IMG/VR virus record: IMGVR_UViG_2695420421_000005 | Length of the DNA stretch: 30,231 nt | DNA from: a virus | Taxonomy: Duplodnaviria > Heunggongvirae > Uroviricota > Caudoviricetes | Direction: 5' to 3' (one strand) | Shown here: positions 1 through 30,231 of the stretch, piece by piece | How positions within the stretch are numbered: the stretch's first letter is position 1 | Layout of the letters: every line of letters starts with the position of its first letter | Notes under the pieces: model-generated | Databases searched by the model: none | Told to the model about the DNA's origin: nothing | The model's input: the letters and a program-made list of their open reading frames with translations, nothing else | Position numbers and translations under genes: made by a program

Positions 1-42
1 ACATAATTCCCCATTATACGCGCGTATAATGGGGAATTATGT
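1..42. repeat. Telomere resolution site-like perfect palindrome (telO/telRL type); window begins inside a probably longer palindrome
   Basis: 42-bp perfect palindrome ACATAATTCCCCATTATACGC|GCGTATAATGGGGAATTATGT centred between 21 and 22, with central CGCGCG flanked by TATAAT arms as in N15-type telomere sites; lies ~170 bp upstream of the protelomerase gene. Confidence 0.85.
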
Positions 43-212
43 GCTGATTTATAGAACAAAGTCAAGGAACAAATTTTAATGTTCTGCTATTGTGTTTTTG
101 TTTATTATCCGTTATTGTGTTCTGTTAGTTTGTGGCTAAGTTAACGCGTTATTAGTTAACTTATTCTCAAATTGTGTTACGATAATCCGAGCGGATAATC
201 AGGAGAGGAAAG
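43..212 (+). promoter_or_regulatory. tos-like regulatory region between telomere site and telN: three TATTGTGTT direct repeats (89-97, 113-121, 170-178), inverted repeat AAGTTAAC-N9-GTTAACTT (138-162), GATAATC direct repeat (181-187, 194-200), RBS AGGAGAGG (201-208)
   Basis: Repeats read directly from sequence; N15 telRL is flanked by additional repeats forming the telomerase occupancy site; assignment of function is inference. Confidence 0.4.
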
Positions 213-2120
213 ATGAGCAAAGTAAAAATCGGTGAATTAATAAACTCACTTGTTAGCGATGTTGAGTCAATAGATAACTCTGACCGTCCTCAAGGGGAAA
301 AAACAAAAAAAATAAAGGCTGTTGCATTAAAATTTAAAAATGCATTATTTAATGACAAGCGAAAGTTTAGGGGGAAAGGATTAGAAAAAAGAATTACAGC
401 CAACACATTCAATGCCTATATGAGCAGGGCCAGAAAACGGTTTGATGATAAACTTCATCATAGCTTTGAAAAAAATATACATCGCCTATCTGAAAAGTAT
501 CCTTTATATAATGAGGAGCTATTGTCATGGCTTTCTCTACCTGCTGCCGATATTCGCCAGAGAATGTCAACTTTACAGGCAAAATTAAAATTAATTCTCC
601 CTTTATCAGAAGATTTATCTAATATCAGAATTGGTGATAACAAAAATCATAATAAGTTATTAAAATTATCAAATAAATATAAAGAGTGGCAATTCGCAAT
701 TTCTGATTTAACTAGCGATAACTGGAAAGATAAGCGCGATTATTTATATAAATTACTACAGCAAGGATCTGCCTTGCTTGAGGAGTTGAATCAGCTAAAA
801 GTTAACCATGAGATTCTCTATCATCTTCAACTAAGCCCTGCCGAACGCGCATCTATCCAGCAACGATGGGCGGACGTTCTGCACAATAAGAAACGTAACG
901 TGGTGGTCATTGATTACCCTAAATATATGCAAGCTATTTACGATATTATAAATAGCCCTGCTACATTAAATAATCTAAACACTCGTTCAGGTATGGCTCC
1001 TTTGGCATTTGCACTTGCTGCATTGTCAGGAAGACGAATGATTGAGATTATGTATCAAGGTACATTTACTGTTTCTGGTAAGTATACCGTTGATTTTTTA
1101 GGCCAAGCTAAAAAAAGAACTTCTGATGATATAACCAGAAAAATATATACATTATGCGAAGCAAAAACATTTGTTTATTTAATAAATGTACTTCGCTCAT
1201 GCCCAGCAGCATCTGATTTTGATGATGTCGTTAAAGGTTATGGAGATAACGACACACGCTCTGAAAACGGACGTATTAATGCCATATTAGCAAAGGCTTT
1301 TAACCCGTGGGTTAAATCATTTTTCAAAGATGACCGCCGTGTTTATAAAGATAGTCGTGCTATTTATGCCCGTATTGCGTATGAAATGTTTTTCCGCGTA
1401 GATCCTCGTTGGAAAAACGTAGATGAGGATGTTTTCTTTATGGAAATTTTAGGCCATGACGATGAAAACACTCAATTACACTATAAGCAATTCAAGCTGG
1501 CCAACTTCTCAAAGACATGGAGGCCAAATACTGGAAACGAAAATACCAGGCTGGAAGCATTGCAGCAGCTTGATGACGAAATGCCTGGATTCGCCAGAGG
1601 AGATGCCGGGGTTCGTCTGCATAACACAGTTAAGCAGCTGGTAGAGCAGGACCCCTCTATAAAAATCACGAACAGCACTCTAAGAGCATTCAAATTTAGC
1701 CCAACAATGATTAGCCGATACCTGGAATTTGCTGCTGATGCTCTGGGGCAATTTGTTGGCGAAAATGGACAATGGCAGCTGAAAATAGATACTCCAGAAA
1801 TCGTTATGCCTGACGAAGAAGAGCTGGAAGCAATACCTGAACAGACGGATGAATTATCAGATGATGACGATCTGGATGACGACGAAATTGAGATAGAGGA
1901 AGAGGAAGAGGAAGAGGAAGAGGAAGAGAGCGTAGAAGAACAGCAACCGCCCGCGCCTTCTTCACCTGTATCTAAGCCGGTATTTAAGCCTGTGAGAAAT
2001 ATTGGTGATGGTTCATACGTTGTTGAGTTTCATTATAATGGCCAGAATTATGCTTGGTCCGGCAGTGCAAACAGCCCTATGTCAGCAATGCAGTTAGCAT
2101 GGCTGACATATTTCGGATAA
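213..2120 (+). CDS. telN: Protelomerase (telomere resolvase) TelN, 635 aa
   Basis: Translation closely resembles my recollection of N15 TelN (N-terminus MSKVKIGELIN..., internal ...NTRSGMAPLAFALAA..SGRRMIEIM... and ...RSENGRINAILAKAFNPWVKSFF... blocks, acidic C-terminal tail); RBS AGGAGAGG 5 nt upstream of ATG; adjacent telomere palindrome. Confidence 0.95.
   Translation: MSKVKIGELINSLVSDVESIDNSDRPQGEKTKKIKAVALKFKNALFNDKRKFRGKGLEKRITANTFNAYMSRARKRFDDKLHHSFEKNIHRLSEKYPLYNEELLSWLSLPAADIRQRMSTLQAKLKLILPLSEDLSNIRIGDNKNHNKLLKLSNKYKEWQFAISDLTSDNWKDKRDYLYKLLQQGSALLEELNQLKVNHEILYHLQLSPAERASIQQRWADVLHNKKRNVVVIDYPKYMQAIYDIINSPATLNNLNTRSGMAPLAFALAALSGRRMIEIMYQGTFTVSGKYTVDFLGQAKKRTSDDITRKIYTLCEAKTFVYLINVLRSCPAASDFDDVVKGYGDNDTRSENGRINAILAKAFNPWVKSFFKDDRRVYKDSRAIYARIAYEMFFRVDPRWKNVDEDVFFMEILGHDDENTQLHYKQFKLANFSKTWRPNTGNENTRLEALQQLDDEMPGFARGDAGVRLHNTVKQLVEQDPSIKITNSTLRAFKFSPTMISRYLEFAADALGQFVGENGQWQLKIDTPEIVMPDEEELEAIPEQTDELSDDDDLDDDEIEIEEEEEEEEEEESVEEQQPPAPSSPVSKPVFKPVRNIGDGSYVVEFHYNGQNYAWSGSANSPMSAMQLAWLTYFG
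1896..1925 (+). repeat. (GAGGAA)5 in-frame hexanucleotide tract encoding a poly-Glu run in the TelN acidic tail
   Basis: Five perfect tandem GAGGAA units read directly. Confidence 0.9.
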
Positions 2121-2132
2121 AGCATACAGTAA

Positions 2133-2164
2133 AGGCACCGAATTATCGGTGCCTTGTTGTGTGG
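2133..2164. terminator. Intrinsic terminator shared by telN (+) and the convergent minus-strand small-ORF operon
   Basis: 9-bp stem AGGCACCGA/TCGGTGCCT with ATTA loop (2133-2154) followed by TGTTGTGTGG; located 13 nt after the telN stop and just after the minus-strand BRO-N fragment stop. Confidence 0.6.
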
Positions 2165-2165
2165 C

Positions 2166-2330
2166 CTACCTCGCCTGCCCCTTTTCGTCCTCATCCAACT
2201 TTCTGATGGCCGTAGAATCAATACCCGCCGCCATACACACATCAGATGCAACAAACCACGGTTCGCCGTTAATCATCACTACACGAACCTGATGCTCTTC
2301 CTGAAAGGAAAAGACTGCTAACGCGCTCAT
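2166..2330 (-). pseudogene. BRO-N domain fragment (truncated antirepressor-like gene), 54 codons
   Basis: Minus-strand translation MSALAVFSFQEEHQVRVVMINGEPWFVASDVCMAAGIDSTAIRKLDEDEKGQAR* matches the conserved start of BRO-N/antirepressor proteins (F.F....VR...INGEPWFVA.DV......D) but stops after ~54 aa; GGAGG 4 nt upstream; ATGA overlap with upstream ORF. Confidence 0.45.
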
Positions 2331-2560
2331 TCAGCCTCCTTATCGTGCAGCAATTGCGACGAGAGCGACGCTGAATACCCCTGTGCTTCGTGTGTTAGCT
2401 CACACGCAATTTGAAGGAGTTTCCCTGCTTCTGAGAGATAAATCGACGCCTCACAACTGGAGATTGTCCGATGGGCTGATGATACGAGCGCATAGACCTG
2501 AGCCAGACGTTCATCCAACGATTCCAGCAGGCCAACAGTGTTCATTTTTACCTGATTCAT
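2327..2560 (-). CDS. Hypothetical small protein (77 aa), middle gene of a translationally coupled minus-strand operon
   Basis: ORF with GAGGTGG RBS 4 nt upstream of ATG; stop overlaps next start (ATGA); no family recognised. Confidence 0.45.
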   Translation of the reverse strand: MNQVKMNTVGLLESLDERLAQVYALVSSAHRTISSCEASIYLSEAGKLLQIACELTHEAQGYSASLSSQLLHDKEAE

Positions 2561-2721
2561 GCAGCCACCTCGCGCACCGGAATACGGGCAGACAATACCA
2601 GGACAAACCGGCTGGCGAACTGGCGACGAGCTTCCCGTTCAGATGACGCGATGGTGGAAAGATGATGGATGTGTGACTTTTTGTCTGTGCGAACGACTGC
2701 CGCAAATTTGAATTTGAACAT
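2557..2721 (-). CDS. Hypothetical small protein (54 aa; MFKFKFAAVVRTDKK...), possible small DNA-binding regulator
   Basis: Minus-strand ORF below the ORF-track size cutoff; GGAG 8 nt upstream of ATG; stop overlaps the start of the 77-aa ORF (ATGA). Confidence 0.35.
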   Translation of the reverse strand: MFKFKFAAVVRTDKKSHIHHLSTIASSEREARRQFASRFVLVLSARIPVREVAA

Positions 2722-2746
2722 GGTATGCACTCCGTTTAATTGGTCG

Positions 2747-3048
2747 TGCTACCACCAGAGTTCCTACGCTCTATATGGCGGTAGCCCAGACGGGGGTAGG
2801 AATACCGGTAAACGAAGAAACCGGCCAGCTAAAAGCTGCCCCATCTGAGCCACCATAAATTTGGTGTACGCAGATTTTACACACAAAAAAACACGCAGGC
2901 GCGTGTTGTGCGCTTCATTTACTCGGGTTCCTACGCCCGGCTACGGGATTTACCGTAGCGGAGTAACTTTACCGTCAAAACGACGCGCACGTCAATAATT
3001 TGCAAAGGCATTTTACCCCGTGACCAGTCACGGGGACAGGTGTTTTTA
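2747..3048 (+). ncRNA. Candidate structured noncoding RNA or regulatory leader (strand and ends uncertain)
   Basis: ~300 bp without a credible ORF; several GC-rich hairpins (ACACGC-AGGC-GCGTGT 2891-2906; 7-bp stem 2940-2946/2953-2959); GTTCCTACGC repeated at 2760-2769 and 2927-2936; possible -35 TTGAAC 2714-2719 and -10 TTTAAT 2735-2740 (15-bp spacer, suboptimal); ends at a hairpin plus T-run. Confidence 0.25.
3016..3048 (+). terminator. Hairpin CCCCGTGA-CCAG-TCACGGGG followed by a T-run; possible terminator or protein-binding palindrome
   Basis: 8-bp GC-rich stem 3016-3023/3028-3035 with TTTTT at 3042-3046; the palindrome core recurs inverted at 13753-13768. Confidence 0.4.
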
Positions 3049-3096
3049 TAGTTTGCTTAAACGAGTGTTCAGAAGTTGATCGTTAATCAAAGGCCA

Positions 3097-3384
3097 TTAC
3101 TGATTAAGAGATTGGAAATACCTAACTAACTTACCGGCATCATCACATTTTTCTTTATCTTCTTCCTTAACATAGCCGCGACAAAAGGCTGAATAAAATT
3201 TTGCATTTTCAGAAGCAAAAGCAGCCGTCGAAAGGAGCAGTTCTTTGCATGATTCTTTTGATGCAGCATCGGGATTATTTTTACATGCAAGCTCTGCTGA
3301 TGAGTCAATAACAGAAATGCTATCTTCCTGGGCATAAACCGCAGCAGAAAAGGCAAAACATAAAACAAAAATAAAACTCTTCAC
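3097..3384 (-). CDS. Small secreted protein (95 aa) with signal peptide and four cysteines
   Basis: N-terminus MKSFIFVLCFAFSAAVYA|QE has a typical signal peptide; AGGAG 5 nt upstream of a GTG start; no family recognised. Confidence 0.6.
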   Translation of the reverse strand: MKSFIFVLCFAFSAAVYAQEDSISVIDSSAELACKNNPDAASKESCKELLLSTAAFASENAKFYSAFCRGYVKEEDKEKCDDAGKLVRYFQSLNQ

Positions 3385-3411
3385 TTTATCTCCTGTAACA
3401 GTTATCGCAAC

Positions 3412-3807
3412 TCAATCAACTTTTTTAGCATCAGCCATACGCTTCAACCAGTAATCAACAATCGGTTGCTCATCCACAGAATGTTTACCAGGTATAACTC
3501 GCCAGCTGTCTGCCGAAAGGCTACCGTATCTATGCGGGAAAAGGCATTTCTTTAGCTCCTGCCATGTGCTAGGAAAACCGTCTGCCAAAGTGCCAATTAA
3601 CAGAAAAGGGACAAAAATCAGGGCTACAAACCATCTGGCAAGAAAGTGCTCAACAATAACCTCTTCACCGTTATAGTAATACGCATACGTATCCCATATA
3701 CGAATTTTCCTTACCCTAAAAATGGCCTTATGCTGAGAACGACTTAGCTTGATGCGAATGTATCCCTTATCCAAGAGGGATTGGTGTTTGTATGATTGAA
3801 CAGCCAT
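3412..3807 (-). CDS. Hypothetical membrane protein (131 aa from the internal ATG)
   Basis: Hydrophobic segment WFVALIFVPFLLIGTL; ATG at 3807 lies 2 nt after the upstream gene stop; the ORF-track start at 3819 is a GTG overlapping the upstream gene. Confidence 0.55.
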   Translation of the reverse strand: MAVQSYKHQSLLDKGYIRIKLSRSQHKAIFRVRKIRIWDTYAYYYNGEEVIVEHFLARWFVALIFVPFLLIGTLADGFPSTWQELKKCLFPHRYGSLSADSWRVIPGKHSVDEQPIVDYWLKRMADAKKVD

Positions 3808-3809
3808 TT

Positions 3810-4136
3810 TTAACCCCACTCACCATCAGCAAACAAAGCGTTATACTCTGACAATGGTAGACGGTTGCCCTCGATGTAGAGATTCAGTTCATACTTCGTC
3901 TCCGGGTTTTCCTTGTCTGCTCGTTCCCAACGCTCAGCAGCCTTACGCGCCAATAATTCCACTGCTTTCAGGTAATCCTCCGTACGGAACCAGCCAAAGA
4001 TAAGGCCACGATCTGTTACAGCCCAGGCGACCTTTTTTTCTTCCTCCTGGATAGCCTTAATGCGTCGATCGCATTCATCCCGGCAGAACTGCAGCTGACG
4101 GTAATCAAGTTTGTCCAAAAATGCAGTAGTAGACAT
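3810..4136 (-). CDS. Hypothetical protein (108 aa)
   Basis: ORF in the same orientation as repA with compact spacing; no family recognised. Confidence 0.6.
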   Translation of the reverse strand: MSTTAFLDKLDYRQLQFCRDECDRRIKAIQEEEKKVAWAVTDRGLIFGWFRTEDYLKAVELLARKAAERWERADKENPETKYELNLYIEGNRLPLSEYNALFADGEWG

Positions 4137-4140
4137 ATTT

Positions 4141-4332
4141 TTACTCCCCGTTCACCGAAAAATCACGATAGAAACGTTTCCACATACGATAAGTCTGCGC
4201 GAGTTGTTCACCACGAAACATCGCCTTCCTGGCCTTCATGTTTTCCTTGTGAGACTTTCGATCTATGAACCAAAACCATTGCTGGAACACACAAAGCAAG
4301 AGACACAAAGATAATATCCACTGATTACCCAT
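4141..4332 (-). CDS. Possible small membrane protein (63 aa) translationally coupled to repA
   Basis: ATG at 4332 overlaps the repA stop; hydrophobic ILSLCLLLCVFQQWFWFI followed by a basic tail; short, so uncertain. Confidence 0.3.
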   Translation of the reverse strand: MGNQWILSLCLLLCVFQQWFWFIDRKSHKENMKARKAMFRGEQLAQTYRMWKRFYRDFSVNGE

Positions 4333-7300
4333 AGAAAGCGCCCTGCTCTTCGTAGCTGCATGAGCTATTCCCGGTAATGTATTCTCGTAACCGCCGCAGT
4401 TCATTGCTGGACAAGTGATCCATGAACTCTGTGAGGTACAGAGATGCAAACGTCATAGCTATGCTGGTTGATGACCATGATGACATAGTGGCCAGCTCCT
4501 CACCGGAAAGCGCACTCATCGCCCAGGACTCAGGAACAGCCACCGGCAATACGGCCAAAGCCTCAGAAATTACTGAATGAGGGGCGTTTTGAACCTGCTC
4601 GTTTGTGGATCGCGTTTTATCATCCATATATATATTGAGATCCAAATCGCGATCCATTTCGATGGCTGTCTTCTCGGCTTTACGCGTTTTTAGGGTTAGG
4701 CCATCTTTCTGACGCTGAACAAGAATATCCAGCATAAATGCCGCTGATTCAGGCTCAACAAAACGCAAGGTTGGACGCTTATCGCCGTCTCTGCCGCGAC
4801 GTTTACCTGTTTTAAGGCCAAGAGAGTCGCAAATGTTTTTAAACAACGCTTCCGGCACTTTAGGCTTCCCTTTTGGCGTCATAAAACCACCAATGTGCAG
4901 AACGTTATTCAACAGGTCACGGCGTTCGGCTGTCATGAGATTATCTCGAGCGAATTTGAGACGCTCCTGAGTCGCCTCGCCGGTCATAGTCTCAGGGTTG
5001 ATACCGCAGTCGATAAAGTACTGCCGGAGAGTTGCTGATTTAAGCGCATAGAAACCGCGCGCCCCGACTTCAACAGTAGGAGTAGCTTTTACCTTGTGAT
5101 CGATTATTCCAGGGAATTTAGTTTTAAAGACATCATCAGCCTGCTCGCGAGTCATCGCGGTCACTACAAAATATTGCCACTGTCCCGCCTGACGGTATGC
5201 GTAGGTAAAATTGATGGCTGCTTCTTCCCGGTCGTAACGACGAGCTGTTACCTCATCTAAAAGCATTGTTTCATAGCGGCGAACTTTGTCTCGAGCACCA
5301 TCGAAATAGAATTTCAGTGTGCCTTCTTCAACCGGTAGTTTCAGTTCGTTTTCAATATCCCAGCGGACAAGTTTTGCCTGTTCTTCAAGCGTCAGCGCGC
5401 GTTTTTTTAGCAGTTCTTCACGCTCTGATTCTTGTGGAGTTTCTGTATTGAGGTGCAGATCCAGTGTCTGTTCCCACACAATATCCCGCGCTTCTTTACG
5501 CAGATCTTTACCGATATCATTCGCAGCATAATCGGTGCCCAGCGGCGATACCTTATAACCGTCGCTGTGCATGATGCAGATCATGTTGCTGGCGTAGTCG
5601 TTACGCGCAGTCGCTTCAATTGCGGCTGCTTTAATTTTCATCCTGGTAAAGTCGGTATTGGCCACCCCCATTGATATACGGTCGCCATCGAAAATGACAT
5701 CCGTCAGTTCACCGTTCATACCTGCGGTAGCAAGCAATGCCTGGGCGAATGCTCGTTCTATTTTTTGCGGGTCAGTTTCACGTTTTGCACGAGCTTTATC
5801 AAAGCCGATAATAAATTCTTTTGCTGTACGGTCGCGGCGTAGCATTTGCACTGCGTCGCTGGGTACAACTTCACCACAGAACATGCCGAAATGACGGTCA
5901 AAATGTTTTTGCTCAATCGACACGCCGGATGAAATAGACGGGCTATAAATCAGGCCGTCGTATTTTTTGACCATCTTTTTCGGTTGATTGGTAAATGCTT
6001 CAACTTCTGGCTCTGGTTTGTTTTTCTGGTTTACACACAGAAATTTCTTACCAGGAAAATGCATTCTCAGGGTGGCTGTCACATCTTCTGCAAAGGTGGA
6101 GCTGTCGGTGGCCAACATGATTTTTTCGCCATCCGATACAGCTTTCACCACCTCGGTCATGATGCGATCTTTTTCTGTATAAAAAACCCGGATTGGCTCA
6201 CCTGTTTCGCGGTTGCGAACATCAACAGGTAATTCAATTACGTGGATCTGCAGCCATGCCGGTAAACCTAGTTCTTCACGGCGTTTCATAGCCAGTTCAG
6301 CCAGGTCAACCAGCAGATCGTTCGCATCAGCATCCACCATGATTGGGTGTTGTTCCGTTCTGGCCAGCGCGTCAATTAGCGTATTGAATACAGCCACCGG
6401 GTTTTCCATAGCCCGACCGGAAAGAACGGCACGTAGCCCTTGTGTGGCCTCGTCAAAGCCAAAATAGTCGTGCTGGCGCATCAACGGTTGCCAGCAGTTT
6501 TTAACAATCGAGTTTATGCAGATGGTCAGTTTACTGGCGTATGGAGCCATTTCCTGATAGCCAGGGTCCTGATAGTGCAGGATATCGGCTTTTACACCTT
6601 TTCCTTCAGTCATCATTTCCCACAGGCCACCAATAAGGGAAACACGGTGAGCTACAGAGATACCGCGTTCTGAGCTATGCATTAACGGTCGTAACAATCC
6701 AGTAGATTTGCCGGAACCCATACCAGCACGAACGATGACGATCCCCTGTAGTGATTGCACGTACTTCAGGACGTCATCGGTCATTACCGAAGTTTCAAAA
6801 CGCTTATAGGTGATATGTTGAGGGCGTTTATTGGGATCAGTTATGCGTTCGCTGAAAGAGCGCGGAGCCTGGGCAATACGGCACTTTTTATTCAGGCGAC
6901 GGGCAATGTGGTCTTTTACCGTAGCGCGATAGATATTTTCCAGCCCCATTTCACGCAGAACGATGCAGAACATGTTAAACAAATCTGACGGACTGTTAGG
7001 AACCGGACAGGTTAGCATGCCAATATCCACCGCTCTCAGCAGCTCTTTGGCAAAAGTACGACGGTTATCCCGCTTAATTGTCTTCAGGCGGTTGAGCGTC
7101 AGAGATAGCAAATCAGTGCCGGTTTTCAGGCGGTTTGCTGTTGCAAATAGTTGACGTGCTGTTTCACGAAGTCCACGTAGTTTGTGCAGGTCGTTGAAGT
7201 CACTGCACTCCATTTGCGGATCGTCTTCAAAAGTTGGATAGACGCAGCGGACATCGTTGAATTTCGATAAGATTTCATAGCCAGTCCGCAGGCCGGTATT

Positions 7301-8320
7301 CCCTTTTCCTTCTGTGGCTGATTTCCGGTCATTATCCAGTGCGCAGGTGATTTTTGCCGCCGGGTACATGTTTACCAGTTGTTCCACAACATGAACCATG
7401 TTGTTAGCGGATACAGCGACAACCACAGCGTCAAAGCGTTTATCTTTTTTCGTGGCAAGCCAGATGGATGCACCAGTAGCAAAACCTTCTGTAACAGCGA
7501 TGTTTTGCGCCCCTTTCAGCTCACCGATAACAAAGCAGGCACCGACGAAATCGCCGCTGGTTACTGCGCTGGTCTGGTATTTCCCACCTTGTTTGTCGAT
7601 TCGCTGCCAACCCACAATACGACCATCGTAACGACCGTCCAGGTGAGCCAGAGGGATAGCCATATATGTGGTTGGCCCCCGGTTCCATTTCGCACTGTCG
7701 TGACTGGTCACGCGACGCACATCACATGAACTAAAAACGTCACGAATACCTTTTTTAATCGCATATGGCCATGAGCCGTCTTCTGCAGGAGCATGTTCCC
7801 ACGCGCTGTGGAATGCCAGCCATCCCAGCAAACGTTCATGGTCCATTTGGTTGTTTTTCAGGTCATTAATTCGTTTTTGTTCTTCACGGCGACGACGTGC
7901 TTCGGCCTGACGTTTTATTCTTGCCCGTTCTTCTTCCGGTTGTGCGACCACGGTCGCATTATTCCGTTGTTGCTCACGGCGATATTCAGAAAACAGGAAG
8001 GAGAAACCGCTCCATGAGCCAGCATCGCTGCCTTTATGGACGAAGTTAATGAACGGGTAATCAATCCCTTTGCTGTGTTCCAGCCGGGAGTAAATTTCTA
8101 CGCGTCCTTTGAGGCTCTTTTCGAGAGCTTCTGGAGATGTTTTATTGTATGAAGAGTAACGCTCAACACCCCCGCGAGGGTTGAGTTGGATGTTGTCGGA
8201 ACAGGCAGACCAGTTGATACCAGCCATCTGTGCCAGCTCGGTTAGTTCATCCCGTGCTGCTTCAATTAGCGAGAACGGATCGCTGCCAAAGCGATCCGCA
8301 TAGAAATCGTTTAATGTCAT
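4325..8320 (-). CDS. repA: Replication protein RepA (primase-helicase), 1331 aa
   Basis: Size and position match N15 RepA (~1320 aa); Walker A motif GMGSGKST in the helicase region; sits between the telN side and the cB immunity region as in N15. Confidence 0.93.
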   Translation of the reverse strand: MTLNDFYADRFGSDPFSLIEAARDELTELAQMAGINWSACSDNIQLNPRGGVERYSSYNKTSPEALEKSLKGRVEIYSRLEHSKGIDYPFINFVHKGSDAGSWSGFSFLFSEYRREQQRNNATVVAQPEEERARIKRQAEARRRREEQKRINDLKNNQMDHERLLGWLAFHSAWEHAPAEDGSWPYAIKKGIRDVFSSCDVRRVTSHDSAKWNRGPTTYMAIPLAHLDGRYDGRIVGWQRIDKQGGKYQTSAVTSGDFVGACFVIGELKGAQNIAVTEGFATGASIWLATKKDKRFDAVVVAVSANNMVHVVEQLVNMYPAAKITCALDNDRKSATEGKGNTGLRTGYEILSKFNDVRCVYPTFEDDPQMECSDFNDLHKLRGLRETARQLFATANRLKTGTDLLSLTLNRLKTIKRDNRRTFAKELLRAVDIGMLTCPVPNSPSDLFNMFCIVLREMGLENIYRATVKDHIARRLNKKCRIAQAPRSFSERITDPNKRPQHITYKRFETSVMTDDVLKYVQSLQGIVIVRAGMGSGKSTGLLRPLMHSSERGISVAHRVSLIGGLWEMMTEGKGVKADILHYQDPGYQEMAPYASKLTICINSIVKNCWQPLMRQHDYFGFDEATQGLRAVLSGRAMENPVAVFNTLIDALARTEQHPIMVDADANDLLVDLAELAMKRREELGLPAWLQIHVIELPVDVRNRETGEPIRVFYTEKDRIMTEVVKAVSDGEKIMLATDSSTFAEDVTATLRMHFPGKKFLCVNQKNKPEPEVEAFTNQPKKMVKKYDGLIYSPSISSGVSIEQKHFDRHFGMFCGEVVPSDAVQMLRRDRTAKEFIIGFDKARAKRETDPQKIERAFAQALLATAGMNGELTDVIFDGDRISMGVANTDFTRMKIKAAAIEATARNDYASNMICIMHSDGYKVSPLGTDYAANDIGKDLRKEARDIVWEQTLDLHLNTETPQESEREELLKKRALTLEEQAKLVRWDIENELKLPVEEGTLKFYFDGARDKVRRYETMLLDEVTARRYDREEAAINFTYAYRQAGQWQYFVVTAMTREQADDVFKTKFPGIIDHKVKATPTVEVGARGFYALKSATLRQYFIDCGINPETMTGEATQERLKFARDNLMTAERRDLLNNVLHIGGFMTPKGKPKVPEALFKNICDSLGLKTGKRRGRDGDKRPTLRFVEPESAAFMLDILVQRQKDGLTLKTRKAEKTAIEMDRDLDLNIYMDDKTRSTNEQVQNAPHSVISEALAVLPVAVPESWAMSALSGEELATMSSWSSTSIAMTFASLYLTEFMDHLSSNELRRLREYITGNSSCSYEEQGAFYG
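7943..7958. repeat. sopC-like centromere-type inverted repeat TGCGACC-AC-GGTCGCA (copy 1, inside repA coding sequence)
   Basis: 7-bp inverted arms with 2-bp spacer, same architecture as the F sopC core TGGGACC-AC-GGTCCCA; five copies in this window. Confidence 0.5.
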
Positions 8321-8356
8321 TTTTTAGCCATTCCATACGAATTATGTTTTTTCGGG

Positions 8357-8385
8357 TTGAAAAAATCCGCAGGAGCAGCCACAAT
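8357..8385 (+). promoter_or_regulatory. Candidate promoter for a short plus-strand transcript antisense to the repA leader
   Basis: -35 TTGAAA (8357-8362), 17-bp spacer, -10 CACAAT (8380-8385); would give an ~80-nt RNA containing hairpin GACGG-AAT-CCGTC (8402-8414) and ending at the 8444-8471 terminator. Confidence 0.3.
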
Positions 8386-8443
8386 AAACGCATCTTGAAT
8401 TGACGGAATCCGTCGCGTTACTGTGGCTGCTTCCTGAAAAGGA

Positions 8444-8471
8444 CCCGAGTTTGCCGACTCGGGTTTTTTTT
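8444..8471. terminator. Intrinsic terminator in the repA upstream/leader region, potentially bidirectional
   Basis: Stem CCCGAGT/ACTCGGG with 6-nt loop followed by T8 on the plus strand; on the minus strand the same hairpin is followed by TCCTTTTC and lies downstream of cB and upstream of repA. Confidence 0.65.
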
Positions 8472-8565
8472 CGTCTTTTTTCTGCTGCTGTAACCTGAGT
8501 CAACCCACAGAACATATGCTCTGCATTAAACCAGATTTACAGCAAACAATAAACCCCGTATTAAG

Positions 8566-9162
8566 TCATCTACCCTCAACCATGAATGATTTGATCGTTC
8601 CGACTATTTGGTGAACAAATTCAAGATCGCTTTTCCTGAAGATGGCGCGTTGTGAATTTGTTCCGTCCAGATAGTAATTTTCATCATCAAAACGGGCCAG
8701 GCGCTGGATGGTGATATTTCCTGCAGTATCACGAACCAGAACATCCTCGCCGGGGACCAGTTCCAGCGCAGAATCGACCAGGAGAAAATCGCCAGGCTGA
8801 TAGTTTCCCTGCGCCAGATTGCTGATAGTTAACGCATAAACAGTATTGCGCTGGCTGATGAATGGCAGGAATCGCTCAGTATTTGGAACCTGTCCTGGCT
8901 TCCACTCTTCATCAGGTCCACTTTCAGTTGTGCCAATAACAGGAATGCGATCAGGGTCATATTCTGTCCCATACAGCACCCAATGCACTGGCTTGCGTAA
9001 GCATTTAGCCAGGGCAATACCTATCTCCAGTGACGGCATTACGTCGCCACGTTCTAAGTTTTGGACGCCTGCAATAGAGATATCGACAGCCTCAGCAACT
9101 TCTCGCAACGTCAGCTTCATCTCTAAACGGCGTGCTTTCAGTCGTTCGCCTCGTGTTTTCAT
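8566..9162 (-). CDS. cB: Prophage repressor CB (CI-like: N-terminal HTH plus C-terminal S24/LexA-like domain), 198 aa
   Basis: N-terminal HTH (LTLREVAEAVDISIAGVQNLERG) and C-terminal peptidase S24-like fold region; divergent from cro across an operator-containing spacer. Confidence 0.9.
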   Translation of the reverse strand: MKTRGERLKARRLEMKLTLREVAEAVDISIAGVQNLERGDVMPSLEIGIALAKCLRKPVHWVLYGTEYDPDRIPVIGTTESGPDEEWKPGQVPNTERFLPFISQRNTVYALTISNLAQGNYQPGDFLLVDSALELVPGEDVLVRDTAGNITIQRLARFDDENYYLDGTNSQRAIFRKSDLEFVHQIVGTIKSFMVEGR

Positions 9163-9184
9163 AGCTTAATCATAAATGATCTTC

Positions 9185-9226
9185 TTATAGCTGGCTATAA
9201 AATTTATTTATTATAGCTGGCTTTAA
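9185..9226. promoter_or_regulatory. Operator region between cB and cro: two 16-bp palindromic sites TTATAGCTGGCTATAA (9185-9200) and TTATAGCTGGCTTTAA (9211-9226)
   Basis: Two near-identical inverted-repeat sites 26 bp apart in the divergent intergenic region; TATAAT at 9242-9247 just upstream of the cro ATG. Confidence 0.6.
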
Positions 9227-9253
9227 TTGTTGTTTATTGTTTATAATAACAAC

Positions 9254-9475
9254 ATGAAACCAGAAGAACTTATTCGCCACTTTGGCAGTGTAGAAAAAGC
9301 AGCGGCAGGGGTAGGTGTAACACCCGGAGCTGTTTACCAATGGTTAACCGCTGGAGAGATTCCTTCATTGCGGCAAAGCGATATTGAAGTTCGTACTGCT
9401 TATAAGCTGAAGAGTGACTTTACAACTCGGCGGGTAAAGCAGTCGATTAAGGAGAGTCGTAAGCGTGGAGCTTGA
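9254..9475 (+). CDS. cro: Cro-like HTH regulator (73 aa from the ATG at 9254)
   Basis: Small basic HTH protein (HFGSVEKAAAGVGVTPGAVYQWL) divergent from the repressor gene; the ORF-track start at 9227 is TTG, the internal ATG is more plausible. Confidence 0.8.
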   Translation: MKPEELIRHFGSVEKAAAGVGVTPGAVYQWLTAGEIPSLRQSDIEVRTAYKLKSDFTTRRVKQSIKESRKRGA

Positions 9476-10175
9476 GTATATACGCAGCTGCGTCTCTACG
9501 GCATTGGCTGATGTTCATTATCGCCAGCGTGGCATTCTGGAGGTCCAGCTTGAGCAGATGCGTCTCGGTAGATCAGGACGGTTTAACAATAAACCAGTCC
9601 GGTCAATCAGTGTGGGGGATGATAACTCATACGAAGTGTCCGTTCCTGCTGAGCCGGTTAGATTCCACCAGGGGAAAACATTTAAACAATCATCAATGTT
9701 GCTCACTGATATTGATTTTCAGAGCGCCAGCTGGCGCAGGGCTATTGGTCAGTTGAATAACGAGGAATCAGCCTGGCTTTATTATTGCTACGGATGCAAG
9801 CCTGATTACAACAATGATGTGATTGTTTGTCAGTGGTTATGGCTTGATTTTCTGGTTGCTCATTCGGGGGGCGGCTTTAAAAAAATGAAGGCCTCCACGA
9901 AAAAAGCCATGCGGAAATTGATTTATTACGCGGCACAGCAGGTTAAATCAGAACTTACGTGTGCTGAGGCAGTTGATGAGAGAGAACAGGACAGGCATCT
10001 GAGTCTTCTACTGAATATATCTATTGATAGCTGGAGACAAGATTATAAAGAACGCTGGCTTTTAATTAAGTCGCGATGTCTGAGCTTAAATCGAACTGCA
10101 TTATTAAATGCGGCGGAGAAGCGCAGTGAAATCATCAAACGCCATCGGGCAGGAAGTGCCATTCTGCCTTTGTAA
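9465..10175 (+). CDS. Hypothetical protein (236 aa), positional analogue of the Q antiterminator in a cB-cro-Q arrangement
   Basis: GTG start overlapping the cro end with AAGGAGAG upstream; product assignment is by position only, no motif confirmed. Confidence 0.65.
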   Translation: MELEYIRSCVSTALADVHYRQRGILEVQLEQMRLGRSGRFNNKPVRSISVGDDNSYEVSVPAEPVRFHQGKTFKQSSMLLTDIDFQSASWRRAIGQLNNEESAWLYYCYGCKPDYNNDVIVCQWLWLDFLVAHSGGGFKKMKASTKKAMRKLIYYAAQQVKSELTCAEAVDEREQDRHLSLLLNISIDSWRQDYKERWLLIKSRCLSLNRTALLNAAEKRSEIIKRHRAGSAILPL

Positions 10176-10182
10176 ACAAGTT

Positions 10183-10428
10183 ATGTTCAGGAAACCGTCG
10201 AAGCCAGAATTAAGGTATTCGGGGGTAAGAAATGAATATGTTATCTGGTGTCCAACTTGTGGTTACAGGACACGACCAGATAGTAATAAGCAGTCTGTAA
10301 TTGCCGATTGGTATTTATCAAATCAGCCAGGTAATAAGCATATAGAAAATCTTTGGATTAAGCGTTACTTGGAAATCAGAGAGGGTGCGACCGTGGTCGC
10401 ACAAGAAAATGAAAATAACGCCATTTAA
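10183..10428 (+). CDS. Small zinc-ribbon-like protein, possibly Lar-family restriction alleviation protein (81 aa)
   Basis: CPTCG plus VIADWYLS resembles the Lar-family CPFCG...AI.AWN pattern, but only one CxxC is present; start at the internal ATG after the upstream stop. Confidence 0.4.
   Translation: MFRKPSKPELRYSGVRNEYVIWCPTCGYRTRPDSNKQSVIADWYLSNQPGNKHIENLWIKRYLEIREGATVVAQENENNAI
10386..10401. repeat. sopC-like inverted repeat TGCGACC-GT-GGTCGCA (copy 2, within the 3' end of the Lar-like ORF)
   Basis: Same 7-2-7 inverted repeat as the other copies. Confidence 0.5.
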
Positions 10429-10612
10429 GCAGGGGCCGATGACGCATGATGAAGCAGAGCGTCTTTCAGATAATTATCGGCGGCGTGGTAAGAAAGTTCT
10501 GGTTGTTCGTTCTGATTTTTTAGGTGATGGATATTGCGTTTATGTTCATTTACCTGAATCAGAAAGAACGCCAAAACCATCCAGAACATATCAACAGAAA
10601 ATTTGGGTATAG
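10409..10612 (+). CDS. Hypothetical protein (67 aa)
   Basis: ORF with internal ATG; no clear RBS; no family recognised. Confidence 0.4.
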   Translation: MKITPFKQGPMTHDEAERLSDNYRRRGKKVLVVRSDFLGDGYCVYVHLPESERTPKPSRTYQQKIWV

Positions 10613-10635
10613 ATAAACGTTGAGGAGAATTATTC

Positions 10636-11235
10636 GTGACTAATCAGATTATTTACGACAGGAAACGGTCTGATGTAATGATTGACCTTGAAACAATGGG
10701 TACTAACACATGTGCTCCAATTGTTTCTATCGGGGCAGTGTTTTTTTCTCCAGAAAATGAGGAATTAGGTCCTACTTTTTATGTGCCAGTGAATCTCAGA
10801 AGCTCGATGTTGAATGGTGGTGTCGCCGATGGTGATACCATTTTATGGTGGTTGAAACAGAGCAAGGAAGCCAGAGCCGCAATTTGTACTAATGATGCCC
10901 TTGATATTAAGGATGCACTTTTTGAATTATCACACTTTATTACTTGCCATGCATGTAATTTAAAAAAATTGAAAGTATGGGGAAATGGAGCAACGTTCGA
11001 TAATGTAATTTTACGCGGTGCTTATGAGCGCGTTGGCTTAGCCTGTCCGTGGGAATATTTTAATGATCAGGATGTTCGAACAATCGTTAATCTTGGTCAG
11101 TTTATTGGTTTTAATCCTAAAAAAGATATGCCATTTGATGGCGAACGACACAATGCCCTAGCTGATGCTATTCATCAGGCTAAATATGTATCCGCAATTT
11201 TCTCCCGTCTTGTAAAAGGTCAAGGAGAATCGTAA
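10636..11235 (+). CDS. DnaQ-like 3'-5' exonuclease (DEDDh family), 199 aa
   Basis: Exo I MIDLETMG, Exo II WGNGATFDNVIL, Exo III HNALADA motifs; GAGGAG 8 nt upstream of the GTG start. Confidence 0.8.
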   Translation: MTNQIIYDRKRSDVMIDLETMGTNTCAPIVSIGAVFFSPENEELGPTFYVPVNLRSSMLNGGVADGDTILWWLKQSKEARAAICTNDALDIKDALFELSHFITCHACNLKKLKVWGNGATFDNVILRGAYERVGLACPWEYFNDQDVRTIVNLGQFIGFNPKKDMPFDGERHNALADAIHQAKYVSAIFSRLVKGQGES

Positions 11236-11654
11236 TGGCAAAGGCTTTTACACCAGAACAGAGGGAAGAACTGAATAAACAAATTGTGGAACTCGTGCGC
11301 CTGAATGGACGAGGAACGGTTAGGCAACTTGCGGATGAAACTGGTATTAGCCGATGTGCTGTTAGTCGTTTATCAAGAGAGCTTGCTGCCAGTGGTGATT
11401 TGTATATCTCTGGCTCCGGGATATTTCTGTCTGCACAAGCACGCAAGGACTGGCAAAACGCCCGTAAAAAACTATCAAGAGTAAAGCCGAAGACATCGGT
11501 AGTGGTTGATCCAGACCTTATCTGGTCATTACCTGACGGAGAAATACGTCGTTACGACAGGCGCTTGAACATGATTTGTCACGATTGCCGGAAAAGTGAA
11601 GTTATGCAGCGTGTGCTGGCTTTTTATCAGGGAAATTTTCAGGAGGTGGCGTAG
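11235..11654 (+). CDS. Putative HTH DNA-binding protein (139 aa)
   Basis: Probable winged-helix segment VRQLADETGISRCAVSRLSRELAASGDL; start overlaps the upstream stop. Confidence 0.7.
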   Translation: MAKAFTPEQREELNKQIVELVRLNGRGTVRQLADETGISRCAVSRLSRELAASGDLYISGSGIFLSAQARKDWQNARKKLSRVKPKTSVVVDPDLIWSLPDGEIRRYDRRLNMICHDCRKSEVMQRVLAFYQGNFQEVA

Positions 11655-11944
11655 TGAATATCGACACCACGATAACGATCGATACGGCCCTAAATACCGG
11701 TCTGGCACTTCTCGGTTGGCTTTACATCATGTCCCGTGCATGGCGATGGCTTGGTTCCATTTTTCTAAAACAGTGGAAAAAACGGCGCAAACAGGAGAGA
11801 CGCCAGAAAGCGTTAGAGGCGTTCTATGACGCATTTGAACTTAGCCGCATTGAGCCTGGAACAACAGCCAGGATAGCGACAAAAGGTGACCTGATGATAG
11901 TGATGTTCCGACAGGAGAGAGCAGAGAAAGGAGAATCAGCATGA
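11654..11944 (+). CDS. Small membrane protein (96 aa)
   Basis: Hydrophobic helix ALNTGLALLGWLYIM followed by a basic KKRRKQERRQK stretch; GTG start overlapping the upstream stop. Confidence 0.55.
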   Translation: MNIDTTITIDTALNTGLALLGWLYIMSRAWRWLGSIFLKQWKKRRKQERRQKALEAFYDAFELSRIEPGTTARIATKGDLMIVMFRQERAEKGESA

Positions 11945-12675
11945 AATTTTCCAAATTTTCTGAGTTGGTGAATCGCATTTTGTCCAACAACCATAGCCAT
12001 CATCGCGATATGGATGTAACGATCGTTGTTCATTCGCCTGGTCGCATCGGTTCAACACCATCAGTTGAGGTTCAGTCAATTCAGGCGGGTTTTGATTGGG
12101 ATTCCGGGAAAGTGCTTATTTTCCCAGCACAGCCACTGACCACGCTAACACCAGAACAGATTACTGATATTACTGATAGTGTGCGCAAAGGTCAGTCTTG
12201 GCACGCATATCAGGAATATAAAAAGCATAAAGAGCAGTTGGAAAAATTGTCGATTGAACTGGATGCTGCAAAACAGCGCGTAGCAGAACTGGAAGCCAAA
12301 CCTGTAAGCCAAACTTACAAGTTAACTTTTGAGCAATGGCTGGAACAGCAGCATGACAAAATTGATGTTGATTGTGGATGTGTAAGTACTGAAATGTTTA
12401 TGCACTGGATAAGGGTCGCGTATGAGGCTGGCAACTATCCGGTAACTCCGGATGGTTGGATAAGCTGTAGTGAGCGAATGCCTGAAAAGGGCCAGAACGT
12501 GCTTATTTCGGTGAATTTCGATAGCTCTCTGGTTGAACCGCTAATATGCTCCGCACGCTATACCGGAAGCACCTTTCGGCGCGGAGATGCAACGATTAAG
12601 CCGGGTAATGCTATTGAGCAAGCAACTCACTGGATGCCGCTACCAGAACCTCCGCAGGAGTCGAAGAGTGAATAA
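11941..12675 (+). CDS. DUF551-like phage protein (244 aa)
   Basis: C-terminal region (PDGWISCSERMPEKGQNVLI...WMPLPEPP) resembles DUF551; ATGA overlap with the upstream gene. Confidence 0.75.
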   Translation: MKFSKFSELVNRILSNNHSHHRDMDVTIVVHSPGRIGSTPSVEVQSIQAGFDWDSGKVLIFPAQPLTTLTPEQITDITDSVRKGQSWHAYQEYKKHKEQLEKLSIELDAAKQRVAELEAKPVSQTYKLTFEQWLEQQHDKIDVDCGCVSTEMFMHWIRVAYEAGNYPVTPDGWISCSERMPEKGQNVLISVNFDSSLVEPLICSARYTGSTFRRGDATIKPGNAIEQATHWMPLPEPPQESKSE

Positions 12676-12889
12676 AGCAGAGTTATTTCAGAAAATATCG
12701 GCTCTCGCGACTGAATGCCACGCTATAGCATCTGAGCTTGATGTTGGCGATGAACGAACCGAGATGTTCGAAATATACAGTGTGCTGCGCAATCTCTGTC
12801 GGCGTGGCTACGCCACTCAAGTAGGGCGAATGACTAACCCACTACTCTCATCCTGTGATGAGGATGACTCGGATGAGGATGACGAATGA
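12668..12889 (+). CDS. Hypothetical acidic-tailed protein (73 aa from GTG)
   Basis: GTG start with GGAG ~9 nt upstream; C-terminus DEDDSDEDDE; overlaps flanking genes in operon-like fashion. Confidence 0.45.
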   Translation: MNKAELFQKISALATECHAIASELDVGDERTEMFEIYSVLRNLCRRGYATQVGRMTNPLLSSCDEDDSDEDDE

Positions 12890-13416
12890 TGCATAAAGCA
12901 GTAGCCGGTGAGTTTCAGAAGGAAGTCGATAATACTACCGTTCTATTGGACGATATTTTAAGCATTCTCGCGCTGCTTGAGGCTGGCGATTGGTCAGAAC
13001 ATTGCACTAAAACAGAGCTAGGCGGTCGGCTTGAAAGAGAGATTACACGACTTATTGGTGATGCGCAGGAAGCCACTGTCACTGGCTATGAGTTAATCGC
13101 TGAAGCCTGGCGTTTGATGGATGGACAAGACCCTAAAACCAGCGATTGGCATAGCAAGGCGTCGAAGTATTTAAATTCCAATATTGTAGAAAAAGTTGAT
13201 GATGACCGTATTGAGGCCGTTAAGGCTGTGTTGCGTAGGTTGGCTGGCAACTCTCCGGTAACTCCGGATGGTCATGTTCAGTTTTCTGTTTCACTTCCTG
13301 CAGCGTTTGGTGGAGATAAATATTTTATTGATGGTGTATTTCAACCTTTGAGATATGAGCGTGACTGTGAAAAAGCGGTTGTGGCCGCTGGCGGTGTAGT
13401 TAATTGGGTTAAGTAA
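12886..13416 (+). CDS. Hypothetical protein (176 aa) sharing the AGN(Y/S)PVTPDG segment with the upstream DUF551 gene
   Basis: ATGA-coupled ORF; ~32-nt near-identical segment at 13245-13276 versus 12428-12459. Confidence 0.7.
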   Translation: MMHKAVAGEFQKEVDNTTVLLDDILSILALLEAGDWSEHCTKTELGGRLEREITRLIGDAQEATVTGYELIAEAWRLMDGQDPKTSDWHSKASKYLNSNIVEKVDDDRIEAVKAVLRRLAGNSPVTPDGHVQFSVSLPAAFGGDKYFIDGVFQPLRYERDCEKAVVAAGGVVNWVK

Positions 13417-13431
13417 TTTTCAGGAGGATTT

Positions 13432-13758
13432 ATGGCGCTGACACCGGCAGAACGGCAAAGGAGACGCAGGGAACGGTTGAAGAAGGAAGGCACATCAAGA
13501 CGGGACTGGATTTTGGAGCCTGACGAGTTACGTATGTTGGGGGAAATTTGTGTATTGCGTAGACCAGGGCGAGTTCCATATTCGGAGAACGAAGTCATTG
13601 GTTTGCTGATCAGGAAAAACTATAAGGAGCTGCAGAAGCAGCTATCTACTACTTGCCCGCGATGTGGTCAAAAAATGCCTGTTTCAGAATGCATTTTTGA
13701 TGGCGAAGGGTCATGCCACCTTACAACCACGAGGCTGAAACTTGCGCTCAAAGCGTGA
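13432..13758 (+). CDS. Hypothetical protein (108 aa), arginine-rich N-terminus and Cys-containing C-terminus
   Basis: CAGGAGG RBS 6 nt upstream of ATG; MALTPAERQRRRRERLKKEG basic region. Confidence 0.7.
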   Translation: MALTPAERQRRRRERLKKEGTSRRDWILEPDELRMLGEICVLRRPGRVPYSENEVIGLLIRKNYKELQKQLSTTCPRCGQKMPVSECIFDGEGSCHLTTTRLKLALKA

Positions 13759-13768
13759 CTGGTCACGG
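13753..13768. repeat. Palindrome GCGTGACTGGTCACGG, inverted copy of the 3018-3033 palindrome
   Basis: 15 of 16 positions are the reverse complement of the site at 3018-3033; overlaps the stop codon of the upstream gene and precedes the RBS of the next. Confidence 0.5.
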
Positions 13769-13776
13769 AGGGATAA

Positions 13777-14019
13777 ATGGATAAAAAGGCATTGCTTTTT
13801 GAAATGATACGAAAACGGAGCGAAAAGAGCTTTTCTGATGGTGGTGATGGGTTTGTTTTCGCTTCTATGCTTGCTTTTGATGTTGGGTTAAATAGCAGAA
13901 TTGTTAAAAGGATGCTTGATTCTGCTGTCCGTGATGGGCTTTTGGAAGTGGTTGGGCGAGGAGTAGGAAGGGAACATAAGTATCGGACTACAAAGATATT
14001 TAACCAGTTAATCTATTGA
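13777..14019 (+). CDS. Hypothetical protein (80 aa)
   Basis: GGAGGG RBS upstream of ATG; no family recognised. Confidence 0.65.
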   Translation: MDKKALLFEMIRKRSEKSFSDGGDGFVFASMLAFDVGLNSRIVKRMLDSAVRDGLLEVVGRGVGREHKYRTTKIFNQLIY

Positions 14020-14045
14020 AAGTTGGCTATAAAATTTGAGTTTTA

Positions 14046-14065
14046 CCCTGTAATTTTATACAGTA
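14046..14065. promoter_or_regulatory. LexA (SOS) box CCCTGTAATTTTATACAGTA
   Basis: CTGT-N8-ACAG with an AT-rich spacer and ACAGTA end, matching the E. coli LexA consensus; overlaps a possible -10 (TACAGT) 17 bp after TTGAGT; preceded by GGCTATAAAATTT also found at the cB/cro operator. Confidence 0.6.
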
Positions 14066-14087
14066 TCAAATAACCTTTTTTAATTAA

Positions 14088-14306
14088 ATGGTATTAGATT
14101 CAATGACTGAAGCACCTGTATCAACTCTTGAAGAACTCGGATCAAACCTAAAAGACATCGACGCCGTTTTGGATCTGGTTAGCGTTGCTCTGGCTTCTCC
14201 AGAAGCCAGCTTGCATCTTGGCGAGATTTCACGACTTGTTAGTATGTCGCGGGAGATTGCTCAGAATTGCCAACAAGTTATTGCTGTTGAGTGTTTACAT
14301 CATTGA
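14088..14306 (+). CDS. Small acidic protein (72 aa; alternative start at 14103), candidate SOS-regulated antirepressor
   Basis: First ORF downstream of the LexA box; product assignment is inference by analogy with the N15 LexA-controlled antirepressor. Confidence 0.5.
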   Translation: MVLDSMTEAPVSTLEELGSNLKDIDAVLDLVSVALASPEASLHLGEISRLVSMSREIAQNCQQVIAVECLHH

Positions 14307-14349
14307 TATACACCCCGCCCTTCTGGACGGGGTAGCGAAAAGGGTCTAA

Positions 14350-14637
14350 TCAATAGACGGCATTAATATTAATCGTTGCACCGCATGCTTGGGCATATTT
14401 TGATAAAGTTTTCATGCTTGCCCCTAAAGGATTGCTTTCCAGGCGGCTGATAGCTGACGGGCGCAATCCCATTCGTTCAGCCAGAGCTGACTTCGTTAAA
14501 CCTGCTCTTTCCCTCATTTCGTATAACATTTCGACCATCTCCAGCTCTTTATCGGCCTCTTCATATCCTTTGATGGCTTCTGGAGTGTTGAGAAGTTTTT
14601 CTTTTACTTCGTTAAACGGGATGCCTTTCGCTTTCAT
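14350..14637 (-). CDS. HTH XRE-family antitoxin (HigA-like), 95 aa
   Basis: HTH segment LTKSALAERMGLRPSAISRLE; start overlaps the toxin stop by 1 nt; toxin-first gene order typical of higBA. Confidence 0.85.
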   Translation of the reverse strand: MKAKGIPFNEVKEKLLNTPEAIKGYEEADKELEMVEMLYEMRERAGLTKSALAERMGLRPSAISRLESNPLGASMKTLSKYAQACGATININAVY

Positions 14638-14948
14638 CAGTTCATCTCCTTCAGGCGAGTTCTGGCGATTTCGATAGCCTTCACCGGTGTTTTCTGTGTC
14701 TTTTTTACAAATGCATGCAATAGATAAATTTCGTTACCAGTCGCGTAGGCGTACAGCGTTCTTGCGATGTTTTTATCCCCTACTCGTAGTTCAAAAAGCC
14801 CTCCACCTATTACACGGCTATGGGGCATCTTCAGTTTGTTGCCTTCTTTCTCCAGTCGCTCAATTAATCTGGTCATGCGACCTCGCAAATCATCTGGTAG
14901 TTCAAGCAGTTCATCCAGTGCTGCAGGGTGGGTTATCACGTTAAACAT
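14637..14948 (-). CDS. RelE/ParE-superfamily toxin (HigB/Gp49-like), 103 aa
   Basis: Conserved IGGGLFELRVGDKNIARTLYAY core typical of HigB/Gp49-like toxins; GGAGG 9 nt upstream of ATG. Confidence 0.85.
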   Translation of the reverse strand: MFNVITHPAALDELLELPDDLRGRMTRLIERLEKEGNKLKMPHSRVIGGGLFELRVGDKNIARTLYAYATGNEIYLLHAFVKKTQKTPVKAIEIARTRLKEMN

Positions 14949-15006
14949 ATTATAGCCTCCATATCCATAAAATACACCAAAACAAGAAAACAGCGCAAAT
15001 TAAAAA

Positions 15007-15024
15007 TTTCACTAAAAAGTGAAA
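15007..15024. promoter_or_regulatory. Palindrome TTTCACT-AAAA-AGTGAAA upstream of the toxin-antitoxin operon (candidate autoregulatory operator)
   Basis: Perfect 7-bp inverted arms ~60 bp upstream of the toxin start on the transcribed side. Confidence 0.45.
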
Positions 15025-15113
15025 AATAACACTGGATGTGTTCGTTTGGCAGAGTTACAGTTCGTGTCATTGAGGGGCAATAACCAACTAACTATATGAA
15101 TTTGGAGGATATT

Positions 15114-15335
15114 ATGAATTATCAAGGTAACGAAAAAATGCGCGACGACGTTGCGGAGATAGCTAACGAACTGTATGAGTTGTGGCAGAAGGTTGAACGT
15201 TTCGAAAAGGAATATGGTTTCAACAGTACCAACCTAGCAGACCGACTGGCTGGTCGCTTAGTTGGGACTATGGGGCCAAAACTGGCTGAGTTGAACCGCT
15301 TTATGGCTGATGTTGATTTCCAGTTTCAAGATTGA
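15114..15335 (+). CDS. Hypothetical protein (73 aa from ATG 15114)
   Basis: GGAGG 6 nt upstream of the internal ATG; no family recognised. Confidence 0.6.
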   Translation: MNYQGNEKMRDDVAEIANELYELWQKVERFEKEYGFNSTNLADRLAGRLVGTMGPKLAELNRFMADVDFQFQD

Positions 15336-15348
15336 TTAGAGAGGCGTT

Positions 15349-15576
15349 ATGAATATTAATGAAATTCGTGGAAATATGACTGAAGCGGCCCTGAGTGTGG
15401 AATGTGTTATGCGTGGATACCCACGCATTTCCCTGAAAGAGTTAAGCGAAGCCTGTTTTTTGAGTCAAGCTGCCGTTGAATTTATCATCGAACAGATGAT
15501 CTGTTTTGGGGTTGCAAAGCGTAGCGGGTCTGGTCGATATTCTTTGACCGATGAATATAAGCAGGCAACTTTCTAA
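15349..15576 (+). CDS. Hypothetical protein (75 aa), possible winged-helix
   Basis: GAGAGG RBS upstream; no family confirmed. Confidence 0.65.
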   Translation: MNINEIRGNMTEAALSVECVMRGYPRISLKELSEACFLSQAAVEFIIEQMICFGVAKRSGSGRYSLTDEYKQATF

Positions 15577-15582
15577 AAACTG

Positions 15583-15598
15583 TGCGACCACGGTCGCA
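15583..15598. repeat. sopC-like inverted repeat TGCGACC-AC-GGTCGCA (copy 3, intergenic)
   Basis: Same motif, 7 nt after the stop of the upstream gene. Confidence 0.5.
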
Positions 15599-15685
15599 CA
15601 GCACAAAAACGAAAAAGCTTGGCAAAATGACGGTTTTTAGTTATTGTTTTGTTAAGTTGGGTTTTTTGTACCCAACAGCCAACAA

Positions 15686-15709
15686 GCCGCCTTTATGGCG
15701 GTTTTTTTG
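15686..15709 (+). terminator. Intrinsic terminator (short GC stem plus T7)
   Basis: GCCGCC-TTTAT-GGCGG followed by TTTTTTT. Confidence 0.5.
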
Positions 15710-15724
15710 TGCCTGAAAAGTGGG

Positions 15725-15752
15725 CGCAGGACAAGTTGCAGCTTGTCCTGCG
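15725..15752. repeat. Strong 11-bp stem hairpin CGCAGGACAAG-TTGCAG-CTTGTCCTGCG
   Basis: Perfect inverted repeat without a following T-run, upstream of the methyltransferase gene. Confidence 0.5.
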
Positions 15753-15795
15753 GTCAACCCATGCCAGAGCTATAGGCTGAACCTAAAGCCCACCC

Positions 15796-15809
15796 GCGAT
15801 GCGCATCGC
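15796..15809. promoter_or_regulatory. Perfect 14-bp palindrome GCGATGCGCATCGC ~35 bp upstream of the methyltransferase start
   Basis: Self-complementary sequence read directly; function unknown. Confidence 0.4.
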
Positions 15810-15843
15810 CGGGTTAGCTTACCCAGGCAAAAAAATAATAGCT

Positions 15844-16920
15844 ATGTTCAAAACCACTAATATTCATGGCGCACAACTCGTTTGCGCAGATTCTCTGCAA
15901 TTTATCAAAACCATCCCTGATAACTCGGTCAATTTGATTGCAACAGACCCACCATACTTCGGCGTAAAGGCTAACGCATGGGATAACCAGTGGGATAGCG
16001 ATGCTGACTTTTTGGGGTGGATTGACGAATTTTTGGCAGAATTTTGGCGGATATTGGCCCCTAATGGCAGCCTGTATATGTTTACCGGCTCTCGCCTTGC
16101 GTCAAAAATTGAATTATTAACTCGCGACCGTTTCAATGTTCTGAACCATATTATTTGGGCTAAACCCAGTGGTATGTGGCGCGGTTGTCATAAAGAAAGT
16201 TTAAGGGCTTATTTTCCTGCTACTGAAAGAATATTATTTGCAGAGCATTACGGCGCGTCAGGTTATGCTAAAGGTCAGTCAGGTTATGCTTCAAAATGTG
16301 CAGATTTAAGAAAAAATATTTTTTCTCCACTAATTGATGCTTTTTCGCTGGCTCGCCGTCAGTTAGATATATCAGCCGCAGACATTAATTCAGCGACAGG
16401 AAAGCAGATGTGTTCACACTGGTTTTCTTATTCGCAGTGGCGGCTTCCATCATTAATTGATTTTAATAAACTATGCGAATTATTTCGCAGGAAGGCAGAT
16501 TCACTCGGTGTCCCGTGTCCATATCCTTTTAATGTTGATTATTCAGAACATGAAAAGCGTTATAGCGATCTGAAATTGCATTATGAGGAAGTAAAGAAGC
16601 AGTATGATGATTTGAAGGCTCAGTATGAAAATTTACGCCGTCCATTTCATGTTACTGCTGATGTACCTTATACCGATGTATGGGAGTTTCCTCCTGTGCA
16701 ATATTATCCTGGCAAGCACCCATGTGAAAAACCTGCAGCGATGATGGAACATATTATAAAGAGTAGTTCACGCCCCGGAGATATCGTTGCCGATTTCTTT
16801 ATGGGATCAGGCTCAACTATTAAAGCTGCGCTGAAGTTAGGACGTCAGGCAATAGGTATTGAGATTGAGGGCGAACGTTATCTTCAGACAGTTGATGAAG
16901 TGAAAAAGTTATTTGAGTAA
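15844..16920 (+). CDS. DNA methyltransferase, beta-class N6-adenine/N4-cytosine type (358 aa)
   Basis: N-terminal DPPY motif (LIATDPPYFGV) and C-terminal AdoMet-binding FFMGSGST in beta-class order; the ORF-track start at 15799 runs through the palindrome, the ATG at 15844 is more likely. Confidence 0.85.
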   Translation: MFKTTNIHGAQLVCADSLQFIKTIPDNSVNLIATDPPYFGVKANAWDNQWDSDADFLGWIDEFLAEFWRILAPNGSLYMFTGSRLASKIELLTRDRFNVLNHIIWAKPSGMWRGCHKESLRAYFPATERILFAEHYGASGYAKGQSGYASKCADLRKNIFSPLIDAFSLARRQLDISAADINSATGKQMCSHWFSYSQWRLPSLIDFNKLCELFRRKADSLGVPCPYPFNVDYSEHEKRYSDLKLHYEEVKKQYDDLKAQYENLRRPFHVTADVPYTDVWEFPPVQYYPGKHPCEKPAAMMEHIIKSSSRPGDIVADFFMGSGSTIKAALKLGRQAIGIEIEGERYLQTVDEVKKLFE

Positions 16921-16934
16921 CTGGAGAATATATT

Positions 16935-16963
16935 CCCCTGCCGTTTTTGGTAGGGGTTATTTT
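16935..16963 (+). terminator. Intrinsic terminator after the methyltransferase gene
   Basis: Stem CCCCTGCC/GGTAGGGG with loop GTTTTT followed by TTATTTT. Confidence 0.6.
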
Positions 16964-17015
16964 CGCCATATAGTTTCCAAGCCGAAACCTCAGCAACTAT
17001 TGCGAGGTAAGAGAT

Positions 17016-17288
17016 ATGAAGATGGATGAACGATACAGCAGTGCATCTTATGGTAGCGCTGGTCTTGCTGCGTTCTTTGCCAGCCTGTCATTGCAGGATT
17101 GGGGCTTCATTATCGGTGTCGCGTTCAGCATTATCCTCGGTGTGCTTACATACCGGCTCAATAAACGCGAGCAGATGAAGCGCACGAAGATATTGCAGGA
17201 CATATTGGATAAAACTAATACCAATAATCTTTCTGCTACAGCGATGGTTATTGGAGAGCTGGGGAAGAGAGCACCGAAGGAAATATGA
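17016..17288 (+). CDS. Holin with dual-start motif (MKM...), 90 aa
   Basis: Starts ATG-AAG-ATG as in lambda S; two hydrophobic segments; immediately upstream of and overlapping the endolysin gene. Confidence 0.7.
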
Positions 17289-17785
17289 TGCAGTCATCAT
17301 TACGCAAAGCTGTCACAGCTGCTATTGGTGGCGGGGCTATTGCCATAGCGTCTATGCTCATCACTGGCCCAAGTGGTAACGATGGTCTGGAAGGTGTCAG
17401 TTACATACCATACAAAGATATTGTTGGCGTATGGACTGTATGTTACGGACACACTGGAAAAGACATCATGCTAGGTAAAACGTATACCGAAGCAGAATGC
17501 AAAGCTCTCCTGAATAAAGACCTTGCCACTGTCGCCAGACAAATTAACCCGTACATCAAAGTCGATATACCGGAAACAACGCGCGGCGCTCTTTACTCGT
17601 TCGTTTACAACGTGGGCGCTGGTAATTTCAGAACATCGACGCTTCTTCGCAAAATAAACCAGGGCGATATCAAAGGCGCATGTGATCAGCTACGTCGCTG
17701 GATATCTGCTGGCGGTAAGCAATGGAAAGGCCTGATGACTCGTCGTGAGATTGAGCGTGAAGTCTGTTTGTGGGGTCAACAATGA
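17285..17785 (+). CDS. R: SAR endolysin (phage 21 R21-like lysozyme with N-terminal signal-arrest-release domain), 166 aa
   Basis: N-terminal weakly hydrophobic Gly/Ala-rich SAR segment [18 protein letters not shown] and close resemblance to phage 21 R as I recall it. Confidence 0.9.
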
Positions 17786-18219
17786 GCAGGGTAACCGCGA
17801 TTATCTCCGCTCTGGTTATTTGCATCATCGTCTGCCTGTCGTGGGCTGTTAATCATTACCGTGATAACGCCATCGCCTACAAAGAGCAGCGCGATAAAGC
17901 CACATCCACAATCGCTGATATGCAGAAGCGTCAACGTGACGTAGCAGAACTCGATGCCAGATATACAAAGGAGCTTGCTGATGCTAACGCGACTATCGAA
18001 AGCCTCCGTGCTGATGTTTCTGCTGGGCGTAAGCGCCTGCAAGTCGCCGCCACCTGTGCAAAGTCAACGACCGGAGCCAGCGGCATGGGCAATGGAGAAA
18101 GCCCAAGACTTACAGCAGATGCTGAACTCAATTATTACCGTCTCCGAAGTGGGATCGACAGGATAACTGCGCAGGTTAACTACTTGCAGGAATACATCAA
18201 GACGCAATGCCTGAATTAA
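17782..18219 (+). CDS. Rz: i-spanin Rz (145 aa)
   Basis: N-terminus [31 protein letters not shown] as in lambda Rz; ATGA overlap with the endolysin gene. Confidence 0.9.
17981..18166 (+). CDS. Rz1: o-spanin Rz1 lipoprotein embedded in Rz (+1 frame), ~61 aa
   Basis: Signal peptide with lipobox-like ...LLGVSAC, proline-rich mature region; AAGGAG 7 nt upstream of ATG 17981 (the ORF track also allows 17954). Confidence 0.75.
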
Positions 18220-18260
18220 TCCCTCTGTATCAAAAACGAGCTCAATTTGTTGGATAGTGA

Positions 18261-18572
18261 ATGAAAATTTATATTGCCGGGCCAATGACGGGATATGAGA
18301 ACTTTAATCGTGACGCCTTTAATAAAGAGGCAGATCGTTTGTCACGACATGGTCACTCTGTCTTGAATCCAGCCACTTTGCCTAATGGTCTGACACAACG
18401 TGAATACATGGATATTTGCTTTGCAATGCTTCGTTGTGCTGATGCTATTTTGATGCTTCCTGGCTGGAAAGCGTCTGCTGGAGCAACTGCTGAGTATCAT
18501 TACGCATACAAGATGGAGATGCCGGTATTCACTACGCTGAATTACCCGCCAGCTTGTTCCTCTGTAGCATAA
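18261..18572 (+). CDS. DUF4406-like protein (nucleoside 2-deoxyribosyltransferase-like fold), 103 aa
   Basis: N-terminus MKIYIAGPMTGYENFNRDAF typical of DUF4406 proteins found near phage lysis genes. Confidence 0.65.
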   Translation: MKIYIAGPMTGYENFNRDAFNKEADRLSRHGHSVLNPATLPNGLTQREYMDICFAMLRCADAILMLPGWKASAGATAEYHYAYKMEMPVFTTLNYPPACSSVA

Positions 18573-18592
18573 AAATCTCTTTGTTTCTCGTT

Positions 18593-18608
18593 TGCGACCG
18601 TGGTCGCA
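18593..18608. repeat. sopC-like inverted repeat TGCGACC-GT-GGTCGCA (copy 4)
   Basis: Same motif, immediately left of direct repeat A. Confidence 0.5.
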
Positions 18609-18619
18609 CATTAAATACC

Positions 18620-18795
18620 GCGCTGCATCGTCGCCGTATTTCCGCATTAACCATGACCGTAGCCCGACGGGGAACTCCTCTGCGCGAGTGTGCGGAAATA
18701 ATCAAAAACGATGCACACCGGGTTTTTACCGCGCTAATGATTCGCGGGTTTGTCCCTCATGCTCGCCAGTCCTGTGCGAGGGTGGAAGAAACAGG
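18620..18795 (+). repeat. Direct repeat A (~176 bp), ~90% identical to repeat B at 20405-20581
   Basis: Aligned by eye: long identical blocks (GAGTGTGCGG.AATAATCAAAAACGATGCACACCGGGTTTTTACCGCG; CCCTCATGCTCGCCAGTCCTGTGCGAGGGTGGAAGAAAC) with a short variable segment near the 5' end. Confidence 0.75.
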
Positions 18796-18812
18796 GCATG
18801 TATTCAGGAGCG

Positions 18813-18828
18813 TGCGACCGTGGTCGCA
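18813..18828. repeat. sopC-like inverted repeat TGCGACC-GT-GGTCGCA (copy 5)
   Basis: Same motif, immediately right of direct repeat A and 25 bp upstream of the gene X start. Confidence 0.5.
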
Positions 18829-18852
18829 CGGTATCTTTGTCAGGAGGTTTTG

Positions 18853-19713
18853 ATGAAAGAGTTGCAAAAAATTAATTCAATAATGGAAAGGTTAAGTGCT
18901 CTTGAGCGTAAGCTGGACGATTGTGGAAAGCTGTGTGTTGAAAAGCAAAATGAGCTTTACCGGGAATTTTTTACAATCGTAAGTGAGCTGATGCCAATTG
19001 TTAATAACTGCCTGATGACATCCAGATTTTTTAATGTCGATGCTACTACATCCAGAAAATTTTCTGTGAAAATTCAAGAAAGAGTTTCTGGTAGTGTGAC
19101 AAGAGAGATGGCTGAACAGTTGGTGGCAATGAGCAATAAAACAAAAAGAAAAAAGGCATTGCTTGTAACAGCAAATCAGCTTTCAGGGCGCGTTGACTTT
19201 CAGGTCAGACAGGGTGGGCGTGTACTGGTAAATGATGCGTTCGTTGGACGTAGCTTTAGTCCTTACTCGATGAAATATGATGTTGATGCAGATGATCAGG
19301 ATATCAGCATTTCCTGGAAATCTGAGACAGCAGGGATTGTATTAACAGCAGAGTTGTTGAATGATGATAAAAATGATGTCCAGCATCATTTGGACGAAAA
19401 GAATCATATTTCTGAAATTTGTATGAAGCCACGCAGCGGAATGACTTTATTGTCACGCACTCTTGCTGCTGGCTTTTCTGCACCGGAAAAACGTGTGCTT
19501 CTGGTAGTGCCTGAAGATGCAGATATTCGACCACTGAATGGCTGTGATGTTATTAGTGCAAAAACATTGCATACCCGCGTCATTCCTGTACCGGATGTGG
19601 TCATTATTGATGATGTTGAGAAATGCAAGTCTGTTTCCTCAACTGCCACAATCAAGCGAATTTTACGTTGTAGCACGTCGGCTGTTGTATTCCGGAAGCA
19701 GTTACATAACTAA
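18853..19713 (+). CDS. Hypothetical protein X (286 aa), AT-rich gene of unknown function
   Basis: AGGAGG 6 nt upstream of ATG 18853; the ORF-track N-terminal extension from 18592 runs through the repeat and palindromes and is rejected; no motif recognised. Confidence 0.75.
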   Translation: MKELQKINSIMERLSALERKLDDCGKLCVEKQNELYREFFTIVSELMPIVNNCLMTSRFFNVDATTSRKFSVKIQERVSGSVTREMAEQLVAMSNKTKRKKALLVTANQLSGRVDFQVRQGGRVLVNDAFVGRSFSPYSMKYDVDADDQDISISWKSETAGIVLTAELLNDDKNDVQHHLDEKNHISEICMKPRSGMTLLSRTLAAGFSAPEKRVLLVVPEDADIRPLNGCDVISAKTLHTRVIPVPDVVIIDDVEKCKSVSSTATIKRILRCSTSAVVFRKQLHN

Positions 19714-19838
19714 CCAGTTTTGTTTTGCAGAACATCCTCAACTAAAAGCTTATAGAAAGAGAGCCTGAGATATTTTTTCTGTCTCTCGTAGTTGTTTGTT
19801 TTTTTTTCGAACAGACTTACAACTTACAGGATATAAAC

Positions 19839-20288
19839 ATGCAAGAAGAAGCAAATAAAATTCTTGTTGATTTATTGAAGAAGGCCAGCGATGGAATTGA
19901 TTCCGCCATTGTATTCAGTCAGGCTCAAATTCCGGATGTTGTTCATCAGTTGCTGGTATGGAATATGGTTGATAGCCTGATTAAAACATTAATAGCCATT
20001 TCAACAATTCCGCTGGTTATTTGGTTTATGAAGAAACAGTGCAAAAAAGTTGAAATTGGTAAGTTCGATAATGAAGGACGCTCATGCGATAATGGACAGC
20101 CTAAATACAAACCAACTATGCTTTGGGAAAGTGACGGTAGGTTAAGTGGTTTTGTCTTACCATTAGTAGCAGTTTTTATTCTATGGTTCAGTTTTATTAT
20201 TTCTGTAGTAGCCAATATGACATGGTTAAAAATTTGGCTGGCACCTAAGTTATATCTAATCGAATACGCAGCATCACTAATTAAATAG
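19839..20288 (+). CDS. Hypothetical two-TM membrane protein Y (149 aa)
   Basis: Two hydrophobic helices (LIKTLIAISTIPLVIWFM; GFVLPLVAVFILWFSFIISVV); AT-rich; preceded by a hairpin plus T9 run after gene X. Confidence 0.7.
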   Translation: MQEEANKILVDLLKKASDGIDSAIVFSQAQIPDVVHQLLVWNMVDSLIKTLIAISTIPLVIWFMKKQCKKVEIGKFDNEGRSCDNGQPKYKPTMLWESDGRLSGFVLPLVAVFILWFSFIISVVANMTWLKIWLAPKLYLIEYAASLIK

Positions 20289-20345
20289 TCCATTACAAAA
20301 GCCATTCGCTACTGAGTGGCTTTGATAATGGCTTATACCCTACAC

Positions 20346-20372
20346 GGGATAACTTAACTGATATCCCTTTTA
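20346..20372 (+). terminator. Possible terminator after gene Y
   Basis: GGGATA-N10-TATCCC hairpin followed by TTTT. Confidence 0.4.
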
Positions 20373-20404
20373 ACGGATAAAGGTATTCAAGCCTGACACA
20401 TCAT

Positions 20405-20581
20405 GCGCTGTATCGTCGCCGTATTCCCGTCTTAACAGAGACCGTAGCCCGACGGGGAACTCTTTCTGCGCGAGTGTGCGGGAATAATCAAAAACGATGC
20501 ACACCGGGTTTTTACCGCGTTTATGGTTCGCGGGTTTGCCCCTCATGCTCGCCAGTCCTGTGCGAGGGTGGAAGAAACCGG
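20405..20581 (+). repeat. Direct repeat B (~177 bp), partner of repeat A
   Basis: See repeat A; lies between gene Y and the cos site. Confidence 0.75.
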
Positions 20582-20639
20582 ATATTAATGCAAGTGATAA
20601 ACATTCTCATTTTCTCGGGTCCTTTCCGGCGATCTGACA

Positions 20640-20835
20640 GGCTACGGGGCGGAAGGCGCGCGGGTTTTCGCTATTTATGAAAATTTTCCGGTTTAAGGCG
20701 TTTCCGTTCTTCTTCTCCGTAACTTCATGTTTTTATTTAAAACACCCACTGAAAAGAAAGGAAACGACAGATGCTGAAAACGGGCTTTTTGGCCTTTGTC
20801 GTTTCCTTTCTCTGTTTTTGTCCGTGGAATGAACA
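20640..20835. other. Lambda-type cos site (cosN with flanking cosQ/cosB-like sequence) upstream of Nu1
   Basis: ...CTACG|GGGCGGAAGGCG|CGCGGGTTTTCGCTATTTATGAAAATTTTCCGGTTTAAGGCGTTTCCGTTCTTCTTC... matches my recollection of the lambda genome ends except 6 nt inside the 12-nt cohesive-end position (20647-20658). Confidence 0.8.
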
Positions 20836-21355
20836 ATGGAAGTCAACAAAAAGCAGCTGGCTGATATTTTCGGTGCGAGTATCCGTACCATTCAGAACTG
20901 GCAGGAGCAGGGAATGCCCGTTTTGCGAGGCGGTGGCAAGGGTAATGAGGTGCTTTATGATTCTGCCGCCGTCATAAAATGGTATGCCGAAAGGGATGCT
21001 GAAATTGAGAACGAAAAGCTGCGCCGGGAGGTTGAAGAACTGCGGCTGGCCAGCGAGGCAGATCTTCACCCCGGAACACTTGAATTTGAGCGCCATCGCC
21101 TGACTCGTGCTCAGGCGACGGCGCAGGAACTGAAAAATGCCAAAGAATCGGCTGAAGTGGTGGAAACCGCATTCTGTACTTTCGTGCTGTCGCGTATAGC
21201 AAGGGAAATATCCAGTATTCTCGACGGTATTCCTCTGTCGGTGCAGCGACGTTTTCCTGAGCTGGATAACCGGCATATTGATTTCCTGAAACGGGATATC
21301 ATCAAAGCCATGAACAAAGCAGCCGCGCTGGATGAACTGATACCGGGGTTGCTGA

Positions 21356-21381
<26 letters not shown>
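20836..21381 (+). CDS. nu1: Terminase small subunit Nu1 (lambda-like), 181 aa
   Basis: Near-identical to lambda Nu1 (MEVNKKQLADIFGASIRTIQNWQEQGMPVLRGGGKGNEVLYDSAAVIKWYAERDAEIENEKLRREVEELR...). Confidence 0.95.
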
Positions 21382-25062
<3,681 letters not shown>

Positions 25063-25082
<20 letters not shown>

Positions 25083-25584
25083 TCTCCCGCATATTGCCAG
25101 CATGGCTTTTAATGAGCCGCTGATGCTTGAACCCGCCTATGCGCGGGTTTTCTTTTGTGCGCTTGCAGGCCAGCTTGGGATCAGCCGCCTGACGGATGCA
25201 GTATCCGGCGACAGCCTGACTGCCGGAGAGGCACCCGCGGCGCTGGCGTTATCCGGTGATGATGACGGACCACGACAGGCCCGCAGTTATCAGGTCATGA
25301 ACGGCATCGCCGTGCTGCCGGTGTCCGGTACGCTGGTCAGTCGGACGCGGGCGCTGCAGCCGTATTCGGGAATGACTGGTTACAACGGCATTATCGCCCG
25401 TCTGCAACAGGCTGCCAGTGACCCGATGGTGGACGGCATTCTGCTCGATATGGATACGCCAGGCGGAATGGTGGCGGGGGCATTTGACTGCGCTGACATC
25501 ATCGCCCGTGTGCGTGACATAAAGCCGGTATGGGCGCTGGCAGTCGCTGGACATATGCTGGCGGTAAGCAATGGAAAGGGCTGA
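25063..25584 (+). pseudogene. C: Truncated head protease/scaffold gene C (lambda-like): first ~160 codons then an unrelated 13-codon tail and stop
   Basis: GTG start and MTAELRNLPHIASMAFNEPLMLEPAYARVFFCALAGQLGIS... match lambda gpC up to ...[11 protein letters not shown]; sequence then switches to the 3' end of an endolysin gene. Confidence 0.85.
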
Positions 25585-25634
25585 TGACCCGTCGTGAGAT
25601 TGAGCGTGAAGTCTGTTTGTGGGGGCAGCAATGA
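25543..25634 (+). pseudogene. 3' remnant of a SAR-endolysin gene (last ~29 codons: ...[29 protein letters not shown])
   Basis: ~93% identical at DNA level to the 3' end of the intact endolysin gene at 17696-17785; no upstream part of the gene present. Confidence 0.8.
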
Positions 25635-26095
25635 GCAGAGTCACCGCGATTATCTCCGCTCTGGTTATCTGCATCATCGTCTGCCTGTCATGGGCTGTTA
25701 ATCATTACCGTGATAACGCCATTACCTACAAAGAGCAGCGCGACAAAAACGCAAGAGAACTGAAGCTGGCGAACGCAACCATTACTGACATGCAGCAGAG
25801 ACAGCGTGATGTTAATGCACTCGATGCTAAATACACGAAGGAGTTAGCTGATGCGAAAGCTGAAAATGAAACTCTGCGCGCTGATGTTGCCGCTGGTCGT
25901 CGTCGGTTGCACATCAAAGCAGTCTGTCAGTCAGTGCGTGAAGCCACCACCGCCTCCGGCGTGGATAATGCAACCAGCCCCCGACTGGCAGACACCGCTG
26001 AACGGGATTATTTCACCCTCAGAGAGCGGCTGATGACGATGCAGATGCAACTGGAAGGGGCACAGGAGTATATCCGCACTCAGTGCATTAAGTAG
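25631..26095 (+). CDS. Rz: i-spanin Rz (second copy, closer to lambda Rz), 154 aa
   Basis: [49 protein letters not shown]... resembles lambda Rz. Confidence 0.9.
25851..26033 (+). CDS. Rz1: o-spanin Rz1 (second copy), 60 aa
   Basis: [20 protein letters not shown] lipoprotein signal and PPPPP region as in lambda Rz1; embedded in Rz in the +1 frame. Confidence 0.85.
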
Positions 26096-26137
26096 CCTTT
26101 TTATCGTGGTAAACATTTCGCAGGGTATGAGGTATTT

Positions 26138-26488
26138 ATGCCATCACTAATCCCACGTGCCTGCCGTAAGCGTGGATGTGCAGGTACAACCACAGACAGT
26201 TCGGGTTACTGCGATAAACATCGCGGTGAAGGCTGGGTGCAGCACCAGCGCGGACTGAGCCGCCACCAGCGTGGCTATGGCTCAAAATGGACGGTGATTC
26301 GTGCCCGTATTCTGAAGCGCGATAAAGGTCTGTGTCAGTTGTGTCTGCGTGTCGGTGTGGTGAGCGAGGCGAAAACCGTCGACCACATCATCCCGAAAGC
26401 GCATGGCGGAACAGACGCAGACAGCAACCTGCAGAGTCTGTGCTGGCCCTGCCATAAAGCGAAAACAGCGCGCGAACGAATCCGGTGA
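26138..26488 (+). CDS. HNH endonuclease (phage packaging-associated), 116 aa
   Basis: HNH motif DHIIPKAHGGTDADSNLQSLCWPCHKAKT; located immediately upstream of terS. Confidence 0.85.
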   Translation: MPSLIPRACRKRGCAGTTTDSSGYCDKHRGEGWVQHQRGLSRHQRGYGSKWTVIRARILKRDKGLCQLCLRVGVVSEAKTVDHIIPKAHGGTDADSNLQSLCWPCHKAKTARERIR

Positions 26489-26506
26489 TAATTATTCTCA
26501 CTTGTA

Positions 26507-26570
26507 GGGAGGGGCGGGGCAAATCCCTGTGACCTGACGTCTTCCGGACTGCCCGCCCCATCGTTTTTTT
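26507..26570 (+). terminator. GC-rich imperfect hairpin plus T7 between the HNH and terS genes (terminator and/or part of the cos region of the HK97-like module)
   Basis: GGGGCGGGGC (26511-26520) pairs with GCCCGCCCC (26551-26559), followed by TTTTTTT at 26564-26570. Confidence 0.4.
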
Positions 26571-26609
26571 ATACCCGCGAAAAATGAAATTTAACCAGGA
26601 GTGCCGCAT

Positions 26610-27104
26610 ATGGCTGGAACGGCGGGGCGTTCCGGGCGTCGCCCCAAGCCAACGGCGCGCAAGGCGCTGGCCGGAAACCCCGGCAAGCGAGCCCTGAACA
26701 AAGATGAACCTGTTTTTACGCCCATCAAAGGTGTTGAGCCACCAGAGTGGTTCGCTGAAGAAGATCTCCCTCTCGCCACGATCATGTGGCAACTGACAAC
26801 CAAAGAACTCTGCGGTCAGGGCCTGCTGTGCGTGACTGACCTGGCGGTACTTGAGCGGTGGTGCGTGGCCTATGAGTTCTGGCGACGTGCCGTGAAAAAT
26901 ATTGCCATACAGGGCAACACCATCACCGGTGCAATGGGCGGCAGGGTCAAAAATCCGGAGCTGACCGCCAAAAAAGAACAGGAGTCCGAGATGAGCAGCA
27001 CGGGGGCAATGCTCGGACTCGACCCCAGCAGCCGCCAGCGTCTGATTGGCCTGGCGGGGCAGAAGAAAGCCACTAACCCGTTTCTGAAAATTATCGAATC
27101 ATGA
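26610..27104 (+). CDS. Terminase small subunit (P27/HK97 family), 164 aa from ATG 26610
   Basis: N-terminus [30 protein letters not shown] typical of P27-family small terminases; AGGAG 8 nt upstream. Confidence 0.85.
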
Positions 27105-28834
27105 GCCGGAAATCTTACCCCAACGTAAATGCTGCAAATCAGTATGCCCGGGATGTCGTGCGCGGAAAGATTGTTGCCTGCCAGTTTGTGATTCAGGCCT
27201 GCCAGCGCCATCTTGATGACCTGATGGCGGAAAAAAGTAAGTCGTTTCGTTACCGCTTCGACAAGGACCTGGCTGAACGGGCCGCGAAATTTATTCAGCT
27301 GTTGCCGCACACCAAGGGGGAGTGGGCATTCAAACGGATGCCCATCACGCTGGAGCCGTGGCAGCTATTTGTGATCTGCTGTGCGTTTGGCTGGGTCAAT
27401 AAAGGCACCCGGTTGCGCCGCTTCCGGGAGGTGTACACCGAAATCCCCCGTAAGAACGGCAAATCAGCAATCTCTGCCGGTGTTGCCCTGTATTGTTTTG
27501 CCTGTGATAACGAGTTTGGCGCGGAAGTGTATTCCGGTGCCACGACAGAGAAACAGGCGTGGGAAGTCTTTCGCCCGGCGCGACTGATGTGTAAACGCAC
27601 ACCCATGCTGACGGAAGCGTTCGGGATTGAGGTTAACGCCTCAAACATGAACCGTCCGGAGGATGGCGCGCGGTTTGAACCGCTGATCGGCAACCCAGGT
27701 GATGGTTCATCACCCCACTGTGCCGTGGTTGATGAATATCACGAGCATGCCACCGATGCGCTTTATACCACAATGCTTACCGGGATGGGGGCGCGACGTC
27801 AGCCACTGATGTGGGCCATCACCACCGCCGGGTACAACATTGAGGGGCCGTGCTACGACAAGCGGCGGGAAGTCATCGAGATGCTCAACGGCTCGGTGCC
27901 TAACGATGAACTGTTCGGGATCATCTATACCGTTGATGAAGGTGACGACTGGACCGGCCCGCAGGTGCTGGAAAAAGCCAATCCAAATATTGGCGTGTCG
28001 GTTTATCGCGAATTTTTGTTAAGTCAGCAGCAGCGTGCGAAAAATAACGCCCGTCTGGCAAACGTCTTTAAAACAAAACACCTCAATATCTGGGTGTCGG
28101 CGCGTTCGGCGTATTTCAACTTGGTGAGCTGGCAGAGCTGCGAGGATAAATCACTGACCCTTGAGCAGTTCGAGGGGCAGCCGTGCATTCTGGCCTTTGA
28201 CCTGGCGCGTAAGCTGGATATGAACAGCATGGCGCGACTTTATACCCGCGAGATTGACGGTAAAACGCATTACTACAGTGTGGCCCCGCGTTTCTGGGTA
28301 CCGTATGACACGGTGTACAGCGTCGAGAAAAATGAAGATCGACGGACAGCCGAACGCTTTCAGAAATGGGTGGAAATGGGCGTTCTGACCGTTACCGATG
28401 GTGCGGAGGTGGATTATCGCTACATCCTCGAGGAGGCCAAAGCGGCGAACAAAATCAGCCCGGTCAGTGAGTCACCCATCGACCCCTTCGGGGCGACCGG
28501 GTTGTCACATGACCTTGCTGATGAAGACCTGAATCCCGTCACTATCGTCCAGAACTTCACCAATATGTCCGATCCGATGAAAGAGCTGGAAGCAGCGATT
28601 GAATCGGGACGTTTTCATCATGACGGCAATCCCATCATGACCTGGTGTATCGGCAACGTGGTCGGCAAAAACATGCCGGGTAACGATGATGTGGTGAAAC
28701 CCGTCAAAGAGCAGGCGGAAAACAAAATCGATGGTGCAGTTGCGCTGATTATGGCGGTTGGCAGAGCCATGCTGTACGAGAAAGAAGACACGCTGTCTGA
28801 CCACATTGAGTCCTACGGGATCCGCTCGCTTTAA
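27101..28834 (+). CDS. Terminase large subunit (HK97-like), 577 aa
   Basis: Size, position and ATGA coupling to terS; followed by a portal gene. Confidence 0.85.
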
Positions 28835-28845
28835 CTGAGGTAATT

Positions 28846-29028
28846 ATGATCATGCTGATTCTCGCGCCTCTGGTGGGCGTGCTGGGTGCGCTTTTGCTGG
28901 CGTATGGTGCCTGGCTGATTTATCCCCCGGCGGGTTTTGTTGTTGCCGGGGCGCTGTGCCTGTTCTGGTCGTGGCTGGTGGCGCGATATCTCGACCGTAC
29001 ACGGCAGTCTGTCGGCGGAGGTAAATAG
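28846..29028 (+). CDS. Small hydrophobic protein (60 aa) between terL and portal
   Basis: Two hydrophobic segments; TGAGG upstream of ATG. Confidence 0.55.
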
Positions 29029-30184
29029 TGTTCTTTTCGGGATTATTTCAACGAAAAAGCGATGTGCCGGTGACCACGCCAGCAGAACTGCTGATGCTAT
29101 CGGGCTGTCATACGACACCTATACCGGAAAGCGGATCAGTAGCCAGCGGGCCATGCGCCTGACGGCGGTCTATTCTTGCGTCAGGGTGCTGGCAGAGTCT
29201 GTTGGTATGCTGCCCTGCAGTCTCTACAAAATCAGCGGTACCCTGAAAACACGGGCGGTGGATGAACGACTGCATAAGTTGGTTTCGGCAAAACCTAATG
29301 GCTACATGACACCGCAGGAATTCTGGGAGCTGGTTATTGTCTGCCTGTGTCTACGGGGGAATTTTTACGCCTACAAGGTAAAGGCACTGGGAGAAGTGGT
29401 GGAGCTTCTTCCGATAGATCCGGGCTGTGTGGAACCGAAGCTGAACAGCCAGTGGCAGCCGGTTTATCAGGTGACGTTTCCGGATGGTTCCGTGGATGTG
29501 TTGACCCAGAATGAAATCTGGCATGTGCGCACCCTGACGCTGGATGGACTTGTCGGGCTGAATCCCATTGCGTATGCGCGTGAGGCCATTTCACTGGCAG
29601 CGGCAACCGAGGAGCACGGTGCCAGGTTGTTTAGTAATGGTGCGGTGACATCCGGTGTGTTGCGTACGGAACAAAAGCTCACGCCGGATGCTTACGAGCG
29701 TCTGAAGAAAGATTTTGAGGAGTGTCACACGGGGCTTGGCAATGCTCACCGCCCGATGATTCTGGAAATGGGGCTGGACTGGAAGTCGATGGCGCTGAAC
29801 GCCGAGGACAGTCAGTTCCTGGAAACCCGCAAGTTTCAGCTGGAAGAAATCTGTCGTCTGTTCCGGGTGCCGTTGCACATGGTGCAGAACACCGATCGCG
29901 CCACCTTCAACAATATCGAAGAGCTGGGGCTGGGATTTATCAACTATTCACTGGTGCCGTATCTGACCCGCATCGAACAGCGGATCAACACCGGACTGGT
30001 ACGAAAAAGTAAGCAGGGCGTTTATTACGCCAAATTTAACGCCGGGGCGTTACTGCGCGGGGATATGAAGTCCCGTTTTGAAGCCTACGCCACCGGGATC
30101 AACTGGGGAATTTACTCTTCCAATGACTGCCGCGACCTGGAAGATATGAATCCGCGTCCCGGTGGTGTAATGCCGATCAGTTAA
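29028..30184 (+). CDS. Portal protein (HK97 family) with apparent +1/-1 frame change near 29090 (possible pseudogene or sequencing error)
   Basis: GGAGG 6 nt upstream of GTG 29028 opens a frame reading [22 protein letters not shown] that stops at 29160; the long portal-like ORF (ADAIGLSYDTYTGKRISSQRAMRLTAVYSCVRV...) is in another frame with no in-frame start until the Met in AMRL. Confidence 0.7.
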
Positions 30185-30231
30185 GGATCAGTTGACCGAT
30201 CCAGTGGCTGTGTAAGAATCCGGAAACGCTC

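Follow-up and report, generated by a model that had tools for sequence, protein, structure and literature searches.

We conclude with high confidence that the first 212 bases of the DNA analysed here (30,231 bp; the window, below) are the telomere region, and bases 213–2120 the protelomerase gene telN, of an N15-like telomere phage of E. coli (Ravinvirus, PhiR46_1/YDC107_1 type). This is shown by homology, by gene content and by the way in which the assemblies of relatives end, while the mechanism that would operate here is drawn from the biochemistry of N15 and phiKO2. A sequence-only reading of the window had already placed an N15-type telomere site beside a protelomerase gene on a linear plasmid-prophage backbone, and the protein domains, the identity of TelN to its N15 counterpart, the collinearity with known phages and the neighbouring genes all bear this out. 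The element is of a known type; public databases already contain both the phage group and near-identical sequences, so that the window is, in this sense, ordinary.

The site itself was described correctly from the letters alone. Bases 1–42 (ACATAATTCCCCATTATACGC|GCGTATAATGGGGAATTATGT) are their own reverse complement, with the dyad axis between bases 21 and 22, CGCGCG at the centre and TATAAT in the arms (Table 1). The longest other perfect palindrome in the window has 9-bp arms, arms of 21 bp would be expected by chance about 30,000 × 4^-21 times (roughly 1e-8, by our own arithmetic), and the single-stranded form folds with −17.5 kcal/mol (z = −8.1 against shuffles). The same 42 bp are found, letter for letter, in an IMG/VR contig (L017) and in the plasmid pZ1323HEC0355-3. 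Comparison with the N15 and phiKO2 sites showed that the telO core is identical. The resemblance of the flank to the outer arm of the N15 site, another part of the earlier reading, also holds: GTGCTGAT, at 41–48, is common to N15 telRL, and the right arm matches telRL at 23–25 of 28 positions. As regards the outer L3/R3 symmetry, an R3-type half-site is present on the telN side (35–48), and the left side lies beyond the window edge. A telO-core palindrome directly upstream of a protelomerase gene is the arrangement that typifies an N15-type telRL, and it is what the window contains. The record of N15 annotates its telomere site as cut at the centre. TelK and TelN reportedly make cuts with a 6-bp stagger. 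By homology, the protelomerase would cut at 19–24 here, and the self-complementary overhangs would fold into the hairpin turn; in telomere phages, staggered cuts are followed by fold-back (PMC10612081). PMC12624138 describes the R3/L3 motifs of N15, gives 56 bp for telRL, and reports degenerate L1/L2/R1/R2 copies and a natural target of roughly 310 bp.

Table 1. Features of the telomere region and of the N15-type genes in the window.
Feature	Position	Strand	Basis or remark
Telomere-resolution site, perfect 42-bp palindrome	1–42	strandless	Homology to annotated N15 telRL and phiKO2 telRL
telR arm (telRL junction) or fold-back copy of telL	1–21		
telO-type core CCATTATACGCGCGTATAATGG	11–32	strandless	Same as N15 core; PhiR46_1 annotates this stretch as 'telL site' / 'telR site'
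Central CGCGCG	19–24	strandless	Probable position of 6-bp staggered protelomerase cuts, by homology
telL arm	22–42		Half of palindrome 1–42
R3-type outer half-site AATTATGTGCTGAT	35–48	+	N15 R3: TATTGTGTGCTGAT; telN side only
Two GAACA motifs (54–58, 67–71)	53–72	+	GAACA-containing block aligned in N15 and Enterobacter phage MStein
Repeat unit r1, TGTTCTGCTATTGTGTT (ATTGTGTT at 89–96)	80–96	+	Mirrors GAACAC...GAACAT units on telR side of nearest relative
Repeat unit r2 (ATTGTGTT at 114–121)	105–127	+	Sequence
Inverted repeat TAAGTTAAC (137–145)-N9-GTTAACTTA (155–163)	137–163	strandless	9/9 in window
Repeat r3 (ATTGTGTT at 171–178) overlapping TGtTACGAT (175–183)	171–183	+	Extended -10-like element
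Near-palindrome GATAATCCG-AG-CGGATAATC, 20 bp	181–200	strandless	Between -10-like element and Shine–Dalgarno
telN Shine–Dalgarno AGGAGAGG	201–208	+	Sequence
telN, protelomerase (telomere resolvase), 635 aa	213–2120	+	Pfam domains, 2V6E alignment, N15 TelN identity
C4-family antisense RNA	2774–2860	-	RNA match adjacent to telN
isrK-like RNA	2886–2959	-	RNA match
repA-type replication protein, 1331 aa, Toprim and origin-binding helicase region	4325–8320	-	Domains
CB/CI-like repressor (HTH and S24)	8566–9162	-	immB-type switch
Cro	9227–9475	+	immB-type switch
Q antiterminator	9465–10175	+	immB-type switch

The telN gene starts, as had been stated, 170 nt past the palindrome, with an ATG at 213 that follows the Shine–Dalgarno sequence. 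Its product matches Pfam PF22853, PF20849, PF16684 and PF20818, all far above the gathering thresholds, and carries all four TelK domains (TelK_N, muzzle, catalytic and stirrup); a search of NCBIfam for the same protein gave no model match. The alignment with the TelK crystal chain 2V6E runs end to end over 536 residues (E = 6e-295), and the identity is 78% to N15 TelN and 79% to phiKO2 TelK, so the claim of a clear relationship to N15 TelN is well founded. This identity is unevenly spread, with 92% in the stirrup domain, 69% in the muzzle and 56% in the C-terminal tail, all relative to N15; past residue 536, an acidic linker of poly-Glu type leads into a small C-terminal domain. Y424, in an LHYKQF motif identical to that of N15, aligns with Tyr425 of N15 TelN and TelK, and R275, K300 and H415 lie within motifs identical or near-identical to those of N15 (SGRRMIEIM, GQAKKR and ILGHDD). 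Y424 is thus the predicted catalytic Tyr; in N15, TelN(Y425F) serves as the catalytic mutant (PMC12624138).

The 191-nt spacer from tel to the ATG is collinear with those of N15, Enterobacter phage MStein and phiKO2, and its TTGTGTT blocks are conserved in the alignment. Three direct repeats had been seen in this spacer. Three units do share the 8-mer ATTGTGTT, at 89, 114 and 171, and this 8-mer occurs nowhere else in the window on either strand; however, only two (at 88 and 113) are exact copies of TATTGTGTT, the third (170–178) being AATTGTGTT. Three copies of ATTGTGTT are unremarkable for the whole window (20 of 100 shuffles reach that number), and three copies of TTGTGTT within the 170-nt spacer were reached by none of 20,000 composition-matched shuffles. 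The positions of the repeats are conserved, and their sequence fits the degenerate R-type repeats reported for N15; at 113–127, TATTGTGTTCTGTTA agrees with the N15 R3 motif TATTGTGTGCTGATA at 13 of 15 positions (counted by eye). Degenerate copies of the outer motif, of the kind that N15 has as L1/L2 and R1/R2, are therefore present in the flanks, as the three ATTGTGTT units here and as mirror-oriented GAACAC units on the telR side of the nearest relative, where 209 nt hold six GAACA and five AACAC, all in the same orientation.

The two other spacer elements noticed from the letters were also real but had to be redescribed. The GTTAAC inverted repeat (137–163) is perfect in the window and extends to 14/17 over 129–171, but its perfect form is not conserved, since all 10 close E. 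coli-group relatives that were aligned have 8/9 (GTTATC); at the same alignment columns, N15 has a different inverted repeat (GTGACGA...TCGTCAC). The element is possibly a -35/operator region. As a conserved operator it was rejected, because the perfect form is confined to the window and a near-identical IMG/VR contig and the repeat is missing from some N15-like metagenome contigs. The GATAATC direct repeat is present at 181 and 194, and its copies are the two halves of a 20-bp near-palindrome (181–200), the symmetry of which is kept in two relatives by a paired C>A / G>T change. This near-palindrome is specific to the lineage of the window and has no counterpart in N15. It was also considered as a 'pseudo-telO', on the grounds of a 14/20 match to telO, and discarded, since three other places in the window equal this by chance.

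The best-conserved block of the spacer, TTGTGTTAYGAT, is common to the group of the window, N15/MStein and phiKO2, and holds the 171–183 element, which is a candidate for the telN promoter. A consensus promoter scan of 1–212 found no canonical sigma-70 -35/-10 pair on the plus strand, so that the conserved TGtTAYGAT block is what this proposal is based on. On the minus strand, a promoter-like site (65->36) was set aside for lack of conservation of its -35 element in N15.

Beyond telN, the window contains the neighbour set of N15 (C4/CA RNA, RepA, CB, Cro, Q and Nu1), in other words an N15-type replicon and immunity region, in the gene order of PhiR46_1, and telN, repA, cB, cro and Q are intact ORFs. 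Bases 2774–2959 are the N15 immA-type anti-immunity RNA region that adjoins telN (the N15 CA RNA system figures in the reference list of PMC12042878). Relatives carry the repA gene, the replicon of the linear plasmid, under the annotation 'primase' or 'plasmid replication protein, CyRepA1 family'. The sopAB genes are outside the window; in the nearest relative, the sopA/sopB position immediately left of the palindrome is occupied by ORFs of 388 and 321 aa, by analogy with annotated relatives, in which sopA (E. coli plasmid records) or ParA/ParB (PhiR46_1) is annotated there.

An uncharacterised, divergent member of the telomere-phage group, as the sequence-only reading had suggested, this is not: the DNA is about 97–98% identical to that of phages already named in GenBank (one of them has annotated telL/telR, and one is placed in Ravinvirus), and it recurs in dozens of plasmid records. 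Bases 11–25541 are collinear with PhiR46_1 (PV340565.1) in three blocks at 95.6–97.6% nucleotide identity, and the first 2.2 kb are 98% identical to both PhiR46_1 and the Ravinvirus YDC107_1 (CP025712.1), with TelN at 97.3–97.5%. PhiR46_1 carries telL and telR annotations at its ends and sopAB at the other end from telN; it and YDC107_1 differ from the window by one base per palindrome arm (GGGGAATT in the window and GGGAAATT there). The nearest relative is the IMG/VR contig UViG_2648501186_000001, which differs at 3 of 6377 bases (99.95%, by an exact-pattern scan); the same scan of IMG/VR gave no match that was the window itself. Among 5426 complete E. coli genomes, 18 carry the element, as do 32 PLSDB plasmids.

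The palindrome had been thought probably to extend to the left of the window, and in the nearest relative it does not. There, the bases to the left of the 42 bp (...CATAACGAA) are asymmetric, AACGAA replacing ATCAGC, and the perfect palindrome therefore ends at 42 bp. A 54-bp palindrome exists only in a second allele group, type A (PhiR46_1 and 19KM1803, with one mismatch in YDC107), whereas the 42-bp form, type B, is that of the nearest relative, pZ1323HEC0355-3, MARGA_3, 23GD35035 and AH01; the sopA-side sequence left of the palindrome reads ...GAACATAACGAA. On sequence comparison, the 42-bp limit in the nearest relative is a polymorphism of the telR arm.

A search for hairpin-end signatures had been proposed as a check, and the assemblies of relatives, taken as a proxy, show such signatures. 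In the long-read assemblies YDC107_1, LR883007 and G749, the sequence turns back on itself precisely at the centre of the palindrome; the YDC107 chromosome record does so on the telR side, and the PEC011 record stops precisely at that centre. IMG/VR contigs run past it by 18, 21, 34, 51 and 1759 nt, with perfect symmetry, and an independent contig, 97.8% identical, starts at the same base as the window. The molecule from which the window derives would likewise have hairpin ends.

A question then arises as to what bases 1–21 represent, because their perfect symmetry makes them fit a telR arm and a fold-back of telL alike. One explanation, to which we give about an even chance, is that they are the telL arm reread, through either a closed hairpin or a replicated telL-telL' junction, in which case base 22 would be the true end of the molecule and the assembly would have created the 42-bp palindrome. 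This is favoured by the overshoots of 18, 34, 51 and 1759 nt, which are 100% symmetric and include bases unlike any telR flank (L029, L033 and L035), by the fold-back of the long-read assemblies at that point, and by the single base at which the window and the independent contig both begin. However, the nearest relative and the four other type B relatives have bases 1–21 as a genuine telR arm too, and an overshoot of exactly 21 nt is also expected from a graph branch at the end of a shared palindrome. Another explanation, which we hold to be somewhat short of evenly probable, is that bases 1–42 are the intact telRL junction of a circular or phage-form genome, with the sopA side on the left as in N15 virion DNA, and that the window was cut there by chance. 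Since several relatives are deposited as 'circular' with sopA-telRL-telN joined, such a junction is equally compatible; the nearest relative has sopB, sopA, the 42-bp palindrome and telN contiguous, and the same join is present in five E. coli plasmid records. Two independent contigs with an identical start, however, indicate a systematic break rather than a random cut, and the palindrome, being shared, may itself have produced the 'circular' joins of short-read or hybrid assemblies as graph artefacts. A start at the outer edge of the palindrome would most simply be an assembly break at the telomere, caused either by reading through the hairpin or by a branch in the assembly graph at the point where the telR flank and the folded-back telL flank part.

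It is extremely improbable that the palindrome serves as a common regulatory hairpin (an intrinsic terminator or an operator upstream of telN, for example) and not as a recombination site: a terminator scan does flag 1–42 plus the downstream GCTGATTTAT as terminator-like, but the T-run is weak, the linear form has nothing upstream to terminate, the core is identical to the experimentally defined telomere resolution sites of N15 and phiKO2, and the assemblies of relatives end or fold back at its centre. A further alternative stems from the right part of the window. The virion module, complete in relatives, is incomplete there, with Nu1, A, W and B present and the N15-like head gene Nu3/C cut at 25,541; from 25,543, the window is a foreign segment, from a chromosomal SfII/SfIV-like prophage. 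The tel/telN region might on this account be a defective remnant in chromosomal prophage DNA rather than part of an autonomous linear plasmid-prophage, a reading that we regard as very unlikely. The join shows no homology at the junction and was absent from the 5426 complete E. coli genomes and from IMG/VR; a related contig fuses the same two phages at another point, within their common lysis genes, which is typical of misassembly; all complete relatives are plasmid-type records of 45–47 kb, and of 35 matching places 33 are on plasmids; and the main N15-type ORFs are intact. The part beyond 25.5 kb is most likely an assembly chimera, and the window as assembled is therefore not an intact phage genome. 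Its right end was also examined as an IS boundary; it coincides instead with a terminator-hairpin loop, and the hairpin belongs to a common deletion derivative of an SfII-like prophage.

By analogy with N15 and phiKO2, a TelN dimer would bind the palindrome via the telO core and the outer ATTATGTGCTGAT half-site, make staggered cuts around CGCGCG through Tyr424, and reseal each half on itself. Replication driven by RepA would produce a duplicated telL-telL', a perfect palindrome by construction, which the same TelN reaction would then resolve. The mirror-oriented GAACA/TTGTGTT repeats are most likely accessory TelN-binding repeats equivalent to R1/R2 of N15; they would help to keep TelN bound and to protect the hairpin, much as N15 TelN stays bound and shields the ends from SbcCD (PMC12624138). 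These repeats overlap the probable telN promoter, an arrangement that would allow autoregulation.

Compared with known telomere systems, N15 has the same 22-bp telO core and outer ...TGTGCTGAT motif, a tel-to-telN distance of 193 nt (191 in the window), three aligned TTGTGTT-type repeats, a conserved TTGTGTTACGAT block, the same repA, cB-cro-Q and CA RNA neighbours, and the same TelN domains and catalytic Tyr. It differs in that its telRL is a 56-bp imperfect palindrome, whereas that of the window is 42 bp and perfect, with GGGGAATTA in the window and GGACTATTG in N15 between the core and the outer motif, and in that the structural genes of the phage group of the window are lambda-like (bioRxiv 10.1101/2025.09.12.675607). 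The TelK of phiKO2 (PDB 2V6E) is the best structural template for TelN, and phiKO2 shares both the telO core and the ATTATGTGCTGAT half-site; its spacer, however, is only loosely alignable, its host belongs to another genus (Klebsiella), and its telRL is annotated as 50 bp. The pal site of PY54 (Yersinia), which lies beside tel on a linear plasmid prophage, has the form of a perfect 42-bp palindrome too, centred on TACGCGCGTA (PMC3540006, PMC10612081), but PY54 Tel has no more than 43% identity across 83% of its length and a comparison of the two sites gave no DNA-level match, and the common length of 42 bp is a coincidence and not arm homology. ResT (Borrelia) and TelA (Agrobacterium) belong to the same catalytic family (PF16684) and carry out the same reaction on replicated hairpin telomeres, but they serve chromosomal or plasmid replicons of non-phage origin, do not have the muzzle and stirrup of TelK, and act on unrelated targets.

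Telomere phages of the N15 kind that carry lambda-like structural genes have already been described in Escherichia and Shigella, and the window matters little as a discovery. Its use lies in annotation and in quality control: a contig that begins or folds back at the palindrome marks a hairpin-ended linear replicon, and replicons of this type are routinely misdeposited, whether as 'circular plasmids', as inverted duplications or even within a chromosome record. It is possible, though less likely than not, that the type B telR arm has lost the N15-type outer ATCAGC block, so that a replicated telR-telR' would be only a 42-bp palindrome without the canonical L3/R3 on either side; separately, and with the same reservation, the 181–200 near-palindrome could be a telN operator. 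If the former is true, the TelN of type B phages would need a target shorter than or different from the 56-bp site of N15, or the flanking GAACA array would substitute for the missing motifs. The natural 42-bp and 54-bp telomere alleles offer a cheap test of the substrate needs of TelN-type enzymes, needs that are relevant to the TelN-based production of closed linear DNA.

The palindrome observed beside a protelomerase gene is confirmed, and its interpretation as a telomere resolution site with its enzyme is supported. The first 42 bases of the window, ACATAATTCCCCATTATACGC followed by GCGTATAATGGGGAATTATGT, are identical to their own reverse complement, so the sequence-only reading was right to describe a perfect 42-bp palindrome with a CGCGCG centre and TATAAT arms. 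A search of all 30,231 bases found that the runner-up perfect palindrome has arms of only 9 bp. Folded as single-stranded DNA, positions 1–42 reach −17.5 kcal/mol (z = −8.1 against shuffles). The annotated telRL sites of N15 (cut at its centre) and phiKO2 were fetched for comparison, and the 22-bp core, CCATTATACGCGCGTATAATGG, proved identical in the window and in both phages. GCTGAT follows directly after position 42; the claimed likeness of this flank to the outer arm of N15 holds, the right arm matching the N15 arms at 23–25 of 28 positions, the outer ...TGTGCTGAT included. In N15, telRL consists of a 56-bp core carrying the L3/R3 motifs, and its flanks contain at least two degenerate copies (L1/L2 and R1/R2), giving a natural target of about 310 bp (PMC12624138). 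Elsewhere, single-base deviations from the otherwise invariant core occur at the dyad of the fold-back assembly of pG749_3 (ACGTGCGT) and in one arm of MARGA_3 (ATTTTACGC); these may be consensus errors at the hairpin turn-around or true variants.

The product of telN carries the four Pfam domains of which TelK-type protelomerases consist (TelK_N, muzzle, ResT-TelK catalytic and stirrup; E-values 1e-25 to 1e-50), and 536 of its residues align with the crystallised TelK chain 2V6E (E = 6e-295). In the comparison proposed in the sequence-only reading, tblastn identities are 78.9% to phiKO2 TelK, 77.3% to N15 TelN and 43% to PY54 Tel, with 97.5% to PhiR46_1, 97.3% to YDC107_1 and about 30% to proteins of Vibrio and Halomonas telomere phages. 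Pairwise, identity to N15 TelN is 78% over the whole protein, being highest in the stirrup (92%), followed by the catalytic (86%) and N-terminal (85%) domains, the muzzle (69%) and the C-terminal tail (56%). The conserved motifs hold R275, K300, H415 and Y424, the last aligning with Tyr425 of N15 and TelK; a Y425F catalytic mutant of N15 TelN is in use (PMC12624138). The protein is clearly related to N15 TelN, as had been said, but in view of these identities "divergent" was an overstatement, and the window TelN is, from its sequence, a close member of the N15/phiKO2 clade. Residues ~535–575 (window 1813–1935) form a strongly acidic linker with about 12 consecutive Glu residues specified by GAAGAG repeats; two of the three bases that distinguish the window from its nearest IMG/VR relative lie in this linker (1899–1900). 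The C-terminal ~50 residues are a separate conserved block, also found in N15.

The element itself is of an already known kind. Its first 2.2 kb are 98% identical to Escherichia phages PhiR46_1 and YDC107_1, the latter classified as Ravinvirus, and positions 11–25541 are collinear with PhiR46_1 in three blocks at 95.6–97.6% identity. In the linear record of PhiR46_1 (host ECOR13), the first 22 bases are annotated as "telL site" and the last 22 as "telR site". The isolate-genome IMG/VR contig UViG_2648501186_000001 has 3 mismatches to the window over an overlap of 6377 bases. Since identity to named phages is about 97–98%, the suggestion of an uncharacterised member does not stand, and the species is effectively already known. 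Among 5426 complete E. coli genomes, 18 contain the first 420 bases, and of the 35 places matched 33 are on plasmids; the first 2.2 kb are present in 32 PLSDB plasmids (E. albertii and Shigella sonnei records among them), all typed as non-mobilisable. The window also has the N15 neighbour set: a C4-family antisense RNA, an isrK-like RNA, a 1331-aa RepA, a CB/CI-like repressor, Cro, Q and Nu1. The two RNAs constitute the anti-immunity RNA region of the N15 immA type. N15-like phage-plasmids with lambda-like structural cassettes were described from Escherichia and Shigella in a 2025 survey (bioRxiv 10.1101/2025.09.12.675607), and phage-plasmid catalogues likewise cover them.

Features of the window and their coordinates
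Feature	Position	Strand	Details
Palindrome centre CGCGCG	19–24
Near-palindrome, 20 bp	181–200		GATAATCCG-AG-CGGATAATC; after the -10-like block and before the telN Shine-Dalgarno
telN ORF	213–2120		ATG at 213 after AGGAGAGG; 635 codons
C4 antisense RNA	2774–2860	−	Rfam, 73.6 bits; just downstream of telN
isrK-like RNA	2886–2959	−	Rfam, 62.8 bits; just downstream of telN
Second portal gene, truncated	28937–30184
Region of the portal-gene end and the intrinsic-terminator hairpin	30168–30231		CCGGAAAC-GCTCACTT-GTTTCCGG + T7; after the portal gene; L018 5160–5215

The spacer between dyad centre and telN start was aligned for 13 elements, given as the window, ten E. coli-group relatives, Enterobacter phage MStein, N15 and phiKO2, and is collinear along its whole length (191 nt in the window, 193 nt in N15). 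Invariant columns fall into five clusters: the telO half, the R3-type half-site, a block with GAACA immediately beyond it, three TTGTGTT units and, the strongest, TTGTGTTAYGAT at 172–183. Of the three direct repeats TATTGTGTT that had been noticed, three copies of ATTGTGTT do occur (at 89, 114 and 171, with no other copy in the window), but the third lacks the exact 9-mer. Three ATTGTGTT copies are not exceptional for the window as a whole; three TTGTGTT units within the 170-nt, 33% GC spacer were reached in none of 20,000 composition-matched shuffles. Because unit r2, TATTGTGTTCTGTTA (113–127), shares 13 of 15 positions with the N15 R3 motif TATTGTGTGCTGATA and the N15 flanks carry degenerate copies (PMC12624138), the repeats are best read as this lineage's putative accessory repeats of the R1/R2 type. 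The telR flank of the nearest relative contains GAACA six times and AACAC five times in 209 nt, with the complements of neither; the telL flank has GTGTT three times, TGTTC twice and two GAACA near the site, and mirror pairs with the telR flank were found.

The third repeat overlaps an extended -10-like element, TGtTACGAT. Since a consensus scan of 1–212 found no canonical telN promoter on the plus strand, it is by inference only that we propose this element as a candidate. On the minus strand, the promoter-like sequence TTGACT-18-CATAAT (36–65) points into the palindrome and is probably due to chance, its -35 not being kept in N15. The GTTAAC inverted repeat of the sequence-only reading (TAAGTTAAC at 137–145, GTTAACTTA at 155–163) exists but has little weight: it is perfect only in the window and the near-identical IMG/VR contig, all ten close E. 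coli-group relatives aligned having GTTATC (8/9). In N15 and MStein these columns hold an inverted repeat of unrelated sequence; some N15-like contigs from metagenomes lack one altogether. Both copies of GATAATC (181 and 194) are likewise real, although they are better described as the 20-bp near-palindrome, which is confined to this E. coli lineage and does not occur in N15 or phiKO2. In AH01 and PEC011 it reads GATAATCAG-AG-CTGATAATC, a paired C>A/G>T change that keeps the dyad; this being a single evolutionary event, it gives only a hint of a possible operator or stem. Its resemblance to telO (14/20) is at chance level.

Public assemblies of relatives behave, by proxy, as expected of hairpin-ended molecules. 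An inverted second copy of telN lies across the palindrome in YDC107_1, LR883007 plasmid 2 and pG749_3; in the first two, symmetry is perfect over 291–368 nt before long-read errors set in. The "chromosome" record of E. coli YDC107 (NZ_CP025707.1) contains at 12–20 kb an inverted duplication, tail fibre-sopB-sopA-palindrome-sopA-sopB-tail fibre, which is the linear plasmid's telR end in folded-back form, put in the wrong place by the chromosome assembly. The record pPEC011-4 terminates exactly at the dyad centre, and others start 27–115 nt away. Four IMG/VR contigs overrun the centre by 18, 21, 34 and 51 nt and one has a 1759-nt inverted duplication, with 100% symmetry in every case; the overshoots of 34 and 51 nt copy the telL flank and match no telR flank. 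One of these contigs, IMGVR_UViG_2734482591_000008, is 97.8% identical to the window and so comes from a different strain, yet it starts at precisely the window's first base.

The right part of the window has another origin. The N15-like DNA breaks off at 25,541 inside the head gene Nu3/C, and from 25,543 a chromosomal SfII/SfIV-type prophage continues from mid-rrrD lysozyme through Rz, HNH, TerS and TerL to a truncated portal. No homology was found at the join (context 25481–25580), and no counterpart of it in 5426 complete E. coli genomes or IMG/VR. The contig just named, whose identity to the window is 97.8% over the N15-like and 100% over the SfII-like sequence, stops 4 nt short of the window's end and joins the same two phages elsewhere, within shared lysis genes. 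For these reasons the join most likely arose by misassembly or scaffolding, and the fusion of plasmid-prophage and chromosomal prophage is a recurrent assembly chimera. The last base of the window falls in the loop of the terminator hairpin; among four IMG/VR contigs with the truncated-portal junction, three stop within a few tens of nucleotides of this hairpin and one runs past it.

Site, spacer, enzyme and replicon are homologous to those of N15 and phiKO2, and relatives fold back or end at the dyad. From the biochemistry of N15 and TelK, a TelN dimer would bind the core and outer half-sites, cut both strands in a staggered manner around CGCGCG via Tyr424 and reseal each half as a hairpin (PMC10612081; PMC2847241). 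Bidirectional replication would be primed by RepA, after which TelN would resolve the duplicated telomeres (PMC2847241). N15 TelN stays on the hairpin product and shields it against SbcCD, and bound TelN would similarly protect the ends here (PMC12624138). The flanking repeats might recruit extra TelN and tie end occupancy to telN transcription.

A further question is whether the palindrome extends to the left of the window, as had been thought probable. The telR arm is visible in eight E. coli-group relatives and has two alleles. In type A (PhiR46_1, 19KM1803 and YDC107), ...ATCAGCACATAATT... gives a 54-bp palindrome, whereas in type B (the near-identical IMG/VR contig, pZ1323HEC0355-3, MARGA_3, 23GD35035 and AH01), ...AACG(A/G)AACATAATT... 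stops the symmetry at 42 bp. By record, ATCAGCAC occurs in the L003 end, L010 and L012, and AACG(A/G)AAC in L017 (that near-identical contig, 2820–2846), L011, L008, L009 and L014. Because the closest relative is type B, an extension does not necessarily follow. Should the window strain, too, be type B, then the telR flank and the telL flank in its folded-back form part at base 1, precisely the point at which a graph assembler would break a contig. Bases 1–21 may be either the telR arm or telL read a second time, and we keep both readings. The alleles differ by four substitutions clustered within a 6-nt block in elements otherwise ~97–98% identical. This natural polymorphism between 42-bp and 54-bp arms is the sole mildly new angle, and it bears on the target requirements of TelN.

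Follow-up and report, generated by a model that had tools for sequence, protein, structure and literature searches.

An immA operon of probable N15 type in which antB is reduced to a deletion remnant

The three small open reading frames on the minus strand at positions 2721-2166 are very probably the distal protein-coding part of an N15-type immA operon, the last gene of which, antB, is present as a remnant without a function of its own. The window (the whole stretch of DNA analyzed, 30,231 nucleotides, IMG/VR record IMGVR_UViG_2695420421_000005) is, judged by its sequence, an N15-like (Ravinvirus) phage-plasmid of the linear, telomere type. The finding is real but ordinary; the operon type, composed of icd, antA, and antB, is already known (PMC4488713, PMC10612081). 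We establish here the identities of the elements, the deletion in antB and its junction, the co-variation of the RNA recognition boxes, the purifying selection on icd and antA, and the recurrent loss of antB. What has decayed is one accessory gene of a known module that is otherwise functional; its remainder is not a minimised regulatory peptide. The true regulators of the operon are two RNA elements at 2959-2774, upstream of the coordinates covered by the initial annotation.

The immA operon as a whole (2995-2132, minus strand) is located between telN (213-2120, plus strand, with the stop at 2120) and repA (4325-8320, minus strand) and is read towards telN, which is the location and direction of an N15-type immA. 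At the DNA level the region shares 94% identity with phage PhiR46_1 (a literature search on this phage found no paper), 92% with YDC107_1, and 79% with N15, where gp32, gp31, and gp30 follow in the same order, also between telN and repA. The surrounding element has complete replication, immunity, lysis, and head genes, with tail genes up to the end of the window.

The 54-, 77-, and 54-codon ORFs reported earlier were confirmed at 2721-2557 (ORF1), 2560-2327 (ORF2), and 2330-2166 (ORF3), all on the minus strand, and are identified by homology as icd, antA, and the antB remnant of an N15-type immA operon. The ORF-listing program chose a GTG start for ORF1 at 2730 (57 aa) instead of the ATG at 2721, which is the start used by the homologues, by the NCBIfam match, and by the PGAP calls on near-identical plasmids. 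The claim of translational coupling also stands: ATGA overlaps are found at 2560-2557 (ORF1/ORF2) and 2330-2327 (ORF2/ORF3), and each ORF is preceded by a Shine-Dalgarno sequence (GGAG at 2733-2730, GAGGTGG at 2571-2565, and AGGAGG at 2340-2335, respectively; minus strand). Each of the three ORFs is annotated in dozens of related records.

ORF1 matches the Icd-like family NF033153 of NCBIfam with 67 bits (cut-off 25), and is classified on this homology as an Icd-like inhibitor of host cell division, placed first in the operon as is the icd of immA. Its product is identical to the YDC107_1 protein and has four nonsynonymous differences from N15 icd (pN 0.033, pS 0.54). Within the Escherichia elements pN is 0 with pS up to 0.12, thus icd is under purifying selection. 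The same holds for antA, with pN/pS of about 0.07-0.14. None of the three is a chance ORF; ORF1 and ORF2 have conserved homologues under purifying selection.

The second cistron, ORF2, is a homologue of N15 gp31 (66% identity over 70 residues, E = 2e-30) and is matched directly by PY54 AntA (E = 3e-9). In PHROG it matches phrog_6301 (1.7e-36) and phrog_10889, labelled 'anti-repressor' (1.1e-18); both families are also matched by PY54 AntA and by the LexA-boxed AntC-like ORF of the window. By family membership, ORF2 is thus classed as an intact AntA, of the small AntA/AntC antirepressor family, and as the antirepressor of the operon. In the case of gp31/AntA, the antirepressor role is suggested by secondary citations, the homology to PY54 AntA, and the PHROG labels. 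Expression of P840 antA, which is nearly identical to ORF2, prevents lysogenisation (PMC10612081). ORF2 and the AntC-like ORF were also considered as direct paralogues and rejected as such (pairwise BLAST in the window, E = 0.28, no match); the link between AntA and AntC is seen only via PY54 AntA and the common PHROG families. The initial annotation had suggested small regulators, perhaps of the Arc/Mnt or ribbon-helix-helix kind, for ORF1 and ORF2; no match to such proteins was found in Pfam, NCBIfam, or PHROG at E up to 1.

Upstream of icd, the predicted control region begins with a candidate sigma-70 promoter, Pa (2995-2966, minus strand, as all elements of this region), consisting of a -35 hexamer TTGACG (2995-2990), an 18-nt spacer, and a -10 hexamer TAAAGT (2971-2966). 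Both hexamers, found by a consensus scan, are largely conserved in the nine relatives that align over this stretch, and the promoter would initiate transcription near the first base of an isrK/seqA-like leader RNA (2959-2880). The leader matches Rfam isrK (RF01394) over model positions 1-77 with 62.8 bits, above the gathering score of 50. Its predicted fold (z = -3.1) has two 5' hairpins followed by an intrinsic terminator, which the terminator scan places at a stem at 2907-2890 with a T run; N15 carries an annotated rho-independent terminator at the homologous place. The predicted arrangement of a promoter and a leader with intrinsic terminator upstream of a small RNA is that of immA. The small RNA (2860-2774) is a full-length match to Rfam C4 (RF01695; 73.6 bits, gathering score 45, E = 8.6e-13) with a stable predicted fold (-44.4 kcal/mol, z = -5.6), and is accordingly assigned as the C4/CA-type antisense RNA of the operon.

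Two pairs of recognition boxes would connect these RNAs. Of the leader boxes, a1 (GTAGGAA, 2934-2928) sits in the hairpin 2 loop, and b1 (GTAAATGAAG, 2922-2913) falls in the unpaired linker. In the C4-type RNA, b' (CTTCGTTTAC, 2817-2808) overlaps hairpin 2 in its loop and 3' arm, and a' (TTCCTAC, 2802-2796) takes in the single-stranded joint together with the start of the closing stem. The downstream targets are a2 (GTAGGAA, 2767-2761) and b2 (TTAAACGGAG, 2739-2730), the latter including the icd Shine-Dalgarno GGAG; complementary sites are thus present on both sides of the C4-type RNA, and the downstream one is at the icd ribosome-binding site. The boxes lie wholly or largely within predicted loops or unpaired segments. 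Pairing was assessed by box-level co-variation counts in place of whole-RNA duplex folding, since a duplex of the C4 RNA with the leader is uninformative, because the whole RNA unfolds.

Among 11 relatives, a' and a2 are paired in 100% of 77 cells, with compensatory double changes at 4 of the 7 pairs; none of 500 shuffles reaches the observed value, and slid controls give 22-57%. For a1 and a', 89.6% of the cells are paired, again with 4 of 7 compensatory pairs and 0/500 shuffles. The b-type boxes occur in three types that co-vary with b1 and b2, as read from a box-level energy matrix that is partly contaminated by flanking GC stems. The 11 elements have four a-box types and three b-box types, in seven observed combinations. 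The co-variation of boxes and targets, perfect or nearly so, requires ongoing selection on the pairing.

The mechanism that we propose draws on the relatives of these elements. Transcription from Pa would enter the leader, with the terminator at its end; read-through transcripts would include the C4/CA-type RNA. Its a' and b' boxes may then pair with a1/b1 before the terminator and with a2/b2 before icd, where b2 covers the ribosome-binding site. By analogy with P4 CI RNA, P1 c4 RNA, and N15 CA RNA, this pairing would silence icd and antA in the lysogen by premature termination and a translational block; in the case of RNA processing, termination, and translational block we infer the steps from these relatives. 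A model for the termination step (seqA/CI/seqC) has been published, as has the isrK-STnc1160-anrP arrangement (PMC4825925). When the control is overcome, icd would be translated, and ribosomes would re-initiate at the ATGA on antA and then on the third cistron. AntA, as a small antirepressor, is presumed to neutralise the CB prophage repressor, as its relatives suggest.

The third cistron does not encode a full-length antB (gp30, ~260 aa), as it would in N15 immA. ORF3 was proposed earlier to be a truncated BRO-N protein, and its match to Pfam Bro-N (PF02498; 30.7 bits, E = 4.8e-7, gathering score 25.6) bears this out: only profile positions 1-41 of 96 are covered, while a full-length AntB covers 1-96 with its residues 14-102. 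Full-length versions, which the initial annotation proposed to look for in N15-like phages, do exist there: N15 gp30 (264 aa) and the YDC107_1 protein (AUO37525, 258 aa). The truncation itself stands, but the truncated protein is not the antirepressor, a role that by family belongs to the intact AntA of 77 aa. When aligned with YDC107_1, N15, and further full-length genes, ORF3 is seen to be the remnant of an N15 gp30 homologue. Its residues 1-51 are identical to YDC107_1 AntB at 48 of 51 positions, the exceptions being residues 21-23 (NGE vs DSD).

In respect to YDC107_1, 735 bp are missing (L001 1878-2612). The junction (2179-2181, minus strand) is a GGG microhomology of 3 nt inside the run AAAAGGGGCAGG (2185-2174), as seen from two BLAST segments against YDC107_1 that overlap by 3 nt and from direct reading of the sequences. 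Codons 52-258 of antB and about 110 nt of the 3' UTR were lost, and 51 authentic codons of about 258, less than half of the Bro-N domain, were retained; the last three codons of ORF3 (QAR) and its stop are former 3' UTR, read in another frame. A conserved C-terminal domain of ~156 residues is wholly absent. This single event would have ended the function of antB. The remnant peptide is probably still made, since the strong Shine-Dalgarno and the ATGA coupling are kept, and comparison with the relatives suggests that it is inert. The function of AntB itself is described as not elucidated (PMC4488713), and a PDB sequence search with the full-length protein gave no match. Among four sequences, too few to measure constraint, the remnant shows 2 synonymous and 3 nonsynonymous substitutions.

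Between the convergent immA operon and telN, a 10-bp GC-rich hairpin, AAGGCACCGA-TAAT-TCGGTGCCTT (2132-2155), was kept through the deletion and is also present downstream of antB in the full-length relative YDC107_1. Its predicted fold energy is -20.7 kcal/mol (z = -3.8) on the minus strand and -25 kcal/mol (z = -5.5) on the plus strand. The consensus terminator scan did not flag this hairpin after ORF3; from fold energy and position it is likely a bidirectional terminator.

One gene of the three is plainly broken, as expected if the whole immA locus were a decaying relic in which none of the ORFs is expressed or functional. We consider this extremely improbable: icd has no amino-acid change across the Escherichia elements despite synonymous divergence, pN/pS of antA is ~0.1, the RNA boxes co-vary with both target sites, relatives conserve the promoter, terminator, and Shine-Dalgarno sequences, and the genes of the surrounding element are in place. 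The decay suspected in the initial annotation is therefore that of antB and not of the locus.

The deleted allele is widespread. The same junction is found in 13 of the 17 complete E. coli genomes with the locus and in about 17 of 32 PLSDB plasmids, and the exact 54-aa peptide is encoded on at least 1000 contigs; the four allele clusters of full-length antB sum to roughly 670 contigs. The junction is identical in PhiR46_1, LR883007.1, and p13TMH22-2, and the four elements sharing it differ in leader boxes (three combinations) and in antA alleles (pS 0.23). This frequency, the strong Shine-Dalgarno and coupling that were kept, and the occurrence of one junction behind three leader-box combinations, meaning that it persisted or spread through recombination, could speak for a selected, minimised peptide, either a decoy or dominant-negative partner of the BRO-N/AntB proteins of co-resident phages, or a small regulator. 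Such a role, which the initial annotation had offered as an alternative to decay, is nevertheless very unlikely, as it is contradicted by several independent deletions, a complete loss, and a secondary frameshift of the same remnant. Besides the ORF3 junction, at least five other independent antB deletions were found, with other end points: P0011 (61 aa, 89 contigs), P0012/P0014/P0015, P0005, and P0009; a Citrobacter plasmid has an out-of-frame internal deletion after codon 16. The homologue search with the 54-aa peptide returned short proteins only and served for finding such deletion alleles, not for the breadth of the family. The independent deletions leave 0, 16, 28, 35, 41, or 51 N-terminal residues, so that no common unit is preserved. 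In a sub-lineage on 203 contigs the remnant has a 4-bp deletion and stops after codon 15, with icd and antA intact. Variants also replace the Trp that is conserved in the PWF motif (W25R, W25S), and the peptide has just the first part of the Bro-N profile and a tail from out-of-frame UTR.

The preferred reading, that ORF3 is an inert remnant, fits a gene that is not universal in the group, because antB is absent from PY54 (PMC4488713) and missing altogether from Klebsiella phage 48ST307. AntB is an accessory gene, lost repeatedly in N15-like phage-plasmids. Deleted antB alleles make up ~70% or more of the sampled Escherichia elements.

That the deleted allele predominates could be due to selection and not to neutral decay, or to no more than the sampling of successful clones. 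With an inert remnant, the loss of antB may have been adaptive if AntB imposes a cost on the plasmid prophage, such as more spontaneous induction or sensing by host defence. We regard this as possible, but with the balance against it. It is consistent with large deletions or losses that arose independently at least six times in Escherichia, Citrobacter, and Klebsiella elements, with the excess of deleted over full-length alleles, and with the strict conservation of the flanking icd and antA. On the other hand, full-length antB is kept in ~1/4-1/3 of the Escherichia elements, in N15, and in phiKO2-like and Enterobacter elements, with high conservation of the C-terminal domain, and this persistence speaks for a use of the gene in some setting. 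In addition, the counts are confounded by clonal sampling, and no link to defence sensing was found, with PADLOC (no model matched the ORFs here or the cargo genes next to them) or otherwise. A broader proposal, rather unlikely when taken jointly, is that antB is recurrently selected for loss while the icd-antA core forms a combinatorial hetero-immunity code with a leader RNA acting in trans. In this view AntB might make the plasmid lysogen unstable or expose the element to sensing by the host, and CA RNA could be countered in trans by the terminated IsrK-like leader, as a sponge or an activator.

The results are mainly of use for the correction of annotations. The 54-aa 'BRO-N domain-containing protein' of thousands of E. 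coli assemblies is, in this lineage, a deletion remnant, and the neighbouring intact 77-aa 'hypothetical protein' is, by homology, an AntA-family antirepressor; upstream, a 'transcriptional repressor' call overlies icd and an 'ash family protein' call overlies the C4 RNA gene. Of modest interest is that antB is lost over and over while icd, antA, and the RNA control remain under selection. From the combinatorial co-variation of boxes and targets, one would expect telomere phages that co-circulate to fall into several hetero-specific anti-immunity groups.

Among known systems, ORF3 resembles the BRO-N 'antirepressor-like' proteins (N15 gp30, YDC107_1 AUO37525) in passing the Pfam threshold, and differs from the full-length members in the missing rest of the domain and in the loss of the C-terminal domain. 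The control region is similar to Gifsy-1 isrK-orf45(STnc1160)-anrP of Salmonella in having a leader of the IsrK family that carries an intrinsic terminator of its own and a downstream RNA complementary to the leader. In Gifsy-1, a processed RNA of ~80 nt follows the leader, then an ATGA-coupled antirepressor gene, and trans-activation of translation by the short IsrK RNA has been demonstrated (PMC4825925). AnrP is encoded there, in an integrated lambdoid prophage, whereas icd and antA are found here. The isrK RNA is described as a structural homologue of the SeqA RNA of satellite phage P4 (PMC4825925), and the layout of leader, C4-clan RNA, and complementary site further downstream is that of seqA-CI-seqC in the P4 immunity region; as in P4, leader termination is the expected read-out. 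P4, however, controls replication genes in this way, in contrast to icd and an antirepressor here.

The initial comparison with an immI-like module was apt, as the locus is of the P1 immI type and corresponds to the N15 immA operon. The P1/P7 immI region is said to consist of the c4 antisense RNA, icd, and ant1/ant2 (Citron and Schuster; Biere et al.). Reportedly, icd is preceded by a processed RNA of the C4 family, whose a' and b' are complementary to sites upstream and downstream of that RNA; the downstream b site is said to overlap the icd ribosome-binding site, and the antirepressor to be translated 3' of icd. The present operon shares the C4-family RNA (Rfam) before icd, the two boxes, the b site at the icd ribosome-binding site, and the downstream antirepressor. 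It differs from P1 in that the antirepressor is a 77-aa AntA-family protein and not P1 Ant, in the intrinsic terminator of the leader (as in N15 and P4), and in the host element, a linear telomere phage.

The closest match is N15 immA, with Pa, the terminator Ta, the CA RNA, icd (gp32), antA (gp31), and antB (gp30). Common to both are the position between telN and repA, the orientation, the order of leader terminator, C4-type RNA, icd, antA, and antB, the ATGA couplings, and the 79% DNA identity from the leader to antA. Unlike in N15, antB is cut here to 51 authentic codons by the 735-bp deletion. The boxes also differ (a, CCTAC here and GAGAA in N15; b, CGTTTAC here and CTTGTAC in N15), and thus the two operons are predicted to be hetero-specific in their regulation.

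The three short minus-strand ORFs that the initial annotation had read as a translationally coupled group were all located, with 54, 77 and 54 codons: icd (ORF1, 2721-2557, 54 aa), antA (ORF2, 2560-2327, 77 aa) and an antB remnant (ORF3, 2330-2166, 54 aa). Consecutive ORFs are joined by stop/start ATGA overlaps at 2560-2557 and 2330-2327, and each has a Shine-Dalgarno sequence ahead of it (GGAG at 2733-2730, GAGGTGG at 2571-2565 and AGGAGG at 2340-2335, respectively). The ATG at 2721 is the start used by homologues, by the NCBIfam match and by PGAP on near-identical plasmids, whereas the mechanical ORF list begins ORF1 with a GTG at 2730. The Arc/Mnt or ribbon-helix-helix relationship suggested for the small ORFs found no profile match in Pfam, NCBIfam or PHROG. 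The ORF1 product is Icd-like (NCBIfam NF033153, 67 bits vs a cut-off of 25). Its PHROG families, as well as the N15 and phiKO2 RefSeq records, bear the label 'transcriptional repressor', presumably carried over from the former 'cA secondary immunity repressor' protein annotation. Among the Escherichia elements icd shows zero amino-acid changes at pS up to 0.12, and against N15 its pN/pS is 0.06; judged from these substitutions, the gene is under constraint.

The product of ORF3, proposed to be a truncated BRO-N protein, indeed passes the Pfam Bro-N threshold (30.7 bits vs a gathering score of 25.6, E = 4.8e-7), but the match is limited to profile positions 1-41 of 96 and thus fails on domain completeness. 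The full-length antirepressor sought in N15-like phages is present (N15 gp30, 264 aa; YDC107_1 AUO37525, 258 aa), and by homology ORF3 corresponds to the N-terminus of this AntB. The window aligns with YDC107_1 in two segments overlapping by 3 nt at window 2179-2181, between which 735 bp of YDC107_1 are absent; the sequences ...GACGAAAAGGG/TCTGC... and ...GCAGGGGG/CAGGCG... are joined into ...GACGAAAAGGGGCAGGCGAGGTAG. The truncation is a single deletion event at a GGG microhomology, with the removal of antB codons 52-258 and about 110 nt of the 3' UTR. Past the junction, ORF3 continues for three codons (QAR) into what was once UTR; its stop lies 11 nt ahead of the hairpin at 2155-2132, which the deletion spared. 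Full-length AntB has a Bro-N domain at residues 14-102 and, after it, a C-terminal domain of about 156 residues that is highly conserved; of the Bro-N domain 43% is left in the remnant, and the C-terminal domain is gone entirely.

The truncated allele is common. Among 17 complete RefSeq E. coli genomes that have the locus, 13 carry the window-type junction (full-length antB in 4), as do about 17 of 32 matching PLSDB plasmids (full-length in about 10). In a 15-billion-protein collection the exact 54-aa peptide is found on at least 1000 contigs, and the four full-length Escherichia allele clusters together on roughly 670. The junction is base-for-base the same in PhiR46_1, plasmid LR883007.1 and p13TMH22-2. 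Because the elements sharing it have three different leader-box combinations, and antA alleles apart at pS = 0.23, the deleted antB allele has persisted or spread over recombining backgrounds.

Other antB alleles, retrieved with the 54-aa peptide or found in related elements, differ in their end points and are independent deletions. In P0011 (61 aa, 89 contigs) residue 35 is fused in frame to the last 26 residues, in P0012, P0014 and P0015 residue 28 is fused to the last 17, in P0005 residue 41 is fused to sequence past the terminator, and P0009 has another, different truncation. The Citrobacter plasmid pRHBSTW-00524_3 has an internal, out-of-frame deletion after codon 16; in Klebsiella phage 48ST307 antB is wholly absent, antA leading straight to a terminator; and PY54, too, is without antB (PMC4488713). 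Decay has gone on in the window-type remnant as well: in a sub-lineage on 203 contigs a 4-bp deletion ends the reading frame after codon 15, with icd and antA still intact. Rare variants have a change at the conserved Trp of the PWF motif. Only 2 synonymous and 3 nonsynonymous differences were counted among four remnant sequences, too few by themselves to gauge constraint. The initial annotation had offered either a decayed locus or a minimised regulatory peptide. Taken together, and since no common N-terminal unit is kept across the independent losses, this evidence favours ORF3 as a remnant of a dispensable gene, and the minimised peptide is disfavoured. The loss of antB may be neutral or selected. 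No description of such recurrent, independent loss was found in the searchable literature, and the pattern is possibly worth a note.

ORF2, the gp31/AntA homologue, is 66% identical to N15 gp31 and matches phrog_6301 (1.7e-36) and phrog_10889 'anti-repressor' (1.1e-18), both also matched by the 87-aa AntA of Yersinia phage PY54. Direct alignments with PY54 AntA gave E = 3e-9 for ORF2, 1e-10 for N15 gp31 and 5e-10 for a 72-aa ORF of the window (14088-14306, plus strand). The latter shares the PHROG families of AntA and is preceded, at a distance of 25 nt, by a canonical LexA box (14048-14063, plus strand, CTGTAATTTTATACAG); N15 has an unannotated counterpart, likewise behind a LexA box (position 6565 of its record, L010). 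Expression of P840 antA, nearly identical to that of PY54, abolished lysogenisation (PMC10612081). From these relationships, ORF2 can be described as an intact member of the small-antirepressor family, of which the window thus has two paralogues, one RNA-controlled and one LexA-controlled. As its N15 counterpart and LexA box fit the published SOS-controlled antirepressor AntC (PMC3121763, PMC4488713), the 72-aa ORF is most likely antC, intact in the window. For antA, pN/pS is about 0.07-0.14, indicative of constraint. A second 'putative gp31' (AntA-like) gene lies in YDC107_1 at 3536-3760, in a variable slot upstream of the immA promoter; therefore, some elements have an additional AntA paralogue. 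Directly downstream of the antC-like gene, the stretch 14350-14950 (minus strand) encodes an HTH antitoxin (95 aa, 14350-14637) and a RelE/ParE toxin, the latter recognised by homology to pCAVP367-48; the arrangement is that of N15 gp48/gp49.

The actual regulators of the operon are RNA elements upstream of the 2166-2721 interval covered by the initial annotation. On the minus strand a candidate promoter (2995-2966; TTGACG, 18-nt spacer, TAAAGT) is followed by an isrK-like leader RNA (2959-2886; Rfam isrK, 62.8 bits vs 50) ending in an intrinsic terminator (stem 2907-2890 and a T run) homologous to that of N15, then by a C4-like antisense RNA (2860-2774; Rfam C4, 73.6 bits vs 45) and icd. The predicted fold of the C4-like RNA has the long closing stem and two hairpins of the family (z = -5.6). 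Two short boxes in it are each complementary to the leader and to the stretch directly before icd. Box b' (2817-2808, CTTCGTTTAC) shares bases with the loop and the 3' arm of hairpin 2, and box a' (2802-2796, TTCCTAC) is located in the unpaired joint and the first bases of the closing stem. Their leader targets are a1 (2934-2928), within the loop of a hairpin, and b1 (2922-2913), within the linker that precedes the terminator; those before icd are a2 (2767-2761) and b2 (2739-2730), the latter including the icd Shine-Dalgarno sequence.

In an alignment of 11 N15-like and phiKO2-like elements, the boxes co-vary with both targets. For the a'-a2 helix, pairing holds in all 77 cells (100%), with compensatory double changes in 4 of 7 pairs; none of 500 shuffles reaches the real value, and pairing falls to 22-57% in slid controls. 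For a1-a', 89.6% of cells pair, one row being off by one column in the alignment. The b boxes fall into three types, changing in step with b1 and b2, and seven combinations of the four a and three b types are seen. The searchable literature yielded no description of this combinatorial co-variation, which is possibly worth a note as well. Across window 2719-2966 and the 10 relatives, one antB junction stands behind three box combinations; with seven combinations in all, this implies that recombination within the roughly 1 kb from leader to telN is frequent. Where the C4/CA RNA gene lies, PGAP and other pipelines predict protein-coding genes ('ash family protein', a second 'Icd-like protein'), in the window (2774-2860) and at homologous places in five related records (L004-L007, L011). 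The icd/CA RNA region also bears legacy protein labels, namely N15 gp32, the 'cA secondary immunity repressor' of N15 and the 'transcriptional repressor' of phiKO2. In all these cases an RNA gene seems to have been annotated as protein.

By analogy with relatives, the C4-like RNA would be excised from read-through transcripts and would act on nascent ones, favouring a stop at the leader terminator and occluding the icd ribosome-binding site, so that its pairing would silence icd and antA in the lysogen. On failure of this control, icd would be translated and ribosomes would re-initiate on antA, whose product may neutralise the prophage repressor CB, and next on the remnant, giving a presumably inert 54-aa product. 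SOS induction would still be possible via the separate LexA-controlled AntC-like gene.

The protelomerase gene telN (213-2120, plus strand) and the gene for the 1331-aa RepA (4325-8320, minus strand) flank the locus, and the nearest relatives of the window are Ravinvirus-type linear phage-plasmids. Over window 1800-3400, identity reaches 94% with Escherichia phage PhiR46_1 and 92% with YDC107_1; N15 shows 79% identity in the leader-to-antA stretch. The near-identical RefSeq plasmid pCAVP367-48 has the full set of cB, cro, Q, lysis, terminase and lambda-like head genes, and its tail genes continue up to the limit of the 31 kb examined. In its C-terminal part (about 1860-1960, plus strand) telN contains a GAA/GAG codon run (CTCTTC repeats on the minus strand) encoding a poly-Glu/Asp tract (…DDDDLDDDEIEIEEEEEEEEEEEE…). 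The gene is annotated as frameshifted in several relatives (L004, L005); a tie to the repeat is only a guess. The immA-repA slot (3097-4136, minus strand) holds three small ORFs of 95 aa (signal-peptide-like N-terminus, named 'Spackle' in PhiR46_1), 135 aa and 108 aa. All three match PHROGs of unknown function only; PADLOC gave no match for any, and Pfam no significant match for the single one searched. The slot is variable in relatives (an 813-nt gene, IS5/ISKpn26), and Klebsiella telomere phages have telocin/immunity cassettes between repA and the protelomerase gene (PMC12042878).

N15 has genes 32, 31 and 30 at the homologous place, in the order and orientation of the window and preceded by an annotated rho-independent terminator. 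The architecture of RNA boxes and targets is that of P1 c4, and the leader, C4-like RNA and downstream site share the seqA-CI-seqC architecture of P4. IsrK has been described as structurally homologous to the P4 SeqA RNA, and Gifsy-1 has the same order of leader, processed ~80-nt RNA and antirepressor (PMC4825925). In two papers (PMC4488713, PMC10612081, both citing Ravin et al. 1999), immA names the secondary immunity locus, an operon in which icd (cell-division inhibitor) is joined by antA and antB; the function of AntB is given as 'not elucidated'. The window locus has all tested defining features of the N15 immA operon except full-length antB; it represents a common allelic form of a module already described, is in RefSeq as WP_001542490.1 and shows nothing outside known kinds.

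Follow-up and report, generated by a model that had tools for sequence, protein, structure and literature searches.

The segment from 2713 to 3048 of the window (the whole stretch of 30,231 nucleotides analysed here) lies in a 376-nt gap that looks empty, that carries no annotation in RefSeq for near-identical plasmids either, and that is covered by a spurious CDS in some relatives. This raises the question of whether the segment makes a regulatory RNA, from which strand, and how this RNA relates to the neighbouring operon of small genes. The window is an N15-like linear phage-plasmid that keeps the N15 synteny (telN, then antB-antA-icd on the opposite strand, the RNA and promoter before them, and then the repA block), and the segment corresponds to the secondary-immunity (immA) leader of N15. 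It very probably provides the minus-strand anti-immunity operon icd-antA-antB' with its promoter and leader, and holds an RNA immunity module of the P4/N15/P1 type. The preliminary description had proposed an RNA-controlled anti-immunity locus like those of P1 c4 and N15 CA RNA, and this proposal is borne out, both by the match to the Rfam C4 family and by the ~79% identity to the N15 immA leader. On the other hand, the segment had also been described as divergent or antisense to the operon, and it instead lies on the strand of the operon, which has its promoter and leader here. The preliminary description further reasoned that, if the region served the minus-strand operon as nothing more than a promoter or leader, this would speak against a regulatory RNA. 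The first part of this statement is literally true, but it does not refute the RNA, because in the C4/CA family the regulatory RNA is produced from the leader itself.

All the functional elements of the segment are located on the minus strand, in the order palindrome, promoter, IsrK/seqA-like leader, terminator, C4/CA RNA, short hairpin, and icd ribosome-binding site (Table 1). Direct observation covers the elements, the strand and family to which they belong, and the three-way coevolution of their boxes. Several stem-loops had been noticed before, and they correspond to hairpins 1 and 2 of the leader, the terminator, the C4 fold, the b2 hairpin, and a 9+9 palindrome.

Table 1. Positions of the features of the leader region and of the operon that follows it.
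Feature	Position	Strand	Evidence or description
Perfect palindrome CCCCGTGAC-TG-GTCACGGGG (9+9)	3016..3035	no strand	inverted-repeat search
Operon promoter (N15 Pa counterpart), sigma-70-type	2966..2995	-	consensus scan, 9/12 matches
IsrK/seqA-like leader RNA	2886..2959	-	Rfam isrK RF01394, 62.8 bits vs gathering score 50
Box b1, upstream 10-mer copy	2927..2936	-	core GUAGGAA 2934-2928, in the loop of hairpin 2 (2939-2924)
Box a1, GUAAAUGAAG	2913..2922	-	complementary to C4 loop CUUCGUUUAC
Intrinsic terminator (N15 annotated terminator counterpart)	2885..2907	-	stem AACACGC/GCGUGUU, loop GCCU, U run
C4/CA antisense RNA	2774..2860	-	Rfam C4 RF01695, 73.6 bits vs gathering score 45
Antisense box a', CUUCGUUUAC	2808..2817	-	loop of second C4 hairpin
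Antisense box b', UUCCUAC	2796..2802	-	single-stranded joint of C4 RNA
b2 hairpin AGAG-CGUAGGAA-CUCU	2757..2772	-	b2 core 2767-2761 in loop; downstream 10-mer copy 2769-2760
Conserved GGUGGUAGC	2748..2756	-	complementary to C4 closing-stem 3' strand GCUACCGCC, 2785-2777
Target box a2, UAAACGGAG	2730..2738	-	9 bp (one G-U) with C4 loop
icd-like gene, 54 aa, first in operon	2557..2721	-	NCBIfam NF033153 (phage_ICD_like), 67 bits vs cut-off 25
antA-like gene, 77 aa, presumed anti-repressor	2327..2560	-	66% identical to N15 gp31
antB, truncated, 54 aa	2166..2330	-	Pfam Bro-N, E = 4.8e-7

The operon begins with icd, whose start is fixed by the analysis of the leader, and whose product is 94% identical to the C-terminal 54 residues of N15 gp32. 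The AntA protein matches phrog_10889 ('anti-repressor'), and its phiKO2 homologue is annotated as N15 AntA-like. The third gene, antB, holds only the start of a Bro-N domain and is 62% identical to residues 1-52 of the 264-residue N15 gp30. Hence, the full three-gene icd-antA-antB operon is absent from the window, with antB reduced to 54 residues versus 264, while icd and antA are intact.

Transcription of these genes is expected to depend on a sigma-70-type promoter with the -35 hexamer TTGACG at 2995-2990, an 18-nt spacer, and the -10 hexamer TAAAGT at 2971-2966. Of 42 distinct loci, 38 have the motif TTGAC(G/A) at a fixed distance, and a TAnnnT -10 follows it in the loci read by eye, even in those with differing flanks. 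The predicted transcription start lies near G2959, and the first position of the Rfam isrK model falls on this nucleotide. In the interval from the terminator to the C4 RNA, a second promoter was also considered and rejected, as the TAAAAT at 2879-2874 has no -35 hexamer, TGn extension, or conservation.

The locus is real but ordinary: its RNA is of a known type of small regulatory RNA, the C4/CA RNA. The covariance-model search proposed in the preliminary description returned a match to Rfam C4 that is full-length (model positions 1-87 of 87) and far above the gathering score. The fold consists of a closing stem (2855-2839/2795-2779) around two hairpins, with a 3' GCCA tail, and the branched three-stem structure from 2855 to 2779 has a minimum free energy of -44.4 kcal/mol (z = -5.8). 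The mature RNA is predicted to be ~80 nt long, from ~2855 to ~2776. The sequence shows a tRNA-like closing stem with this GCCA tail, and release of the RNA from the leader transcript by processing, with RNase P at the 5' end, is a candidate step. Both the closing stem and the second hairpin are 100% paired, and three pairs of the first hairpin have changed on both sides; the sequences of alignment A2, however, were gathered by a pattern inside the C4 5' stem, so this stem cannot show variation and most of the 5' strand of the closing stem is fixed. The RNA presents two antisense boxes, a' and b', whose labels are assigned by analogy, a one-to-one match to the P1 labels not being assured.

Upstream of this RNA, the IsrK/seqA-like leader is composed of hairpin 1 (2959-2953/2946-2940), hairpin 2 (2939-2936/2927-2924), box a1, and then the terminator stem. 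It exhibits the features of an isrK-type RNA: a full-length model match above the gathering score, its own promoter, an intrinsic terminator at the 3' end, and covariation in hairpin 1. In 39 loci this hairpin is 100% paired, and five of its seven pairs have changed on both sides. The match of the leader to Rfam c4-a1b1 (RF03163) stays at 37.8 bits, under the gathering score of 46.7, as do those of the prototypes N15 (42.4 bits) and P4 (44.1 bits). The terminator was found by a consensus scan; its stem (2907-2890) is 100% paired and nearly invariant in 39 loci, and the N15 and phiKO2 records annotate its counterpart as a putative rho-independent terminator. According to fold prediction, this terminator folds alone, without any pairing partner, and the sequence offers no obvious route by which pairing at a1/b1 could reinforce it. 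Since the homologous leader RNA of Gifsy-1 activates its operon rather than repressing it (PMC4825925), regulation by the short leader RNA may be of either sign.

The targets of the C4 RNA explain the 10-nt direct repeat pointed out in the preliminary description. The repeat, GTTCCTACGC, is exact at 2760-2769 and 2927-2936, with no other copy in the 30-kb window; by our own arithmetic, the chance expectation of one such repeat within 336 nt is ~0.05. It had been taken for an internal part of the regulatory RNA, but its copies are the two targets of this RNA. In the RNA sense (GCGUAGGAAC), both are boxes complementary to the UUCCUAC of C4, and it was the complementarity check proposed for the repeated 10-mer that led to this answer. 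The upstream copy (b1) and box a1 together form a 30-nt stretch with 77% complementarity. The downstream copy (b2) is followed by the well-conserved GGUGGUAGC of alignment A2, whose complementarity to the closing stem is read straight from the sequence and may provide an alternative fold in the unprocessed transcript, and by a2, which includes the icd Shine-Dalgarno GGAG (2733-2730), 8 nt before the ATG at 2721.

In 39 distinct related loci, changes in the RNA boxes go together with changes in both copies of their targets. Thus, b' is paired with b1 in 94.5% of cells and with b2 in 100%, five of the seven pairs having changed on both sides in each case, and the stem of the b2 hairpin is 95.5% paired. 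For a', changes on both sides affect all nine pairs with a1 (74.6% of cells paired despite alignment indels) and six of the nine pairs with a2 (65.6% of cells, with alignment indels). Sliding the pairing partners by 1-3 columns as a control leaves a pairing of only 37-50%. The loop of hairpin 1, GGUAAAU (2954-2948), was also tried as a1; it complements part of the C4 loop, but it does not covary with a' in the relatives, while 2922-2913 does, and a1 was therefore assigned to the latter. The two-box motif GTAGGAA-N(3-30)-TAAAYGRAG occurs three times (two sense, one inverted), versus none in 100 shuffles. Moreover, in a 10 x 10 matrix of C4 RNAs and targets, the cognate duplexes generally come out as the most stable, and the -25.4 kcal/mol of the window's own upstream target is reached by one of 1000 shuffles. 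As a search for loci with the AntA protein returned close relatives only, the diversity needed for these comparisons came from a DNA pattern search.

In the 42 distinct loci, the b box takes six forms and the a box 17, and these are combined in 25 ways. PhiR46_1, the nearest relative, shows 94% identity to the window over the 1351-nt query (2100-3450) and has the same a box, but its b box differs in all three copies; a KpLi5-type element shares the b box and differs in the a box. It is conceivable, although somewhat doubtful, that the two antisense boxes together act as a combinatorial 'address', with reshuffling among prophages of the N15-like, P4-like, and other kinds. If so, the specificity of secondary immunity could switch fast and in a concerted way; and if, in addition, an IsrK-like leader titrated the repressor RNA, cross-talk or mutual induction between co-resident prophages and satellites could follow.

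The function of the module can be read from the characterised N15, P4, P1, and Gifsy-1 systems, by analogy with which a processed RNA would silence the anti-repressor operon. The CI RNA of P4 is processed from a leader transcript and pairs with seqA and seqC, resulting in premature termination (PMC4825925). In structure, IsrK and C4 have been described as homologous to the seqA and CI RNA of P4, and comparable systems as present in P1, P7, and N15 (PMC3632133), while STnc1160, downstream of IsrK, arises by processing (PMC4825925). For N15, the title of Ravin et al. 1999, as cited in PMC4488713, names a small processed RNA as controlling the antirepressor.

By homology with these systems, transcription would begin near 2959, and the first ~75 nt would constitute the IsrK/seqA-like leader, displaying b1 in a hairpin loop and then a1, right before the intrinsic terminator. 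Read-through transcripts would carry the ~80-nt C4/CA RNA (2860-2774), presumably excised as in P1 and P4. Its a' (in a hairpin loop) and b' (in a single-stranded joint) would then pair with a1/b1 on nascent leaders and provoke premature termination, as reported for N15 and P4. The N15 RNA is reportedly described by Ravin (1999) as a repressor, and CA RNA reportedly promotes termination. The same a'/b' boxes would also pair with b2/a2 just upstream of icd, and because this duplex covers the Shine-Dalgarno, translation of icd should be blocked, as in P1. In a lysogen, the expected outcome is that the anti-repressor stays off and that the RNA limits its own synthesis.

A positive control of the Gifsy-1 IsrK type is a possible, if rather unlikely, addition to the C4 model, which it would not replace. 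Such a mechanism would give the short leader RNA (2959 to ~2885), as an abundant species, a trans-acting role, with either the read-through transcripts or the C4 RNA as its target. Since it carries a1/b1, it could pair with a'/b', freeing the downstream ribosome-binding site or titrating the repressor RNA, and would turn the anti-repressor operon on under particular conditions. The isrK match above the gathering score is consistent with this mechanism, and so are the two predicted folds of the full read-through transcript, which are nearly equal in energy: one (-104.9 kcal/mol) pairs the leader in cis with a'b', and the other (-103.6 kcal/mol) leaves the C4 fold free. They resemble structures A and B described for isrK (PMC4825925). 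In Gifsy-1, moreover, trans-activation has been shown, as has a coupling of translation to that of an upstream ORF (PMC4825925). However, the orf45-like ORF that would be needed is not conserved, with 30 codons in the window and a frame and length that vary among relatives. The N15 genetics reported by Ravin (1999) also make the RNA a repressor, and Hfq binding and trans-activation would be only candidate features for any telomere phage.

The preference for an RNA acting in trans also has to be weighed against a purely cis-acting leader or attenuator, where the hairpins and the terminator would set the basal read-through and no stable trans-acting RNA would be released. The region is indeed the leader of the operon, and its terminator folds without a partner. 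Nevertheless, a cis-acting element would have no need for a second set of targets, b2/a2, coevolving with the same boxes downstream of the RNA, nor for the fold common to the trans-acting P1 c4 (PMC8546580) and P4 CI RNA (PMC4825925), and the homologous Gifsy-1 region gives the stable processed STnc1160 (PMC4825925). This explanation is accordingly improbable.

Even less credit is due to a plus-strand small RNA that would start within the region and end at the hairpin and T run of 3016-3035, either cis-antisense to the start of the operon, like P22 sar, or divergent to it. On the plus strand, the palindrome is followed by GTGTTTTTAT, and convergent telN transcription enters the region on this strand. 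However, the consensus scan found no plus-strand promoter-like site within 2713-3048, although one had been suggested, and the sole site of this kind is on the minus strand; no plus-strand Rfam match appeared either, even at E = 1, and the covarying pairings and family matches all fit minus-strand RNAs only. The hairpin proposed to be terminal is not called as a terminator on either strand and, being upstream of the minus-strand promoter, does not form the 3' end of any RNA made by this locus. The real terminator, on the minus strand, spans 2907-2885. The comparison with P22 sar fails, as the RNA is co-directional with the operon and inside its leader, so that regulator and targets share a strand.

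The palindrome itself is located 21 nt upstream of the -35 hexamer and is present in 10 of 10 telomere-phage loci (alignment A1), where its inner core is invariant and the outer stem has changed in two. Variants in relatives break outer pairs with no compensation, a further point on which it was discarded as a terminator. It is missing from non-telomere relatives that retain the promoter, being confined to N15-like loci. It may be an insulating hairpin or a protein-binding site.

Finally, that the stretch encodes a small protein is hardly believable, despite the invariant AUG at 2855 and public CDS records such as the N15 'cA secondary immunity repressor', a 96-residue gp32 extension of Icd, and the 'ash family protein' that PGAP puts at this place in relatives, because the frame from this AUG ends after 8, 15, 28, 30, 31, 35, 40, 42, or >49 codons, indels shift it among relatives, the variation obeys base-pairing rules and not codon positions, and there is no Pfam or NCBIfam match except Icd, starting at 2721. 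The earlier impression that no credible ORF exists here agrees with this variation in frame and length among 39 relatives, in which none is conserved.

With the minus-strand C4/CA module, the gap thus comes to hold a promoter, leader RNA, terminator, and C4/CA RNA, as well as two target sites. The locus reveals no new kind of system, but the phage-plasmid is predicted to have a secondary-immunity specificity unlike that of N15 and unlike that of its closest sequenced relative, a difference that would bear on which co-infecting telomere phages escape or trigger anti-repressor expression.

Among known systems, the closest is the CA RNA/immA locus of N15 (AF064539, 28082-28580; Ravin, Svarchevsky and Deho 1999, Mol Microbiol 34:980), with 79% nucleotide identity over ~350 nt. 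It occupies the same place and orientation between telN and the repA block, and has the same order of palindrome, promoter, leader hairpins, terminator, C4-type RNA, b2 hairpin, icd, antA, and antB, although antB is full (264 residues) in N15 and cut to 54 in the window. The three Rfam matches of the window are also obtained, with similar scores, for N15 and P4, the two prototypes studied by experiment. Box a' reads UUUCUUCUUGUA in N15 and UUUCUUCGUUUA in the window, and box b' reads UUGAGAA and UUCCUAC, respectively, and these differences are matched by changes in both target sets. As both boxes differ, cross-reaction is predicted to be poor, with cross-pairing energies of -11.7 to -12.5 kcal/mol for the upstream target and -12.0 to -14.8 for the downstream one, compared to -23 to -26 for cognate pairs.

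The CI RNA region of P4 is 77.5% identical to the window RNA over 109 nt and has the same layout, in which a b box in a hairpin loop and an a box are followed by the terminator, the RNA, and then a b box and an a box on the Shine-Dalgarno of the next ORF. However, P4 controls its replication (alpha) operon and the window the icd-ant operon, the spacer between terminator and RNA is ~108 nt in P4 versus 26 nt in the window, and the P4 boxes differ (b' UUCUCAC, a' CCUGUGAA).

The c4 RNA of P1 and P7 (immI operon, c4-icd-ant) belongs to the same Rfam family, C4 RF01695, and also lies upstream of icd and ant on the same strand, although its nucleotide similarity to the window is not detectable by blastn. 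Citron and Schuster (1990/1992) and Biere et al. (1992) reportedly found that P1 c4 RNA is processed to ~77 nt, that it has two antisense boxes with one set of targets upstream and another downstream, and that its repression works by covering the ribosome-binding site of icd. The Ant of P1 is a protein pair that is different and larger, and the RNA-controlled leader terminator is a feature of P4 and N15, not of P1.

The isrK-orf45-anrP locus of Salmonella Gifsy-1 (IsrK and STnc1160) likewise produces a terminated short RNA and a read-through mRNA with a C4-like segment upstream of the anti-repressor gene, and its long transcript has two near-isoenergetic folds, as in the window (PMC4825925). 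Its downstream genes differ from those of the window, and its short RNA is an activator that needs orf45 translation.

Two Rfam models score above their gathering cut-offs in the region 2713-3048, both on the minus strand: the C4 antisense RNA (RF01695, 2860-2774, 73.6 bits against 45) and isrK (RF01394, 2959-2886, 62.8 bits against 50). The c4-a1b1 model (RF03163, 2972-2920, minus strand) also matches, but its 37.8 bits fall short of the cut-off of 46.7. N15 and P4, the experimentally studied prototypes, give the same three matches with near-equal scores, c4-a1b1 also being sub-threshold. The isrK and c4-a1b1 matches overlap in the window (2886-2972, minus strand), in N15 and in P4; clan CL00128 holds C4 and c4-a1b1, and isrK is not listed there. 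On the same strand, the first downstream gene is Icd-like (NCBIfam NF033153, 67 bits; 94% identical to N15 Icd), the second encodes an AntA homologue (66% identical to N15 gp31), and the third covers the N-terminal 54 residues of AntB, which hold the beginning of a Bro-N domain; the homologues are annotated in phiKO2 as Icd, antirepressor AntA and auxiliary antirepressor AntB. Together, the Rfam matches and these genes identify the region as this phage's leader of immA, the locus of secondary immunity in N15.

Features of the immA leader and its surroundings, the leader elements in RNA-strand order
Feature	Position	Strand	Remark
Palindrome	3035-3016		First in RNA-strand order
Promoter	2995-2966	-	-35 TTGACG 2995-2990; -10 TAAAGT 2971-2966
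Hairpin 1	2959-2940	-	
Hairpin 2	2939-2924	-	Loop CGUAGGAA = box b1
Box a1 GUAAAUGAAG	2922-2913	-	
Terminator	2907-2885	-	Stem 2907-2890, then T run
Spacer, 24 nt		-	Between terminator and C4 RNA
C4 RNA	2860-2774	-	
Box a' CUUCGUUUAC	2817-2808	-	Loop of second C4 hairpin
Box b' UUCCUAC	2802-2796	-	Single-stranded joint of C4 RNA
Hairpin AGAG-CGUAGGAA-CUCU, box b2	2772-2757	-	
Conserved GGUGGUAGC	2756-2748	-	Right after b2 hairpin
Box a2 UAAACGGAG	2738-2730	-	Includes Shine-Dalgarno GGAG
icd ATG	2721	-	
antB, short, 54-aa ORF	2166-2330	-	Only start of Bro-N domain
Protelomerase gene	213-2120	+	
RepA-type gene, 1331 aa	8320-4325	-	
ORF, 95 aa	3097-3384	-	Directly upstream of immA promoter

The P4 CI RNA and seqA are the counterparts of C4-like RNAs and IsrK-like leaders, and P1, P7 and N15 run similar systems (PMC3632133). 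In P4, as described in PMC4825925, CI RNA is processed from the leader transcript and pairs with seqA and seqC, resulting in premature termination. Ant synthesis is repressed by the trans-acting c4 RNA in P1 (PMC8546580), and the title of Ravin et al. 1999, as quoted in PMC4488713 and PMC3632133, places the N15 antirepressor under a small processed RNA. At the present locus, the promoter, whose predicted transcription start near 2959 coincides with the start of the isrK match, would fire constitutively, most transcripts ending at 2885, while those that read through would yield an RNA of ~80 nt. On nascent leaders, this RNA is expected to bind a1/b1, a site 5 nt ahead of the terminator stem, and thereby to increase termination; it would also pair with b2/a2, covering the icd ribosome-binding site. 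The combined pairing would hold off AntA and place the RNA under negative feedback on its own synthesis. For N15, the C4-type CA RNA is reported to make the leader terminator more efficient.

Before processing, the read-through transcript can adopt two near-isoenergetic folds, one of -104.9 kcal/mol with the leader paired in cis with a'b', and one of -103.6 kcal/mol with free leader hairpins and the C4 fold, which mirrors the A and B structures described for isrK in Gifsy-1 (PMC4825925). In addition, GGUGGUAGC complements GCUACCGCC (2777-2785, minus strand), in the 3' strand of the C4 closing stem and its tail; as long as the transcript is unprocessed, the two could pair with each other instead, which may bear on processing or on how far the icd ribosome-binding site is exposed. 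By analogy with Gifsy-1, where a homologous short leader RNA activates, the short leader RNA may act as an activator or a sponge, and such a role may coexist with repression; however, the orf45-type ORF required by Gifsy-1 activation is not conserved here.

Both the sequence elements and coevolving complementarities between the C4 RNA and its targets were observed. Related loci were gathered from phage records and IMG/VR by a pattern inside the C4 5' stem, and 39 distinct loci were aligned in RNA sense. Between b' and b2, every cell holds a standard pair; up to three pair types occur at a position, and both partners have changed in five of the seven pairs. For b'-b1 the paired share is 94.5%, again with 5/7 changed on both sides. 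For a'-a1, all nine pairs have changed on both sides and 74.6% of cells are paired, the loss being due to alignment indels, and for a'-a2 the values are 6/9 and 65.6%. Offsetting the partners by 1-3 columns leaves 37-50% paired, and the observed covariation score was not reached in any of 500 shuffles. Leader hairpin 1 is likewise supported, being 100% paired with both sides altered in 5/7 pairs, and the terminator hardly varies. In an alignment-free search, an exact 7-nt complement of b' was found at fixed leader and downstream positions in 39 of 42 distinct loci. Cognate pairs of C4 core and target generally give the best duplex energies, and the upstream duplex of the window (-25.4 kcal/mol, against -13.0 ± 3.1 in shuffles) was equalled by 1 in 1000 shuffles. 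At the sequence level, these comparisons settle the strand and the partners of the interaction, and they show selective constraint. A purely cis-acting attenuator is contradicted by the coevolving downstream target set.

The preliminary description, which had proposed a hairpin-rich noncoding regulatory RNA, guessed the kind of element rightly and the finding is real, but its strand and ends were wrong. The stem-loops exist, and the repeated 10-mer GTTCCTACGC has two exact copies in the window, at 2760-2769 and 2927-2936, and no others; from the anatomy of the RNA strand, it is the b box plus flanking bases, one per target. The window holds three occurrences of the composite GTAGGAA-N(3-30)-TAAAYGRAG, which none of 100 shuffles contains; two copies are the minus-strand targets, and the plus-strand copy is the reverse complement of the C4 core. 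The absence of a conserved ORF also held: the ORF from the invariant AUG at 2855 has 30 codons in the window, and in the 39 relatives it stops after 8 to >49 codons with frame shifts, an instability that contradicts a protein-coding reading. A plus-strand promoter was not found, the sole promoter-like site in the region lying on the minus strand, and a plus-strand or cis-antisense RNA conflicts with the strand on which the family matches lie.

The supposed terminal hairpin with T run (3016-3035) lies upstream of the promoter driving the locus and is a perfect palindrome, CCCCGTGAC-TG-GTCACGGGG, not called as a terminator on either strand; the only canonical terminator in the region is that at 2907-2885. 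Palindrome and adjoining block AAGCAAACTATAAAAAC are kept in N15-like loci and absent from other C4 loci that retain the promoter. Since palindrome variants break outer pairs without compensation, they hint less at an RNA hairpin than at a putative protein-binding site.

The window is an N15-like linear phage-plasmid. Among phage records, Escherichia phage PhiR46_1 comes closest to it (94% identity across 2100-3450), while N15, phiKO2 and several Klebsiella telomere phages show 78-84% identity to the region. Copies at 99% lie on E. coli plasmids of 27-47 kb, and one IMG/VR contig is identical across the central ~255 nt. Among 5426 complete E. coli genomes, 464 have at least a partial megablast match to the 361-nt leader; most matches are chromosomal at 80-90% identity, and C4-type modules are thus common in resident prophages and satellites. 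In some IMG/VR contigs, two C4-like copies lie ~320 nt apart, and four C4-pattern loci are listed for one 44-kb contig (sequence records for these cases: L047 136-473, L054 7411-7751, L044, L046, L058 and L073); the L047 copy examined is without matching target boxes. They may represent RNA genes that are orphans or decoys, or else errors of assembly. The 95-aa ORF, with no Pfam or NCBIfam match, has an N-terminus resembling a signal peptide by eye, and its counterpart in PV340565 is labelled 'Spackle exclusion protein'. It sits in a variable slot between the repA block and immA, which in Klebsiella telomere phages holds telocin toxin and immunity genes (PMC12042878).

The practical value lies in annotation, as public records treat the element inconsistently. 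In near-identical plasmids (pAH01-1, record L084, 438-813), RefSeq has no annotation on the leader, and among the E. coli matches it puts an 'ash family protein' CDS over the C4 RNA of relatives. N15 records (L002 3341-3643, L001 2610-2900) have a 'cA' CDS, or a 96-aa gp32 fusing the RNA region to Icd. These CDS features over the RNA in N15 and relatives are spurious.

The window's a box is also found in PhiR46_1 and NAR688, and its b box in KpLi5, 48ST307 and phiKO2. The combination of the two boxes, unseen in the other named phage records compared, recurs in IMG/VR loci and, by near-identity, in several E. coli plasmids. Across the 42 distinct loci, 25 combinations of 6 b types with 17 a types occur, which suggests that modules are exchanged or that specificity changes rapidly and in concert. 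In P1 and P7, heteroimmunity arising from box changes of this kind is a classical finding, so this pattern extends a known principle; no description of it for telomere phages was found in the limited literature covered. The regulatory family is well known, and the locus is a further member: an orthologue of the N15 CA RNA locus that belongs to Rfam C4 and whose leader is of the isrK/seqA type. What sets it apart from N15 is both specificity boxes and the short antB, of 54 aa against 264 aa for N15 gp30, a form also annotated in PhiR46_1 and plasmid pAH01-1, and therefore a feature of the lineage rather than a sequencing error.

Follow-up and report, generated by a model that had tools for sequence, protein, structure and literature searches.

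Dyad-symmetric GTGAC-NN-GTCAC sites in an N15-like linear plasmid prophage: candidate recognition sites for a gp46-family protein

Results

Three copies of one palindrome

What recognizes the palindromes dispersed through this prophage? The window, by which we mean the whole 30,231-nt stretch of DNA that was analysed, is an N15-like linear plasmid prophage. A first-pass annotation had reported two palindromes in it, at 3018-3033 (CCGTGACCAGTCACGG) and 13753-13768 (GCGTGACTGGTCACGG), as mutual reverse complements placed at gene boundaries. They do agree in this way at 15 of 16 positions, and the boundary placement holds for both (sites 1 and 3, Table 1). The copy number of two does not stand, as a third exact copy, CGTGACTGGTCACG, had been overlooked inside repA at 7699-7712. 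The form common to all three sites is a perfect 14-bp palindrome, CGTGAC-NN-GTCACG, with 6-bp arms and a 2-bp centre (3019-3032, 7699-7712 and 13754-13767); 9-bp arms are found in site 1 only (3016-3035).

Against these three exact copies in the window, 100 dinucleotide-preserving shuffles yielded none, and there were six palindrome matches with up to two mismatches compared with a shuffle mean of 0.93. The genome-wide count that had been proposed gave three copies in each of the complete PhiR46_1 and N15 genomes, all in the early/maintenance arm. A chance origin of the palindromes is excluded. The bare half-site CGTGAC was not enriched beyond the palindromes (17 observed, 11 expected). Across the phages compared, the arms never change and the central dinucleotide takes several forms (CA/TG, GG/CC, AG, AT), as expected where a protein reads a dyad-symmetric site. 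We found no annotation or paper describing a GTGAC-NN-GTCAC palindrome.

Table 1. Coordinates of the palindromes and neighbouring features in the window
Feature	Position	Strand	Remarks
Site 1	3016..3035		CCCCGTGAC-CA-GTCACGGGG; core 3019-3032; intergenic
Site 2	7699..7712		CGTGACTGGTCACG in repA; coding-strand nt 609-622, codons R-V-T-S-H-D
Site 3	13754..13767		CGTGACTGGTCACG; contains TGA stop of gp46-family gene
gp46-family gene, 108 aa, N15 gp46 homologue	13432..13758	+	Proposed cognate binder
Putative Pa promoter, immA (antirepressor) locus	2966..2995	-	TTGACG-N18-TAAAGT
isrK-type sRNA/leader	2886..2959	-	Ends in terminator 2907-2890
C4-type antisense RNA, N15 CA-RNA equivalent	2774..2860	-	
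repA, 1331 aa	4325..8320	-	Holds site 2 and one sopC-type site
sopC-type partition site	7943..7958		TGCGACCACGGTCGCA; in repA; comparison element
gp47 homologue, 80 aa	13777..14019	+	Winged-helix-like by eye; weaker candidate binder
LexA box	14048..14063		CTGTAATTTTATACAG; ahead of antC-like ORF 14088-14306

Site 1 has the stop of ORF 3097-3384 (minus strand) on one side and the immA promoter on the other. It is downstream of the final repA-operon gene and 23 bp upstream of the promoter's -35 element. This putative Pa promoter is kept across N15-clade phages. The first position of the isrK model match, 2959, places the transcript start at about that nucleotide, and the centre of site 1 is at about -66 relative to it. 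The C4-type antisense RNA lies upstream of icd-antA-antB fragments (2166-2730). Site 2 and the sopC-type site are 244 bp apart. Site 3 takes in the TGA stop (13756-13758) of the gp46-family gene. Immediately after it comes the GGAGGG ribosome-binding site for the gp47 homologue, and the ATG of this homologue is reached 9 nt past the end of site 3. From the position of the LexA box, site 3 is about 300 bp upstream of an SOS-controlled antirepressor.

The sites are conserved at the DNA level in N15-clade phages

Exactly three copies, at the same three positions, were found in N15, phiKO2, KpLi5, 48ST307, MStein, PhiR46_1 and Pseudocitrobacter. The first six held no further copies in the sequence read, which for three of these six was the whole genome. 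The YDC107_1 record is duplicated, and its additional copies are the same sites. About 20 IMG/VR metagenomic loci agree, some of them truncated or with one flank mismatch.

The repA copy allowed conservation to be viewed against coding sequence. In nine aligned phages, repA is 70-79% identical to the window in nucleotides, and 18.5% of third positions are invariant in the codon alignment. The longest invariant run in this 4-kb gene is 19 nt (CGCGTGACCAGTCACGACA) and contains the motif; the second-longest, 15 nt, belongs to the sopC-type partition site. Site 2 is under DNA-level purifying selection within repA.

The motif was not found in PY54 and the Xenorhabdus, Erwinia and LSJC7 relatives, which also lack the gp46 gene, and all motif-bearing genomes in this comparison carry gp46; the phyletic argument within the N15/PY54 comparison amounts to one single split. 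The presence and absence of antC follows the same pattern as gp46.

The motif accompanies gp46-family genes in other lineages

Gp46-family members of 32-41% identity, with GTGAC-NN-GTCAC nearby, occur in four other phage or prophage lineages. The motif overlaps the TGA stop of the family gene itself in L087/L089/L097/L098, and is present in two copies directly after that stop in L088/L106 and also in two copies in L086. The Xenorhabdus-type prophages L090, L091, L102 and L103 have a single copy each, at one shared place in ydaT. As background, about 0.01-0.02 copies would be expected per locus; the control loci held 3 in 860 kb. When loci were classified with an HMM, 49 held both family and motif, 7 the family only, 5 the motif only (two of these are truncated N15-like loci) and 43 neither. 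Nine family lineages were sampled, and in four of them (P0111, P0159/P0161, P0118 and P0113) the exact motif was missing, so that either specificity has drifted there or the link between gp46 and the motif is not universal.

The sites are thus non-random, fixed in position, selected at the DNA level and co-inherited with the gp46 family in unrelated phages. Because the motif travels with this gene, it is most likely a gp46-family binding site. The first-pass annotation had set the palindrome apart from the sopC-type TGCGACC-NN-GGTCGCA as a second, distinct family, with a diverged centromere as an option. Positional conservation in the N15 clade, selection within repA and co-occurrence with the gp46 family bear out a separate protein-recognition family, indirectly but strongly. 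Membership of the centromere class is not supported: aligned on the shared GAC(C), the half-sites have 2 bp less between them than those of sopC, and it is the gp46 family, not SopB, that the motif follows. The binders suggested there were CB, SopB and small HTH proteins; the evidence points instead to the gp46-family protein.

Predicted features of the gp46-family protein

The protein is predicted to have an arginine-rich N-terminal helix, an extended strand followed by two helices (RHH-like) and a C-terminal zinc ribbon, C-x2-C...C...C. An AF2 model from a deeper alignment (pLDDT 81) gave a helix, an extended segment (20-29), two helices (30-42 and 52-71) and a Cys cluster. Its best PDB matches were weak: TTHA0139 and ParD (Foldseek E 1.4-8), the latter an RHH antitoxin. 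The sequence profile weakly matches TraR/YbiI zinc ribbons over the Cys region (E 0.013-0.03), with differences from the DksA/TraR C4 type in that the N-terminus is strongly basic, not acidic, and the fourth Cys is placed otherwise; proteins of that type combine a C-x2-C...C-x2-C ribbon with an N-terminal helix whose acidic tip enters the RNA polymerase secondary channel. No Pfam DNA-binding family, RHH included, was matched, and a search for similarity to MatP detected none. Overall, the fold is assigned with little confidence (Foldseek E > 1, HMM E 0.01-0.6).

Discussion

A gp46 dimer site as the preferred reading

We give a somewhat better than even chance to the reading that the three (C)GTGAC-NN-GTCAC(G) copies are double-stranded DNA recognition sites for a symmetric dimer of the gp46-family protein, which would modulate transcription. 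The physical binding, the dimer symmetry and the direction of any regulatory effect are inferred. The gp46 homologue is made from the early-right operon, and its proposed sites fall inside transcription units or between them, in three places relevant to the lysis/lysogeny and plasmid-maintenance decision. Site 1 separates the repA operon from the immA antirepressor locus and precedes the isrK/C4 leader start; site 2, 0.6 kb into repA, adjoins a SopB centromere site; and site 3, at the 3' end of the gp46 gene itself, is ahead of gp47 and the LexA-controlled antC. Bound gp46 might be an activator or repressor of Pa, a roadblock or an antitermination loader, and it could bridge the sites. The CB repressor silences the N15 early-right operon, which holds gp46, so the protein may be absent in the plasmid-prophage state; the repA site would then be strongly conserved with no obvious maintenance role.

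A bolder proposal, which we hold to be speculative and rather unlikely, is that the gp46 family forms a new class of small phage transcription-elongation regulators, recruited by the palindrome and engaging RNA polymerase through a TraR-like ribbon. If true, the family would be a late-gene switch in phages without Q. In N15-like phages there would be read-through of the isrK/C4 leader terminator into the antirepressor genes, with repA and antC gated, and replication, the partition-site neighbourhood and anti-immunity would be joined in one circuit.

Alternative explanations

A different phage protein could bind the sites, such as the gp47 homologue, the gp51 homologue, RepA or another small early protein, with gp46 a mere neighbour. 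The spacing of site 3 from the gp47 start codon is a classical autoregulation position, and a winged-helix look is seen by eye in gp47 and given by the phiKO2 annotation (winged-HTH) for the gp51 homologue. However, homologues of both are present in PY54 and in the LSJC7 and Erwinia relatives, where no such palindrome occurs, upstream of the gp47 homologue or elsewhere. In a widespread E. coli N15-like lineage the HTH-like middle of gp47 is deleted, yet sites 2 and 3, which the loci read cover, are kept. Furthermore, members of the gp47 family turned up in N15- and PY54-type telomere phages only, whereas the motif accompanies gp46-family genes in other phages that show no gp47. We think another phage binder unlikely.

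The target might instead be RNA. The gp46-family protein would bind a transcribed hairpin, CGUGA-CNNG-UCACG, through its arginine-rich N-terminus in the manner of lambda N and boxB, and would direct nut-like antitermination, its TraR-like ribbon engaging RNA polymerase for read-through of the isrK/Tca terminator at site 1 and of terminators ahead of late genes in L097/L106. By eye, the N-terminus (TPAERQRRRRERLKK) resembles arginine-rich RNA-binding motifs, those of lambda and P22 N having been used for comparison, and the weak TraR/YbiI match lies in the C-terminal half. Every site is in a transcribed region, the palindrome yields the same stem from either transcribed strand, and at site 1 and the L097/L106 sites a strong intrinsic terminator follows within about 120-190 nt, and then an operon. 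Against this, the strict two-fold symmetry takes in C5 and G8, which are unable to pair across a 2-nt loop; the middle of the "loop" is freely variable, and the stem keeps its sequence, without covariation, among proteins that share only 32% identity. Taken together, this suits a dimer reading duplex DNA more than it suits an RNA hairpin. For sites 2 and 3, moreover, the hairpins predicted are no more stable than shuffles (z = -0.4 and -0.05). The motif does not match a lambda-type nut/boxB element, a 5-bp stem with a conserved purine-rich pentaloop: its loop would be a 4-nt C-N-N-G, and the stem shows no covariation. We regard an RNA target as unlikely, slightly more so than a different phage binder.

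Recognition by a host factor, with matS-like sites that would let MatP or another host protein tether or compact the linear plasmid, appears improbable. All known hosts are enterobacteria, which encode MatP, and bridging would be well served by three dispersed copies. Both half-sites are those of matS (consensus GTGACRNYGTCAC; PMC6907758). In every copy and every phage, however, the motif measures 12 bp and not 13, and a search for a 13-bp GTGAC-N3-GTCAC found none in the window, N15, PhiR46_1, YDC107_1 or MStein. PY54-clade phages of MatP-bearing hosts lack the motif, which co-varies with the phage gene, not the host.

Even a little less probable is a second class of centromere-like site for SopB and the Sop system. 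In PY54 and the Xenorhabdus and LSJC7 relatives, the short variable stretch of repA in which N15-clade phages have the motif carries a sop-type palindrome, TGGGACC-NN-GGTCCCA (alignment column 212 versus 208), and in PY54 another comes right behind the final gene of the repA operon, where site 1 is in the window. The half-site CGTGACC is like TGGGACC/TGCGACC at 5 of 7 positions. With the half-sites 2 bp closer, docking of a SopB dimer as on sopC would be impossible, and the 7+2+7 form is kept without exception in the true sopC-type sites (window, N15, phiKO2 and others). The motif also tracks gp46 in integrated prophages, where the loci read had no called partition genes.

Chance matches or purely structural hairpins or terminators with no dedicated binder are scarcely credible: an extended plus-strand hairpin at site 1 of the window (-20 kcal/mol, z = -3.4) does lie between operons, but in N15 its arms are 6 bp only, the transcribed strand has no U-tract (minus-strand tail UAAAAUGCC), a terminator scan called none of the three sites, and the shuffles, the folding of sites 2 and 3 and the invariant repA run largely refute this reading. 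Two known boxes were likewise rejected. The sole window match to the LexA consensus CTGT-N8-ACAG is the box in Table 1, apart from the motif. The SlmA consensus used for comparison is GTGAGTACTCAC, with a conserved A-G...C-T core; the motif has C at position 5 and G at position 8, where this consensus has G and C.

Comparison with known systems

The motif resembles E. coli matS in its palindromic GTGAC/GTCAC half-sites, loose centre and few dispersed copies. MatP contains a ribbon-helix-helix, and an RHH is weakly predicted for gp46. In contrast, matS is 13 bp with three central bases (R-N-Y), and the partner gene of the motif is phage-encoded and specifies a 108-aa protein with a putative zinc ribbon.

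Like the N15/F sopC sites of SopB, the copies are short perfect palindromes dispersed in the early region, with one of each inside repA, and both are islands of nucleotide invariance. They differ in arms (TG(C/G)GACC, 7 bp, versus (C)GTGAC), in half-site spacing, in copy number (four to five versus three, with no motif copy near late promoters) and in association, which for the motif is with gp46 and not sopAB.

RHH operators (Arc, Mnt, CopG, ParD/antitoxins) share with the proposed gp46 arrangement the short dyad site, a small dimer and a gene adjoining one site. Gp46, with a weakly supported RHH fold, adds an arginine-rich helix and a TraR-like zinc ribbon; the motif is at the 3' end of its gene and not at a promoter, and another copy is inside an unrelated essential gene.

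Lambdoid Q is the last comparison. No sequence similarity was detected between the gp46 family and any Q family, a separate, genuine Q gene is present in N15-like phages and in Xenorhabdus prophages, and the Q binding element is at the late promoter whereas the motif is about 23-67 bp upstream of the -35, outside the promoter. In the L097 and L106/L088 loci, where no Q gene was called, the gp46-family gene is the last early gene, and downstream of it come the motif, a promoter-like site and a leader with a strong terminator. Beyond that terminator, L106 has a called endolysin, and L097 has small uncalled genes and terminase. Site 1 of the window shares this order of motif, promoter, leader, terminator and operon with L097/L106.

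Layout of the window and copies of the palindrome

The window is an N15-like linear plasmid prophage whose first 25 kb match Escherichia phage PhiR46_1 at 97% identity over 96% of their length (Table). The PhiR46_1 record has telL annotated over the terminal bases that match window positions 1-42. The isrK-type and C4-type RNAs correspond to the N15 immA leader, and Rfam places the same pair in N15 at 28301-28489. Between phages, the alignment of site 1 has compensatory changes in the hairpin of the isrK-type region. The LexA box ahead of the antC-like ORF fits the SOS-controlled antirepression known from N15. Compared with PhiR46_1, the window has ~830 more bases at about 11940-13420, made up of different small early genes lying between the Ea22-like gene and the gp46 homologue, a mosaic replacement close upstream of site 3.

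Table. Features of the window, with the three copies of the palindrome (sites 1-3)
Feature	Position	Strand	Remark
Telomere palindrome	1-42		42-bp perfect palindrome ACATAATTCCCCATTATACGCGCGTATAATGGGGAATTATGT; window begins inside it; telomere resolution site
Protelomerase	213-2120
immA antirepressor locus remnants	2166-2730	-
C4-type antisense RNA	2774-2860	-	Rfam
isrK-type RNA	2886-2959	-	Rfam
Site 1	3019-3032		CGTGAC-NN-GTCACG
Small genes (n=4)	3097-4332	-
repA	4325-8320	-
Site 2	7699-7712		CGTGAC-NN-GTCACG, in repA
cB	8566-9162	-
cro, Q, early-right genes	rightward of cB
gp46 homologue	13432-13758
Site 3	13754-13767		CGTGAC-NN-GTCACG
gp47 homologue	13777-14019
LexA box	14048-14063		perfect, CTGTAATTTTATACAG; 25 bp upstream of antC-like ORF
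antC-like ORF	14088-14306		preceded by LexA box
Toxin-antitoxin pair	beyond antC-like gene
Late region	right part of window		lambda-like head module
sopC-type palindromes (n=5)	7943, 10386, 15583, 18593, 18813		perfect TGCGACC-NN-GGTCGCA

The first-pass annotation had reported two copies of the palindrome, at 3018-3033 and 13753-13768, as reverse complements of each other at 15 of 16 positions. Both sites are as it described them, but its count was one short: the window holds three exact copies of the 14-bp core, compared with none in 100 dinucleotide-preserving shuffles, and, when as many as two mismatches are tolerated, six matches (mean 0.93). The copy that had been missed, site 2, codes for R-V-T-S-H-D within repA. 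The half-site alone is not enriched in the window beyond the palindromes, and no version with a centre of 0, 1, 3 or 4 bp is present there. The repeats annotated at the N15 ori (U63085) are unrelated to the motif in sequence. The window also carries five perfect TGCGACC-NN-GGTCGCA palindromes (four in N15), the last two only 220 bp apart. This family represents the SopB centromere sites of N15, and orthologous elements are labelled 'putative plasmid partitioning site' in the phiKO2 record.

Conservation of the three sites

N15, phiKO2, PhiR46_1, KpLi5, 48ST307, Enterobacter phage MStein and a Pseudocitrobacter contig all have precisely three copies, placed as in the window; for N15 and PhiR46_1 the whole genome contains no fourth. 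About 20 IMG/VR loci agree with the three-site pattern, some of them truncated or with one flank mismatch. A 'Limoniibacter' contig, in which repA is degraded and the site-2 segment deleted, was left out. The YDC107_1 record has additional copies of these sites, since the telN-immA-repA-cB segment is duplicated there in inverted orientation, doubling the apparent motif count. The duplication includes frameshifted copies and has the look of a head-to-head dimer left unresolved, or of an assembly artefact.

The arms of the motif are invariant throughout, and the central dinucleotide varies (CA/TG, GG/CC). Among the nine aligned phages, repA nucleotide identity to the window is merely 70-79%, and in the codon alignment no more than 18.5% of the third positions are without variation. 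Despite this, the longest invariant run of the entire 4-kb gene is a 19-nt stretch holding the motif (CGCGTGACCAGTCACGACA), from which we conclude that selection on the sequence as such, of DNA or RNA, maintains the repA copy. The second-longest invariant run is the 15-nt SopB-type site; judged from this alignment, selection on the repA copy is at least as strict as that on the sopC-type partition site. The palindrome is a real conserved cis-acting site family of three copies.

Site 1 sits in a conserved intergenic block. On the minus strand, the end of the repA operon is followed in turn by the motif, a 23-bp spacer, TTGACG-N18-TAAAGT, the isrK-type RNA, a terminator (2907-2890), the C4 RNA and icd-antA-antB. 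Since the first position of the isrK-type RNA model is 2959, the motif centre lies at about -66. The 9-bp arms of site 1 are not conserved, those of N15 being 6 bp only. Adjoining site 1 is a GATC-rich double palindrome (ACTGATCAGAACCTGATCAGT) that is kept in N15 (28590-28612), phiKO2, KpLi5 and MStein; its window counterpart at 3060-3085 has diverged (GAGTGTTCAGAAGTTGATCGT).

gp46 as the candidate partner of the motif

When the early genes of the window were tabulated by presence and absence, gp46 and antC proved to be limited to the motif-bearing clade, whereas gp47, gp51 and the toxin-antitoxin pair are also present in PY54-clade genomes. The gp47 homologue starts 9 nt past site 3 and has a winged-helix look by eye. 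It was set aside as first-choice binder: its PY54-clade homologues lack an upstream palindrome, its family was found only in N15- and PY54-type telomere phages, and it is internally deleted in a lineage that keeps the sites. In that widespread E. coli N15-like lineage (L034-L038, 6001-6156) an in-frame deletion leaves 51 aa of gp47 and removes its helix-turn-helix-like middle. Sites 2 and 3, the two inside the loci read, are retained, site 3 as TGTGAC..GTCACG.

The gp46 protein falls in PHROG 536, labelled 'transcriptional regulator', and neither gp46 nor gp47 has a significant family in Pfam or NCBIfam. An exhaustive profile search defined a gp46 family of 103 representative clusters. Its alignment has a conserved AERKxxQRxR helix at the N-terminus, a pattern of a strand then two helices in the middle, and a C-x2-C-G-x2-LP...C...C cluster at the C-terminus. 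An AlphaFold2 model from a 28-sequence alignment (pLDDT 81) has an extended segment at 20-29 and helices at 5-19, 30-42, 52-71 and 96-104; a shallow alignment had given a model too poor to use (pLDDT 51). The best structural matches, to TTHA0139 and the RHH antitoxin ParD, were weak (E 1.4-8), as were the best sequence-profile matches, to the zinc ribbons of YbiI and TraR (E 0.013-0.03). We infer that gp46 may be an RHH-like protein with an added zinc ribbon.

The genomic contexts of distant family members were scanned for the 10-base core GTGAC-NN-GTCAC, which is expected ~0.01-0.02 times per locus and was observed three times in 860 kb of control loci. In four loci whose family member has about 34% identity to gp46 (L087, L089, L097 and L098), TTGTGACAGGTCACAA lies across the TGA stop of the gene itself, an arrangement identical to that in the window. 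Two copies occur in L088 and L106, one directly past the stop and the other 100 bp further, and also in L086, where one provides the TGA stop of another small gene and one spans a start codon. Xenorhabdus-type lambdoid prophages (about 41% identity) have one copy, at the same place in a ydaT-like gene in four diverged loci. The exact motif is absent from lineages P0111, P0159/P0161 and P0113, and also from P0118, where CGTGACC-N20-GGTCACG spans the stop codon; these lineages are predicted to have another palindrome, specific to each. For P0074 and P0116, the viral collection contains no relatives. In a Pseudoalteromonas phage (L093, 10340-10375), CGTGACC-N20-GGTCACG contains the TGA stop of the family gene and runs into TTTTTT, giving a terminator-like hairpin with motif half-sites as its arms. 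Rfam found no isrK- or C4-type RNA beside the motif in the non-N15 lineages.

When a family HMM was run over all loci compared, gene and motif occurred together in 49, the gene only in 7, the motif only in 5 (2 of them truncated N15-like) and neither in 43. On a conservative count the motif is present in 5 of 9 family lineages, with a binomial probability near 2e-4 at an empirical background of ~0.07 per 20 kb. The gp46-family protein is the best-supported candidate partner of the motif.

In two metagenomic phage lineages, L097 and L106, no further early gene stands between the family gene and a promoter-like site (TTGACG or TTGCAA, then N17) situated 66-67 bp past the motif. A strong intrinsic terminator follows, then late-region genes, with a called endolysin in L106 and small uncalled genes and terminase in L097, and no Q gene is called in either locus. 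This layout resembles the lambda Q-PR'-tR' arrangement. Site 1 shares it, with motif, promoter, short leader, strong terminator and operon in succession. Between the motif and the promoter-like site, L097 (10345-10560) and L106 (10356-10650) have a conserved block (AAAAAGC.GG.TTTGCAGGT ... TTAATTACAC).

Mode of recognition and alternative readings

Because the 5-bp arms are invariant, the 2-bp centre is free and the dyad symmetry is perfect, the most likely mode of recognition would be reading of the motif as duplex DNA by a symmetric dimer, here of a gp46-family protein. The main alternative keeps the same protein, with its arginine-rich N-terminus, but has it read a nut-like RNA hairpin. We disfavour this, since some bases included in the symmetry would be unable to pair, the presumed loop is free to vary and the stem is without covariation.

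The two antirepressor loci that decide prophage induction, immA and gp47-antC, are each immediately preceded by one of the three sites. These positions, and the layout that site 1 shares with L097 and L106, suggest a regulator of transcription initiation or read-through. The bound protein could activate, repress, block or antiterminate, the outcome being read from position only. The gp46 gene belongs to the early-right operon, which in N15 is silenced by the CB repressor, and little of its product is expected in the prophage; that the repA copy is so very strongly conserved therefore still lacks a clear rationale.

The first-pass annotation had called the motif distinct from the sopC-like family, offering a diverged centromere as one option. 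We did not find the motif in PY54 or its relatives (Xenorhabdus, Erwinia and enterobacterium LSJC7). In PY54, Xenorhabdus and LSJC7 a sop-type palindrome, TGGGACC-NN-GGTCCCA, lies in the same short variable RepA segment (alignment column 212, vs 208 for the motif), about 256-265 bp from the first sop site, compared with 244 bp between site 2 and the sopC-type partition site in repA of the N15-like phages. These second palindromes are at 30984 in PY54 (L005), 10631 in L041 and 10625 in L043, that of PY54 being imperfect (a TGTGACC half). PY54 has another sop-type site directly past the last gene of the repA operon, the position of site 1. Motif and sop-type palindromes can occupy equivalent places, which speaks for similar roles as bound nucleoprotein sites. 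The two sequences are nevertheless not interconvertible, because the motif half-sites are 2 bp closer together; the distinction drawn earlier is supported, and by its form the motif is not a SopB centromere.

Nor can a terminator or an RNA structure account for the family, since sites 2 and 3 fold unremarkably (z = -0.4 and -0.05) and the transcribed strand after site 1 has no U-tract. It is not a LexA box either, that box being a separate element of the window.

Significance and comparison with known systems

N15 is the model linear plasmid-prophage, and its cis sites were thought to be catalogued: tos/telRL, the CB and Cro operators, four SopB centromeres, the LexA box and ori. The palindrome adds a further conserved site family to this catalogue. 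It is not annotated in the N15 or phiKO2 GenBank records. A literature search on the motif strings returned only unrelated mouse and human primer matches, and an earlier mention is possible in key N15 and pKO2 papers, which lay outside that search; a search on N15 gp46 and gp47 returned nothing relevant. The gp46-family clusters, found in telomere phages, lambdoid prophages and metagenomic phages, carry only the annotation 'hypothetical' or the loose label 'transcriptional regulator'. For about 100 such clusters a concrete function can now be proposed, namely sequence-specific binding of nucleic acid at GTGAC-NN-GTCAC. N15-derived linear vectors of the pJAZZ type carry site 2 because they retain repA, and the motif may also affect their behaviour.

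The E. coli matS site is GTGACRNYGTCAC (PMC6907758). The motif half-sites equal those of matS, but in every copy the motif is one base shorter, and the putative partner gp46 has no similarity to MatP, the matS binder. An apparent local similarity had suggested that gp46 might be a MatP homologue; a BLOSUM local alignment scored below the shuffle mean, and hhalign gave a probability of <1% with shallow and deep profiles alike. As far as sequence goes, the motif is a palindrome resembling the matS type and is not matS. Together with gp46 it forms a familiar sort of arrangement, a small regulator with a palindromic site, made unusual by its matS-like half-sites, its probable zinc-ribbon partner, the placing of one site at the gene's own stop and the embedding of another in repA.

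Follow-up and report, generated by a model that had tools for sequence, protein, structure and literature searches.

Centromere sites bound by SopB, IR1-IR4, were reportedly described for the plasmid-prophage N15 by Ravin & Lane in 1999 and by Grigoriev & Lobocka in 2001, the latter of whom are said to have discussed a regulatory role of these sites as well. Putative plasmid partitioning sites of phiKO2 go back, reportedly, to Casjens et al. in 2004. The N15 sites that have been used experimentally as a centromere have the form GTGCGACC-AC/TC/AT/AC-GGTCGCAC (PMC7205306, Table 4), and spreading and silencing of the ParB type are established for SopB (PMC7205306). The N15 centromere site internal to repA, combined with sopAB in trans, stabilizes linear vectors so that less than 0.1 % are lost per generation (PMC2847241). 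DNA specificity resides in residues 179-200 of N15 SopB, and a single base per half-site separates the N15 centromeres from those of F (PMC2910045).

The DNA analyzed here is a stretch of 30,231 nucleotides from a virus, hereafter called the window. A sequence-only reading had claimed five dispersed copies of an inverted repeat, TGCGACC-NN-GGTCGCA, and had taken them for SopB centromere sites of the dispersed N15 type. An exact search for the motif returns the same five:

7943-7958, orientation +: IR1-equivalent site, TGCGACCACGGTCGCA, inside repA (codons 121-126), exact match
10386-10401, orientation -: IR2-equivalent site, 211 bp 3' of the stop of the Q antiterminator gene, exact match
15583-15598, orientation +: IR3-equivalent site, 7 bp past a gp51-like gene and 21 bp 5' of the late-promoter -35, exact match
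18593-18608, orientation -: left site of the IR4 zone, 21 bp past a DUF4406 (N15 gp57-like) gene, exact match
18813-18828, orientation -: right site of the IR4 zone, next to the right boundary of lambdoid segment copy A and followed after 25 bp by a 286-aa ORF, exact match

Because the AC and GT spacers are mutually reverse-complementary, all five copies are the same 16-mer. A chance origin was rejected, since 100 dinucleotide-preserving shuffles of the window gave zero matches and the composition-based expectation is 8.5e-5 per window, against five observed. Allowing up to two mismatches reveals no additional degenerate sites in the window, where lone half-sites are not enriched either (n = 2, at 14876 and 12040). 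The distance between sites is 0.2-5 kb, and in four of the five a G...C extension makes the palindrome 18 bp long. Judged by their letters, they are 16-bp palindromes of the N15 type in 7-2-7 layout, and they are dispersed at conserved places (repA, past Q, before the late promoter, and the zone from lysis genes to cos).

The arms of the five sites are those of N15 IR1-4, which correspond to positions 33480 (with one mismatch in the record), 35931, 41125 and 45562 of the N15 genome, and also those of four features of phiKO2 annotated as “putative plasmid partitioning site”. The flanks of the sites at 7943, 10386 and 15583 are homologous to those of N15 IR1, IR2 and IR3, respectively. Across N15, phiKO2 and the window, the flanks of IR1-3 are 62-82 % identical and all 14 arm bases are invariant, with a 2-bp spacer that varies between genomes and even flips its orientation. 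Invariant arms combined with variable spacers and flanks are the pattern expected of a dimeric, sequence-specific binder. Together with the sopAB genes of relatives, the arms and the orthologous positions bear out the earlier interpretation: a type Ia SopABC partition system like that of N15 very probably uses the five palindromes as its centromere (parS/IR) sites, and the replicon that carries them is, with the same probability, an N15-like linear plasmid-prophage of Escherichia from the PhiR46_1/YDC107_1 lineage of Ravinvirus.

The placement of one copy inside repA was seen correctly. The site at 7943 lies within the first 380 nt of this gene (minus strand, 4325-8320) and reads N-A-T-V-V-A. 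Its orthologues are N15 IR1 and phiKO2 37905, with flanks that are 73-80 % identical and conserved arms. For the site at 10386, the orthologues are N15 IR2 and phiKO2 40345 (left flank 74-82 % identical, arms 14/14), the spacer being GT in the window, TC in N15 and AC in phiKO2; the identity of the neighboring Q gene was confirmed with Pfam. The same site had been said to encode ...EGATVVAQ... in a Lar-like ORF. This reading is present in ORF 10108-10428, but the Lar match is below threshold, with 21.1 bits against a cut-off of 28.6, and covers residues 18-68 (Pfam), with the site outside the matched part. We do not take this ORF to be a genuine gene; in the RefSeq/GenBank annotation of close relatives the site is intergenic. 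The site at 15583 aligns with N15 41125 and phiKO2 45385, with equal spacing to the conserved TTGGCA -35 of the late promoter, 21-22 bp upstream of it in all three diverged genomes, and the spacing to a downstream terminator, CCGCC...GGCGGTTTTTTT, is also equal in the window, N15 and phiKO2.

That IR1-3 keep their places with respect to regulatory landmarks across three diverged genomes would also suit sites that serve mainly as silencing operators on repA, the region past Q and the late promoter, bound by SopB or another phage DNA-binding protein and with partition as a secondary function. That SopB is known to spread and silence (PMC7205306) fits this role, too. However, the centromere function of the N15 IRs is experimentally established (PMC7205306, PMC2847241), the sites of the IR4 zone lie away from the conserved regulatory positions and vary in number, and no candidate binder other than SopB was identified. 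We therefore regard mainly regulatory sites as very unlikely, and a silencing role is better seen as an added function of the centromere than as an alternative to it.

Four of the five sites lie directly past a gene end, as intrinsic terminators would, and the palindromes might be RNA hairpins or terminators that share a sequence by coincidence. In the N15 record, IR4 is labelled, as 45560-45584, a putative rho-independent terminator, and a consensus scan finds 18811-18830 terminator-like, with an 8-bp stem, a 4-nt loop and the tail GTATCTTTGT. This T-rich tail is weak, however, and the site at 18813 is the only one of the five to have it, the others being without a T-run. The site at 7943 sits in the middle of the repA reading frame, and late transcription has its actual terminator elsewhere, in a conserved hairpin at 15684-15704. 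Rfam gave no match at any of the five sites. The arms are kept in sequence without compensatory changes, whereas the spacer, which would form the loop, varies and the flanks differ by 20-35 %; conserved arms without compensatory changes point to a protein that reads duplex DNA, and not to structure. Membership in the class of intrinsic terminators was rejected, since only 18811-18830 fits weakly and one site is within the repA ORF. We consider coincidental hairpins extremely unlikely and retain the centromere interpretation.

The sequence-only reading had placed all sites in the N15-like part, which is inexact for those at 18593 and 18813. They are located in the variable zone between the lysis genes and cos, where they bracket a lambdoid “pre-cos” segment that borders on the lambda-like late region. 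This segment is present twice:

18620-18806, + strand: lambdoid “pre-cos” segment copy A, 187 bp, bracketed by both sites of the IR4 zone
20405-20592, + strand: lambdoid “pre-cos” segment copy B, at the usual place upstream of cos, without an IR

Copy A is a direct repeat of copy B with 88-91 % identity, and a cosN-like GGGCGGAAGGCG follows at 20647. The DUF4406 protein encoded just before the left site is 83 % identical to N15 gp57 and has a weak, sub-threshold match to the nucleoside 2-deoxyribosyltransferase family of Pfam; phiKO2 site 4 likewise lies 3' of a gene, gp58, that is annotated as nucleoside 2-deoxyribosyltransferase. On the other side, the 286-aa ORF downstream of 18813 was rejected as a homologue of N15/phiKO2 gp59 (E = 2.3 and 14), and so the orthology of the IR4 zone is drawn from the upstream DUF4406 gene alone. 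Sites in this zone are gained and lost freely among relatives, with one to three copies in differing arrangements; in pZ1323HEC0355-3, the equivalent of 18593 is the sole copy of the IR4 zone. Plasmids of E. albertii, S. sonnei and E. fergusonii have GTGCGACCGTGGTCGCACG immediately after segment copy B, unlike the window, and the junction of the segment with GTGCGACCGTGGTCGCACG occurs in 44 E. coli genomes, at 15 plasmid and 33 chromosomal places.

This turnover would fit passive scars of module exchange with lambdoid prophages, in which case only IR1-3 would matter. Other observations agree with scars: the bracketed and duplicated segment is common to 3181 of 5426 E. coli genomes, where it is nearly always chromosomal, homology to other phages begins or ends at the IRs or within about a dozen bases of them, and chromosomal prophages that lack N15-type sopB share the junction. 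Against this stands the perfect agreement of both sites (16/16) with the functional consensus; SopB should bind them regardless of their origin. N15 and phiKO2 each have an IR4-zone site as well, and the zone is never empty in the plasmid relatives examined, all of which have at least one. We give practically no weight to the scar explanation, and count the sites at 18593 and 18813 among the probable centromere sites.

The 30-kb window contains no sopAB, in agreement with the earlier remark that the sop genes lie outside it. Among phage, E. coli-genome and plasmid collections, the window has no exact counterpart, its best matches being 97-98 % identical. The expectation of a SopB on the replicon was examined in relatives with 96-98 % identity, and sopA-sopB is present in five of six records, namely PhiR46_1, the MARGA_3 plasmid, pZ1323HEC0355-3 and the E. 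fergusonii and E. albertii plasmids. Four of these five are complete and one is truncated; the sixth record (S. sonnei, 42 kb) stops before the sop region. In the five relatives, sopA-sopB lies beside the tel site. As the window begins inside telRL, the operon would, by the relatives, start about 0.4 kb past the left edge, and we infer that sopAB is present on the source replicon, only a short distance beyond the window. PhiR46_1 and the MARGA_3 plasmid (both complete, about 46-47 kb) have these five sites and no further copy anywhere on the replicon. Relatives have four to six sites, so that five is an ordinary number. The exact 16-mer also occurs in several N15-sized IMG/VR contigs, with up to five copies, and nine times in one 62-kb record. 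The nine-copy record may be an inverted-duplication assembly artefact, as in YDC107_1.

SopA and SopB of PhiR46_1 and the MARGA_3 plasmid match the equivalog models NF010259 and NF010252, and their SopB is 73-75 % identical to SopB of N15 and phiKO2. The DRNI..R recognition helix, the ELSAR arginine (equivalent to F R219) and the GSRRRK box are conserved in both. In the specificity region, GNVK(S/A)LAEAE(G/N)(V/I)DRNII(S/T)RCIN of the relatives differs from GNVKALAEAEGIDRNIVNRCMN of N15 at 5 of 22 positions. Between N15 and the relatives, DRNI, R and ELSAR do not vary, and F has SRKI instead. These residues suggest a SopB specificity identical to that of N15.

We propose a model in which the SopB of this phage binds the five sites and spreads from them. 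A dimer of this ParB-family protein would recognize each 16-bp site with one helix-turn-helix per 7-bp arm, and a conserved arginine outside the helix-turn-helix would add to recognition. [quoted passage not shown] Any single site is probably enough, and the copies would therefore be redundant. Because three of the sites are at conserved regulatory places (5' repA, past Q, before the late promoter), SopB bound to them may, as a regulatory side-effect, also lower replication and the expression of late genes in the prophage.

The palindrome is not confined to replicons with N15-type sopB. About 30 E. coli chromosomal lambdoid prophages without N15-type sopB carry an orphan copy, always at a mosaic junction, and for this reason the palindrome alone does not prove function. 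N15-type sopB was detected in only 15 genomes, essentially all of them with a plasmid-borne gene. In strain Z1323HEC0355, a chromosomal copy of the palindrome and an N15-like plasmid are found together. It is conceivable, though unlikely, that the palindrome is more than a centromere and provides either crossover points for the exchange of late-gene modules or chromosomal decoys or handles for SopB. If the former were true, phage-plasmids and integrated prophages would swap late-gene modules, driven by preferred crossovers at the identical 18-bp palindromes. If the latter were true, chromosomal copies would titrate or recruit SopB from an N15-like plasmid that enters the cell or already resides there, with partition-based incompatibility or cross-regulation between prophages as a consequence.

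None of the records of this lineage that we fetched marks the sites. Five centromere sites can now be annotated in a common but poorly annotated Escherichia/Shigella lineage of linear plasmid-prophages, and the 16-mer is a simple marker for N15-type partition. Telomere phages of Escherichia and Klebsiella share the N15 site sequence and three of its four positions, with turnover in the fourth zone. Only mildly new as biology are the orphan copies at mosaic junctions of integrated lambdoid prophages, which document recent module exchange between phage-plasmids and chromosomal prophages.

Among known systems, the chromosomal parS sites of Bacillus and Pseudomonas ParB are similar in that several identical 16-bp palindromes are spread over tens of kb, some of them intragenic and each a ParB loading site. 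They differ in consensus (tGTTNCACGTGNAACa; PMC3597684), in replicon type and in the ParB clade, SopB here being of the type Ia plasmid kind.

The likeness to F sopC that had been proposed extends to the 7-2-7 layout of a 16-bp palindrome, to the shared central ...GACC-NN-GGTC..., to a homologous SopB and to the conserved arginine (F R219) that contacts the G next to the spacer and is also present in SopB of the relatives. It does not extend to the type of site. F sopC, TGGGACCACGGTCCCA, is one base per arm apart from the window site, having G in place of C at position 3 and C in place of G at 14 (TGGGACC...GGTCCCA), and consists of about 10-12 tandem 43-bp repeats directly 3' of sopB; F SopB is non-functional with N15 sites. 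Membership in the F type was rejected on these grounds: positions 3/14 are C/G and not G/C, the F-type core is absent from the window, PhiR46_1 and N15, and Tandem Repeats Finder detected no 43-bp tandem array in the window.

phiKO2 (RefSeq NC_005857) is much closer, with four copies of GTGCGACCACGGTCGCAC, the same 18-bp sequence, at the same first three positions and with a fourth past gp58, the positional counterpart of the DUF4406 gene. It differs in its single fourth site, its HK97-like rather than lambda-like structural genes and its Klebsiella host. With N15, the window shares the TGCGACC/GGTCGCA arms, the 7-2-7 layout, the dispersal over the left arm of a linear plasmid-prophage, three orthologous positions and, by its relatives, sopAB at the opposite end beside the telomere site. 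N15 differs in having four copies with AC, TC and AT spacers, against five in the window that are all AC/GT; the left arm of the window is only about 75 % identical in nucleotides, SopB, by the relatives, is 74 % identical to that of N15, and the fourth-site zone of the window is rearranged, with two copies around a lambdoid segment and unrelated genes downstream. What the window presents is no new mechanism but an already well-described system in a new relative.

A pattern search of the whole window for TGCGACCNNGGTCGCA returned five exact matches, at 7943, 10386, 15583, 18593 and 18813. The count expected from base composition is 8.5e-5 per window, and 100 dinucleotide-preserving shuffles of the window yielded none; the palindrome set is real and far beyond chance. 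Permitting two mismatches gained no extra degenerate sites in the window, and isolated half-sites are not enriched there. As the spacers AC and GT are reverse complements of each other, all five copies represent one 16-mer, TGCGACCACGGTCGCA, in either orientation. Four of the five extend to an 18-bp palindrome (G...C).

The DNA that carries these sites is an N15-like linear plasmid-prophage with the following landmarks:

1-42: telRL, complete 42-bp palindrome ACATAATTCCCCATTATACGCGCGTATAATGGGGAATTATGT, centre between bases 21 and 22
After telRL: protelomerase (Pfam TelK domains)
2774-2860, minus strand: C4 antisense RNA (Rfam gathering-score match, 73.6 bits)
2886-2959, minus strand: isrK Hfq-binding RNA (Rfam gathering-score match, 62.8 bits)
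After the protelomerase: RepA, 1331 aa
After RepA: cB/cro/Q region
9185-9238: 26-bp repeat TTATAGCTGGCTATAAAAGTTATTTA, present twice between cB and cro
After the cB/cro/Q region: RelE/ParE pair, methylase and lysis genes
20647: cos
20647-20658: cosN-like cohesive-end sequence GGGCGGAAGGCG, with lambda-like cosB after it
After cos: lambda-like terminase, head and tail genes

The complete telRL at the start shows that the source record runs through an uncut telomere-resolution site (a circular or virion-type assembly), whereas the PhiR46_1 record ends at the hairpin. The window region shares 97% identity with two Escherichia phages of the genus Ravinvirus, PhiR46_1 and YDC107_1. Their lineage also includes dozens of plasmids of 46-48 kb from E. 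coli, E. fergusonii, E. albertii and S. sonnei; N15 and phiKO2 are about 75% identical to the window over repA, the immunity region and Q. In the YDC107_1 record, the telN-repA arm is repeated in inverted orientation. The C4 and isrK RNAs adjoin in the antirepressor (icd/ant-like) region of the telN-repA interval, a P1/N15-style secondary immunity locus. The 26-bp repeats are probably CB repressor operators, which are annotated at the equivalent place in N15. The cosN-like end matches neither the end of lambda (GGGCGGCGACCT) nor that of N15 (GGGCGGCGTCCG).

The centromere sites of N15 provide the closest comparison. IR1 is GTGCGACC-AC-GGTCGCAC, and the same arms flank TC in IR2, AT in IR3 and AC in IR4; Lane and colleagues joined these four natural sites to build an artificial N15 centromere (PMC7205306, Table 4). 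The arms are identical to those of the palindromes in the window. In the N15 genome (NC_001901), the sites are placed as follows:

33480: IR1, inside gene 37 (repA)
35931: IR2, after gene 40 (Q)
41125: IR3, after gene 51, 22 bp upstream of the late -35 as annotated
45562: IR4, between genes 58 and 59

The published IR1 oligonucleotide begins TGCGACC... (PMC7205306, Table 4), unlike the N15 RefSeq sequence, which at 33480 (locus L002) reads AGCGACCACGGTCGCA, with A for T at the first base and one palindrome mismatch. Either the natural N15 site is imperfect and the oligonucleotide is an idealised version of it, or there is a sequence discrepancy. In the phiKO2 RefSeq record, four features labelled "putative plasmid partitioning site" stand at corresponding places, each GTGCGACCACGGTCGCAC.

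F sopC is TGGGACCACGGTCCCA, one nucleotide per half-site away from the N15 centromere, and residues 179-200 of N15 SopB carry the DNA specificity (PMC2910045). This difference makes the window's sites N15-type. Membership in the F type is ruled out, because the half-site base differs and the window contains no tandem array. The sequence-only reading had called the repeats F-sopC-like, which holds for the 7-2-7 palindrome, but not for the identity of the arms, which are those of N15 IR1-4.

The N15 site names can be carried over to the window:

7943: IR1 equivalent, repA codons 121-126
10386: IR2 equivalent, 211 bp past the Q stop codon
15583: IR3 equivalent, 7 bp past the gp51-like gene
18593: left site of the IR4 zone, 21 bp past the DUF4406 gene
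18813: right site of the IR4 zone, 25 bp upstream of a 286-aa ORF

The flanks of the first three sites align to N15 and phiKO2 with only 62-82% identity, yet none of the 14 arm bases varies. The spacer of 2 bp is variable (at IR2, GT in the window, TC in N15 and AC in phiKO2). Such constancy of the arms, together with a free spacer and diverged flanks, is the mark of a sequence-specific dimeric DNA-binding protein rather than of an RNA hairpin. The idea that the palindromes are terminators or RNA hairpins is therefore weak. It is true that a T-tail follows one site, but this tail is poor and the only one, another site lies inside repA, and the aligned sites of the window, N15 and phiKO2 show no covariation. 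In all three genomes, the conserved late-promoter -35 (TTGGCA) lies 21-22 bp downstream of IR3, followed by a conserved terminator hairpin. The late promoter of the window spans 15619-15647.

The fourth zone is less straightforward, and the pair at 18593 and 18813 is not a simple IR4. The DUF4406 protein encoded upstream of 18593 is 83% identical to N15 gp57 and weakly matches the nucleoside 2-deoxyribosyltransferase family (Pfam); likewise, the fourth phiKO2 site follows gp58, annotated as nucleoside 2-deoxyribosyltransferase. We rejected the 286-aa ORF as a homologue of N15/phiKO2 gp59, as the proteins are unrelated. The zone contains two copies of a lambdoid "pre-cos" segment:

18620-18806: segment copy A, 187 bp, between the two IR4-zone sites
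18853-19713: ORF, 286 aa, between the segment copies, no Pfam match
19839-20288: ORF, 149 aa, between the segment copies, no Pfam match
20405-20592: segment copy B, in the usual place just upstream of cos

Of 5426 complete E. coli genomes, 3181 contain the segment, and its location is nearly always a chromosomal lambdoid prophage. Copies A and B are direct repeats, 88-91% identical and 1786 bp apart, and the arrangement, with two ORFs between them, resembles a cassette that entered through recombination between repeats. The palindrome pair may be a recombination scar. This would describe the origin of the pair, but would not prevent SopB from binding perfect sites.

Among plasmids that are 96-98% identical, the number of sites in the fourth zone (from the DUF4406 gene to Nu1; loci L010-L013) varies from one to three. 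pZ1323HEC0355-3 has the left site alone and an E. fergusonii plasmid only one after the pre-cos copy (four sites in total each), an S. sonnei plasmid has the right and pre-cos sites (five), and an E. albertii plasmid has the pair and the pre-cos site (six). In three relatives a site lies about 90 bp upstream of cosN; the window has none there, a stretch of about 60 bp being replaced (around 20595-20630). Klebsiella phage 48ST307 (L008) has six sites, including a pair 47 bp apart (15133, 15180); one of its sites is in the capsid-gene region (27548). Several IMG/VR contigs contain multiple exact 16-mers, up to five in contigs of N15 size. With four to six sites in relatives and other phages, the five sites are within the normal range of this family. 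The nine exact 16-mers in the 62-kb contig UViG_2667527966_000002 (L079-L084) may reflect a genuinely high copy number or an artefact of assembly by inverted duplication, of the kind present in the YDC107_1 record.

The sop genes had been placed outside the window, and indeed the 30 kb contain no sopAB. PhiR46_1 and the E. coli MARGA_3 plasmid each have these five sites and no further copy anywhere on the replicon, with sopA-sopB located at the far end, beside the tel site; the operon is also present in pZ1323HEC0355-3 and the E. fergusonii and E. albertii plasmids. Since the window opens inside telRL, a source replicon organised like its relatives would have the start of the operon about 0.4 kb past the left edge of the window, with sopA, by analogy, probably just beyond that edge. 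The PhiR46_1 and MARGA_3 proteins score above the NCBIfam equivalog cut-offs for SopA (NF010259) and SopB (NF010252), and their SopB is 73-75% identical to that of N15 and phiKO2. The recognition helix, reported as an invariant feature, reads DRNII(S/T)RC in these proteins, DRNIVNRC in N15 and SRKIITRC in F. Also invariant are the GSRRRK box of the SopB N-terminal domain and the ELSAR arginine; the latter corresponds to F R219, a residue that centromere binding requires (PMC3597684).

Functional data exist for N15 itself: SopB forms foci on an IR1-4 array (PMC7205306), and linear pJAZZ plasmids with the repA-internal centromere site and sopAB in trans are lost at <0.1% per generation (PMC2847241). 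Sequence, architecture, three of four positions and protein partners all match the N15 system, in support of the original proposal of dispersed N15-style SopB centromere sites. The best explanation, and a very probable one, is that each site would load a SopB dimer, that loaded SopB would nucleate a partition complex, that SopA would then position this complex, and that the copies would be redundant. The conserved site positions make a regulatory side-function plausible as well, which would silence repA, the region after Q and the late promoter that lies 21 bp from IR3.

About 30 E. coli chromosomes that lack N15-type sopB also have exact N15-type palindromes, located in integrated lambdoid prophages; the gene itself was detected in just 15 E. 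coli genomes, essentially all on plasmid-prophages. BLAST with queries of at least 30 nt places the junction of the segment with GTGCGACCGTGGTCGCACG at 15 plasmid and 33 chromosomal positions across 44 E. coli genomes. Two chromosomes with orphan palindromes are:

Locus L009, 4194-4209: orphan palindrome, NZ_CP027550 chromosome
Locus L004, 6410 and 6630: orphan palindromes, NZ_CP178648 chromosome

The orphans always lie where phage-phage homology breaks. An ordinary integrated lambdoid prophage (Rha, segment, IR, nohD/terminase) loses its homology to the window immediately past the IR, and in isolated lambda-like phages the sequence to its right is present without the IR. A chromosomal prophage of strain VTB96815v has both members of the 18593/18813-type pair, strain Z1323HEC0355 has a chromosomal copy together with an N15-like plasmid, and the window from 17.3 to 25 kb is 96-98% identical to chromosomal prophages. 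It follows that mosaic junctions are marked by the palindrome, which moves along with the late-gene modules that phage-plasmids and integrated prophages exchange. Most simply, copies without cognate SopB are passive, and their existence means that the presence of the palindrome alone is no proof of function. We consider it very unlikely that the orphans at these junctions have a real function; they are nevertheless the sole lead with some novelty. The system as such is already known from descriptions of N15 (1999-2001) and from the annotation of phiKO2 (2004). Compared with N15, the window shows two minor variations: module shuffling has created a fifth copy, and the spacer is uniform.

Follow-up and report, generated by a model that had tools for sequence, protein, structure and literature searches.

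The cB-repA spacer and its relatives

The window analyzed here, i.e., the whole stretch of 30,231 nt, is, judged by its sequence, DNA of an N15-like linear phage-plasmid. The 501 bases around the region of interest share 99.8% identity with Escherichia phage PhiR46_1 and 98.4% with YDC107_1, and the same bases are ~80% identical to N15 and phiKO2. The gene order is repA, cB, cro and Q, the CB protein has 78% identity to CB of N15, and the region described below fills the spacer between the cB stop and the repA start, which is where an N15-type repA control region would lie; this spacer is 80% identical to that of N15. The genes and the start region of repA are located as follows:

4325-8320, minus strand: repA open reading frame, 1331 aa (from the list of open reading frames)
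8318-8320, minus strand: repA start codon (from the same list; aligned with the repA start of N15, U45242)
8325-8337, minus strand: repA ribosome-binding region, UAUGGAAUGGCUA, mapping to the annotated N15 repA ribosome-binding site at 23-35
8566-9162, minus strand: cB, which precedes repA and faces the cro-like and Q-like genes of the plus strand (from the list of open reading frames)

Position 8337 is an A in this DNA alone and a G in all relatives. The same leader was found in 214 PLSDB plasmids, mostly from Klebsiella and Escherichia. Of 5426 complete E. coli genomes, 18 carry it, in every case on a plasmid.

The repA promoter, its operators and the N15 annotation

The first-pass annotation of this DNA had proposed an extended -10 promoter for repA on the minus strand, and the motif TGgTTTAAT is indeed present, with its TG at 8533-8532 and its hexamer at 8530-8525. 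It coincides with the PL promoter of N15 and is overlapped by two 16-bp candidate CB operators that follow a TA-N10-TA frame in the N15 register:

8525-8533, minus strand: extended -10 of PL, the putative repA promoter, TGgTTTAAT, mapping to the N15 PL -10 at 225-230
8525-8530, minus strand: -10 hexamer of PL (N15 alignment)
8548-8553, minus strand: -35 of PL, TTTATT, a poor match, mapping to the N15 PL -35 at 248-253
8514-8529, no strand assigned: candidate operator OL1, ATATGCTCTGCATTAA; it overlaps the PL -10 as well as the transcription start, is homologous to N15 OL1 and keeps TA-N10-TA
8537-8552, no strand assigned: candidate operator OL2, TTACAGCAAACAATAA, overlapping the PL -35 (N15 alignment)

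The plus-strand sequence of the PL -10, ATTAAACCAGA, is invariant among the relatives. OL1 matches the element's own OR sites at only 9 of 16 positions (counted by hand), and OL2 agrees with the OR site TTATAGCTGGCTATAA (9185-9200) at 11 of 16. Both operators stand in the same register as in N15, with differing sequences. Binding of the OL sites by CB has been demonstrated in N15 and phiKO2 (PMC4997575), and an effect of CB on copy number was reported for the same two elements (PMC4997575, PMC4488713).

The N15 immB record (GenBank U45242) annotates the same set of items in the homologous spacer, and upon alignment all of them map base for base onto the present DNA: 'Pinc; promoter of putative antisense RNA', 'PL; putative promoter of repA gene', the CB operators OL1 and OL2, a 'putative terminator of RNA antisense to repA transcript' and a 'putative terminator of repA leader transcript'. 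The phiKO2 record places a 'putative bidirectional' terminator at the same site. The U45242 annotation is reportedly that of Lobocka et al. from 1996, and an inhibitory RNA is said to have been discussed in later N15 work. Between cB and repA, this DNA and N15 have identical Pinc hexamers, spacer length, terminator hairpin and PL -10. They differ in the sequence of the RNA body (tail and SL-I, see below), with an apical GACGGAAUCCGUC element, and in the tail that follows the hairpin in the leader direction (UCCUUUUC here vs. CCUUUUUC in N15). By every sequence criterion applied, the region belongs to the N15-type repA control regions.

A predicted antisense RNA within the repA leader

Two of the features pointed out in the first-pass annotation lie convergent to PL and were both found as described, i.e., a plus-strand promoter (TTGAAA at 8357-8362, a 17-nt spacer and CACAAT at 8380-8385) and, 87 bp further downstream, the hairpin CCCGAGTTTGCCGACTCGGG (8444-8463) followed by T8 (8464-8471). 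They would delimit an RNA with the following parts:

8357-8362, plus strand: -35 hexamer of Pinc, TTGAAA (promoter scan; same as the N15 Pinc -35 at 56-61)
8380-8385, plus strand: -10 hexamer of Pinc, CACAAT, after a 17-nt spacer (promoter scan, N15 annotation and alignment)
8390-8471, plus strand: predicted antisense RNA of ~80 nt (fold and covariance model; 5' end placed from the -10 position)
8405-8434, plus strand: SL-I, a variable stem-loop that would confer specificity (covariation)
8444-8471, plus strand: intrinsic terminator of the antisense RNA, with an 8-bp G+C-rich stem, a 4-nt loop and U8; invariant in relatives
8433-8463, minus strand: the same hairpin read toward repA, with the tail UCCUUUUC; counterpart of the N15 'putative terminator of repA leader transcript'

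The Pinc hexamers and their spacing are identical to those of N15 and, as there, antisense to repA; CCCGAGTTTGCCGACTCGGG and its T-run are likewise identical. As a consensus match, Pinc is ordinary (9 of 12 positions), and such sites are expected by chance. A second T-run, T6, is present at 8476-8481. Consensus scans alone were not significant, either for promoter-like sites (2 vs. 2.5 expected) or for terminator-like sites (1 vs. 2.0 expected), and therefore the case for the RNA is built on folding statistics and on comparison.

The start of the RNA was predicted ~7 nt past the -10 hexamer and its end at the close of the U-run. In this layout, a single-stranded 5' tail (8390-8404; mean probability of being unpaired 0.86) is followed by SL-I (8405-8434) and by the terminator stem-loop (8436-8471). 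The plus-strand RNA 8392-8472 folds with z = -3.8, and the architecture of a ~14-nt tail, SL-I and terminator recurs in 32 of 32 variants. A covariance model built from seven gaplessly aligned sequences matches all 32 variants, with the match in this DNA at 8390-8471. RNAalifold applied to a plain MAFFT alignment recovered only the terminator; since indels misalign SL-I there, the covariance-model alignment was used instead. In that alignment, which was fitted to a model from seven of the same sequences so that pair counts are biased toward the structure, 91.3% of the SL-I paired cells can pair, compared with 40-59% with slid partners, and the covariation score is 0.245 against 0.05-0.08 for the slid controls. 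Changes on both sides affect 7 of the 13 pairs, a count that overstates independent events, as the variants are related to each other. The pairing is also specific to one strand: G.U accounts for 128 of 380 cells, so that a minus-strand reading would pair only 59.5%, and in each of the 32 variants SL-I folds more stably than its reverse complement does (mean -9.0 vs. -3.8 kcal/mol). This strand-specific signal argues for a real plus-strand RNA of ~80 nt, and the comparative analysis thus lends support to the plus-strand transcript at ~8390-8471 which the first-pass annotation had anticipated.

The same annotation had called the terminator bidirectional. The plus direction is supported, as U8 directly follows the stem and a d'Aubenton-Carafa-type score reached +38; by the same kind of score the minus direction came to -32 and finds little support. 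The hairpin would therefore be primarily the terminator of the plus-strand RNA and, toward repA, a weak or partial terminator for transcripts from PL and for read-through from cB. A terminator that is strong in the plus direction only would make sense only if rightward transcription starts nearby. Rfam NsiR1 gave a match on this hairpin (26 bits against a cut-off of 39), which was set aside as generic terminator similarity.

Fixed blocks around a hypervariable segment

Relatives were retrieved by BLAST or by RepA protein similarity, without any use of the block sequences described here, which gave an unbiased set of 31 distinct sequences. When contigs from viruses, genomes and metagenomes were scanned with patterns as well, the tally of distinct variable segments rose to 32; at loci from these scans, invariance at the pattern positions was forced by the search. 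Two features emerge from the alignment:

8346-8392, no strand assigned: invariant block carrying Pinc on the DNA and forming the 3' arm of helix H in the leader RNA (31 distinct sequences)
8393-8435, no strand assigned: hypervariable segment, which gives the tail and SL-I in the antisense RNA and the 5' arm and apex of helix H in the leader

The blocks 8346-8392 and 8436-8482 are invariant in the 31 distinct relatives, against ~80% identity of the flanking coding DNA, and in the wider set positions 8358-8377 show no variation at all (100% invariance), partly forced by the search patterns. The segment between the blocks is rich in substitutions and indels among the 31 relatives and, at ~40 nt, is the most variable stretch within 1.3 kb: its mean pairwise identity is 0.54, against ~0.8 for the flanking genes and 0.96-1.0 for the adjoining blocks, and it falls below both flanks in 339 of 351 pairs. 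The pair L033 and L035 illustrates this best, with flanks 98-99% identical and a segment only 48% identical, and looks like a cassette swap between near-identical backbones. Such swapping would fit selection on pairing specificity, and the order invariant, hypervariable, invariant is what a promoter, a specificity segment and a terminator would be expected to show.

A 57-aa open reading frame on the minus strand (8515-8342) crosses this region and was considered spurious; its ATG is absent in N15, and indels that are not multiples of three occur across the variable stretch. The leader of KpLi5 carries a comparable annotation, a 'hypothetical protein' that runs across it, which was likewise treated as spurious.

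Helix H in the repA leader

The first-pass annotation had also listed a long-range inverted repeat, and GCAGCCACA (8375-8383) does pair with TGTGGCTGC (8422-8430). What it had missed is that the repeat can form only in the repA leader, because the plus-strand RNA is predicted to start downstream of the left arm, which shares DNA with the Pinc -10. A repeat search extended the 9-nt repeat to 14 nt with 93% complementarity (8374-8387 / 8418-8431), and folding widened it into an imperfect helix of ~22 bp (8371-8392 with 8414-8435):

8371-8435, minus strand: leader helix H, with a variable 5' arm (8435-8414), an apex (8413-8393) and an invariant 3' arm (8392-8371)

The leader folds with z = -4.8, and helix H is part of both the minimum free energy and the centroid structures. 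It is predicted in all variants, with energies of -27 to -39 kcal/mol in 31 of 32 (the value for L013 spans a longer stretch and is not comparable). In every variant, the complementarity of the variable arm to the fixed arm exceeds that of 200 shuffles (z between -4.1 and -8.7). Between the strands, the energies of helix H displayed no asymmetry in the variants compared. Helix H joins the variable target to the fixed complement of Pinc, and the variable segment would thus be under two constraints, as it pairs with itself in the antisense RNA and with the fixed arm in the leader.

Other foldings were set aside. A switch at the ribosome-binding site, by which a blocked target would hide the Shine-Dalgarno sequence, was seen with a truncated leader; it vanished once the leader was given its correct 5' end together with 43 nt of repA, and was an artefact. 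Pairing of UUGACUCAGG with the 5' half of the hairpin, as an upstream anti-terminator, was found in this sequence type only, and 10 nt of the 3' arm of helix H that are complementary to repA codons 2-4 had no counterpart in N15-type sequences in our own comparison.

Proposed mode of control

Taken together, it is likely that the region acts as an N15-type replication control in which an antisense RNA pairs with the repA leader and lowers RepA, beside repression of PL by CB. repA would be transcribed leftward from PL (8533-8525), which is overlapped by the candidate CB operators OL1 and OL2, to give a leader of ~200 nt. Inside this leader, the convergent Pinc (8357-8385) would generate an untranslated plus-strand RNA of ~80 nt (~8390-8471) that ends at the strong intrinsic terminator and is fully complementary to the leader. 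Pairing in trans with nascent repA leaders, this RNA would lower RepA synthesis and in this way, together with the repression of PL by CB, determine copy number and incompatibility. The target in the leader would soon be locked into hairpin H by the fixed complement of Pinc, and therefore the antisense RNA would probably bind before H forms or via the apex of H. In the view we favour, H would limit the time during which the target is accessible. The step blocked is most likely post-transcriptional, i.e., translation or mRNA decay, and not attenuation. Equilibrium folding with the target blocked gave no consistent change in the accessibility of the repA ribosome-binding site (0.11 vs. 0.11). 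The sequence features, their orthology with the N15 annotation, the conservation and covariation of SL-I, and the conservation of H are what the analysis shows; we infer the production of the RNA, its negative action and its mode of action.

A more specific idea, possible yet rather doubtful, is a self-locking antisense target. The variable target of every variant, and independently that of PY54, would pair with the fixed RNA complement of the -10 region of the antisense promoter itself, which would give a kinetic window for antisense binding and would allow cassettes to be exchanged as long as they are complementary both to themselves (SL-I) and to the fixed arm.

The first-pass annotation had left the choice between antisense-RNA and attenuation control. 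Its antisense half is supported, as the N15 annotation maps here and comparison points to a structured plus-strand RNA with a putative regulatory function; its attenuation half came out weaker, as the hairpin is a poor terminator toward repA and sits at the 5' end of the antisense target, not downstream of it. In a regulated-attenuation scheme, the hairpin at 8444-8463 would be the terminator of the repA leader, with the antisense RNA or some other factor deciding the outcome as in pT181 or pIP501. The N15 label 'putative terminator of repA leader transcript', the phiKO2 label 'bidirectional' and the 5-6 U per 8 nt in the minus-strand tail speak for this scheme, which is nevertheless unlikely: placed at the 5' end of the target, the terminator is complete before the variable target is transcribed, its U tract is broken next to the stem, its score is far under that of the plus direction, and PY54 lacks any U tail toward repA. 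Past the target, inspection revealed only a 4-bp hairpin before a U6 run, folding with the target blocked produced no conserved hairpin and U-run after it, and a conserved anti-terminator was not found. The only canonical hairpin with a U-run is that at the 5' end of the target, and it is because this terminator precedes the target that pT181-type attenuation does not fit. It is also quite improbable that Pinc acts solely in cis, with Pinc and PL, ~135 bp apart and convergent, colliding or occluding one another and the plus-strand transcript having no function in trans. Such interference would agree with the convergent layout, with the terminator between the promoters and with the invariance of the Pinc block, but compensatory and G.U changes that preserve the stem-loop are not expected of a by-product RNA, nor is the replacement of its body as a cassette between near-identical backbones; the name Pinc given by the N15 authors, as we read it, implies an effect in trans as well.

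The proposed antisense RNA would disappear altogether if the hairpin simply terminated or insulated cB at its end, the promoter match were due to chance, and the conservation to leader structure or protein sites. The chance-level results of the consensus scans are in line with this, as are the distance of the hairpin from the cB stop (~100 nt downstream), the structural constraint that helix H reveals on the leader itself, and the palindrome TTTTTTC-GGGTT-GAAAAAA that spans the -35 hexamer. We consider this reading very improbable, since the terminator is strong opposite to cB and weak in the cB direction, the SL-I pairing is specific to the plus strand, and the corresponding place in PY54 holds an independent -35/-10 pair. 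The least credible alternative, and one to which we give hardly any weight, is coupling through a leader peptide of the IncFII tap or IncI repY type, in which translation of a GUG open reading frame would open the repA ribosome-binding site and the antisense RNA would block this. A candidate frame, MAAPADFFNPKK..., starts at 8382, 8-10 nt beyond the end of the antisense target, and its stop (UGA) overlaps the repA AUG in this sequence type. The frame exists in all variants, ending at +3, -3 or -24 relative to the repA AUG, and the repA Shine-Dalgarno sequence is mostly paired (probability of being unpaired 0.01-0.33), so that an activating event would be plausible; however, no Shine-Dalgarno sequence precedes the GUG, which lies hidden within helix H, the stop varies in position, and the conservation of the frame is inseparable from the nucleotide invariance of the block.

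Comparison with other replication control systems

The cI-repA spacer of PY54 has the same layout as the cB-repA spacer in an unrelated sequence; its RepA is 50% identical and blastn detected no nucleotide similarity. On the antisense strand, PY54 has a promoter-like site (TTGCGC, 18 nt and TACAAT), followed by a predicted RNA of ~75 nt composed of a tail, a stem-loop and a terminator. The 3' arm of a leader hairpin overlaps the antisense -10 hexamer. It differs in that its hairpin would terminate in one direction only, as well as in the absence of N15-type OL operators (PMC4488713). The spacers of VP882 and Kpn_R1 yielded nothing informative.

Among plasmids, the closest parallel is offered by R1 (IncFII), in which CopA is a small, constitutive, terminator-ended antisense RNA from the rep leader, and CopB represses the rep promoter. 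The present region would similarly combine a small structured antisense RNA upstream of the rep ribosome-binding site with a protein repressor (CopB there, CB here), and has the CopA-like architecture of a stem-loop and a Rho-independent terminator, with a target that ends ~55 nt upstream of the ribosome-binding site. It departs from IncFII in that no convincing leader peptide was found, in a target that would be locked by the complement of the antisense promoter, and in its RepA, a 1331-aa protein of the primase-helicase type. Within 7000-10500, the sub-threshold NsiR1 match was the only one to any Rfam family, CopA included, at E ≤ 1, and nothing reached the gathering score in this region. 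The best-supported reading is a cis-encoded countertranscript, and the region would work like a CopA/CopT-type system without being homologous to it.

Lambda OOP, a 77-nt terminator-ended antisense RNA encoded between the immunity and replication genes, overlaps the 3' end of cII. The RNA predicted here resembles it as a short, terminator-ended antisense RNA located between immunity and replication genes in a regulatory region of lambdoid type; the two differ in that OOP overlaps the cII 3' end instead of the leader of a replication gene, and there is neither homology nor an Rfam match. The C4/CA-type antisense RNAs (P1, P7, N15 immA) are represented by RF01695, which was not matched in the repA leader; this family matches elsewhere in the 30,231-nt sequence, at 2774-2860 on the minus strand.

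A further parallel comes from the E. coli phage-plasmids called 'p-p47', for which a 2026 preprint reports copy-up mutations 58-86 nt upstream of repA in 'CopA/CopT' that left the level of the repA transcript unchanged (10.64898/2026.08.19.745698). If p-pDA63330_49 of that study shared the present leader, the mutations would correspond to 8378-8406, where the Pinc -10, the transcription start and the tail lie. According to the authors, p-p47 does not cluster with N15 (10.64898/2026.08.19.745698), and we use these mutations as an analogy only. As regards a link to p-p47, a DA-series strain name was found in 0 of the 18 RefSeq E. coli genomes carrying the leader.

Implications for N15-like phage-plasmids

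The antisense reading matches the database annotation of N15, where it has stood as 'putative' since 1996, and no new kind of mechanism is revealed. What is new is the pattern of a variable cassette, the support that covariation and strand specificity give to the RNA, and a conserved leader hairpin that may lock its own target. N15-like phage-plasmids are common among clinical Escherichia and Klebsiella (the leader occurs in 214 plasmid records), and the linear pJAZZ cloning vectors use the N15 backbone (PMC2847241). The ~40-nt segment between fixed blocks could serve as a simple typing marker for likely incompatibility groups, and also offers a target for copy-number engineering. The control region would set copy number, and it probably decides which elements can coexist in one cell. 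If the self-locking arrangement is true, a short segment subject to three simultaneous constraints would be a portable incompatibility determinant across the phage-plasmid family.

Sequence elements around the predicted antisense RNA gene and in the rest of the window

The elements located were:

2774-2860 (-), match to C4 antisense RNA (Rfam, 73.6 bits, above the gathering score)
2886-2959 (-), match to isrK (Rfam, 62.8 bits, above the gathering score)
8347-8365, palindrome TTTTTTC-GGGTT-GAAAAAA across the -35 element of Pinc, the predicted antisense-RNA promoter
8382-8317 (-), small GUG ORF within an invariant block, MAAPADFFNPKKHNSYGMAKK
8536-8564 (+), TTTACA, 17 nt, TATTAA, the counterpart of a plus-strand -35/-10 pair that carries no label in the N15 record
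9185-9200 and 9211-9226, near-identical 16-bp sites between cB and cro, TTATAGCTGGCTATAA and TTATAGCTGGCTTTAA

The palindrome is near-invariant among the relatives, with a single base change in Klebsiella phage Kpn74 (L013), and it could bind a protein, act like an UP element or form a small hairpin in the leader. The stop codon (UGA) of the GUG ORF overlaps the repA AUG in the window, and the same ORF is found in Klebsiella-type and N15-type relatives, where it ends 3 or 24 nt ahead of that AUG. At position 8337 (plus strand), which falls within the annotated repA RBS region, the window has A vs. G in all 30 other distinct sequences, so that CAUGG in the leader becomes UAUGG. In a family of 47-49 kb phage-plasmids of E. 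coli, copy-up mutations are reported to lie 58-86 nt upstream of repA and to leave repA transcript levels unchanged (bioRxiv 10.64898/2026.08.19.745698); this interval corresponds to 8378-8406 in the window, although the family of the preprint (10.64898/2026.08.19.745698) may not be that of the window.

Likely operators and a presumed secondary immunity locus

The two sites between cB and cro are likely the OR operators. OL1, one of the two predicted CB operators at the repA promoter, matches these sites at 9 of 16 positions, a poorer agreement than that of N15 OL1 with the N15 consensus. The TTTACA/TATTAA pair overlaps the second of these, OL2; transcription from this candidate promoter would enter cB at its 3' end, in the antisense direction. 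Farther away, the C4 and isrK matches on the minus strand presumably mark a secondary immunity locus of the immA type, known in N15 and P1.

Variation of the leader among relatives

The cB side of the spacer is rearranged in Kpn74, whose annotation places the repressor gene immediately after OL2 and on the other strand, and in a K. aerogenes plasmid (L009), where approximately 50 nt, OL2 among them, are missing; the predicted antisense RNA gene and its terminator are intact in both. PY54 (L123, 1040-1210) resembles the window in its predicted layout, with a putative antisense promoter, a ~75-nt RNA and, in the leader, a hairpin that overlaps the -10 of that promoter, despite being unrelated in sequence. 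Just 5' of its repA SD (1165-1190) there is also a weak hairpin with a U8 run.

Several contigs (pairs L050/L054, L042/L073, L045/L076, L075/L083, and L064/L068) and plasmid records (PLSDB entries showing two places) carry the repA leader twice, inverted and identical in sequence. Such records have the appearance of a hairpin-ended linear plasmid assembled as an inverted dimer, or of a replication intermediate, and not of two separate elements. Two phage-plasmids on IMG/VR contigs, L033 and L035, share 48% identity in the ~40-nt antisense specificity segment vs. 98-99% on each side of the leader, a contrast in sequence that suggests cassette-like replacement of this segment.

Follow-up and report, generated by a model that had tools for sequence, protein, structure and literature searches.

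The two near-identical 16-bp sites found between the divergent cB and cro genes of the DNA analysed here (30,231 nt, referred to below as the window) are, judging by their sequence and position, the O_R3 and O_R2 part of a five-operator CB/Cro switch already characterised in phages N15 and phiKO2. With high confidence, the best explanation of the data is that an N15-type CB/Cro switch is present here and that the sequence at 14017-14032, which resembles an operator and closely precedes a LexA box, is a fortuitous near-match lying outside the conserved circuit. What was computed here for this explanation is the identity and register of the sites with the N15 and phiKO2 operators, the orthology of the proteins and the non-conservation of the sequence at 14017.

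The combination of a telomere palindrome, a TelK protelomerase, RepA, the cB/cro/Q genes and the identities of CB and Cro to their known counterparts identifies the window, on gene content, as an N15-like linear plasmid-prophage (telomere phage). From the window start, the telRL palindrome is followed, in this order, by the protelomerase, RepA (1331 aa), cB, cro and Q. The telRL/telO palindrome CCATTATACGCGCGTATAATGG, which serves telomere resolution, occupies positions 1-45, with its core at 14-29, and Pfam assigned TelK domains to the protelomerase and Phage_antiter_Q to the product of Q. In a sequence search, the immunity region was 98% identical to those of the Escherichia phages PhiR46_1 and YDC107_1, compared to around 77% for N15 and phiKO2, and positions 13760-14320 were 100% identical to the E. 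coli plasmid pE16EC0316-2 (CP088562). This last record (CP088562.1) is deposited as a circular plasmid of 75.5 kb in which two places match the antC query; as N15-like elements are linear and of approximately 46 kb, its deposited form may have come from misassembly, for instance as a partial dimer. A search of the literature for 'PhiR46' gave no match.

The earlier note had described two near-identical palindromic 16-bp sites, with starts 26 bp apart, between cB and cro, and the sequence confirmed this description. Site 1, TTATAGCTGGCTATAA (9185-9200), adjoins cB and consists of 7-bp palindromic arms around a central TG, and site 2, TTATAGCTGGCTTTAA (9211-9226), has a single mismatch to it. 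Both align in register with O_R3 and O_R2 of N15, which have been annotated and footprinted, so their designation as operators was correct and their biology had already been established. Site 1 is identical to O_R3 of N15 (U45242, 887-902) and of phiKO2, in the latter including the flank GGCTATAAAATTTAT, and was invariant in the five of five lineages aligned; the O_R2 of N15 reads TTATACCTAGCTTTAA, 2 nt different from that of the window. The sites are, on the other hand, more than a pair, since the switch is tripartite (O_R3-O_R2-O_R1) and is completed by two O_L sites. The third member, O_R1 (TTATTGTTTATAATAA, 9234-9249), was absent from the earlier note and shows one mismatch to N15 O_R1 (TTATTGATTATAATAA). 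O_R2 is offset from O_R3 by 26 bp and O_R1 lies 23 bp beyond O_R2, both as in N15, in such a way that three sites stand between the divergent cB and cro and two more between cB and repA. The genetic switch of N15 immB was reportedly the subject of Lobocka et al. in 1996, and in the GenBank entry for this region (U45242) five protein_bind sites are assigned to CB.

Counterparts of the known operators were also recovered when a symmetrised position weight matrix (PWM), built from the nine distinct validated operators of N15 and phiKO2, was scanned over 30216 positions of the window. The four best matches were O_R3 (21.95 bits), O_R2 (20.27 bits), O_R1 (14.26 bits) and O_L2 (14.26 bits), in that order. 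The bases T2, A3, T14 and A15, present in every true operator in all the lineages examined, were kept at the three O_R sites and at both O_L sites described below (8537-8552 and 8514-8529). A search with the 16-mer pattern, allowing up to three mismatches, gave five matches in the window against 0.12 expected from shuffled sequences, corresponding to both strands of sites 1 and 2 plus the sequence at 14017-14032. Although the operators came out as its top matches, the PWM is a poor proxy for CB affinity, because the O_R1 of phiKO2 scores lowest yet binds CB best.

On the other side of cB, between its end and repA, an O_L2 orthologue (TTACAGCAAACAATAA, 8537-8552) is in register with TTATAGTCAGCAATAA of N15 and TTATAGGCAGCAATAA of phiKO2, and an O_L1 orthologue (ATATGCTCTGCATTAA, 8514-8529) is in register with N15 O_L1 (GTATAGATCGGATTAA). 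Both are more diverged here: the 14.26 bits of O_L2 compare to 19.8 for its N15 counterpart, and O_L1 reached 5.45 bits versus 11.9 in N15, being degenerate with respect to both N15 and phiKO2 although T-A-N10-T-A is retained. Its position makes O_L1 a putative operator in this lineage, and the control of repA by CB may depend here mainly on O_L2. The replication gene itself, repA (4325..8320, minus strand, 1331 aa in the list of open reading frames), lies downstream of the O_L operators, and in relatives it carries the annotation 'plasmid replication protein, CyRepA1 family' or 'primase'.

The proteins encoded on either side of O_R are those expected for such a switch. The prophage repressor gene cB (8566..9162, minus strand) encodes 198 aa that are 78% identical to N15 CB and 100% identical (198/198 residues) to CB of PhiR46_1, with an N-terminal HTH_3 domain (Pfam, 3.4e-11) and a degenerate S24-like C-terminal domain for which Peptidase_S24 fell below the cutoff; the four N-terminal residues annotated in N15 are missing from it. 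It reads ...ITIQRL... at the position that we take to be that of the catalytic Lys in LexA-type repressors. The lytic repressor gene cro (9254..9475, plus strand) encodes 73 aa with 87% identity to N15 Cro and a P22_Cro domain (Pfam, 1.7e-22).

A sigma-70 consensus scan of positions 9100-9300 called a single promoter, directed towards cB (9169..9197, minus strand), with a predicted -35 TAGCCA (9197-9192) inside O_R3, a 17-bp spacer and a -10 TATGAT (9174-9169), which fits the description of the phiKO2 cB promoter P2 as one that 'borders on O_R3' (PMC4997575). The predicted cro promoter (9218..9247, plus strand), homologous to PR2 of N15, would have its -35 TGGCTT (9218-9223) in O_R2 and its -10 TATAAT (9242-9247) in O_R1, as assigned by homology to the positions annotated in N15 (920-925 and 944-949). 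As the scan called neither this promoter nor that of antC, we infer the hexamers of both from homology to the N15 annotation and from spacing. The ATG of cro (9254) starts 7 nt after the TATAAT in O_R1 with no Shine-Dalgarno sequence between them, as is also the case in N15, so that transcripts from this proximal promoter would be leaderless or nearly so.

How these operators work is known from N15 and phiKO2, in both of which five 16-bp operators share T-A-N10-T-A (Hammerl et al., 2016; PMC4997575). According to the same study, footprints showed binding of N15 CB to all five operators, and in EMSA phiKO2 CB bound its three O_R and both O_L sites as well as the N15 operators, O_R1 being the strongest CB site in phiKO2. 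The minimal CB target was 18 bp, and neither the half-sites of O_R3 nor a variant changed only at its outermost base pairs were bound; O_R3 was the sole site bound by phiKO2 Cro (PMC4997575). In reporter assays, CB repressed the cro promoters, which overlap the operators, and Cro repressed cB through O_R3; in both phages, CB at O_L decreased repA transcription and plasmid copy number (PMC4997575). The authors further described CB as having a 'rather low binding specificity' and as forming tetramers and possibly octamers, and found the RecA-cleavage and catalytic residues to be missing from the CB proteins of N15 and phiKO2 (PMC4997575).

For the window, the binding of CB and Cro and the repression of cro, cB and repA are taken by analogy from this literature, and the circuit would work as follows. 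CB dimers, through their N-terminal HTH domain, would bind the 16-bp TTAT-N8-(A/T)TAA sites of the tripartite O_R and, as these overlap the cro promoters, would keep cro and Q off and thereby lytic growth as well. CB bound to the two O_L sites (8514-8552) before repA would hold down the plasmid copy number, and Cro would switch cB off by binding to O_R3, within which lies the predicted -35 of a cB promoter. As CB apparently lacks the catalytic residues for self-cleavage, induction would proceed through AntC, a small antirepressor with a LexA box (14048-14063) at its promoter.

When compared to known systems, the window shares with N15 immB the gene order and the five 16-bp operators at the same positions and with the same 26- and 23-bp spacings; however, at approximately 77% DNA identity it belongs to a different phage, and N15 has no operator-like sequence upstream of its antC LexA box (the homologous 16-mer scores -6.3 bits). 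It shares with phiKO2 (Hammerl et al., 2016; PMC4997575) the tripartite O_R with two O_L sites, and the EMSA rules of that phage (18-bp target, half-sites unbound, Cro at O_R3 only) should be transferable to it; the host genus is in contrast Klebsiella, and there is no CB-like site upstream of the phiKO2 antC promoter, where the best match was 7.7 bits. The layout also resembles the O_R of lambda, with divergent repressor and cro genes, three tandem pseudo-palindromic operators that overlap the divergent promoters, additional O_L sites further away and, downstream, antitermination by Q. It differs from it in that operators of the CB type are of 16 bp instead of 17 bp, Cro (in phiKO2) binds O_R3 only, the gene under O_L control is one for plasmid replication, and an apparently non-cleavable CB is inactivated by a LexA-controlled AntC, instead of RecA-stimulated autocleavage. 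Signalling of SOS through a small antirepressor gene with a LexA box outside the immunity region is likewise found for Tum of coliphage 186 and for GfoA/GftA of the Gifsy prophages, according to the available part of PMC3121763, although these proteins are unrelated to AntC; that part contains no mention of a prophage repressor controlling the promoter of an antirepressor.

The LexA (SOS) box CTGTAATTTTATACAG (14048-14063) is the sole CTGT-N8-ACAG in the window and overlaps the inferred antC promoter, for which a -35 TTGAGT (14036-14041) and a -10 TACAGT (14059-14064, within the overlap) were proposed by spacing, the sigma-70 consensus scan having called no promoter in 13950-14130. In an alignment, the box and the TTTG-G and TATACAGTAT cores were kept in eight lineages, with one mismatch in the phiKO2 box (ATGT...ACAG), and the invariance of both cores supports the proposed promoter. 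It would serve an antC-like gene (14088..14306, plus strand) whose 72-aa product matched no Pfam family but is 57% identical (E = 9e-27) to that of an unannotated N15 ORF in the same position. The LexA box is thus found at the promoter of a small ORF outside immB with homology to N15 AntC, which is described as an SOS-controlled antirepressor of CB in the available parts of PMC4488713 and PMC3121763. Directly downstream of antC and convergent with it there is a toxin/antitoxin pair on the minus strand (14350-14948), consisting of an HTH antitoxin (14350..14637) and a RelE/ParE-family toxin (14637..14948), both with homologues among N15 genes 48 and 49.

The earlier note had also seen GGCTATAAAATTT recur just upstream of the LexA box, and there are indeed exactly two occurrences, at 9193-9205 and 14025-14037, where 0.05 would be expected at up to one mismatch; the longest exact word shared by both regions is of 14 nt, TGGCTATAAAATTT (14024-14037). 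It had been called a related half-site, which held for the recurrence itself and not for its extent, given that a full 16-mer, TGAAAGTTGGCTATAA (14017-14032), aligns to site 1 with three mismatches. This CB-operator-like 16-mer starts at the TGA stop of a gp47-like ORF and ends 3 bp before the inferred antC -35. It matches O_R3 at 13 of 16 positions, with a perfect right half (ATAA intact) plus five identical flanking bases, whereas its left half, TGAA, carries G2 and A4, so that the outer TTAT is broken, T-A-N10-T-A is not preserved and only the right half is operator-like.

The statistical case for the recurrence beside the LexA box is not a strong one. The 16-mer scored 13.47 bits, sixth among the 30216 positions and just below an unrelated match at 20585 (13.77 bits), and shuffled sequences contained 0.31 matches of that strength per window (around 30 kb), with a probability of 0.27 of finding at least one. 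Moreover, a shared word of 14 nt was equalled or exceeded by about 10% of the 92-bp segments of the window. Validated weak operators score between 11 and 15 bits (11.9 for N15 O_L1, 11.1 for phiKO2 O_R1), a range that includes the 13.47 bits at 14017, and since the PWM is a poor measure of affinity, such a middling score leaves room for weak or cooperative CB binding.

In PhiR46_1 the homologous position reads TGAAAATTGACCGTAA (0.2 bits), and both CP104505 and the E. albertii plasmid are the same as PhiR46_1 there, so that in these relatives the site is absent despite CB proteins 99.5-100% identical to that of the window (100% in PhiR46_1) and the same O_R3 and O_R2. It is equally absent from N15, phiKO2, MStein, pN069_3, NAR688, Kpn74 and 48ST307, a set with two Enterobacter elements and, besides phiKO2, three Klebsiella phages that have an exact O_R3, and also from Kpn_R1, whose locus lacks an exact O_R3 as well; the homologous 16-mers of N15, Enterobacter phage MStein-2023a, E. 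hormaechei pN069_3 and phiKO2 scored between -6 and -9 bits. In the 90 bp upstream of the box, none of nine other lineages contained a match above 8 bits, an exact O_R3 being present in the fetched locus of eight of the nine. The further suggestion, in which the SOS-controlled gene may be another target of CB, thus finds the site missing where the repressor is the same, and finds it with broken outer bases in the window, when half-sites were not bound in the published EMSA (PMC4997575). Control of antC by CB as a general feature is not supported by these sequences, and no report of CB at antC was found in the titles and abstracts of 12 of the 36 matching recent papers on N15-type regulation, or by term in PMC10612081.

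Among E. coli-type loci, sampled from PLSDB and IMG/VR and including the window, the site was present in 14 of 24 (allele A) and absent from the other 10 (allele B), and O_R3 and O_R2 were the same in all those whose fetched sequence reaches the switch. Three sub-lineages of allele A have the same 16-mer in spite of differences directly upstream of it. In the region upstream of antC, GGCTATAA of allele A corresponds to GACCGTAA of allele B; outgroups indicate that TGGCT is ancestral and that allele A carries two derived substitutions (A to G at position 6 and G to A at position 13), both towards the operator consensus; such an outcome is suggestive but, with a chance of about 1 in 9, falls short of significance, in an allele selected for its match. 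More broadly, the antC promoter region (13990-14087) is dimorphic in E. coli N15-like plasmids, and because its alleles are only around 86% identical though cB, O_R3 and O_R2 are the same, the sequences indicate mosaic exchange of a gp47-antC module. A transfer of the word from O_R3 to the antC promoter by gene conversion was considered and rejected, 14 nt being too short for a test and the match being mostly ancestral (TGGCT).

The sequence at 14017-14032 is most probably a near-match that arose by chance in one allele of the antC promoter and is not a conserved part of the circuit, and we infer that CB does not bind there. It could alternatively be a genuine, weak, lineage-specific and recently acquired CB operator that provides, in allele A, a second lock on antC beside LexA, with CB sitting at about -54 to -39 either alone or through cooperativity or looping with CB oligomers bound at O_R or O_L; as AntC inactivates CB, such an arrangement would create a positive feedback that sharpens the commitment to induction. 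The extended match to O_R3, a score like those of validated N15 O_L1 and phiKO2 O_R1, the low specificity and the oligomerisation described for CB (PMC4997575), the invariance within allele A and the direction of its two derived changes all agree with such a role, as does the fact that the site abuts the promoter of the gene for the antagonist of CB. Despite this, we regard it as unlikely. The site is missing from allele B, which has an identical CB, and from every other lineage examined, N15 and phiKO2 included; the invariant T2 of TTAT-N8-ATAA, together with T4, is broken in it, and neither half-sites of O_R3 nor changes of its outer bases allowed binding (PMC4997575). In addition, non-operator matches of 14-16 bits, comparable to it, appear about once per locus of around 13 kb in the relatives, and a shared word of 14 nt stands at roughly the 10% level for the window.

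The shared A/T-rich word TATAAAATTT could also be read as a matter of promoter architecture, that is, as an UP-element-like tract contacting the alpha-CTD of RNA polymerase, its likeness to the O_R3 flank being then a coincidental convergence in A/T-rich promoter DNA. The word directly precedes the inferred -35 TTGAGT, A+T makes up 73-77% of both regions, and this position is A-rich in all lineages, for instance CAAAAAATGG in N15 and AAAAAAGTG in phiKO2. However, the antC hexamers on which this placement depends are themselves predicted, the scan having called no promoter at antC, and the G+C part of the shared word (TGGC) is left unexplained. Such an origin is very improbable, more so than a weak operator. 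A fortuitous near-match in one promoter allele is kept as the preferred reading.

Other operator-like sequences were observed elsewhere. The telRL core TTATACGCGCGTATAA (14-29) obeys TTAT-N8-ATAA and, as a sequence match only, falls within the range of validated weak operators with 11.9 bits; both of its halves are equal to the TTATAC half-site of O_R2 in N15 and phiKO2. The match at 20585-20600, TTAATGCAAGTGATAA, which at approximately 13.8 bits scores higher than the antC-proximal site, is conserved in PhiR46_1 and lies in an intergenic region of around 500 bp upstream of the gene for the terminase small subunit, probably the cos region. At 3017-3061, where an intergenic stretch separates telN from the genes upstream of repA, a hairpin, ccccgtgaccagtcacgggg, is followed by TTATAGTTTGCTTAAA, the latter with 12.6 bits and T14 replaced by A. 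A wider CB regulon comprising 20585, 3046 and the tel palindrome at 14-29 was set aside because the relatives show similar numbers of scattered matches. Finally, in N15 (10571-10586) and in E. hormaechei pN069_3 (6797-6812) a T-A-N10-T-A 16-mer of 11.0 bits, TTATATACAGTATTAA, overlaps the antC LexA box in its right half; the LexA-box region of the window contains no equivalent of it, and the A/T-rich composition of the box probably accounts for the overlap.

Control of the antirepressor promoter by the repressor was the only potentially new idea in this region, and it is not supported. If it were true, antC would be under dual control by LexA and CB in a feedback loop absent from N15, phiKO2 and the sister allele; it would then exemplify a repressor that gates the antirepressor acting on it, for which alleles A and B provide a natural pair with identical CB. 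Beyond annotation, the significance of the results is small: the switch is now located in an N15-like telomere phage-plasmid that is common among clinical E. coli, to which the operator and promoter map of N15 and phiKO2 can be transferred, including O_R3, O_R2, O_R1, O_L1, O_L2 and antC with its LexA box.

What the first reader, a model, noticed from the sequence alone, without database searches (positions are those of the whole stretch)
14016..14306. Canonical LexA box in front of a small acidic ORF: candidate SOS-controlled antirepressor
CCCTGTAATTTTATACAGTA (14046-14065) is a near-consensus SOS box overlapping a plausible promoter, followed by a 72-aa ORF. N15 induction is known to depend on a LexA-regulated antirepressor rather than on RecA-mediated repressor cleavage, so this is probably the equivalent switch; the protein itself has no family I can name.
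Basis: partly seen in the sequence, partly recalled or inferred. Interest (0 to 1): 0.65.

Follow-up and report, generated by a model that had tools for sequence, protein, structure and literature searches.

The report
SOS-controlled antirepressor gene of N15-like prophage
This is the counterpart, in an N15-like linear plasmid prophage of E. coli, of the antC gene, a small protein kept silent by the host LexA repressor and released after DNA damage to switch off the phage repressor; the mechanism was described for phage N15 in 2007, so the finding is correct but ordinary.

Summary
CCCTGTAATTTTATACAGTA (14046-14065) is the only strong LexA box in the 30-kb window. It scores 19.3 bits on a matrix of E. 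coli SOS boxes; the next best site scores 9.9, and 0 of 300 simulated windows reach it. It overlaps a weak but conserved promoter and precedes a small acidic ORF.

The window is a Ravinvirus (N15-like telomere phage-plasmid). N15 carries the same box and a 52-57% identical, unannotated ORF at the same position, between genes 47 and 48. N15 has only two strong LexA boxes, and the other precedes a umuD-like gene. So this ORF must be antC, the LexA-repressed antirepressor of repressor CB (Mardanov and Ravin 2007).

Box plus ORF recur in all 8 close relatives and in 5 of 6 distant lineages. In PY54 the homologue is annotated as an antirepressor and follows a dinI homologue behind a LexA box. The window's CB lacks the Ser/Lys needed for self-cleavage.

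- The real start is ATG 14103, giving 67 aa rather than 72.
- The protein does have a family: PHROG 6301, sister to PHROG 10889 "anti-repressor".

Nothing was tested experimentally here. Verdict: a new member of a known kind, of low interest.

The parts
14036..14041 (+). -35-like hexamer TTGAGT of the antC promoter
   Evidence: By eye, 4 of 6 matches to TTGACA. TTTG is invariant in the 8-phage alignment. Not reported by the consensus scanner.
14046..14065 (.). LexA (SOS) box CCCTGTAATTTTATACAGTA, with a perfect CTGT-N8-ACAG core at 14048-14063
   Evidence: Only match in the window. Matrix score 19.3 bits against 9.9 for the next site, reached by 0 of 300 simulations. Conserved upstream of the homologous ORF in N15, YDC107_1, PhiR46_1, MStein-2023a, phiKO2 (left half ATGT), KpLi5 and NAR688, and in 5 of 6 distant lineages.
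14059..14064 (+). -10-like hexamer TACAGT, lying inside the right half of the LexA box, 17 nt after the -35
   Evidence: Invariant in all 8 phages. The overlap with the box means bound LexA would occlude RNA polymerase (inference).
14090..14093 (+). Weak Shine-Dalgarno-like GGTA, 9 nt before ATG 14103
   Evidence: GGTA is invariant in the 8-phage alignment, whereas the ATG it overlaps (14088) is not conserved as a start.
14103..14306 (+). antC-like gene: 67 aa, pI 4.5, 7.2 kDa, predicted two-helix hairpin with a conserved ASPEASLH loop
   Evidence: tblastn hit to the N15 ORF at 57% identity, E 2e-17. PHROG 6301 at E 4e-36 and PHROG 10889 'anti-repressor' at E 1e-6. Alignments A2 and A3. AlphaFold2 mean pLDDT 87, helices 4-30 and 39-66. 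Start codon chosen.
14312..14333 (.). GC-rich hairpin between antC and the convergent toxin-antitoxin operon; possible two-way terminator
   Evidence: Folds at -14.1 kcal/mol on the + strand (z -0.7) and -20.5 on the - strand (z -2.7). No T run, so not called by the terminator scan. N15 has a clearer hairpin at the same place.
8566..9162 (-). cB prophage repressor, the presumed target of the antirepressor
   Evidence: 78% identical to N15 CB (gene 38). HTH_3 domain plus a sub-threshold Peptidase_S24 match (21.3 bits, below the 23.3 cut-off). The catalytic Ser motif is missing and the catalytic Lys is replaced by Gln when aligned with LexA, lambda CI and UmuD.

Best explanation
The region is the antC module of an N15-like (Ravinvirus) linear plasmid prophage.

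In a lysogen, host LexA binds the SOS box at 14046-14065. The box covers the spacer and the -10 element of a small stand-alone promoter, so the 67-aa gene at 14103-14306 stays silent. DNA damage activates RecA and LexA cleaves itself. The promoter then opens, and the small acidic helical-hairpin protein accumulates. It binds the prophage repressor CB (8566-9162, minus strand), which cannot cleave itself. CB leaves its operators, and the early genes, cro and Q are expressed, leading to lytic growth.

Shown here by computation:
- the box and its statistical support;
- its overlap with the conserved promoter elements;
- homology and synteny with the N15 ORF;
- conservation of the box-ORF pairing across the family;
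- loss of the catalytic residues in CB.

Taken from the literature: N15 AntC binds and counteracts CB and is repressed by LexA.

Inferred: that the N15 ORF is antC (by elimination), and that the window's protein does the same job on its own CB.
For: - The window is N15-like, 94% identical to Ravinvirus YDC107_1, with telN, repA, cB and Q.
- The box is a single outlier in the window.
- N15 has CCCTGTGTTTATATACAGTA followed by a homologous, unannotated ORF between gene 47 and gene 48.
- The whole N15 genome has only two strong boxes: this one (21.1 bits) and one before the umuD-like gene 26 (24.5 bits). The next site scores 9.5.
- Published work states that N15 induction depends on AntC, a LexA-controlled antirepressor acting on CB (PMC4488713; PMC3121763; PMC11652158).
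- The N15 repressor was shown to be non-proteolytic (PMC10432266).
- The box, the -35 TTTG and the second ATG are invariant in 8 phages although the proteins are only about 50% identical.
- Six distant relatives all lie in the same N15-like layout, and 5 of them have a 21-26 bit box 21-72 bp upstream as the only strong box in 3-12 kb.
- PY54 'antA' (annotated antirepressor, PHROG 10889) is homologous: hhalign probability 94%, E 1e-7. It follows a dinI homologue behind a 23.4-bit box.
- CB lacks the catalytic Ser and Lys.
Against: - I could not read the primary paper. The identity of the N15 ORF with antC rests on elimination and on my recollection that antC lies between genes 47 and 48.
- The promoter matches only 8 of 12 consensus positions.
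- No source names any family member AntC; all are 'hypothetical protein'.
- Pfam, NCBIfam and fold searches give nothing specific.
- One distant lineage (P0047) has no E. coli-type LexA box.
- AntC alleles only 79% identical occur with the same CB protein. This is compatible with the model but was not predicted by it.
- The SOS-box matrix was built from boxes I recalled from memory.
Confidence: 0.85

Rival explanations
1. The gene is under LexA control, but its product is not an antirepressor of CB. It might have another damage-induced role, such as modulating RecA like DinI, blocking cell division, or countering a host defence.
For: - No direct functional data exist for this protein, and no Pfam or structural match points to a function.
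- In PY54 the homologue is co-transcribed with a DinI homologue.
- The same CB protein occurs with AntC alleles only 79% identical.
Against: - The N15 genome offers no other LexA-controlled candidate for the published antirepressor apart from a umuD-like gene.
- The sister PHROG is annotated anti-repressor.
- There is no DinI or other domain hit.
- Every family member found lies in an N15-like phage that carries a cB-type repressor gene.
Confidence: 0.08
2. The LexA box is real, but it acts mainly as a roadblock or modulator of read-through from the upstream early operon (genes 13432-14019). It is not the operator of a dedicated promoter, and the small ORF is simply the last early gene.
For: - The promoter is only an 8-of-12 match and the scanner does not call it.
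- No terminator is seen between the upstream gene (stop at 14019) and the box.
Against: - The -35 TTTG and the -10 TACAGT keep exact spacing and are invariant in 8 phages, while the surrounding intergenic sequence diverges.
- Distant relatives keep the box 21-72 bp before the ORF even though their upstream genes differ.
- The literature describes antC as a separate LexA-controlled gene (PMC4488713).
Confidence: 0.04
3. The box is a chance palindrome with no regulatory role.
For: The bare CTGT-N8-ACAG pattern appears at least once in 33 of 100 shuffled windows.
Against: - The full 20-mer score is reached in 0 of 300 simulations.
- The site is conserved at the same position in 8 close relatives and 5 distant ones.
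Confidence: 0.02

Closest known systems
AntC of coliphage N15 (Mardanov and Ravin 2007, J Bacteriol 189:6333), the LexA-repressed antirepressor of repressor CB
   Same: - Same genus of phage-plasmid and same genome position, after the gene 46/47 homologues and convergent with the gp48/gp49 toxin-antitoxin pair.
- Same type of LexA box overlapping the promoter.
- Homologous small acidic protein, 52-57% identical.
- Same kind of non-cleavable CB repressor, 78% identical.
   Different: - The allele is diverged: about half the residues differ from N15, and the last 10 or so residues are unrelated.
- The box spacer is AATTTTAT here and GTTTATAT in N15.
- The function is untested in this phage.
- The N15 RefSeq and GenBank records do not annotate the gene at all.
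'AntA' antirepressor of Yersinia telomere phage PY54 (PHROG 10889)
   Same: - Detectable homology: hhalign probability 94%, with the shared SP(E/D)AS(L/I) loop motif.
- Similar genome position, before a toxin-antitoxin gene and the methyltransferase.
- LexA-box control.
   Different: - It is 87 aa and is the second gene of a dinI-ant operon, so its LexA box lies before dinI.
- The window has no dinI homologue at this locus.
- It is unrelated to N15 AntA (gene 32) despite the name.
GfoA/GftA/FsoA antirepressors of Salmonella Gifsy and Fels-1 prophages (Lemire et al. 2011, PMC3121763)
   Same: The logic is the same: a small protein of about 70 aa under direct LexA control, encoded outside the immunity region, that binds a non-cleavable repressor without degrading it.
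   Different: - No detectable sequence relationship. The Gifsy-2 ORF next to dinI, which I took to be gftA, gives hhalign probability 0.3% against the AntC profile and falls in a different PHROG (4847).
- The Gifsy genes follow dinI, and these phages are integrated lambdoids.
Tum of coliphage 186
   Same: A LexA-controlled antirepressor that binds its cognate repressor (cited in PMC3121763).
   Different: Tum is 146 aa and its second half is DinI-like. The window protein is 67 aa with no DinI or other Pfam hit.

Membership tests
N15 AntC-type LexA-controlled antirepressor module | Protein homologous to the N15 antC product | tested here: met
   tblastn to N15 positions 39604-39807 gives 57% identity, E 2e-17. 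Both proteins hit PHROG 6301, at E 4e-36 and 1e-26. Caveat: the N15 ORF is equated with antC by elimination, because the primary paper was not readable.
N15 AntC-type LexA-controlled antirepressor module | Same genome position in an N15-like telomere phage, outside the immB and immA immunity regions | tested here: met
   The gene order gp46-like, gp47-like, small ORF, convergent gp48/gp49 toxin-antitoxin pair, gp50, gp51, methylase is the same in the window, N15, phiKO2 and YDC107_1.
N15 AntC-type LexA-controlled antirepressor module | LexA operator overlapping the gene's own promoter | tested here: met
   The box at 14046-14065 scores 19.3 bits. It overlaps the conserved -10 TACAGT and the spacer. 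The promoter itself is only a weak consensus match.
N15 AntC-type LexA-controlled antirepressor module | LexA binds the site and represses transcription, with derepression after DNA damage | not testable with these tools
   This needs a gel-shift assay or reporter assays. Only reported for N15 in the literature.
N15 AntC-type LexA-controlled antirepressor module | The product binds repressor CB and inactivates it | not testable with these tools
The monomer model is a two-helix hairpin.
N15 AntC-type LexA-controlled antirepressor module | The cognate repressor is not inactivated by RecA-stimulated self-cleavage | tested here: met
   By sequence only. The S24 match is below threshold. The Ser motif is absent and Lys is replaced by Gln in the window CB and in N15 CB. 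The N15 repressor was shown experimentally to be non-proteolytic (PMC10432266).
E. coli-type SOS box (LexA operator) | CTGT-N8-ACAG palindrome with an AT-rich spacer and a score within the range of known boxes | tested here: met
   The core is perfect and the spacer AATTTTAT is all A/T. The score is 19.3 bits, against a range of 12.9-26.1 and a median of 19.8 for 27 recalled E. coli boxes.
Gifsy GfoA/GftA antirepressor family | Sequence homology to GftA and position directly after a dinI homologue | tested here: not met
   hhalign probability is 0.3% against the Gifsy-2 ORF next to dinI, which falls in a different PHROG. The window has no dinI at this locus.
186 Tum family | Antirepressor of about 146 aa with a DinI-like C-terminal half | tested here: not met
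   The protein is 67 aa and gives no DinI hit in Pfam at E up to 1.
ANT/KilAC or Bro-N type phage antirepressors (P22 Ant, P1 Ant1, N15 gene 30) | ANT, KilAC or Bro-N domains | tested here: not met
   No such Pfam hit appears at E up to 1. N15 gene 30, annotated 'anti-repressor Ant', lies elsewhere, in immA.

The most novel reading that the evidence does not exclude
The antC cassette (about 13925-14450) is a recombination-exchanged module. E. coli N15-like plasmids with one and the same CB protein carry AntC alleles only 79% identical, while the flanking DNA is about 100% identical. If the alleles differ in strength or target range, for example by acting on repressors of co-resident prophages as the Gifsy antirepressors do, or on a second target, then antC would be a tunable induction-threshold or cross-talk module rather than a fixed partner of CB.
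Probability: 0.1. Interest if true: 0.45.

Novelty: new member of a known kind. Interest (0 to 1): 0.15.

Why it matters
The finding adds little new biology, because LexA-controlled antirepression of N15 has been known since 2007. It has three practical uses.

- **Annotation gap.** The gene is missing from the N15 reference record and is labelled 'hypothetical protein' in every E. coli and Klebsiella phage-plasmid examined. The family, including PHROG 6301 ('unknown function'), could be annotated as AntC-type antirepressor.
- **Family definition.** The comparative set assembled here defines a conserved core (L..L.D.DA.L..V......SPEASLH....RL..MSR....C) and the correct 67-aa start. It also links the family to PY54 'AntA'.
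- **Clinical relevance.** These phage-plasmids occur in clinical E. coli and Klebsiella isolates. Their induction is predicted to respond to DNA-damaging antibiotics through this switch.

Tried and rejected
- **Primary paper.** Mardanov and Ravin 2007 (PMC1951935, PubMed 17586637) and the phiKO2 genome paper are not in the library. No held paper gives the antC coordinates.
- **Curated families.** Pfam and NCBIfam gave only noise for the small protein.
- **Source names.** Two large homology searches returned only 'hypothetical protein'.
- **Fold search.** Foldseek searches of the confident AlphaFold2 model against viral and PDB libraries gave only generic helical hairpins, with no E-value below 0.5. 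I consider a two-helix hairpin too simple for fold searching to be informative.
- **Consensus scans.** The promoter and terminator scans found nothing in 13700-14700. The promoter assignment therefore rests on conservation.
- **Gifsy link.** Homology to the Gifsy antirepressors was tested and rejected.
- **PY54 AntA.** I checked whether it is related to N15 AntA (gene 32). It is not.
- **Selection.** I considered diversifying selection on antC. The window and YDC107_1 differ at 14 synonymous and 15 non-synonymous codons. The divergent patch also covers intergenic DNA and the ends of both neighbouring genes. This looks like an exchanged older allele rather than positive selection.
- **RNA families.** Rfam found no RNA family at the locus.

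Full report
**What the window is.** The 30-kb window is an N15-like telomere phage-plasmid (genus Ravinvirus). It encodes:
- a protelomerase (213-2120);
- a 1331-aa RepA (4325-8320, minus strand);
- a CB-type repressor (8566-9162, minus strand);
- an antiterminator Q (9465-10175);
- then early genes, a methylase, lysis genes and the terminase and portal genes.

The region 13400-15400 is 94% identical to Escherichia phages YDC107_1 and PhiR46_1 and 77% identical to phiKO2. The 526-bp stretch 13925-14450, which holds the finding, occurs in 17 of 5426 complete E. coli genomes, always on plasmids of about 46 kb and never on chromosomes. It is 100% identical to plasmid CP088562.1.

**Checking the observation.** The sequence CCCTGTAATTTTATACAGTA is at 14046-14065, exactly as stated. 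Its core CTGT-N8-ACAG is the only one in the window. That bare pattern is not rare, since 33 of 100 shuffles have one.

I therefore scored all 20-mers with a matrix made from 27 E. coli SOS boxes. I recalled these from memory of the published lists, so the matrix is approximate.
- The site scores 19.3 bits, at the median of genuine boxes (19.8).
- The runner-up in the window scores 9.9.
- None of 300 simulated 30-kb sequences reaches 19.3.

TTGAGT (14036-14041), a 17-nt spacer and TACAGT (14059-14064) match 8 of 12 consensus positions, and the scanner does not call it.

**The ORF.** The mechanical ORF is 14088-14306, 72 aa. Comparison with relatives shows that its first ATG is not a conserved start:
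- YDC107_1 and PhiR46_1 read ATG GTA TGA there;
- phiKO2 and the Klebsiella phages have CTG or CGG;
- the second ATG (14103) and a GGTA nine bases upstream of it are invariant;
- PGAP calls the 67-aa form in three E. coli plasmids.

The gene is therefore 14103-14306: 67 aa, 7.2 kDa, pI 4.5. Variable columns among relatives are 35, 24 and 55 for codon positions 1, 2 and 3, the pattern of a real coding sequence.

**Relation to N15.** tblastn finds the protein in 13 phage records, all N15-like, from Escherichia, Klebsiella and Enterobacter. In N15 itself the match (57% identity, E 2e-17) falls at 39604-39807, where nothing is annotated. That stretch lies between gene 47 and the convergent genes 48 and 49. 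It is preceded by CCCTGTGTTTATATACAGTA.

Scanning the whole N15 genome gives only two strong LexA boxes. One scores 24.5 bits and lies just before the umuD-like gene 26. The other is this one, at 21.1 bits. The third-best site scores 9.5.

The literature held in the library says:
- AntC is a LexA-controlled antirepressor (PMC3121763; PMC11652158);
- the N15 repressor is not cleaved after SOS induction (PMC10432266).

I could not open the primary paper. By elimination, the unannotated ORF behind N15's second LexA box must be antC. This agrees with my recollection that antC lies between genes 47 and 48.

**Conservation of the regulatory arrangement.** In an alignment of the intergenic region from eight phages, whose proteins are only about 50% identical to the window's, the invariant blocks are:
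- TTTG of the -35 element;
- TGT..TT.TATACAGTAT of the box, which includes the -10;
- GGTA;
- the ATG at 14103.

The rest of the spacer DNA has diverged. phiKO2 has one change in the left half-site (ATGT) and still scores 17.6 bits.

A profile search of 1.8 billion representative proteins found a narrow family: 10 representatives at E up to 0.001, six of them distant. All six distant members lie in N15-like contigs with the order repA, cB, cro, Q, early genes, small ORF, usually a convergent toxin-antitoxin pair, methylase and lysis genes. Five of the six have a 21-26 bit LexA box 21-72 bp before the ORF, as the only strong box in 3-12 kb. The sixth lineage (P0047) has none; it may come from a host with a different LexA motif.

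In Yersinia phage PY54 the homologue is the 87-aa 'antA' gene, annotated as an antirepressor. It is the founding type of PHROG 10889 (E 4e-39). Against the AntC profile it gives hhalign probability 94% and E 1e-7. It follows a dinI homologue that is preceded by GACTGTATACATATACAGTA, at 23.4 bits. The pairing of a LexA box with this small protein is thus a property of the whole family.

**The protein and its presumed target.** Pfam and NCBIfam give nothing. PHROG 6301 ('unknown function') matches at E 4e-36, and PHROG 10889 ('anti-repressor') at E 1e-6. AlphaFold2 with a 22-sequence alignment predicts a confident two-helix hairpin (mean pLDDT 87, helices 4-30 and 39-66) with the invariant ASPEASLH motif in the turn. 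Fold searches return only generic helical hairpins.

The window's CB is 78% identical to N15 CB. It has an HTH_3 domain and a sub-threshold S24-like C-terminal domain. Aligned with LexA, lambda CI and UmuD, the G-x-S-M catalytic serine motif is missing and the catalytic lysine is glutamine, in both the window CB and N15 CB. A repressor that cannot cleave itself needs an antirepressor to respond to SOS.

**Mechanism.** LexA bound to 14046-14065 would cover the -10 element and the spacer and block RNA polymerase. After DNA damage LexA is cleaved, and the 67-aa protein is made. It binds CB, and the early lytic promoters open.
- Established here by computation: the site, its overlap with the promoter, orthology and family-wide conservation.
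- Taken from the N15 literature: the binding of AntC to CB and repression by LexA.
- Inferred: transfer of these properties to this phage.

I put this at 0.85. The rivals are a LexA-controlled gene with another function (0.08), a roadblock on read-through rather than a dedicated promoter (0.04), and a chance palindrome (0.02).

**Comparison with other systems.** The logic is the same as for Gifsy GfoA/GftA and for 186 Tum, but there is no detectable homology. The Gifsy-2 ORF next to dinI gives hhalign probability 0.3% and belongs to PHROG 4847. Tum is twice the size and has a DinI-like half, for which there is no hit here. The N15 immA antirepressor system is a separate module, and it is also present in the window (C4 antisense RNA at 2774-2860).

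**One feature beyond the known picture.** Between the window and YDC107_1 the DNA is about 100% identical on both sides (13275-13925 and 14450-15700). It drops to 66-88% in 13925-14450, which covers the end of the upstream gene, the promoter, antC, the hairpin and the end of the antitoxin gene. E. coli plasmids that share one CB protein (WP_001495876.1; 99.5% identical to the window's CB) carry AntC alleles that are only 79% identical. The 15 amino-acid differences are mostly conservative and are matched by 14 synonymous codon differences. This looks like ordinary mosaic exchange of an older allele. It does leave open whether the alleles are functionally equivalent.

**Verdict.** This is a diverged ortholog of a system described in 2007, so it is a new member of a known kind and of low interest. 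Its main value is for annotation.

Noticed in passing
window 2774-2860 (-) and 2886-2959 (-): Rfam finds a C4 antisense RNA (73.6 bits) and an isrK Hfq-binding RNA (62.8 bits) next to each other, downstream of telN. This is probably the immA anti-immunity region of N15-like phages, so the window carries a second, RNA-controlled antirepressor system besides antC.
   Followed up: no
window 14350-14637 (-) and 14637-14948 (-): A convergent toxin-antitoxin pair lies directly downstream of antC: a Gp49/RelE-like toxin (PF05973, E 3e-29) and an HTH_3 antitoxin. In some distant relatives and in PY54 the same slot holds a HicA/HicB pair or a HicB-like gene instead, so the position is kept while the module is swapped.
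   Followed up: partly
window 13925-14450: This is a mosaic patch. It is 66-88% identical to YDC107_1, while both flanks are about 100% identical. The same CB protein occurs with AntC alleles only 79% identical in E. coli plasmids.
   Followed up: partly
L002 5495-5514 (phiKO2) and L009 17240-17259 (PY54): An identical LexA-like palindrome, CACTGTAAAAATAAACAGTG (20.3 bits), sits 8 nt inside the start of the DNA methyltransferase gene in two distantly related telomere phages. The window's methylase (15799-16920) has no such site.
   Followed up: no
L008 21658-21677 (N15): The strongest LexA box in N15 (TACTGTATAAAAAAACAGTT, 24.5 bits) lies 15 bp before gene 26, a UmuD-like protein. N15 therefore has two SOS-controlled genes. 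The corresponding part of the genome is outside the window.
   Followed up: no
L018/L019 6001-6213: One distant AntC-family lineage (P0047, from a metagenome) has no E. coli-type LexA box within 12 kb, although its genome layout is the same. Either the host has a different LexA motif or the gene is controlled differently.
   Followed up: no
L020 9955-10413 (-): An N15-like metagenomic contig encodes a protein with an AcrIF11 ADP-ribosyltransferase (anti-CRISPR) domain downstream of the methylase.
   Followed up: no
L011 6915-7172 (plasmid pAH01-1): In this close relative no gene is annotated between the gp46-like gene and antC, at the position of the window's 80-aa gp47-like ORF (13777-14019). 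I did not check whether that ORF is absent or merely not called there.
   Followed up: no
plasmid CP088562.1 (75.5 kb): The record that matches the window exactly is much longer than the usual 46 kb or so and holds two copies of the query region. This may reflect a duplication, a dimer or an assembly artefact.
   Followed up: no
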